In this document: positions 1-15,676 of the stretch, piece by piece
Layout: each line of letters opens with the position of its first letter
Position numbering within the stretch: position 1 is the first letter of the stretch
Assembly (NCBI GenBank): GCA_001563335.1
Contig: LRSL01000078.1
Coordinates: forward strand, 1 to 15,676
Length of the DNA stretch: 15,676 nt
Source: Candidatus Thorarchaeota archaeon SMTZ1-45
Lineage (GTDB): Archaea > Asgardarchaeota > Thorarchaeia > Thorarchaeales > Thorarchaeaceae
Direction: 5' to 3'
Program-made: the position numbers and the translations under genes
Notes under the pieces: model-generated
What the model was told of the DNA's origin: nothing
The model's database searches: none
What the model saw: only the letters and a program-made list of their open reading frames with translations

Positions 1-647
1 CAAGTAGTGGTTTTTCCTGATTTAAGAGATGAAACTTGATTTTCTTTAAATTTTGATCCACATAGTGGACATAGCCAAATTCGAATTTCATCCGCAGTGT
101 CTGATTCAACCTCCATCTCACCACCAATCTCCTTAACCGCTTTCTCAGCCCAAGATTGTGCAGAGGATTGACCAAGATCCTTGAAGAGAGCCATCGCCTC
201 CTGTAGAAGTGGCTTTGCCTCTGTAAGTCGAGCAAGACCACGTAACGCTAAGGCAAGCCCGAGAGCATTCCAAGCAGTATACCATTTATCAGCAACGCTC
301 TTGGCAAGCTCCAAACCTTTCTCAAAGAGTTTCGCAGCGTTTCGATAATCCATTTTTCTAAACGAAACTTGTCCAAGACCCCAATACGCAGCTGCTTGAT
401 ACCACTTATTCGAGATGCTTAACCCTTCCTCCAAGAGTTTATTATAGAGTTTTTCAGCCTTCTTGAGCTCATGCGTATTGACAACACAATCACCCATAAT
501 TCGAAGTGCTTCAATAGCCCTATCAACACGCCCTTCCTTCTGGAACTTCTTCCGAGCTTTTTCAGCTGCTTTCATGCATTTCTTAAAGTCCGCAGCTGAA
601 TGAAGGCGTGTAGCTTCTGCGAGTAGGTCTTCTGATGTGGGAGTCAT
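1..647 (-). CDS. TPR-repeat protein with C-terminal zinc ribbon (partial; 3' end lies beyond the left edge)
   Basis: Manual translation from ATG at 647 is open to position 1: MTPTSEDLLAEATRLHSAADFKKCMKAAEKARKKFQKEG...; TPR-like helical pairs (EALRIMGDCVVNTHELKKAEKLYNKLL; AAAYWGLGQVSFRKMDYRNAAKLFEKGLELA; AWNALGLALALRGLARLTEAKPLLQEAMALF); ends ...IWLCPLCGSKFKENQVSSLKSGKTTT plus a partial TG codon. Absent from the ORF track because no stop codon is in the window. Confidence 0.9.
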   Translation of the reverse strand, partial: MTPTSEDLLAEATRLHSAADFKKCMKAAEKARKKFQKEGRVDRAIEALRIMGDCVVNTHELKKAEKLYNKLLEEGLSISNKWYQAAAYWGLGQVSFRKMDYRNAAKLFEKGLELAKSVADKWYTAWNALGLALALRGLARLTEAKPLLQEAMALFKDLGQSSAQSWAEKAVKEIGGEMEVESDTADEIRIWLCPLCGSKFKENQVSSLKSGKTTT

Positions 648-669
648 GTATTGAGCATCTCATGAGGAA

Positions 670-676
670 ATATAAA
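670..676 (-). promoter_or_regulatory. Archaeal TATA box (TTTATAT) for the TPR gene; probably a leaderless transcript
   Basis: TTTATAT on the minus strand lies 23-29 nt upstream of ATG 647, the spacing expected if transcription starts at or near the start codon; no clear SD before the ATG. Confidence 0.6.
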
Positions 677-750
677 CAAGTTGTCATACCTTTGAGGTTT
701 CATGATTTAACATTTGGATGAATCCGACGCAAATTATTACAGTTCTTCAT

Positions 751-3105
751 TTATCGATGATAGGTCAGAACAACATCATTCGATAGGGGGATTAACCTCA
801 GGTGAGGCGACCGATCTTTTACAGCTCTGTCTATTATACTTCCTCCATATGCTTTCACCATTCTCAAAGGAACAGTTTCTGGCACATGGACTTCAATTTC
901 ATCTGGAAGAATTTCCATTCCAGTTTCAATTTGATGTTGATTCGCAGACTGTCCTATTTCAATAGCAGTCTTTCCAAATCTCGTTGGAAGTCCTTTGATA
1001 GTTAGGGGTTTCTTTGCAGTATACCATTCACTAGGTATTCCAGCTAGGAAGACCAGATTGTTGTTGTCCTCATGAACAAGCATGTCACTCAGAAGAAGAA
1101 TGATGTCTGCTGCAGCCAACACACTCGAACCAGTCCCTCCGCCACCTCCAAAGGTTCGAGGACTCACATATTCTGGTAATAGATAATCCTCTGAAAGGAA
1201 TTCAAGAGCTCTTCGGAGAAGAGGTTCTGCGACATCCCGTTGTTTATCCCAAACATGAAACTGGGCAATTCTCATAGCTAGATGACTGGAAAAGGACTCC
1301 TCAGGATGACGAGTTTTCCAGAGACCTCGAATTATTCGTCTTTCAGAAACTTTCTTACACAATAATCGAAGGAATTTCTTATCGAACCCATCGATTCTGA
1401 GTTGAACGATACTTGTTAAGATGTCAAGGATAGCTCTATCAATTTCAAACATCTTAGGGTCTTTTTGACGGGGCCAACGTGCGTTCTGTATTTGTTCGAA
1501 TTGCTCCTGTGCGAGATTTTCAACAATAGAGACCTTATCTTTGATTTTTGCAACCAGACCTACTTCGGTCAGTGTGAAATATGTCACGCTTTCCTGGAGA
1601 GCTGCGAGGTTCCATAGTGATTCATTGAAGTTCTTCAACATTGAAGGATTCAAAACGCTGTAATGTTCAAGAGGTGAATCTTCAAGCTCATCAGTAGATA
1701 GCTCATTGGAAAATTGTTCAGTAGGTTTCTGCCTAGGATGCTCTGCAGTAAGTAATGTAATCATATTCTCAGCCAAGTAAACAAGGAATCTGTGAATGTC
1801 CTGCAATGATTCTCTTTGCAAGGAATAGCCTTGCAACTTTAGAAGCCCCCAAAGTGCACTGTTGAACATTGCAGTGTCAATAGCAACTTCTGAACTTTGA
1901 TAGGTTTTTGATAACTTGTTGGCTATTTTGTTGGCTACGTCAATCCCACCAGATTTGATTAATGCAAGTAGAACTCTAATTCGGTCTCGCCAATTCAAAG
2001 ATGATGTAAAACAATCTTTGTTATGTGAAAACATGACAGAATGTGATTGTATTGCAAGAGAAGCTGCAGCCTGTGAAAGTACTTGATCTAATTCCTCATC
2101 AGGAAAGAAAGCTTCGCCGCGTTTTTTAGTAAATGAATACCATCTTCCAATCGATAGGTTTCGATTGTGATTATCAGGTCTATACTTTGTAAAGGACTCC
2201 CTATCTGACAATACTTCAAGGGGTGAACTAAAAACAATTTTCCTTGTTCCAGCAGGTGAAAGAGTGATAATGAATTTTAGAATAGCAGTTCCAAACCCAT
2301 CTTTGGAGGATAACTTGTAATCATATCGTGTCTTGTCAGTCTGAATGACTTCTGGAATTGTGATGTCGTTTGCTTCAACTAGATAGACTGCAGATGGATC
2401 TATATCAACTTGAAGCGCAGGCTGGTCATTGGCAAAGATTAGGTTATTTTTAGCGTCAAATTCAAGAGTTTCAATTGGTTCAAAGCCTAAAACAGACATT
2501 GGTCTTAGAGTAACATAGAAAGTTATTGTTGCTTCCTCAAGAGCGATGTTCTTCAAAATCACTTCATTGTAAAGATATTCCATTCCTTGCTGTTCCACAT
2601 GATAAATCAGTCTAGTGAATTCAACTGATTGGACATCTGTTTTCCACTCGTAAAGTTGATCTTCTGATGAGATTAATTTTAACTGGGGACCATCCTTTCC
2701 CATGAGTGCGGGAAAGATGATACCATCGGTTCCCAGAACCCAGATATCTATTGAGCCACATCCTGGAATTGCCATAACTAATCCTCGAGAGTCAGATACT
2801 CCAAACTTCTTTGACCCCACGCCACCTATTAGTGACCAGTTACGATACGAGTTGTTTGCTAGTTCTGTAACTAAGGTTTCTTCCTTGTTAATGGCTTTCA
2901 TGATAAGGTCAATCCATGATGGAAGCATCCATGGTGCAGCTTCAAGATACACTGATGCATTTAGTTGCGCTCTCAGCCGCTCAATTTCAGTATCAGCTGG
3001 TATGTCTATTTCAGGGAGTGGTTTTCCATAATTCTGAGCCACTCGTCTGAAACGCTGTAAACGAGCAAGATCATCCATGACCAAATCAAAGAACCTCTTT
3101 GGCAA
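751..3105 (-). CDS. Six-hairpin (alpha/alpha)6 glycosidase-like protein of uncharacterised family (N-terminal beta domain, helical barrel, C-terminal beta domain)
   Basis: 784-aa ORF, TTG start (ATG at 3078 is an alternative). WRD motif (1984-1992), LPEY motif late in the barrel (Glu at 1171-1173), and C-terminal 'MLVHEDNNNLVFLAGIPSEW...GLPTRFG', typical of the end of (alpha/alpha)6 glycoside hydrolase/phosphorylase-like proteins. No signal peptide, so cytoplasmic. Confidence 0.7.
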   Translation of the reverse strand: MPKRFFDLVMDDLARLQRFRRVAQNYGKPLPEIDIPADTEIERLRAQLNASVYLEAAPWMLPSWIDLIMKAINKEETLVTELANNSYRNWSLIGGVGSKKFGVSDSRGLVMAIPGCGSIDIWVLGTDGIIFPALMGKDGPQLKLISSEDQLYEWKTDVQSVEFTRLIYHVEQQGMEYLYNEVILKNIALEEATITFYVTLRPMSVLGFEPIETLEFDAKNNLIFANDQPALQVDIDPSAVYLVEANDITIPEVIQTDKTRYDYKLSSKDGFGTAILKFIITLSPAGTRKIVFSSPLEVLSDRESFTKYRPDNHNRNLSIGRWYSFTKKRGEAFFPDEELDQVLSQAAASLAIQSHSVMFSHNKDCFTSSLNWRDRIRVLLALIKSGGIDVANKIANKLSKTYQSSEVAIDTAMFNSALWGLLKLQGYSLQRESLQDIHRFLVYLAENMITLLTAEHPRQKPTEQFSNELSTDELEDSPLEHYSVLNPSMLKNFNESLWNLAALQESVTYFTLTEVGLVAKIKDKVSIVENLAQEQFEQIQNARWPRQKDPKMFEIDRAILDILTSIVQLRIDGFDKKFLRLLCKKVSERRIIRGLWKTRHPEESFSSHLAMRIAQFHVWDKQRDVAEPLLRRALEFLSEDYLLPEYVSPRTFGGGGGTGSSVLAAADIILLLSDMLVHEDNNNLVFLAGIPSEWYTAKKPLTIKGLPTRFGKTAIEIGQSANQHQIETGMEILPDEIEVHVPETVPLRMVKAYGGSIIDRAVKDRSPHLRLIPLSNDVVLTYHR

Positions 3106-3191
3106 TGTATTCGTGCGGAATAATTACTGAGTTGAATACAGTTTTGGTCCTTTATTTGTATGTTTAGGCTAGCTAGCGAAAAAACGAAGTG

Positions 3192-3223
3192 AGCCCCTAT
3201 CCATGAGCTGGATGATAGGTGCT
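3192..3223. promoter_or_regulatory. Imperfect inverted repeat, candidate transcription-factor site in the divergent intergenic region
   Basis: AGCCCCTATC-N12-GATAGGTGCT, 9 of 10 arm positions pair; abuts a candidate BRE/TATA. Confidence 0.4.
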
Positions 3224-3236
3224 AAACCCTTAATAG
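3221..3236 (+). promoter_or_regulatory. Candidate BRE/TATA promoter of the ABC operon
   Basis: GCTAAACCCTTAATAG: A-rich BRE-like stretch then TTAATA (3230-3235), about 90 nt before ATG 3322, which has a purine-rich SD-like AGAGGGA. Confidence 0.4.
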
Positions 3237-3321
3237 AGTACAACCAAAGGGTGCCTTCGTCAAGTATAATTTGTAGAAAACTTAGTTGAATCTGGTGCCA
3301 CCATAAAAAGAGGGAAACACA

Positions 3322-4503
3322 ATGGCAGAAGTTCTTGCAAAACCATCGCGACGCATCAGGAACATGGTAATGAAAGAACTTCGGTTAATAATCAAGGACA
3401 AGGTCGCCCTCCTCTTGATTTTCCTACTTCCTGCTGCACTAATTGGGATGCTCTGGTATGTAACTGAAACAAGCAGCTTTGGAGGGATGATGGCTGGTGG
3501 CGGAGGAGCAATAGGTGGCGGCGATGATATAGGTAATGAAACAACTACAGATAGTGGGATCAAGTTAGGTATTGTGGACTTAGATACAACCAGAACCTAT
3601 GATGGAGAAGATCTTTCTGAGAACCTGACTGCGTTCTTTGATGAAATGGCGAATATTACTATGTATAATTCGTCTGCAGACGCATACAGAGCACTATATG
3701 ACCAACTGATTGATGCCTACATCGTGATTCCAGATGGATTTGAAGCCAATCTCACCATAAATGAACCAACATATATCGAAGTCCACTACGATGGAAATGA
3801 TTTACTAGCATCAGCATCCATCCAAGGAGTCATACAAGCGGGAACCATTCTATTTAGAGCATCAAAGCTCTGGATTCGCTCAGAAGTCTTTCCTGGTATA
3901 ATTATTGAGTTCACTCCTCAAGGTGGTTACCTCGAGAGCGTCTTTGGAGGGTTCATTGTAATATTCTCAAGTTACCTCGGGATTGCGATGACTTCAGCTC
4001 AATCAATTGTTGGTGATGTACCCCTTCGGAGAATGTTACTTACACCAACCAATAGGCTAGAAGTTATTGTAGCCAAGGTCATTGGGTATGTAATTATTGG
4101 CTTCTTCCAATCACTTTTGTTAGTTACATTATGGGTACTAGCATTTGATCTAAATCTCAACACAAGTTTTATCTCTCTTGTAATCATCATGAGTCTAAGC
4201 TCGCTCACAGGATCGGCCACAGGGATTTTGATTTCATCTGTTGCAGGTACAAGATTACAGGCTAATCAGATGTTCCTCTTTGTCTTATTTGGCACTCTTA
4301 TTCTTTCAGGCTTTTTCATTAACGTTGGAATCTTGGATTCAATACTCCCAATGAACCAAGGACTTAACCTTCTGATTGATACAGCATTCAAGGGACTAAC
4401 CTTACTACAAGTAATTGATAGAATTCTAACTCTGTTTGGTTTCTCTGCCATTGCAATATTACTTGCAACTTTCGTATTCTCAAGGAAACCCACATTGGAT
4501 TAG
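3322..4503 (+). CDS. ABC-2 type exporter permease (YhhJ/YbhR-like, with extracellular domain)
   Basis: N-terminal 'MVMKELRLIIKDK' ABC-2 signature, TM1, extracellular loop (LGIVDLD...AYIVIPDGF...IEVHYDG), five more hydrophobic segments, 'RRMLLTPTNRLEVIVAK' coupling motif. Confidence 0.93.
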   Translation: MAEVLAKPSRRIRNMVMKELRLIIKDKVALLLIFLLPAALIGMLWYVTETSSFGGMMAGGGGAIGGGDDIGNETTTDSGIKLGIVDLDTTRTYDGEDLSENLTAFFDEMANITMYNSSADAYRALYDQLIDAYIVIPDGFEANLTINEPTYIEVHYDGNDLLASASIQGVIQAGTILFRASKLWIRSEVFPGIIIEFTPQGGYLESVFGGFIVIFSSYLGIAMTSAQSIVGDVPLRRMLLTPTNRLEVIVAKVIGYVIIGFFQSLLLVTLWVLAFDLNLNTSFISLVIIMSLSSLTGSATGILISSVAGTRLQANQMFLFVLFGTLILSGFFINVGILDSILPMNQGLNLLIDTAFKGLTLLQVIDRILTLFGFSAIAILLATFVFSRKPTLD

Positions 4504-6195
4504 GTGATGATGAAGATGATATTAGATACAGACCGCTCGGATTTTCCTGAAGAAGAAAAACCAGCTTTTGTCGAAGAAGCATACTTCTCAGGGGCTAGAT
4601 TGAGCGAAGCTATTGATTGGTGTATTACAAGACAGACCCGTGAGTTGCATTGCGAGGTAGAGGGAAAGCTTACAATAACTGGCAGGGATGTGAAATTCAA
4701 AGGTCGAATCTTGAAAGTCAAAAAGGGTGTTCTTACACGTAAGATTGCTGTCTATGTAGAAGAAGACCTCCGTAGACAACGTGTAGGAGAACTTGACAAG
4801 GTACTCACTGTAGGTGGAGAGGGTTCAAGTCAGGATGATATTGCAGCCACGCAAATCACTGTCCAGAACTACTTGAAGAGGAATATGGCTGACGACCTAT
4901 ATTATGATGGTCGGGACCTCCAACAAGCTGTGAAGGACCTTGAAAAAATGAAAAGTCAGGAGGTCGAGTGCACGGTATGGGGTAGAAGAGGTTCTGATAA
5001 GACATTGATTATGATTAAGGGAACAATTGTTGGTGCATCAACCAGACCAGCCCCGATTCTTCCAGAGGGAACTCTTGAGGTACGAGTCGCTCCAGAAGAG
5101 GAGGTTGGAGACCCTAAGATTTACATGGTTGCACAACCCCAGCTTCTGATCGGACCTAGTTATAATCCAAACCTCACAATTCTCGCGAACAAAGTGTACA
5201 TCATGCCTTTCGCTTGGAAACAAGCTCCTGAATATAGAGATGTACTAGCAGCCAGAAATCTGACAGTGGCTATCAAGAGTGGAAAGAAACTCATAGAGAA
5301 TGTGTCATTCTCAATACGAGAGGGAGAAATGCTAGCCATTATTGGAGAGTCCGGTGCAGGAAAATCAACTACTGTGAAAGCGCTAATCGGGGACATTCCA
5401 AGCACAGGTGTGGCAAGAATAGCAGGGATTGATTCAAGGCAGACCCAGAAAGTCAGACATTTCTTTGGATATTGTCCACAGGATCTTTCATACATGTACG
5501 AAACTTTCACTCCCCTTGAGAACATCATAGCCTTTGGAAAACAATATGATATTCCAGAGTGGCAGCTCATTCAGAGAGGCAAGACCCTCCTAAGAGATTT
5601 CGGGATACTGGAGAAAGGGAACAACCAAACCAAAAAGCTGAGTGGAGGGGAACAGAGAAGAGTTTCAATTGGTATTGCGCTCGCACATAAACCAAAGGTT
5701 CTTCTCATGGACGAACCAACCTCAGGTCTTGATCCTGATAATAGAAATGAGCTATGGAGCTATCTATCTTATATCAACCAAGAGTACGGAACTTCGATAA
5801 TTGTCATTACGCATTATCCCGTTGAGGCTGAATTCTGTGATAAGGTGGCGGTCTTTATGCGTGGAAAGAGTCTTGTTGCTTTTGGAAGTCCAGCCTCACT
5901 AAAGGAGTCTATGCCCTCCAGGGGATTTGCAGTTGGGATTGTACTTGAAGAGGTGGACCCAAGAGCAAGAAGGACACTTGAGACTGTGAAGGGAGTTCGT
6001 TTTGTTCTTCAGCGAGGGGAGCTTCTAAAAGTATTCACAGACGAGCCCTTGGAAATAATTGCAGAGGAATGCGTGACAGCTTTAAAGGAACAAGACATTG
6101 TAGTCAAAATTGTAAAAACAAAGTCGGTAGCGGATATGGTTGACTATTATGTCGCTATAACTCGAGGGCTCATTCAAGGTACAATTGAGAAGTGA
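4504..6195 (+). CDS. ABC ATPase (DrrA/CcmA-like) with N-terminal tandem TrmB-effector-like domains
   Basis: Walker A GESGAGKS, Q-loop GYCPQ, signature LSGGE, Walker B VLLMDEP, D-loop SGLD, H-loop ITH. First ~240 aa are not NBD. True start is probably ATG 4510 or 4516, downstream of the SD-like AGGTGA at 4502-4507. Confidence 0.93.
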   Translation: MMMKMILDTDRSDFPEEEKPAFVEEAYFSGARLSEAIDWCITRQTRELHCEVEGKLTITGRDVKFKGRILKVKKGVLTRKIAVYVEEDLRRQRVGELDKVLTVGGEGSSQDDIAATQITVQNYLKRNMADDLYYDGRDLQQAVKDLEKMKSQEVECTVWGRRGSDKTLIMIKGTIVGASTRPAPILPEGTLEVRVAPEEEVGDPKIYMVAQPQLLIGPSYNPNLTILANKVYIMPFAWKQAPEYRDVLAARNLTVAIKSGKKLIENVSFSIREGEMLAIIGESGAGKSTTVKALIGDIPSTGVARIAGIDSRQTQKVRHFFGYCPQDLSYMYETFTPLENIIAFGKQYDIPEWQLIQRGKTLLRDFGILEKGNNQTKKLSGGEQRRVSIGIALAHKPKVLLMDEPTSGLDPDNRNELWSYLSYINQEYGTSIIVITHYPVEAEFCDKVAVFMRGKSLVAFGSPASLKESMPSRGFAVGIVLEEVDPRARRTLETVKGVRFVLQRGELLKVFTDEPLEIIAEECVTALKEQDIVVKIVKTKSVADMVDYYVAITRGLIQGTIEK

Positions 6196-9100
6196 TTCGA
6201 TGGCAGGTCTGAAACAAACATTGATGCATCTGATCCAGAAACTAGCGGCATACTTTCTGGTATACATCATAATTGTTAGTGGACTTTCCGTGTTCCCACC
6301 TGTTGTTGGAATAAGCCCCTATGTGACAGAACCCATGAACAAAATCGATGATTCACTACTCAATCAGACTTCCCTGGACCAGCGCCTTGATGTACTTGTA
6401 GGGTATGATGAAAAAGCAGGTGAAATCAAGGCCAAGAATGCAGTTTTGTTTGCAGACCATACCGCAGAATTGATTGATACATTCGAATCTATTGGTATGC
6501 TCCATGTAAAGATGTTAGGTTCATCTATTGTTGACTTGGCCAAAGAGGCATTCATCACAAGGATATGGTCGAACGAAGTCGCAACGATTGAACAAATACA
6601 GATTACTACAGATGCCACATCATCTTTAGAAGACTATGTACCTCTCATTGACCGAATTGGTGCAAGAGACCTCTGGGATGCTGGATATAATGGAACTGGT
6701 ACTGTTATTGCAGTTCTTGACACAGGTGTTGATCCCCTTCATCCGGACTTCAGCGTATCTGCATTTGCATCATTTGTAGAAGCAGACACCTTACCTCTAG
6801 ACCTTGTTGGACATGGAACATATGCAGCTTCTATAGCAGCAGGTTCCGGAAACATGTCTGAAGGAATATATGCGGGAATTGCACCAGGTGCAACACTGCT
6901 CTCTGCGAAGGTGACCCTCGGAGGACTTTTTGCAGCTCCAAGTTGGATTGTGTCGGGCATTGAATGGGCTAGCAGTCGAGGTGCAGATATCATTCTTCTT
7001 CCATTCAACACTCTGGGTGCTCCCGATGATGCAGTTTCTGAGGCAATCGAGATAGCTGCCAATAAGGGCATCTTTGTCATTGCTGCCTCAGGAGATGACG
7101 GACCGGATTATCTAACTGTTATGTCACCTGGTGGAAATGCAGCATCATTCTGTGTAGGCGCCTATGACACCGAAAAACAGGAGATACCTGACTTCTCTGG
7201 GAGAGGTCCCTCGCTCTCACTACTTACAAAACCGGATTTGGTGGCTCCAGGAGTGGGTGTTGTTGGAGCTAAAGCAGGTGTTGGTCTTTCTAGTCTTGGT
7301 TTTGGAGATATATCACTTAGTGATCTTGGAAACTTAGGTGGACTTGGTGGACTGCTTGGAGGTTCACTTGGTGAAACCATAGATGAGAATTATACAATTG
7401 CAGACACGACCACTGCTTCAGCAGCCATCACTGCAGGTGCAGCAGCAATCCTATTACAAGCGTTTGATAGAGTCACTCCAATAACCTTAGCTAATGTTCT
7501 TCGAAACACTGCAACTCCCATTGGCTACGGTGCTAATGATGGTGGAGCCGGACTTCTCAATTTGCAGGCTGCTTTCAATTATCTAAGTACTAAACAAACT
7601 CCTGGAGATCCACACACGCGAGCAACAAGTTTGCCCCTTCTTGCACTTGGACTTATCACAGCAAGTGGAACAGATGCATCAACTACTTTGCTGATGAGTA
7701 GCTTCGGAACAACTCTCGTAGCTCTTGATGAACGTAATCCTCAGGATTCAGGAATCCATCTGATGATGGGTATGTTCTCTATAAAGTGGAACAATGAAAA
7801 CCCAATGAATCTGATGATGTTTGATGTCAAAAGTGAGTTACATCAAGTGGTTTCAGCTTCAGCTATTACACCGTACAATCGTTATGTTGGTGTGTTGTCA
7901 TATAATGACTCAATCTATGTCACATTCAAAGTTGAATCGTATAATCTTACAACTTACTCGCCTCTACCTCTAACTGCTCTCAGAATTACACCCTATATCC
8001 TCAACCTTGGGAGCGAACCGATTGAGAATGTGAGTCTGTATGTGTCCTATTCATTGGACCTCTATCTTGATGGTGAGTCAGACCATGGTAAATATGACCT
8101 TGACAATCAACAGCTCTTTGCATATGGTCTCTCAGAGAGTTATGGTAACTTTTACGTAGGAATGAACTCAAGTATCCCGCTTTCTGCGTTTGAGGTCGGT
8201 AACTCATCCAACATTGCCAACCATGTGTCAGACAACAATTTGACAGGCTCTACTGTCTTTGATGGCGATGTTGGTTTAGCAATGCAGTGGGATTTTGGAG
8301 CTCTAGATGTTGATGATCTTGCCAATGTAACAATAGCCATGGGTTTTGGTGAAAATCGATCAGTTCTTGATGCATCAATTGATGCCATGTGGCAATATGA
8401 TATTCCCGCGGGTGCTTTAACTCAAGGAGACCTCATTGTTGTAGAGTCTGATGTTCCAAGAATAGCAAAAGCAGGTCAAACATATCAATCAAGAGCTGTA
8501 ATTATGAATATAGGAGAGGAAAACTCCACAGCTATCGGAGCTATGATGGTAGTTGAGGGGTCAGCAGATGAGGGAACTCTATTTGCAAGATATTTCTCCT
8601 ATGATGTGATAGAACCCTTCAAAGCTAAAGTGCTAATGACAGATTGGCGGCCAGAAACAGAGGGTGTGAGAACTGCGGCTTGGGCTGTTTCAACGGGATT
8701 AGATCAAATCGTTAATCTTGTTTCTAATCCTGCAGAACTACTACTCACCATAGGAGTCGGAATCTTGGATGATTTTATACTTCGAGATGTATTCATCATC
8801 ACTCCGATATCATCAACATCAGTATTTCCAAAAGAACTACCATTTGCTCCATTTGACATCCGATTCCCAGCAGATTTTGGTCTCTATAGCTTTGTCTTGT
8901 CCACTACTGAGTCACTTGGAAATCTCACCATTACAAACTACGGAAATGCCTCAGAATGGGGCAATATGTCACTGACCAGCGCAGACACAATTGAAGGATT
9001 CTATGACTTCTCATTATTCTTGCTTTCACCACCCATTGGAATGGACGGGTATCATAGGTGTGACTATGTTCTCAAAACAGAAGCAGGATGGAGTGACAAC

Positions 9101-10567
9101 ATAACACTGGAGCGAGTTTTAGAGTATCCTCGGGCGATGATGCTCTTAGATACTTCACATGGAGGTGGGTTTGGGTCGCTCATGGGAGATATAGGAGGTC
9201 TGGGTGACACAGGGAACCTTACTGGGGATACTGGAATCGGCTTTCCACTAGCCCAAGAAGACACATCAGATGATGACACAATGGGGATGGACTTCAGCCT
9301 GAATGATCTTGATAGTCTGGGATCCATCACTGGTCTCTTTGATTCATTTAGAATGACTACATTCTCTGGGCTATCTAATATGAAGAAGACAATGGCAGAT
9401 GTGGGTCTTGACCTGATAGAAACACCGGGAGTGGAGTTAGACGAAGATCTACTTGCGACTTTCTCGACTGTCTTCATAATTGCTCCAACTGAAGAGTTCA
9501 ATCAGACAGAGATAGATATTCTCCGAGAGTTCACACGCAATGGAGGAACATTGGTCATTCTTGGTGACAATGATGACAACGCAAATACAACTGCACTCAA
9601 TCCATTGCTTTTGGAGTATGGTTACTATCTTTCAGGGAGTCATGATAAAGAGAATACAACAGATATTGTGACAACGAAACCATTGGGTCTCGGTTTGGAT
9701 TGTGTTTGGCTGGGTGGCGGAGCATACATTATGAACAATCAATCTCAAGCTAACGTTAGACTTGATGGAAACAGCGTCGTGGTTTTAGATTCCACAGACC
9801 CGGAACTCGCTATCTTTAGCTCATCGAAAATCTTCATGAACAAGAATCTTGTGAAATGCAACAATAGTATTCTACTAGACAATCTGAATCAATTCCTACT
9901 TCGAAACACTCTGAGTACATCAACAAGTCTTTCAGAGGACACTTTGTATTATCAGGCGGGCAGAAGTGTCTATGTCAATTTACAGATATCAGATTACTAT
10001 GGAAATCCGGTCAATGACTTATTCGTCGCAATCGCGTACGAGCTTCCGAACGGAAGTTTGACATTCTTCATTGCCGGTTTCGTTGAAGACGGTCTCTACT
10101 CATCACAATTTGCACCTAGCTACTGGAGTTCAGAGGGGAGAATAAACGGTATTTTCCTCATTCTTGGTGATGAGAACTATGCCATGACATATGCTAGTGT
10201 AAGCTTCTATTTGTTCGAGATTGAACCCACAATACCTACCGAACCAACAATTGGACTCCTTACTATGGCGGAACTTGCACTTCTTACATCTTTAGGGATT
10301 TTCGGTGGACTCATTGGATATTTGGTCTGGAACCGAAGAAGAATGAAAAAACGTCTCAGGATTCCTGAGATTGAACCTGAGCTCGTTCGAGAGATAGATA
10401 ATACACTAATGGCATTATTGGCAGCCTTCACGCAACTAGAGGACCTCATACAGAGAGAAGACCTTGATAGAATACAGAAAGTTGAGGCACTCCGCGTTCT
10501 CATGCAAGATATTGAAGAAGGACGTAGGATGTTCGAACGCGTGAGCGATAAAGTAGGAGGTGTGTGA
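6185..10567 (+). CDS. Large membrane-anchored subtilase-family (S8) protein, probably catalytically atypical: signal, I9-like propeptide, S8, beta domains/CARDB-like Ig, GIFT (GldG/IFT52/DUF4350-like), Ig-like, TM, cytoplasmic helical tail
   Basis: VIAVLDTG (Asp, 6719), GHGT (His, 6812), FSGRGP and KPDLVAPG motifs; nucleophile motif reads ADTTTASAAITAGAAA instead of SGTSMAxPxVAGAAA. GIFT-like 'LLDTSH...LLATFSTVFIIAPTEEFNQTEIDILREFTRNGGTLVILGD'. TM at about 10256-10330 followed by RRRMKKR. Probable true start is ATG 6200. Confidence 0.88.
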   Translation: MRSDSMAGLKQTLMHLIQKLAAYFLVYIIIVSGLSVFPPVVGISPYVTEPMNKIDDSLLNQTSLDQRLDVLVGYDEKAGEIKAKNAVLFADHTAELIDTFESIGMLHVKMLGSSIVDLAKEAFITRIWSNEVATIEQIQITTDATSSLEDYVPLIDRIGARDLWDAGYNGTGTVIAVLDTGVDPLHPDFSVSAFASFVEADTLPLDLVGHGTYAASIAAGSGNMSEGIYAGIAPGATLLSAKVTLGGLFAAPSWIVSGIEWASSRGADIILLPFNTLGAPDDAVSEAIEIAANKGIFVIAASGDDGPDYLTVMSPGGNAASFCVGAYDTEKQEIPDFSGRGPSLSLLTKPDLVAPGVGVVGAKAGVGLSSLGFGDISLSDLGNLGGLGGLLGGSLGETIDENYTIADTTTASAAITAGAAAILLQAFDRVTPITLANVLRNTATPIGYGANDGGAGLLNLQAAFNYLSTKQTPGDPHTRATSLPLLALGLITASGTDASTTLLMSSFGTTLVALDERNPQDSGIHLMMGMFSIKWNNENPMNLMMFDVKSELHQVVSASAITPYNRYVGVLSYNDSIYVTFKVESYNLTTYSPLPLTALRITPYILNLGSEPIENVSLYVSYSLDLYLDGESDHGKYDLDNQQLFAYGLSESYGNFYVGMNSSIPLSAFEVGNSSNIANHVSDNNLTGSTVFDGDVGLAMQWDFGALDVDDLANVTIAMGFGENRSVLDASIDAMWQYDIPAGALTQGDLIVVESDVPRIAKAGQTYQSRAVIMNIGEENSTAIGAMMVVEGSADEGTLFARYFSYDVIEPFKAKVLMTDWRPETEGVRTAAWAVSTGLDQIVNLVSNPAELLLTIGVGILDDFILRDVFIITPISSTSVFPKELPFAPFDIRFPADFGLYSFVLSTTESLGNLTITNYGNASEWGNMSLTSADTIEGFYDFSLFLLSPPIGMDGYHRCDYVLKTEAGWSDNITLERVLEYPRAMMLLDTSHGGGFGSLMGDIGGLGDTGNLTGDTGIGFPLAQEDTSDDDTMGMDFSLNDLDSLGSITGLFDSFRMTTFSGLSNMKKTMADVGLDLIETPGVELDEDLLATFSTVFIIAPTEEFNQTEIDILREFTRNGGTLVILGDNDDNANTTALNPLLLEYGYYLSGSHDKENTTDIVTTKPLGLGLDCVWLGGGAYIMNNQSQANVRLDGNSVVVLDSTDPELAIFSSSKIFMNKNLVKCNNSILLDNLNQFLLRNTLSTSTSLSEDTLYYQAGRSVYVNLQISDYYGNPVNDLFVAIAYELPNGSLTFFIAGFVEDGLYSSQFAPSYWSSEGRINGIFLILGDENYAMTYASVSFYLFEIEPTIPTEPTIGLLTMAELALLTSLGIFGGLIGYLVWNRRRMKKRLRIPEIEPELVREIDNTLMALLAAFTQLEDLIQREDLDRIQKVEALRVLMQDIEEGRRMFERVSDKVGGV

Positions 10568-11567
10568 TGTGGGAAAATCTGATGTCAAAGAAACCCATCG
10601 TGAGATTGACATCATCGACCTCCAAGTGGCGTTTGGTGACTTCTACGCCTTGAAAGGAGCGTCTTTCTTCGCAAATAAGCGAGAATTCCTTGGTATAATT
10701 GGAGCCTCAGGAGCTGGTAAAACAACAGTTCTTAGAGTACTCACAGGACAAATTGACCCAACTAGTGGAAAAGCATTCGTTGGCGGATATGATGTCACAA
10801 AGAAGGCAAAGCTGATTAGTCTTCTCGTAGGCTATGTTCCTCAACTTGAACATCTGAGTCTGTACTATGATTTCAATGCACTTCAAAACGCTCAATTCTT
10901 CGGAAGGATGTTCGGTCTCAGACCAAAGGAGATTGAAGAGCGAGCGAGAAATATCCTCACAATTCTAGGCTTTGATGAGGAACTAATCACAAAAAGAATA
11001 GAAAGACTCTCAGGCGGAGAACGCAAGAGAGTGTCAATCTGTCTTGGGATGATCCATAATCCCCCTGTGCTTTTGCTCGATGAGCCCACCACCGGGCTAG
11101 ATGCCCATCTACGACATGAAACCCTGAACTACCTGAAGGAGCTAAATTACGAGCTGGGCACAACAATGGTCATCATTAGTCATGACCTTGAGATTGTCGA
11201 TTACTGTACACGAGTATGTCTGCTAGAAGAAGGAGATGTGAGTCAATTCGGGACTCCAGAGGAATTGATCTCAACACTACCTGGAAGAGGAGAGAGCATA
11301 CGTGTTGTTATGCATGCTTTGACTCCTGAAATCATCAAGCGGATAAATTCACTCCCAAGAGTACAATACACTGCACCAGCTGGCAGGAACGCAATGAAGC
11401 TATTCATAGATAATCCGGATCAGCAGCTGCTGCCAATCATCAAGAAACTAAATGAAATGAAACTACCATTCGAGGAGGTCAGTCTTGTTGAGGCAGACTT
11501 CTTTGATTATTTCCAGGTCAAACCCTGGAAACATATTCCTAGTGAGCTAGGAGGAACCACATCATGA
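10560..11567 (+). CDS. ABC ATPase (DrrA/CcmA-like), second NBD of the operon
   Basis: Walker A GASGAGKT, Q-loop GYVPQ, LSGGE, Walker B VLLLDEP, H-loop SHD. Probable true start is GTG 10569, after SD GGAGGTG (10556-10562). Confidence 0.95.
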   Translation: MCDVGKSDVKETHREIDIIDLQVAFGDFYALKGASFFANKREFLGIIGASGAGKTTVLRVLTGQIDPTSGKAFVGGYDVTKKAKLISLLVGYVPQLEHLSLYYDFNALQNAQFFGRMFGLRPKEIEERARNILTILGFDEELITKRIERLSGGERKRVSICLGMIHNPPVLLLDEPTTGLDAHLRHETLNYLKELNYELGTTMVIISHDLEIVDYCTRVCLLEEGDVSQFGTPEELISTLPGRGESIRVVMHALTPEIIKRINSLPRVQYTAPAGRNAMKLFIDNPDQQLLPIIKKLNEMKLPFEEVSLVEADFFDYFQVKPWKHIPSELGGTTS

Positions 11568-14500
11568 AGACATATCATGTGATTATAGCCCTATTGATTG
11601 TCTGCACGCTTGCAGGACTGCAGCTCCAGACAACAGACACGGGTATGACACCCGTGACAATCACGAGTCCACAGGTTCAAGAGGTTCCACACTCACTCGC
11701 GGAGATTGCACCATTCAACACGGCTATTGTATGGTCTACCACAACGGGAAACCAGGTTGTGGACCTTGTTGTTGATAACTTCGATGCAGATGCGCGAGAT
11801 GAGGTGGCGGTCATCACCCAGAATGGTACTCTGTACCTCTTCGATGACAATAGCACACTTTTGTGGAGACTGAAGCTTGGCTCGACACCACGTGCTCTCG
11901 CATCCATGGATGGTACTGCGGCTTCAGGCCAAGAGATACTCATAGGAACAGACTATGGTGTCCTTGTGGTCGGAGCTGATAAGACAGTTCAGATGAACAT
12001 GTCATTGCCAGAACCAGTCCATGCTGTTGGAGGTGGTCATCTTGATGGTGACGGTCTTGAAGAGGTCGTTGTGGGCTGTGACGATTTCTATGTCTATGCT
12101 TTTGAGATTGACACGACTCCGCTCTGGAGCTATCTGAGTAATGGCAGGGTTCGTCTGATCGCTGGTGCGGATATTGATGCAGACACTCGAACTGAGTTTG
12201 TTGTGGCTTCTGAGGGGAAGCGGTTCACCCTCTTGCAGGACACAGGCACTATGGTGTTCGAAAAGTCAAGCCCGACAGATATCAGAGTCATAGCAATGGG
12301 AGATATCACCACAGCAGGGAACTGGGATGTGCTCTATGGAAACAGCAATGGAACTCTCAATGTTTGGTACGATACTGGAGCCCTTGCATTCAAGCTCGAG
12401 GTTGAGAGTAGCATATCGGCCCTGAGAGTCGGAGACCTTGTGACTGGAGGAAGACATGAGTTCGCTCTAGGCACTGCATCAAACCAACTACGAGTATATA
12501 CATCAGCTGGCGTACTGTCTTGGAACAAGACCATGGGTGGACAACCCAATGACATTCGATTCCCCAACATCGGAGCCACTGCAAATGCACAGGTCCTCGT
12601 TGGTACTCCTAATACACTCACGACATACAACACCACTGGTTGGCGTGTGAACCAGTTCACTGCTAATGGATTCACGGGCGCTTTGAGTATCGGAGACCTT
12701 GATAACTTCGGTGGGGAGGAATATGCCTTTGGTACGAACGTAGGTGGCGTGTCAGTGTATGGCAGGGACCTTGACAAGGATGGCCTGGCTGATGCTCGTG
12801 AGATTATCATGGAGGGTACGTTCTACGATGACTCCGATAGCGACAACGATAATCTAAACGATGGGCAAGAAGTGCTTACATATGGCACAGACCCGCTCAA
12901 AGCCGACTCGGACAATGATAAGCTATCTGACTTTGCTGAGGTAATTACACACGGAACAAATCCCAATTCTGCAGACACAGATTCCGATAAACTCACTGAT
13001 TGGCAGGAGGTTTACCTCGGTACAAATCCGAATCAAGCGGACACAGATTCGGACTCGCTTACTGATTATGAAGAAAATAATATCACTCTGACACTCCCTA
13101 CTGACCCAGACAGTGATTCTGATGATATCAATGATGCACAGGATGATAATGATGGTGATGGTCTCACCAACATCCAAGAAGTTCGTATCACAAAGACAGA
13201 TCCTAACGATGTGGATACGGATGGAGACCTAATCTCAGATTATTATGATGACCAGGATGCAGACAACTTAGCAAACTGGAAAGAGATACAACTTGGAACA
13301 GGAGTCTATGATCCTGATAGCGATGACGACCTCTTGAATGACGGGTATGAAGTGAAGACGAGCAAGACCTCACCACTCAATGAAGACACAGATGGAGATT
13401 CATTGACTGATTATGAGGAAGTGGTGATTGTCCATTCAGACCCACTCAAAGCCGATGGAGACGAGGATGGTCTTTCGGACTACGATGAATATGTTGTCTA
13501 TGGTACTGGAGTCTTGGACAGTGATAGTGACGATGACAACTTGAATGATGGAGACGAGGTCAATACCTACTTCACGGATCCCCTGAATAATGACACTGAC
13601 TCTGATAATATTGAGGATGGACTAGAGGTCAATTTCTGGGGCTCAGACCCGAACTCAGCTGACACAGACCTTGACAATCTTGATGACTTTGCAGAGTGCT
13701 ATGTTTGGAACACAAACGTGACAAATAGTGACACAGATGGTGACACTCTAGGAGATGGGCTTGAAGTCCTCACTTATGGAACAAACGCCTCTTTAGTTGA
13801 CACAGACTTTGACCTGCTTCGAGACCCAGACGAGGTGAAGTATCTTGCTAATGGCTGGGACCCAACGAATCCTAATACCTTCGATGCTGGGACTTTGGAT
13901 GGAAACTGGGACTTCGATAGTGACAGACTCACAAACTATCAGGAGATTTACCTAACGCGCACAAACCCAACGCTTGTGGACTCTGGAGGGTTACCACTCA
14001 CTGATGATCTTGAAGATAGCGACCTTGATGGTTTGAACAATTATGATGAATTATACGTGGTTTTCACGCACCCTAGAAACCCGGACAGTGATTCTGACAA
14101 GGTGAAGGATGGAGATGAATGGAATGTTCTCGGAACCAATCCTAACGATGAAGACAGTAACGATAATGGTGTATCGGACTATGATGAGGACTTTGATGGT
14201 GATGGGCTTAGCAATGGAATAGAGTTGTATATCACAAAGACTCTGCATGATGATGCAGACACGGATAATGACTTCATCTCTGACTATGATGATGATGAGG
14301 ATGCGGACTTCCTACCCAACTGGTTTGAGGTGGAGATGACTGGGACAGACCCCTTATACAATGACACGAATGATAATGGAACGTTCGATTGGGAGGAGGA
14401 CTCTGACAATGATGAACTTACGAATCTCGAGGAGTTTCTACATGATTGTGATCCACTAGCTGCTGATACAGATTTAGACGAACTGACTGATGGAGAAGAA

Positions 14501-15676
14501 GTCCTTTACACTCACACGGACCCAACAGACAGTGATGATGATGATGATGGGATTCTCGATGGGCAGGATGACCAAGATAATGATGGTCTCACTAACATTG
14601 AGGAACTTAGGACCTACGATACCAATGTGACTCTGTGGGATACAGATGGAGATCGACTTAGAGATGGACTTGAGATTGATATTGGTCTCAATGCTACAAA
14701 CCCTGATAGCGATGGCGACACATTATATGATGGATGGAATGATGGCAATCTTAATGGTGTCTATGAACCACTCCTTGGAGAGCGCGGAGAGGACGTCAAC
14801 GCGAATGGTGTGGTCAATGTAGGTGAAACATCACCATTTGAGGCTGACAGCGATTTTGATGACTTGGACGATGCCGAAGAGTACCTCTACGGAACAAGCC
14901 CCTTGGATGAGGACAGCGATAATGATGGACTTCTTGATGGAGAGGAAGTCAATGACTATGGAACGAACCCCCTCAATGAGGACTCTGACTCTGATCTTCT
15001 TTCTGACTACATAGAGGTCGAGCTTACCAATACAGACCCGAACAACATGTGGTACAATGGAACTCACACCCATTACATGATTGATAGTGATGGGGACTTG
15101 CTAACGAACGGAGATGAGATTGATATCTACGATACAAATCCTGGAGACTTCGATAGCGACAATGACAACATTGGAGATGGATATGAAGTACTCATCTACC
15201 TTTCAGACCCGCTCTCGAGTGATAGCGATGGTGATGGACTTCAAGATGATGATGAGCTGTTCTATGGCACAAACATCAATGTTCAGGACACAGATGGAGA
15301 TCAGCTCGATGACTTTGTGGAAATCGAGTATCTGGGAACAGACCCATTGTTACCATCCACCAACATGAATGGTACCTTAGATGGTGATCTTGACAATGAC
15401 AGTGACGGACTATCTAATGCAGTGGAGATTTATGGATATCACTCGAACGCAACGGCTCCAGATAGTGATTTAGATGGACTAAACGATGGCTTTGAGGTCT
15501 ATGTATCAGGAACCTCCCCCACGGATCAGGACAGCGATGATGATCAGCTCAGTGACTATGTCGAGTACTGGATTTATCATACTGACCCAAGCGGCACAGA
15601 CAGCGATTCTGATGGACTCGATGACTACTTCGAAGTATATTTCTCATTGACCTCTCCAACGTCTTGGGACACTGAT
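11564..15676 (+). CDS. Giant secreted Ca-binding surface protein/adhesin: signal peptide, 8-bladed FG-GAP-like beta-propeller, long thrombospondin-type-3-like (DxDxDGLxD) repeat region (partial; continues past the right edge)
   Basis: ATG 11564 overlaps the upstream TGA (ATGA), with SD GGAGG at 11550-11554. Manual translation MKTYHVIIALLIVCTLAGLQLQ... shows no stop for 1371 codons to the window end. Not in the ORF track. Confidence 0.93.
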   Translation, partial: MKTYHVIIALLIVCTLAGLQLQTTDTGMTPVTITSPQVQEVPHSLAEIAPFNTAIVWSTTTGNQVVDLVVDNFDADARDEVAVITQNGTLYLFDDNSTLLWRLKLGSTPRALASMDGTAASGQEILIGTDYGVLVVGADKTVQMNMSLPEPVHAVGGGHLDGDGLEEVVVGCDDFYVYAFEIDTTPLWSYLSNGRVRLIAGADIDADTRTEFVVASEGKRFTLLQDTGTMVFEKSSPTDIRVIAMGDITTAGNWDVLYGNSNGTLNVWYDTGALAFKLEVESSISALRVGDLVTGGRHEFALGTASNQLRVYTSAGVLSWNKTMGGQPNDIRFPNIGATANAQVLVGTPNTLTTYNTTGWRVNQFTANGFTGALSIGDLDNFGGEEYAFGTNVGGVSVYGRDLDKDGLADAREIIMEGTFYDDSDSDNDNLNDGQEVLTYGTDPLKADSDNDKLSDFAEVITHGTNPNSADTDSDKLTDWQEVYLGTNPNQADTDSDSLTDYEENNITLTLPTDPDSDSDDINDAQDDNDGDGLTNIQEVRITKTDPNDVDTDGDLISDYYDDQDADNLANWKEIQLGTGVYDPDSDDDLLNDGYEVKTSKTSPLNEDTDGDSLTDYEEVVIVHSDPLKADGDEDGLSDYDEYVVYGTGVLDSDSDDDNLNDGDEVNTYFTDPLNNDTDSDNIEDGLEVNFWGSDPNSADTDLDNLDDFAECYVWNTNVTNSDTDGDTLGDGLEVLTYGTNASLVDTDFDLLRDPDEVKYLANGWDPTNPNTFDAGTLDGNWDFDSDRLTNYQEIYLTRTNPTLVDSGGLPLTDDLEDSDLDGLNNYDELYVVFTHPRNPDSDSDKVKDGDEWNVLGTNPNDEDSNDNGVSDYDEDFDGDGLSNGIELYITKTLHDDADTDNDFISDYDDDEDADFLPNWFEVEMTGTDPLYNDTNDNGTFDWEEDSDNDELTNLEEFLHDCDPLAADTDLDELTDGEEVLYTHTDPTDSDDDDDGILDGQDDQDNDGLTNIEELRTYDTNVTLWDTDGDRLRDGLEIDIGLNATNPDSDGDTLYDGWNDGNLNGVYEPLLGERGEDVNANGVVNVGETSPFEADSDFDDLDDAEEYLYGTSPLDEDSDNDGLLDGEEVNDYGTNPLNEDSDSDLLSDYIEVELTNTDPNNMWYNGTHTHYMIDSDGDLLTNGDEIDIYDTNPGDFDSDNDNIGDGYEVLIYLSDPLSSDSDGDGLQDDDELFYGTNINVQDTDGDQLDDFVEIEYLGTDPLLPSTNMNGTLDGDLDNDSDGLSNAVEIYGYHSNATAPDSDLDGLNDGFEVYVSGTSPTDQDSDDDQLSDYVEYWIYHTDPSGTDSDSDGLDDYFEVYFSLTSPTSWDTD
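11717..12766 (+). repeat. Eight ~40-aa FG-GAP/VCBS-like propeller blades
   Basis: Blade cores: DNFDADARDEVAV, MDGTAASGQEILI, GHLDGDGLEEVVV, ADIDADTRTEFVV, GDITTAGNWDVLY, GDLVTGGRHEFAL, PNIGATANAQVLV, GDLDNFGGEEYAF; N-terminal NTAIVWS could supply the closing strand. Confidence 0.8.
12767..15676 (+). repeat. Protein-level tandem array of bacterial TSP3-like Ca-binding repeats: 36 complete long units (mostly 22-23 aa) plus 10 short (11-12 aa) units
   Basis: Consensus D-[ST]-D-x-D-x-L-x-[DN]-x-x-E-x4/5-T-[DN]-P-x3, e.g. DSDNDNLNDGQEVLTYGTDPLKA; counted by hand. The DNA is diverged between units. Confidence 0.92.

Follow-up and report, generated by a model that had tools for sequence, protein, structure and literature searches.

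A Conserved Asgard Gene Cluster Pairs an ABC-2-Type Transporter with a Predicted Dead Subtilase-GIFT Membrane Protein

Introduction

Several described systems resemble parts of the locus considered here. According to an excerpt of PMC9127263, gliding in Flavobacterium requires GldA, GldF, and GldG. These three are an ATPase, an ABC-2-fold permease, and a membrane-anchored extracytoplasmic GIFT protein, encoded together, and the group for comparison also takes in the wider "ABC-type uncharacterized transport system" whose accessory protein belongs to Pfam ABC_transp_aux. In the excerpted text of PMC11231238, the eukaryotic site-1 protease (MBTPS1/S1P/SKI-1) is laid out as a signal, pro-region, S8 domain, beta-sandwich, GIFT domain, TM segment, and cytoplasmic tail. 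GIFT domains also occur in IFT52, which is cytoplasmic, and in OST48/Wbp1, which belongs to a glycosyltransferase complex, and both proteins are non-catalytic scaffold subunits of larger machines. The CspC and CspA pseudoproteases of Clostridioides difficile have a subtilisin (S8) fold with a non-catalytic triad and serve in binding or signalling. Finally, NosDFY and ABCA-type transporters are ABC-2 fold machines in which a permease of the type-V fold works with DrrA/NodI/ABCA-group ATPases and which act through an extracytoplasmic domain or partner.

The window analysed here, the whole stretch of 15,676 nucleotides from Candidatus Thorarchaeota archaeon SMTZ1-45, contains an operon of five genes, g1 to g5, which a first-pass annotation had read as a surface-assembly system. 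We find that the pairing of an ABC-2 transporter with a predicted dead protease is kept across many Asgard families, whereas the giant surface protein encoded by g5 is lineage-specific. A literature search found no description of such a transporter/dead-protease system.

Results

Locus Layout

The five genes are co-oriented on the plus strand with junctions of -4 to +4 nt; the coordinates from the open reading frame listing agree with a base-by-base reading, Pfam returns the domains that had been named, and the tight packing reported by the first-pass annotation is thus borne out. The ABC-2 permease gene g1 (3322-4503, 393 aa) ends in a TAG at 4503 and abuts g2 (4504-6195, 563 aa), a long ATPase gene with possible starts at GTG 4504 and ATG 4507, 4510, and 4516. 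The TGA of g2 ends at 6195, and g3, encoding the pseudo-subtilase-GIFT membrane protein, begins at ATG 6200 (6200-10567, 1455 aa) or, alternatively, at TTG 6185 (6185-10567, 1460 aa). Its own TGA ends at 10567 and is followed by the short ATPase gene g4, which starts either at GTG 10569, behind a GGAGGT at 10556-10561 (10569-11567, 332 aa), or at GTG 10560 (10560-11567, 335 aa). The TGA of g4 (11565-11567) overlaps the ATG of g5 at 11564 in an ATGA, and g5 (11564-15676, 1371 aa) is open at the contig end.

Upstream of g1 lies a divergent intergenic region of 216 nt (3106-3321, read from the sequence), with a GAGGG ribosome-binding site ahead of g1 and an A+T-rich stretch ~50 nt upstream of its ATG; this region is a candidate promoter. 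On the minus strand, divergent from the operon, g0 (751-3105) encodes a 784-aa cytoplasmic protein for which Pfam, NCBIfam, and PDB sequence searches gave no match. A BLAST relative of g0 is found upstream of g1 in 13 of the 14 other loci of family f1, and its ESM Atlas neighbours include six-hairpin glycosidase-like clusters (Bac_rhamnosid6H, MGH1-like_GH), which we treat as a lead only. Within the family, g0 has a conserved place beside the operon, and it is only a putative member of the system.

The Transporter Genes

The permease g1 matches ABC2_membrane_3 (Pfam, E 5.6e-30), and its hydropathy profile consists of TM1, an extracytoplasmic domain of ~150 aa, and five more hydrophobic segments. 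The permease region of RbbA is its sole NCBIfam match, and no GldF-type model matched at E<=10. Both g2 and g4 match ABC_tran (Pfam, E 1.7e-27 and 3.8e-26), and both retain intact Walker A, LSGG, Walker B, and H-loop motifs (in g2, GESGAGKST, LSGG, LLMDEP, and an ITH H-loop), from which both are predicted to be catalytically competent. The nucleotide-binding domain of g2 and its DrrA-type C-terminal extension (5248-6195, plus strand; ABC_tran at residues 265-407) score best in NCBIfam on the drrA subfamily (175 bits) and in the PDB on the nucleotide-binding domains of ABCA3/7/1/4 and on 4yer. The canonical motifs of g4 are likewise accompanied by a DrrA-type extension (drrA subfamily, 183 bits), and g4 is 32-34% identical to the nucleotide-binding domain of g2. 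Two different ATPase genes beside a single permease gene make for an unusual stoichiometry, which counts against a single complex.

The long ATPase also has an N-terminal cytoplasmic domain (4504-5247, plus strand) that is modelled by AlphaFold as two small beta-barrels (pLDDT 82, pTM 0.76), the first of them like the C-terminal domain of TrmB. Residues 18-124 superpose on TrmB 3qph_A with Z 15.4 and rmsd 1.9 over 93 residues at 22% identity, and the domain matches TrmB 2f5t_X with Z 14.8, as against Z 7.3 for the next-best structure. Foldseek also retrieves TrmB (E 4.9e-6), and Pfam gives Regulator_TrmB (E 3e-7). On this model, g2 carries a TrmB-like beta-barrel domain.

The Pseudo-Subtilase-GIFT Protein

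Relatives of g3 are named "S8 family serine peptidase" in databases, and Pfam finds Peptidase_S8 (E 2.7e-37, 129 bits), IFT52_GIFT (32.2 bits, cut-off 27.2), DUF4350, and, under its cut-off of 34.7, ABC_transp_aux (25.4 bits). An N-terminal hydrophobic segment (6257-6313, by hydropathy) precedes the S8 subtilisin-fold domain (6692-7534, plus strand), whose best PDB match is Tk-SP (3afg, E 1.7e-39) and which contains a 32-residue Gly/Ser/Leu-rich insert (7277-7372). The catalytic residues are degenerate: D174 (6719-6721) and H205 (6812-6814) are retained, whereas the oxyanion Asn has become Asp299 (7094-7096) and the nucleophile Ser has become Thr405 (7412-7414). We aligned the catalytic sites of 21 relatives, namely 17 members of the ABC-type clade and 4 stand-alone relatives. 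In the ABC-type clade the nucleophile column holds Ala in 10 sequences, Thr in 3, Gly in 2, and Ser and Leu in 1 each, the oxyanion position is Asp in 17/17, and His is lost in 5 members and Asp in 3. D, H, N, and S are all present in each of the 4 stand-alone relatives. Thr405 of this g3 could in principle still act, but conserved catalysis in the clade is argued against because relatives have Ala, Gly, or Leu at this position; judged by these residues, g3 is a catalytically dead protease. Thus, of the GIFT-bearing "atypical subtilase" first proposed, the S8 and GIFT folds stand and a working protease does not.

Behind the S8 domain is a beta "super-sandwich" (7634-8425, residues ~479-742) of the kind that GH15, GH94, and GH116 enzymes have as their N-terminal domain; it matches 1ug9 with Z 21.8 (rmsd 3.6 over 243 residues), 1lf6 with Z 20.6, and 4zle with Z 18.9. 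It is followed by the GIFT domain (9131-9910, residues ~978-1237), for which a profile of 15 orthologues matches 5fmr at E 1.6e-11 and MBTPS1 (8uwc/8uw8) at E 3.7e-4, and to which IFT52 and OST48 are the best single-domain structural matches. The C-terminal region (10274-10564, plus strand, from hydropathy and alignments) comprises a TM segment (10274-10330) and a helical cytoplasmic tail of ~75 aa that is conserved across alignments. The protein has 24 N-x-S/T sequons, none of them in the tail, against 10.8 +/- 2.9 in shuffled sequences. Confidence in the structure model of the part after the protease (me43c82b1cb14) is middling (pLDDT 72, pTM 0.52), and the rmsd values of its matches over several domains are high (8 for S1P and 14 for OST48), so that just the order of the domains and their individual folds can be relied on.

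The Giant Surface Protein

In g5, which covers the first 1371 aa of a giant type-I surface protein, a signal-like N-terminus is followed by an FG-GAP-like beta-propeller (to ~12823) and then by TSP3-type acidic Ca-binding repeats, in agreement with Pfam matches to beta-propeller families and TSP3_bac (E 1.6e-14). The rest of the protein, sought downstream at the suggestion of the first-pass annotation, was located as 873 aa on contig C33 of genome G000 (2-2623), 82% identical to the C-terminal part of an orthologue. The second permease that was thought possible there is absent, none following g5, although versions of the cluster with two permease genes are found in f26 and f9; in one relative a beta-helix gene stands behind g5, and it is not conserved. 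The full-length orthologues at 12 loci of f1 measure 2245-2277 aa and have a TM segment at ~2130-2148 and a conserved cytoplasmic tail of ~125 aa; the length in f2 is 2196 aa. Hydropathy finds N-terminal hydrophobic segments in both g3 and g5, which suggests a Sec-type signal in each.

The g5 gene always follows g4 in families f1 and f2. Strong matches were found in 67 of the 86 genomes of f1 and in the single f2 genome, with none in the other 313 of the 400 genomes of the phylum that were surveyed, and no orthologue stands beside the ABC genes and g3 in families f12, f21, f24, f26, f27, or f9. Being restricted to one order, g5 is an add-on outside the conserved core, and the earlier view of the adhesin as a core part does not survive.

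Conservation across Asgard Archaea

Linkage was inspected in 35 Asgard genomes, and in 30 of them g3 adjoins ABC genes. These genomes belong to eight families (f1, f2, f12, f21, f24, f26, f27, and f9) and show at least five gene orders: g1-g2-g3-g4(-g5); g4-g1a-g1b-g2-g3; g2-g1-g4 with a divergent g3; g4 divergent from g1a-g1b-g2-g3; and a mixed-strand cluster. The order g1 to g5 recurs in 6/6 loci of the genus, in 7/8 belonging to the family's other genera, and in the single genome of the second family. The ABC genes and g3 are at separate sites in f7 (three loci) and f22 (one locus), and the operon is split in two in genome G370; adjacency is therefore not obligatory. Across the 400 genomes, with the g2 N-domain and the g3 middle region as markers, 115 have both, 9 only the g2 marker, 11 only the g3 marker, and 265 neither. 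In all six inspected of the 11 "g3-only" genomes, a long g2-type ATPase gene lies beside g3.

The trees of g1, g2, g3, and g4 are congruent (patristic r 0.94-0.98), and those of g2, g3, and g4 (26 genomes) share a common backbone that includes f7, with its unlinked g3. In each of the four gene trees, the cluster found in genus g65 of f9 is placed within f26, as would be expected if it had travelled whole. Both the conserved ABC-GIFT neighbourhood and the linked histories of the ABC genes and g3 on which the first-pass annotation depended are thus upheld. Co-phylogeny and co-occurrence among kin are also expected, however, from vertical inheritance of two unrelated conserved genes.

Discussion

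We consider it probable, with some room for doubt, that g1, g2, g4, and g3 encode one membrane complex, with g5 as a lineage-specific client or partner. The complex would be a type-V (ABC-2 fold) ABC transporter in which g1, with its large outer domain, associates with two different competent ATPases, g2 and g4. To these would be added g3 as an extracytoplasmic accessory subunit, predicted to be glycosylated and membrane-anchored, with the domain order of site-1 protease: a propeptide-like region, the S8 fold, beta-sandwiches, GIFT, TM, and tail. Since its protease site is dead, g3 would bind or scaffold rather than cut. ATP hydrolysis on g2 and g4 would drive the transmembrane and outer domains of g1, which may either extrude a membrane-embedded substrate, probably lipid-linked or glycan-bearing, or merely transmit movement; the operon genes themselves give no pointer to the substrate. 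The ectodomain of g3, which combines a beta-sandwich like those of carbohydrate enzymes with a closed protease groove and a GIFT scaffold, may receive or hold the substrate at the cell surface, and the TrmB-like domain of g2 and the conserved tail of g3 may form a cytoplasmic control or docking point. In the Thorarchaeia and a sister family the operon would have recruited g5, most likely as a lineage-specific client or co-anchored partner and not as what the complex exists for. This protein is a Ca-binding stalk of fixed length (~2,270 residues) that has an integrin-like propeller and a conserved cytoplasmic tail of its own.

The first-pass annotation favored a GldAFG-like machine that releases, remodels, or positions g5, with g3 as its accessory, in a surface-adhesion or motility device. 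We regard this as unlikely, despite the translational coupling of g5 to g4 through the ATGA overlap, its constant position behind g4, its narrow length range and highly conserved tail, and the part that GldA, GldF, and GldG play in Flavobacterium gliding. On the NCBIfam model for CglD, a gliding adhesin of Myxococcus, full-length g5 also reaches 322.8 bits, but this match is driven by repeats (14 stretches) and falls under the cut-off of 400. The GldA, GldF, and GldG models are all missed and, to our knowledge, gliding is not known in archaea. Because six families keep the ABC genes and g3 without g5, acting on an adhesin cannot be the general function, and this part of the earlier proposal falls. 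It is quite improbable, too, that an ordinary ABC-2 efflux pump for drugs, lipids, or ions and unrelated surface proteins are simply co-inherited in one phylum with no functional pairing. In favor of this reading, the evidence is all genomic and comes from non-independent relatives, f7 and f22 have the genes unlinked, and the generic drrA subfamily is the best-scoring model for the nucleotide-binding domains; neutral inheritance, however, does not predict an adjacency that outlasts at least five rearrangements of order and strand in eight families, and the overlapping or few-nucleotide junctions and the nesting of the g65 cluster in four trees also speak against it.

Two further readings assign the proteins other activities. 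Transporter genes are interleaved with both large surface-protein genes, as a type-1-like or dedicated exporter that secretes or inserts g3 and g5 might be, but the signal-like segments and TM anchors of these proteins speak for insertion through Sec, Pfam places the permease, with its outer domain, in the ABC-2 type and not among the exporters used for proteins, and g5 is missing from most ABC-bearing lineages. Export of the giants by the ABC transporter is therefore very unlikely, as the first-pass annotation had also judged. We give equally little credence to g3 as a still active protease (with Thr405 as nucleophile or activated by a partner) that processes g5 or other surface proteins in the manner of site-1 protease or mycosin, while the transporter exports products or a cofactor. 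Asp174, His205, and a Thr at the nucleophile site are present, one relative (G362) has Ser there, and the best NCBIfam match is the T7SS mycosin model (103.8 bits, cut-off 278.75), yet 13 of the 17 clade members have Ala, Gly, or Leu as nucleophile, the oxyanion Asn is replaced throughout, His and Asp are lost in some, this free variation is set against four stand-alone relatives that keep all four residues, and the CspC and CspBA pseudoprotease models are among the weak NCBIfam matches.

The complex that we propose shares its component types with GldAFG, as the first-pass annotation had recognized, but the family assignment does not hold: the Asgard ATPases reach 100 and, for g4, 135 bits on the GldA model (cut-off 402.6), and g3 reaches 14.9 bits on GldG (cut-off 389.85), although GldG is the sole NCBIfam model that its C-terminal part matched (E 0.0077), and g3 orthologues from f7, at 36.8 and 37.6 bits, lie above the gathering score of ABC_transp_aux. 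Unlike GldAFG, the Asgard set has two different ATPases, one with a TrmB-like N-domain; its permease is ABC2_membrane_3 with an outer domain; g3, at ~1,450 aa, adds a dead subtilase head and extra beta-sandwich domains; and the host is a single-membrane archaeon. NosDFY and ABCA-type transporters resemble g1, g2, and g4 in permease fold and ATPase group, but here permease and ATPases are separate polypeptides, and the core is without a NosD- or NosY-type protein.

For g3, the Csp proteins offer a parallel as non-catalytic subtilisin folds, but they are soluble spore proteins without a GIFT domain, TM anchor, or ABC partner, and g3 scores only 35 and 39 bits on the NCBIfam CspC_non_triad and CspBA models (cut-offs 675 and 1250). 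The GIFT domain superposes on the N-terminal domain of IFT52 (5fmr_A) with Z 21.9 and rmsd 2.1 over 196 residues at 19% identity and, together with the following beta domain, on OST48 (8b6l_N) with Z 19.0 at the high multi-domain rmsd given above; neither protein is tied to an ABC transporter or a protease fold. Site-1 protease (PDB 8uw8, 8uwc, and 9csd) has its parts in the same order as g3, going by the layout in PMC11231238. The g3 model (residues 6-767) aligns with 9csd_A (chain residues 456-873) over 307 residues with Z 18.3, sandwich then GIFT in both, at an rmsd of 8, such that the domain arrangement either differs or is poorly modelled; the g3 profile match noted above falls in the GIFT region of S1P. 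Unlike S1P, in which D218, H249, N338, and S414 are essential, g3 has an Asp at the oxyanion position and a Thr as nucleophile, is encoded in an ABC operon, and has ~450 residues more between the S8 and GIFT domains. Both in length and in chemistry, S1P is approached more closely by the stand-alone Asgard relatives whose triad is intact (L022-L025) than by g3.

Gene Content and Junctions

The window is the whole of contig C78 in a 3.54-Mb genome of 119 contigs that is 87.7% complete. Five plus-strand open reading frames (ORFs) extend from 3322 up to the contig end: an ABC-2 permease (g1, 3322–4503), a long ATPase (g2, 4504–6195), a membrane protein with a subtilisin-like S8 domain and a GIFT domain (g3, 6200–10567), a short ATPase (g4, 10569–11567), and a giant calcium-binding adhesin (g5, from 11564, open at the contig end). 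Rereading the junctions base by base agrees with the tight, co-oriented packing described in the first-pass annotation: the stop codon of g1 falls at 4503, and g2 begins either with a GTG at 4504 or with an ATG as late as 4516; the g2 stop at 6195 is followed by the g3 ATG at 6200; g3 ends at 10567, and a GTG at 10569, preceded by GGAGGT, opens g4; and the g5 ATG at 11564 is overlapped by the g4 TGA. The domain assignments made there for the permease, the ATPases, g3, and g5 are likewise borne out by Pfam, which finds ABC2_membrane_3 in g1, ABC_tran in both g2 and g4, Peptidase_S8, IFT52_GIFT, DUF4350, and ABC_transp_aux in g3, and beta-propeller families together with TSP3 repeats in g5.

Divergent from the operon lies g0 (784 aa, 751–3105, minus strand); of the 14 other loci of the same family (f1), 13 likewise have it as the upstream divergent neighbor of g1. 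It matches nothing in Pfam or NCBIfam and no PDB sequence at E ≤ 1. In the ESM Atlas it sits near clusters resembling six-hairpin glycosidases (Bac_rhamnosid6H, MGH1-like_GH, and GDE_C), a placement that we treat as a lead only; glycosidase-like enzymes of this type carry an N-terminal beta-sandwich of the kind present in g3. Downstream of g0, a TPR_12-type protein (3–647, minus strand) is open at the contig start.

The ABC Engine

Several features place g1, g2, and g4 with the type-V (ABC-2 fold) transporters that have DrrA/ABCA-type ATPases. The permease consists of one transmembrane (TM) segment, an outer domain of ~150 residues, and five further hydrophobic segments, and its NCBIfam matches include the RbbA permease region (43.5 bits), DrrB, and others; two permease paralogs are found in six loci (in genomes G166, G163, G167, G170, G181, and G179). 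The nucleotide-binding domains of g2 and g4 share 32–34% identity, both retain intact Walker A, LSGG, Walker B, and H-loop motifs, and the drrA subfamily is the top NCBIfam family for each. The solved structures closest to g2 are the nucleotide-binding domains of ABCA3, ABCA7, ABCA1, and ABCA4, and 4yer.

The long ATPase carries in addition an N-terminal domain of ~245 residues that AlphaFold, given 21 orthologs, predicts to form two small beta-barrels (pLDDT 82, pTM 0.76). The first is close to the C-terminal barrel of TrmB, a sugar-sensing regulator (Z 15.4, rmsd 1.9 over 93 residues, 22% identity; Foldseek E 4.9e-6), the runner-up structural match having Z 7.3, and the second has weak Sm-like matches (Z 5–6).

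A Dead Protease with a GIFT Domain

Counted from the ATG at 6200, g3 is 1455 aa long and comprises an N-terminal hydrophobic segment, the S8 domain, a long beta-rich middle, the GIFT domain, a further beta domain, a single TM segment, and a helical tail of ~75 residues that is conserved. The subtilisin fold is clearly recognizable (Peptidase_S8 129.1 bits; Tk-SP 3afg E 1.7e-39). IFT52_GIFT (PF23355) exceeds its cut-off (32.2 against 27.2 bits), and ABC_transp_aux (PF09822) falls below its own in g3 (25.4 against 34.7 bits) and above it in the orthologs of family f7 (36.8 and 37.6). N-x-S/T sequons number 24 in the protein, compared with 10.8 ± 2.9 in shuffled sequences.

In a structural model of residues 470–1350 (pLDDT 72, pTM 0.52), residues ~479–742 match the beta super-sandwich that stands at the N-terminus in GH15, GH94, and GH116 enzymes (1ug9 Z 21.8, rmsd 3.6, 243 residues), and residues ~978–1237 match the GIFT domain of IFT52 (5fmr_A Z 21.9, rmsd 2.1 over 196 residues), which confirms that fold. 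Over longer stretches the model matches OST48 (Z 19.0) and site-1 protease (S1P; 9csd_A Z 18.3, model residues 6–767 against chain residues 456–873, rmsd 8). The sequence profile of the modeled region has matches to IFT52 (E 1.6e-11) and, within the GIFT region, to MBTPS1, that is, S1P (E 3.7e-4). Two Gly/Ser/Leu-rich loops, conserved in the clade, are probably disordered: one of 32 residues (window 7277–7372) lies inside the S8 domain directly ahead of the former Ser motif, and the other (residues ~990–1047; model residues 521–578, pLDDT < 50) lies ahead of the GIFT domain.

The first-pass annotation called g3 an atypical subtilase. The fold stands, but the active-site residues are gone. We aligned 21 g3-like sequences, 17 from the clade associated with ABC genes and 4 stand-alone relatives. 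At the nucleophile position the ABC-type clade has Ala in 10 sequences, Thr in 3 (g3 of the window among them), Gly in 2, and Ser and Leu in 1 each; the oxyanion Asn is replaced by Asp in all 17 and kept in all 4 stand-alone relatives; and the clade is further missing the His in 5 sequences and the catalytic Asp in 3. In g3 itself the corresponding codons, all on the plus strand, are D174 (6719–6721), H205 (6812–6814), D299 (7094–7096), and T405 (7412–7414), so that neither the Asp-His-Ser triad nor the oxyanion Asn of an active subtilase is present. Given that the oxyanion Asn is replaced throughout the clade and the nucleophile Ser in all but one of its sequences, g3 is, as judged from sequence, a catalytically dead pseudoenzyme. 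Databases name its relatives "S8 family serine peptidase," an annotation that the absence of catalytic residues corrects.

The four stand-alone S8-GIFT membrane proteins of Asgard archaea belong to other families, are 1257–1337 aa long, and have intact Asp, His, Asn, and Ser (L022:5016–8831; on the minus strand, L023:11282–15220, L024:1749–5762, and L025:11285–15058). A zinc-ribbon cytoplasmic tail is present in three of the four, and their neighbors are housekeeping genes. The protein of locus L025, which matches Pfam MBTPS1_4th (E 3.8e-5), adjoins an FtsX permease and an ABC ATPase. Searched against PDB sequences, the post-S8 part of the L023 protein matched IFT52 alone (E 9.7e-5), and S1P was not matched.

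Linkage, Co-occurrence, and Phylogeny

Loci surrounding g3-like or g2-like matches, 41 in all, were retrieved, and the ORFs in each were compared with the proteins of the window (the g2 of one locus, L039, was removed by the ORF overlap filter and located by a separate search). With the window counted, 30 of 35 genomes have a g3-type gene adjoining the ABC genes, which upholds the view that these genes form a conserved unit. The loss of conserved order that would speak against the unit is not seen, and the arrangement varies between families. The order g1-g2-g3-g4-g5 is found in families f1 and f2 and g1-g2-g3-g4, with no g5, in f12; one f24 genome (G161) has g1-g2-g3 up to the contig end and another (G160) has the cluster on mixed strands. 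Family f26 has g4-g1a-g1b-g2-g3, genus g65 of f9 has g1a-g1b-g2-g3 with g4 divergent, and f21 and f27 have g2-g1-g4 with g3 divergent. The exceptions are three f7 genomes (G030, G040, and G148), in which a g2-g1-g4 operon is accompanied by a dead g3 at another genome site; an f22 genome (G157) with scattered system genes; and G370, in which 470 kb separate g1-g2 from a g3'-g4-g5 segment. The unlinked f7 g3 genes are flanked by 275-aa TPR_12 proteins and ~1,040-aa MIT-domain proteins (L020 and L021). In G370, g1-g2 at ~1.586 Mb and a 5'-shortened g3, g4, and a two-ORF g5 at ~2.05–2.06 Mb are on one contig (L028 and L130), and the split reflects either a rearrangement or an assembly fault. In G138 the g3 ORF (L034:5642–8077) has just 811 aa and small ORFs occupy the space up to g4; here g3 is either broken or misassembled.

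We tested co-occurrence in 400 sampled genomes of the phylum. Of these, 124 carry the g2 N-domain and 126 the middle region of g3: 115 genomes have both, 9 only the former, 11 only the latter, and 265 neither. In all 6 of the 11 apparent g3-only genomes that we inspected, a long g2-type ATPase lies beside g3.

FastTree trees of g1, g2, g3, and g4 from 26 genomes are congruent, with patristic-distance correlations of r = 0.94–0.98, 12–15 of 23 splits in common, and an identical backbone in the g2, g3, and g4 trees. Independent histories of the ABC and surface genes, which would speak against the unit, are thus not seen, though congruence must be read with caution, being expected from vertical descent alone among relatives that are not independent. 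The g3 middle region occurs in just 4 of 135 f9 genomes, and the f9 g65 cluster (L128 and L132) nests within f26 (L041, L044, L126, L127, and L131) in all four trees, a placement that would follow either from transfer of the entire cluster in one piece or from its loss in most of f9.

A profile scan of genome contigs with alignment A1 returned at least 80 loci, 76 matching S8 only and 4 matching beyond it (L046–L049; two labeled Thorarchaeota or Promethearchaeota and two "uncultured archaeon"); the scan patterns were drawn from the S8 domain, so the result does not bear on absence outside Asgard. A word-based protein search with the post-S8 region of g3, a method blind to distant relatives, gave 145 matches, of which the 120 listed are 54–100% identical; the named organisms among those listed are Thorarchaeota, Promethearchaeota, and one Lokiarchaeota.

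The Adhesin as a Later Addition

The first-pass annotation treated the adhesin as an integral member of the system, and this part of its claim does not hold. The N-terminal propeller of g5 is matched at E ≤ 1e-30 in 67 of 86 f1 genomes (that of the window included) and in the sole f2 genome; the remaining 313 genomes have weak generic FG-GAP matches only, in proteins of differing size. Since strong matches are confined to f1 and f2, the conserved core is g1, g2, g4, and g3, and g5 is a later addition to it in one order.

Recovery of the sequence past the contig end, which the first-pass annotation had called for, succeeded: the 873 C-terminal residues of g5, 82% identical to an ortholog, are encoded at positions 2–2623 of contig C33 (L137). 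The C-terminal part opens that contig, and therefore C78 and C33 abut, with ~30 residues of repeat unassembled at the boundary. Orthologs of g5 measure 2245–2277 aa in 12 f1 loci and 2196 aa in the sister family; they have a TM segment close to residue 2140 and a cytoplasmic tail of ~125 residues that is strongly conserved. Against the model of the CglD gliding adhesin (NF033765), a full-length ortholog scores 322.8 bits, spread over 14 repeat stretches and below the cut-off of 400.

The second permease suggested to lie past the adhesin was not found either in relatives or on C33, the genes present there being beta-helix, YhhN, and TPR genes. On C33, g5 is followed by YhhN (3247–3933), a 420-aa TPR protein (4004–5266), and then a PALP enzyme gene. 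A TPR gene of ~420 aa lies 3' of g5 in both g5-bearing families (L018:2084–3373, L029:394–1656, and L032:895–2151 on the minus strand; L030:17986–19269, L033:18007–19260, and L137:4004–5266); the gap is 110–530 nt, and in the genus of the window one or two genes intervene. Possibly its product pairs in the cytoplasm with the conserved tail of g5. A NosD-like beta-helix gene that follows g5 in G008 was rejected as a member of the system because BLAST finds no relative of it at the other loci.

A Working Model and Its Implications

We propose that g1, g2, and g4 would form a type-V ABC machine and that g3 would be its non-catalytic outer subunit; that the machine and its dead accessory make up one complex seems to us rather probable. 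Structure prediction of g1 (alignment A3, single copy) with the C-terminal 426 aa of g3 (alignment A4) gave 0.00 in both runs, which had no controls, and weighs neither way. ATP-driven motion of g1 and its outer domain might be passed on to the g3 ectodomain. Alternatively, ATP-driven g1 might deliver a membrane-embedded substrate, probably glycan- or lipid-linked, to that ectodomain; here we infer both the substrate and the transport direction. Under the proposed complex, the g2 N-domain and the g3 tail could serve as a cytoplasmic control point, and g5, which has a conserved tail and is followed by the TPR gene, would be a lineage-specific partner.

A wider reading, which we consider distinctly improbable, joins an ATP-powered adhesion or tension machine of Asgard archaea to the idea that Asgard S8-GIFT proteins were the stock of eukaryotic GIFT modules. 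If it were true, a heteromeric ABCA-like engine would move or load a stalk via an S1P-like dead-protease clamp; the stalk would be integrin-like, an FG-GAP propeller with ~1,700 residues of calcium-binding repeats; g3 and g5 would both signal inward through their conserved tails; and the active stand-alone and dead ABC-bound clades would represent the prokaryotic source of the GIFT modules of S1P, OST48, and IFT52.

Of all known organisms, Asgard archaea are those most closely related to eukaryotes, and to our knowledge almost nothing has been established about how they construct their cell surface. Found in 115–126 of 400 sampled genomes, the system is among the most conserved surface-related gene sets of the phylum. 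In it an ABC engine is joined to a protein of S1P-like build whose GIFT domain is common to OST48 and IFT52, and the system therefore bears on the origin of those eukaryotic modules. The GldG-type "auxiliary" proteins of ABC-2 transporters have, as far as we know, long been mysterious, and the four purifiable proteins offer a concrete target for their role.

Comparison with Known Systems

Full-text literature searches found no published description of this ABC/dead-protease system, no paper on the GIFT domain or on site-1 protease in Asgard, and, for IFT52 together with GldG, cilia papers only; among the matches listed for Thorarchaeota, subtilisin, ABC transporters, and S-layers, none is relevant by title or abstract. 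By component type, the nearest described arrangement is GldAFG, in which, according to one account, GldF and GldG are needed for GldA to localize to the membrane and for gliding (PMC9127263). Both systems encode a membrane-anchored GIFT protein with an ABC-2 permease and an ATPase, and to this extent the earlier description of the operon as GldAFG-like is apt; the Gld families themselves, however, are not reached. Against the GldA model (TIGR03522) g2 scores 100.1 and g4 135.5 bits, far below the cut-off of 402.6, with drrA higher for both; for g1, NCBIfam yields no match to a GldF model at a threshold as loose as E ≤ 10; and against the GldG model (TIGR03521, cut-off 389.85) the C-terminal 426 aa of g3 score 14.9 bits (E 0.0077) and an f7 ortholog 14.7.

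By build, the protein nearest to g3 is site-1 protease. As described, that enzyme has an S8 domain, a P-like beta-sandwich (479–616), a GIFT subdomain (617–998), a TM helix, and a short tail, and its catalytic residues are D218, H249, S414, and N338 (PMC11231238). Relative to that account, g3 has the same order of S8, beta-sandwich, GIFT, TM segment, and cytoplasmic tail, but differs in lacking the full set of catalytic D, H, and S with oxyanion N and in having ~450 additional residues with extra beta domains; its profile matches S1P (8uwc/8uw8) in the GIFT region alone, over 75 residues (E 3.7e-4). In both length and chemistry, the stand-alone Asgard clade is nearer to the eukaryotic enzyme than is g3.

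What the first reader, a model, noticed from the sequence alone, without database searches (positions are those of the whole stretch)
4579..5208. ABC ATPase fused to tandem TrmB-like sugar-binding barrels: a possibly sugar-gated exporter
Seen: the N-terminal extension is an internal duplication. Copy 1 (aa ~26-121): YFSGARLSEAIDW...ELHCEVEGKLTITGRDVKFKGRIL...LTVGGEGSSQDDIAATQITV. Copy 2 (aa ~132-235): YYDGRDLQQAVKD...EVECTVWGRRGSDKTLIMIKGTIV...LLIGPSYNPNLTILANKVYI. Established (from memory of the family): the C-terminal beta-barrel of the archaeal TrmB effector-binding domain has the pattern helix - VxG...TG...xGxV - VGGxxAxxEDxEA, and the VGG..E loop binds the sugar. Copy 1 keeps VGG-x5-DD-x-x-A (4810-4845); copy 2 has lost it. 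Inference: a sensor module normally found on a transcription factor sits here on an exporter-type NBD and may make ATPase activity ligand-responsive. I know no described ABC ATPase with this fusion.
Basis: partly seen in the sequence, partly recalled or inferred. Interest (0 to 1): 0.8.

Follow-up and report, generated by a model that had tools for sequence, protein, structure and literature searches.

The report
ABC ATPase with two TrmB-type barrels
An Asgard-archaeal (Thorarchaeota) ABC exporter ATPase really does begin with two tandem copies of the small beta-barrel that the archaeal regulator TrmB uses to hold sugar, probably a built-in cytoplasmic ligand sensor, but what it binds is untested.

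Summary
Gene 4504..6195 (+) encodes a 563-aa ABC-2-type ATPase. Its first about 240 residues are two tandem strand-helix-barrel modules.

Copy 1 (aa 22-127):
- It matches only the C-terminal subdomain of Pfam Regulator_TrmB, above the curated cut-off.
- Its model superposes on the TrmB structures 3QPH and 2F5T (Z 15, rmsd 1.9-2.0 Å). No other solved chain reaches Z 8.

Copy 2 (aa 130-236):
- It is a diverged duplicate (family profile-profile E 7e-14).
- In the window's lineage it has lost the Gly...acidic loop that copy 1 keeps. Other Asgard families keep that loop in both copies.

The fusion is single-copy and conserved: 121 of 400 Asgard genomes, and 80 of 85 in the window's own family. It sits with an ABC-2 permease and a second, plain ABC ATPase, and in most loci a giant subtilase/GldG-like surface protein. 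This suggests a heterodimeric ATPase pair with one sensor arm.

Sugar binding and gating are inferred, not shown. The TrmB N-terminal subdomain, which forms half of the TrmB sugar cleft, is absent. WzmWzt is a known precedent for a carbohydrate-binding domain on an exporter ATPase. My literature searches found no paper on this fusion. This scan reported the same fusion earlier on three other genomes.

The parts
3322..4503 (+). ABC-2 family permease (P0002, 393 aa) with a large loop after the first TM helix. Its stop codon TAG at 4501-4503 abuts the ATPase gene.
   Evidence: Pfam ABC2_membrane_3, 105 bits against a cut-off of 31.6. Found upstream in 31 of 34 related loci; the other 3 loci begin at or inside the ATPase gene.
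4504..6195 (+). Barrel-ABC ATPase (P0001, 563 aa as the longest ORF). The likely true start is ATG 4516, preceded by GGTGAT at 4503-4508.
   Evidence: The ortholog in L002 has an in-frame stop at codon 4, so it must start at the Met equivalent to 4516.
4567..4884 (+). Copy 1 (aa 22-127): strand, helix and beta-barrel of the TrmB effector-domain C-terminal subdomain type.
   Evidence: PF11495 aa 43-121 matches profile positions 162-231 of 233, E 3e-7. Foldseek: 3qph_A E 4.3e-6 and 2f5t_X E 6.2e-5, the only two hits with E<=0.001. VIA-align: Z 15.4 and 15.1, rmsd 1.9 and 2.0 Å over 93 and 92 residues, onto chain residues 247/248-342; the next hit has Z 7.3.
4807..4848 (+). Copy 1 loop T102-V-G104-G105-EGSSQ-D111-D112-IAA. 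This is the candidate ligand loop, equivalent to TrmB G320...E326.
   Evidence: T102 and G104 are the only invariant columns, and D112 is at least 90% conserved, in the 52-sequence family alignment. Counting back from the last aligned pair of the structural match puts G105 on G320 and D111 on E326. This mapping is an inference; no residue-level alignment was available.
4891..5211 (+). Copy 2 (aa 130-236): a diverged duplicate of the same strand-helix-barrel module.
   Evidence: hhalign E 7.2e-14 against copy 1. Same order of secondary-structure elements in the model. PF11495 is only sub-threshold on copy 2 alone: window E 0.22; 11 of 33 orthologs listed at E<=10, best 0.041.
5143..5193 (+). 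Degenerate loop of copy 2 (LLIGPSYNPNLTILANK). The second Gly and the acidic residue are replaced (P, T).
   Evidence: Families f11, f18, f6, f27, f29 and f32 keep G ... D/E-V-x-A-x-K at this position.
5296..5724 (+). ABC nucleotide-binding domain core. Walker A is at 5344-5370, Q-loop 5473-5484, signature LSGGEQ 5638-5655, Walker B plus catalytic Glu 5698-5715, H-loop 5806-5817. All are canonical.
   Evidence: Pfam ABC_tran E 1.7e-27.
5911..6192 (+). C-terminal alpha/beta domain (aa 470-563) typical of DrrA, TM_1403 and ABCA-type NBDs.
   Evidence: TIGR01188 drrA aligns aa 264-551 (175 bits, below its cut-off of 312). Foldseek aligns 314-344 columns to 4yer_A, ABCA7, ABCA4 and ABCA3.
6185..10567 (+). 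Giant membrane-anchored protein (P0003, 1460 aa): an S8 subtilase domain plus a GldG/IFT52-GIFT-like domain, a C-terminal TM helix and a cytoplasmic tail. It overlaps the ATPase gene by 11 nt.
   Evidence: Peptidase_S8 E 2.7e-37; IFT52_GIFT 32.2 bits against 27.2; ABC_transp_aux and DUF4350 below cut-off. Found downstream in 32 of 34 loci; the other 2 loci end inside the ATPase gene.
10560..11567 (+). Second, plain ABC ATPase (P0004, 335 aa) without the barrels. Proposed heterodimer partner.
   Evidence: ABC_tran E 3.8e-26. Found in 23 of 34 close loci; the other 11 end before its position. Found in 7 of 8 distant fusion loci.
11564..15676 (+). Giant secreted protein (P0005, more than 1371 aa, runs off the window): a beta-propeller followed by many TSP3-type Ca-binding repeats.
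   Evidence: TSP3_bac E 1.6e-14 and propeller families. The ortholog in G046 is 2258 aa and is followed by a TPR protein, with no second permease.
751..3105 (-). Divergent upstream gene (P0006, 784 aa). It has no Pfam family and is possibly an (alpha/alpha)6 glycosidase-like protein.
   Evidence: No Pfam hit. The Atlas feature and structure neighbours include Bac_rhamnosid6H, MGH1-like_GH and GDE_C clusters; this is a lead only. Found in 27 of 34 loci; the other 7 begin downstream of its position.

Best explanation
The gene encodes the sensor-bearing subunit of an ABC-2 (type V) exporter that belongs to a conserved Asgard cell-surface operon.

Shown:
- Its N-terminus is a tandem duplication of the TrmB effector-domain C-terminal barrel. 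The module is cytoplasmic because it is fused to the NBD.
- All catalytic ABC motifs are intact.

Inferred:
- Copy 1 keeps a strongly conserved Gly...acidic loop at the place where TrmB contacts the non-reducing glucosyl group. It binds a small cytoplasmic ligand, most likely a sugar or sugar derivative.
- In Thorarchaeota, copy 2 has lost that loop. It serves as a scaffold, or as the second wall of the pocket in place of the missing TrmB N-terminal subdomain.
- The barrel-ATPase pairs with the plain ATPase encoded three genes downstream, on a permease dimer. Ligand occupancy of the single sensor arm then changes NBD closure or ATP turnover. This would tie the activity of the transporter, and so the handling of the giant surface proteins encoded beside it, to metabolic state.
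For: Homology and fold of copy 1:
- PF11495 above cut-off, restricted to profile positions 162-231.
- 32 of 33 orthologs match PF11495.
- The only two Foldseek hits with E<=0.001, and the only two of 48,161 chains with Z>=8, are TrmB 3QPH and 2F5T.

Duplication:
-.

Functional constraint on the loop:
- T102 and G104 are invariant and D112 is at least 90% conserved among 52 sequences down to 20% identity.
- Spacing from the conserved Gly to the acidic residue is 5-8 residues. In TrmB it is 6 (G320-E326). These are the two sugar contacts conserved across the TrmB family (passages of PMC4158304, and PMC10817205).
- End-anchored counting of the structural match puts G105 on G320 and D111 on E326.

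Conservation:
- The N-terminal module is 61-93% identical across 32 species-level genomes.
- One copy per genome in nearly all of the 121 of 400 Asgard genomes that have it.

Pairing:
- The barrel-ATPase co-occurs with a P0004-like plain ATPase and a P0002-like permease in several gene orders. One family (locus L058) has two permeases and two ATPases.
- Downstream of the operon in G046 there is no second permease.

Precedent:
- The Wzt carbohydrate-binding domain alters ATP hydrolysis of an ABC-2 type exporter (abstract of PMC9445017).
Against: - No ligand-binding data exist.
- TrmB's sugar sits in a cleft between its two EBD subdomains, and the reducing sugar contacts Ser229 on helix E-alpha-3 of the first subdomain. 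That subdomain is absent here (no match to profile positions 1-160). An isolated barrel may not bind sugar at all.
- Only two of the six barrel contact residues can be argued to be conserved, and the mapping is by counting from range ends, not by a residue-level alignment.
- HMM searches of PDB sequences with three family profiles never retrieved TrmB, so sequence similarity to the characterised protein itself is low (22% in the structural alignment).
- The fold is Sm-like. WYL, Pelota-N and LSm domains follow at Z 5-7, and these bind RNA, ssDNA or proteins.
- Family f31 has replaced the copy 1 loop.
- The heterodimer is inferred from gene co-occurrence only.
Confidence: 0.45

Rival explanations
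1. Substrate recognition, as in Wzt. The barrels bind the sugar part of the transported substrate itself (a lipid-linked glycan or a glycosylated cargo) and load it into the channel, rather than sensing a free metabolite.
For: WzmWzt is the one characterised case of a sugar-binding domain fused to an ABC-2 type NBD (abstract of PMC9445017). The NBD and permease here are of the same broad class. The operon encodes giant extracellular proteins. A possible (alpha/alpha)6 glycosidase-like gene lies upstream (lead only).
Against: No glycosyltransferase or glycan-synthesis gene lies in the conserved block. The domain differs from the Wzt CBD in fold and in position (N-terminal Sm-like barrel; that the Wzt CBD is a C-terminal beta-sandwich is recalled). 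No Wzt chain is among the 50 Foldseek rows shown, which is inconclusive. The permease has the large-loop ABC2_membrane_3 architecture. I did not compare it with Wzm.
Confidence: 0.2
2. Protein-docking module. The barrels bind no small molecule. They hold the ATPase to a partner, such as the cytoplasmic tail of the subtilase/GldG-like giant or the second ATPase, or they act as an autoinhibitory plug.
For: Sm-like barrels are common protein and nucleic-acid interaction modules (Z 5-7 hits to LSm, Pelota-N, WYL and RimP). P0003 ends in a TM helix followed by a roughly 70-aa charged helical tail. The full-length model has pTM 0.79, which suggests the barrels pack against the NBD. Copy 2 has lost the loop yet remains highly conserved (35 invariant columns in 33 orthologs).
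Against: The best-conserved N-terminal residues are in exactly the loop that is the sugar contact in TrmB. The loop varies in length between a fixed Gly and a fixed acidic residue, which fits a pocket better than an interface.
Confidence: 0.25
3. The barrels bind a nucleic acid or a nucleotide-derived signal, as WYL and Sm domains do, not a sugar.
For: The fold neighbours after TrmB are WYL regulators (PafBC, BrxR, CapW) and LSm proteins.
Against: TrmB stands far above these neighbours (Z 15 against at most 7.3), and Pfam assigns the sequence to the TrmB family only. There is no evident reason for an exporter ATPase to read a nucleic acid.
Confidence: 0.05
4. Chance similarity: there is no true duplication and no true TrmB relationship.
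For: The within-protein BLASTP signal is weak (E 0.003). The Thorarchaeota-only profile comparison gives only 27% probability. TrmB is not found by sequence search of the PDB.
Against: Family-wide hhalign E 7.2e-14. Pfam score above the curated cut-off in 32 of 33 orthologs. Structural Z 15 with rmsd 1.9 Å. Distant relatives carry the motif in both copies.
Confidence: 0.01

Closest known systems
TrmB of Pyrococcus furiosus / Thermococcus litoralis, effector-binding domain, second (C-terminal) subdomain (PDB 3QPH, 2F5T; Pfam PF11495 positions about 150-233)
   Same: Same strand-helix-flattened-barrel fold (Z 15.4 and 15.1, rmsd 1.9 and 2.0 Å, 22% identity). Pfam match above cut-off. A conserved Gly...acidic loop lies where TrmB has G320...E326.
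   Different: There is no wHTH DNA-binding domain, no coiled coil and no first EBD subdomain with the sugar-recognition helix. The barrel is duplicated in tandem and fused to an ABC NBD. Four of the six barrel contact residues of TrmB cannot be claimed as conserved. In a 61-genome Asgard sample, the matches confined to the barrel part of PF11495 (profile positions 133-231) all lay in ORFs of 553-607 aa, the size of these fusions. The other matches, in ORFs of many sizes, all began in the first subdomain.
WzmWzt O-antigen ABC transporter, with a carbohydrate-binding domain on the NBD subunit Wzt
   Same: It is an ABC-2/type V exporter whose ATPase subunit carries an extra cytoplasmic sugar-binding domain that recognises a glycan and changes ATP hydrolysis (abstract of PMC9445017).
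   Different: The Wzt CBD is C-terminal, has a different fold (beta-sandwich, recalled) and forms a homodimer. Here the domain is N-terminal, Sm-like and tandem, and probably present on only one of two different NBDs. No glycan-synthesis genes are in the operon.
Regulatory domains of importer ATPases (MalK and ModC TOBE-type, MetN C2): trans-inhibition by a ligand (recalled, not read here)
   Same: A small ligand-binding domain fused to an ABC NBD sets ATPase activity according to a cytoplasmic ligand or partner.
   Different: Those domains are C-terminal, occur on importers and have other folds. No TOBE or ACT-type Pfam match was found here.
GldA/GldF/GldG gliding-motility ABC transporter of Bacteroidota and the 'ABC-type uncharacterized transport system' auxiliary (GldG/GIFT) proteins
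   Same: An ABC-2 permease and ATPase occur next to a protein with a GldG/IFT52-GIFT-like domain (IFT52_GIFT 32.2 bits against 27.2; ABC_transp_aux 25.4 bits, below 34.7). The GldA model aligns.
   Different: The GldA equivalog score is far below its cut-off (100 against 402.6 bits). Here the GldG-like domain is part of a 1460-aa subtilase fusion, there are two ATPases, and one of them carries the barrels.

Membership tests
TrmB effector-binding domain (Pfam PF11495 Regulator_TrmB) | Profile match above the curated gathering score | tested here: met
   30.4 bits against 22.2, E 3e-7, but only profile positions 162-231 of 233. 32 of 33 orthologous N-termini match, best E 2.4e-11.
TrmB effector-binding domain (Pfam PF11495 Regulator_TrmB) | Second subdomain fold: strand, helix, flattened seven-stranded barrel | tested here: met
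   Copy 1: 3qph_A Z 15.4, rmsd 1.9 Å over 93 residues; 2f5t_X Z 15.1, rmsd 2.0 Å over 92; Foldseek E 4.3e-6 and 6.2e-5. Copy 2: only indirect support, from hhalign E 7.2e-14 to copy 1 and the same order of elements in the model.
TrmB effector-binding domain (Pfam PF11495 Regulator_TrmB) | [quoted passage not shown] | tested here: not met
   No match to profile positions 1-160. Copy 1 starts about 20 residues after the N-terminus.
TrmB effector-binding domain (Pfam PF11495 Regulator_TrmB) | Conserved sugar contacts G320 and E326 | tested here: inconclusive
   G104 is invariant, G105 is mostly Gly, residue 111 is E, D or Q, and D112 is at least 90% conserved. Counting back from the aligned range ends puts G105 on G320 and D111 on E326. 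No residue-level alignment could be obtained, and PDB sequence searches with three profiles did not retrieve TrmB.
TrmB effector-binding domain (Pfam PF11495 Regulator_TrmB) | Binds maltose, sucrose, glucose or a related sugar | not testable with these tools
   Needs biochemistry.
TrmB family transcription factors | N-terminal winged helix-turn-helix DNA-binding domain (PF01978) | tested here: not met
   No PF01978 or other HTH hit at E<=0.1.
ABC transporter ATPase, ABC-2 / DrrA-like exporter class | ABC_tran domain with Walker A, Q-loop, LSGGQ-type signature, Walker B with catalytic Glu, and H-loop | tested here: met
   PF00005 E 1.7e-27. GESGAGKST 281-289, CPQD 324-327, LSGGEQ 379-384, VLLMDE 399-404, ITHY 435-438.
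ABC transporter ATPase, ABC-2 / DrrA-like exporter class | Adjacent ABC-2 family permease | tested here: met
   P0002 matches ABC2_membrane_3 (105 bits against 31.6) and ABC2_membrane (48.8 against 26.9). Conserved in 31 of 34 close loci and 8 of 8 distant loci.
ABC transporter ATPase, ABC-2 / DrrA-like exporter class | Curated subfamily or equivalog score (TIGR01188 drrA; TIGR03522 GldA) | tested here: not met
   drrA 175 bits against 312.45; GldA 100.1 bits against 402.6. It is related to these subfamilies but a member of neither.
Wzt-type NBD with carbohydrate-binding domain | C-terminal CBD that recognises a glycan cap | tested here: inconclusive
   The extra domain is N-terminal and TrmB-like. 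No Wzt chain appears among the 50 Foldseek rows shown for the full-length model, but an absence from that list excludes nothing.

The most novel reading that the evidence does not exclude
The tandem TrmB-type barrels are a free-standing ancient ligand-sensing module. Single-barrel ORFs of 134-168 aa also exist in Asgard genomes. Asgard archaea wired this module onto one arm of an asymmetric, heterodimeric ABC-2 engine. A cytoplasmic sugar or nucleotide-sugar then directly switches a machine that handles giant subtilase/GldG(IFT52-GIFT)-like and TSP3-repeat surface proteins. That would be post-translational metabolic control of cell-surface architecture in the closest prokaryotic relatives of eukaryotes. 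TrmB regulators would have acquired the same barrel independently.
Probability: 0.2. Interest if true: 0.75.

Novelty: new variant of a known kind. Interest (0 to 1): 0.55.

Why it matters
If the barrels bind a metabolite, this would be the first exporter-type ABC ATPase with a TrmB-type sensor. It would be a simple, testable case of direct ligand control of an ABC-2 engine through one arm of a heterodimeric NBD pair.

It also marks a conserved, uncharacterised Asgard operon: permease, two ATPases, a subtilase/GldG-like giant and a TSP3-repeat giant. In that operon the sensor could give the first experimental handle on function, because finding the ligand would reveal the input.

It shows as well that the TrmB sugar barrel is an independent evolutionary module and not only a part of transcription factors.

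Tried and rejected
- Sequence search of solved structures with three profiles (A1 whole N-terminus, A3 copy 1 of close orthologs, A4 copy 1 with distant members) never listed TrmB at E<=10. I therefore could not obtain a residue-level alignment to TrmB. The weak hits (SSB OB-fold E 0.52, bL31, VipD, EcoRI) are non-significant and were discarded.
- The paper on the TrmB sugar-domain structure (DOI tried) is not held.
- Complex prediction with two copies of the N-terminal module gave no answer (score 0.00, controls not run). This is evidence neither for nor against.
- The look-up of sequencing runs listed no RNA holder, so nothing can be said on expression. I did not lay reads.
- The Atlas search with copy 2 alone gave no usable hit.
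I used a genome survey instead.
- The N-terminus-only model was mediocre for copy 2 (pLDDT 50-62), so copy 2 has no independent fold-search result.
- Two representative-search hits (P0140, 4937 aa; P0144, 800 aa) are Ig-repeat giants that match query residues 167-211 in 7 stretches each. I treated them as spurious and left them out of the family.
- I looked for a second permease downstream of the giant gene in G046 and found none. A TPR protein follows instead.
- G005:C73 was too short to look downstream.
Full report
WHAT IS THERE

The window is contig C78 of a Thorarchaeota-type (Asgard) MAG of 3.54 Mb. The finding lies in ORF 4504..6195 (+), 563 aa.

The real start is probably ATG 4516:
- GGTGAT sits at 4503-4508.
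- The permease stop codon TAG is at 4501-4503.
- The ortholog in L002 has an in-frame stop at codon 4.

Pfam finds an ABC_tran domain at aa 265-407 (E 1.7e-27). It also finds Regulator_TrmB (PF11495) at aa 43-121, aligned to profile positions 162-231 of 233 (30.4 bits against a gathering score of 22.2, E 3e-7). All catalytic ABC motifs are canonical.

COPY 1 IS A TrmB-TYPE BARREL

- 32 of 33 orthologous N-termini taken from species-level genomes match PF11495, best E 2.4e-11.
- A model of the N-terminal 241 residues had pLDDT 70-85 over copy 1 and 50-62 over copy 2.
- Foldseek against the PDB gave exactly two hits with E<=0.001. They were TrmB 3qph_A (E 4.3e-6, rmsd 2.0 Å over 98 columns) and the TrmB sugar-binding domain 2f5t_X (E 6.2e-5).
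- An independent all-against-representatives search of 48,161 chains gave Z 15.4 (rmsd 1.9 Å, 93 residues, chain residues 247-342) and Z 15.1 (rmsd 2.0 Å, 92 residues). These were the only two chains with Z>=8. The next hits were Sm-like folds (Pelota-N, WYL regulators, LSm) at Z 7.3 or below.
- According to passages of the TrmB review PMC4158304, residues 247-342 are the second EBD subdomain: strand E-beta-9, helix E-alpha-4 and a flattened seven-stranded barrel. This subdomain provides six of the seven sugar contacts (N305, G320, M321, V324, I325, E326).

COPY 2 IS A DIVERGED DUPLICATE

- Within this protein BLASTP gives only E 0.003.
- With close orthologs alone, hhalign gives 27% probability and E 6.6e-4.
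- I aligned 125 family members, including distant ones found in 1.84 billion cluster representatives. That search gave only 18 hits at E<=0.001; 9 of the 13 I scanned have an ABC_tran domain. With this alignment, profile-profile comparison of the two halves gives 98.1% probability and E 7.2e-14 over 97 columns.
- The full-length model, built with a 52-sequence alignment (mean pLDDT 87, pTM 0.79), shows strand-helix-five strands twice. The elements are 24-29, 30-42, 47-56, 62-74, 79-88, 100-104 and 113-124 for copy 1. For copy 2 they are 132-135, 136-147, 155-162, 168-181, 188-195, 205-210 and 225-234.
- Copy 2 alone is sub-threshold for PF11495: E 0.22 for the window, and 11 of 33 orthologs listed at E<=10 with best E 0.041.
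- I have no independent fold search for copy 2.

THE CANDIDATE SITE

- In the 52-sequence alignment, whose members go down to 20% identity, the only invariant columns are T102 and G104. D112 is at least 90% conserved.
- The loop between the fixed Gly and the fixed acidic residue varies from 5 to 8 residues. In TrmB the spacing G320-E326 is 6.
- G320 and E326 are the two contacts conserved throughout the TrmB family (PMC4158304; PMC10817205; passages only).
- Counting back from the last aligned pair of the structural match puts G105 on G320 and D111 on E326. This is an inference. I could not obtain a residue-level alignment, because three HMM searches of PDB sequences did not retrieve TrmB.
- In copy 2, families f11, f18, f6, f27, f29 and f32 keep G-G/R ... 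D/E-V-x-A-x-K. The window's lineage has IGP ... T-I-L-A-N-K. The ancestral protein therefore probably had two sites, and Thorarchaeota retain one.

WHAT IS MISSING

The protein has no wHTH domain and no first EBD subdomain. TrmB holds its sugar in the cleft between both subdomains. A barrel without the first subdomain may therefore need another wall, either copy 2 or the NBD, or it may bind something else. This is the main reason why sugar binding remains a hypothesis.

DISTRIBUTION

- A word-indexed search of 5.8 billion proteins gave 150 relatives of the N-terminal region. The best 120 are 62-100% identical and mostly 556-566 aa. Where they are named, they are labelled only as ABC ATP-binding proteins of Thorarchaeota and other Asgard MAGs.
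- 34 loci were found in species-representative genomes. By record title they are 25 Thorarchaeota, 2 Promethearchaeota, 1 Hermodarchaeota and 6 unclassified archaea.
- A profile survey of 400 genomes of the phylum found the module in 121.
  - Present: own family 80 of 85 (plus the window's genome), f21 1/1, f11 17/19, f6 5/5, f18 6/6, f27 3/3, f29 1/2, f31 2/14, f32 2/4, f20 3/3.
  - Not found: f8 0/135, f4 0/31, f24 0/22, among others.
  - The module is nearly always one copy per genome, in ORFs of about 545-655 aa.
  - In f20, and as second hits in two f1 genomes, the match is to stand-alone single-barrel ORFs of 134-168 aa.
- In a 61-genome sample searched with PF11495 itself, the matches confined to the barrel part (profile positions 133-231) all lay in ORFs of 553-607 aa, the size of the fusions. 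The other matches, in ORFs of many sizes, all began in the first subdomain.

CONTEXT

- In the window five genes are packed with overlapping or abutting ends: permease 3322-4503, barrel-ATPase, S8 subtilase/GldG(GIFT)-like giant 6185-10567, plain ATPase 10560-11567, and TSP3-repeat giant from 11564.
- Among the 34 close loci, the counts are permease 31, subtilase giant 32, plain ATPase 23, TSP3 giant 21, and the divergent upstream gene 27. Every miss is a locus whose contig ends first.
- In 8 distant fusion loci the order is shuffled but the parts persist:
  - Permease in 8 of 8.
  - Plain ATPase in 7 of 8. The eighth contig ends.
  - Subtilase giant in 6 of 8.
  - Locus L058 (f31) has two permeases and two ATPases.
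- Downstream of the TSP3 giant in G046 there is a TPR protein and no further permease.
- Two different NBDs with one or two permeases suggests a heterodimeric NBD pair in which only one subunit carries the barrels. This is an inference.

MECHANISM AND RIVALS

Best reading, confidence about 0.45: copy 1 is a cytoplasmic ligand site, sugar-like by descent. Copy 2 in this lineage is a scaffold. Occupancy modulates NBD closure or ATP turnover of an asymmetric ABC-2 exporter.

Rivals:
- Wzt-like recognition of a glycan substrate (0.2). WzmWzt shows that a carbohydrate-binding domain on an exporter NBD can both recognise substrate and alter hydrolysis (abstract of PMC9445017).
- A protein-docking or autoinhibitory module with no small ligand (0.25).
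- A nucleic-acid or nucleotide ligand, as in WYL and Sm domains (0.05).
- Chance similarity (about 0.01, refuted).

COMPARISON WITH KNOWN SYSTEMS AND NOVELTY

The protein is not a TrmB regulator, because the defining DNA-binding domain and the first EBD subdomain are absent. It contains a TrmB-type barrel.

It is an ABC-2-class ATPase, but it reaches neither the DrrA nor the GldA curated score. Its NBD plus C-terminal domain is structurally closest to TM_1403, ABCA-family and NosF NBDs.

Five full-text searches turned up no paper on this fusion. The term sets were TrmB structure terms; TrmB with Gly320 and Glu326; Thorarchaeota with ABC transporter and TrmB; PF11495 with ABC; and TrmB with Asgard and ABC. 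I read only the listings, plus passages of two TrmB papers.

Ligand- or sugar-binding accessory domains on ABC NBDs are known, so I rate this as a new variant of a known kind.

This scan had already reported the same fusion on three other genomes (e1-5637889, e1-5563830, e1-5563838) and the operon on a fourth (e1-4832077). My tests were made independently, and the results agree with those reports.

VERDICT

The functional interpretation (sugar-gated) is plausible but untested. Interest 0.55.

Noticed in passing
window 751-3105 (-): The divergent upstream gene (784 aa) has no Pfam family. Its Atlas neighbours by features and by predicted structure include Bac_rhamnosid6H, MGH1-like_GH and GDE_C clusters, so it may be an (alpha/alpha)6 glycosidase-like protein (a lead only). 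It is conserved upstream in 27 of 34 loci.
   Followed up: partly
window 6185-10567 (+), aa about 400-425 of P0003: Around the expected S8 catalytic serine the motif reads DTT[T/A/S]ASAAITAG instead of the usual GTSxAxPxVAG (the usual motif is recalled). The residue at the canonical Ser position varies among T, A and S across orthologs, and L030 and L033 have no Ser in the stretch. The subtilase domain may be inactive or may use a shifted nucleophile.
   Followed up: partly
window 6185-10567 (+), aa 1073-1221 of P0003: A GldG-like auxiliary domain that scores above the cut-off for the eukaryotic IFT52 GIFT family (32.2 bits against 27.2) is fused to the subtilase giant. An IFT52-like domain in an Asgard surface operon may interest people working on eukaryogenesis.
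   Followed up: no
window 11564-15676 (+): The N-terminal propeller of the TSP3-repeat giant scores above the cut-off for BBS2_Mid (35.3 bits against 27) and just below it for the BBS7 beta-propeller (26.5 against 27). This is probably generic FG-GAP-like similarity.
   Followed up: no
L060:8781-9269 (-) and L062:8949-9353 (+): Stand-alone single-barrel ORFs (162 and 134 aa) related to copy 1, with Arg-rich or His/Asp-rich tails. They occur in family f20 (3 of 3 genomes) and as extra copies in two genomes of the window's own family.
   Followed up: partly
L058 (G175:C366:1-11484): In family f31 the locus reads plain ATPase, permease, permease, barrel-ATPase, subtilase giant. That is two permeases and two ATPases. 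Here the copy 1 loop is replaced by a longer Lys-rich insert.
   Followed up: partly
G000:C109:4801-5223 (-) (L035): The best PF11495 match in the window's own genome is to the first EBD subdomain only (profile positions 2-143) and contains two in-frame TGA codons. This could be a broken gene, two genes or a recoding event.
   Followed up: no
61 Asgard genomes: Most PF11495 matches in the Asgard sample stop by about profile position 165, in the first EBD subdomain, and lie in ORFs of many sizes. The matches confined to the barrel half (profile positions 133-231) lay only in ORFs of 553-607 aa, the size of the ABC fusions. In this phylum the two halves of the TrmB effector domain seem to lead separate lives.
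   Followed up: partly
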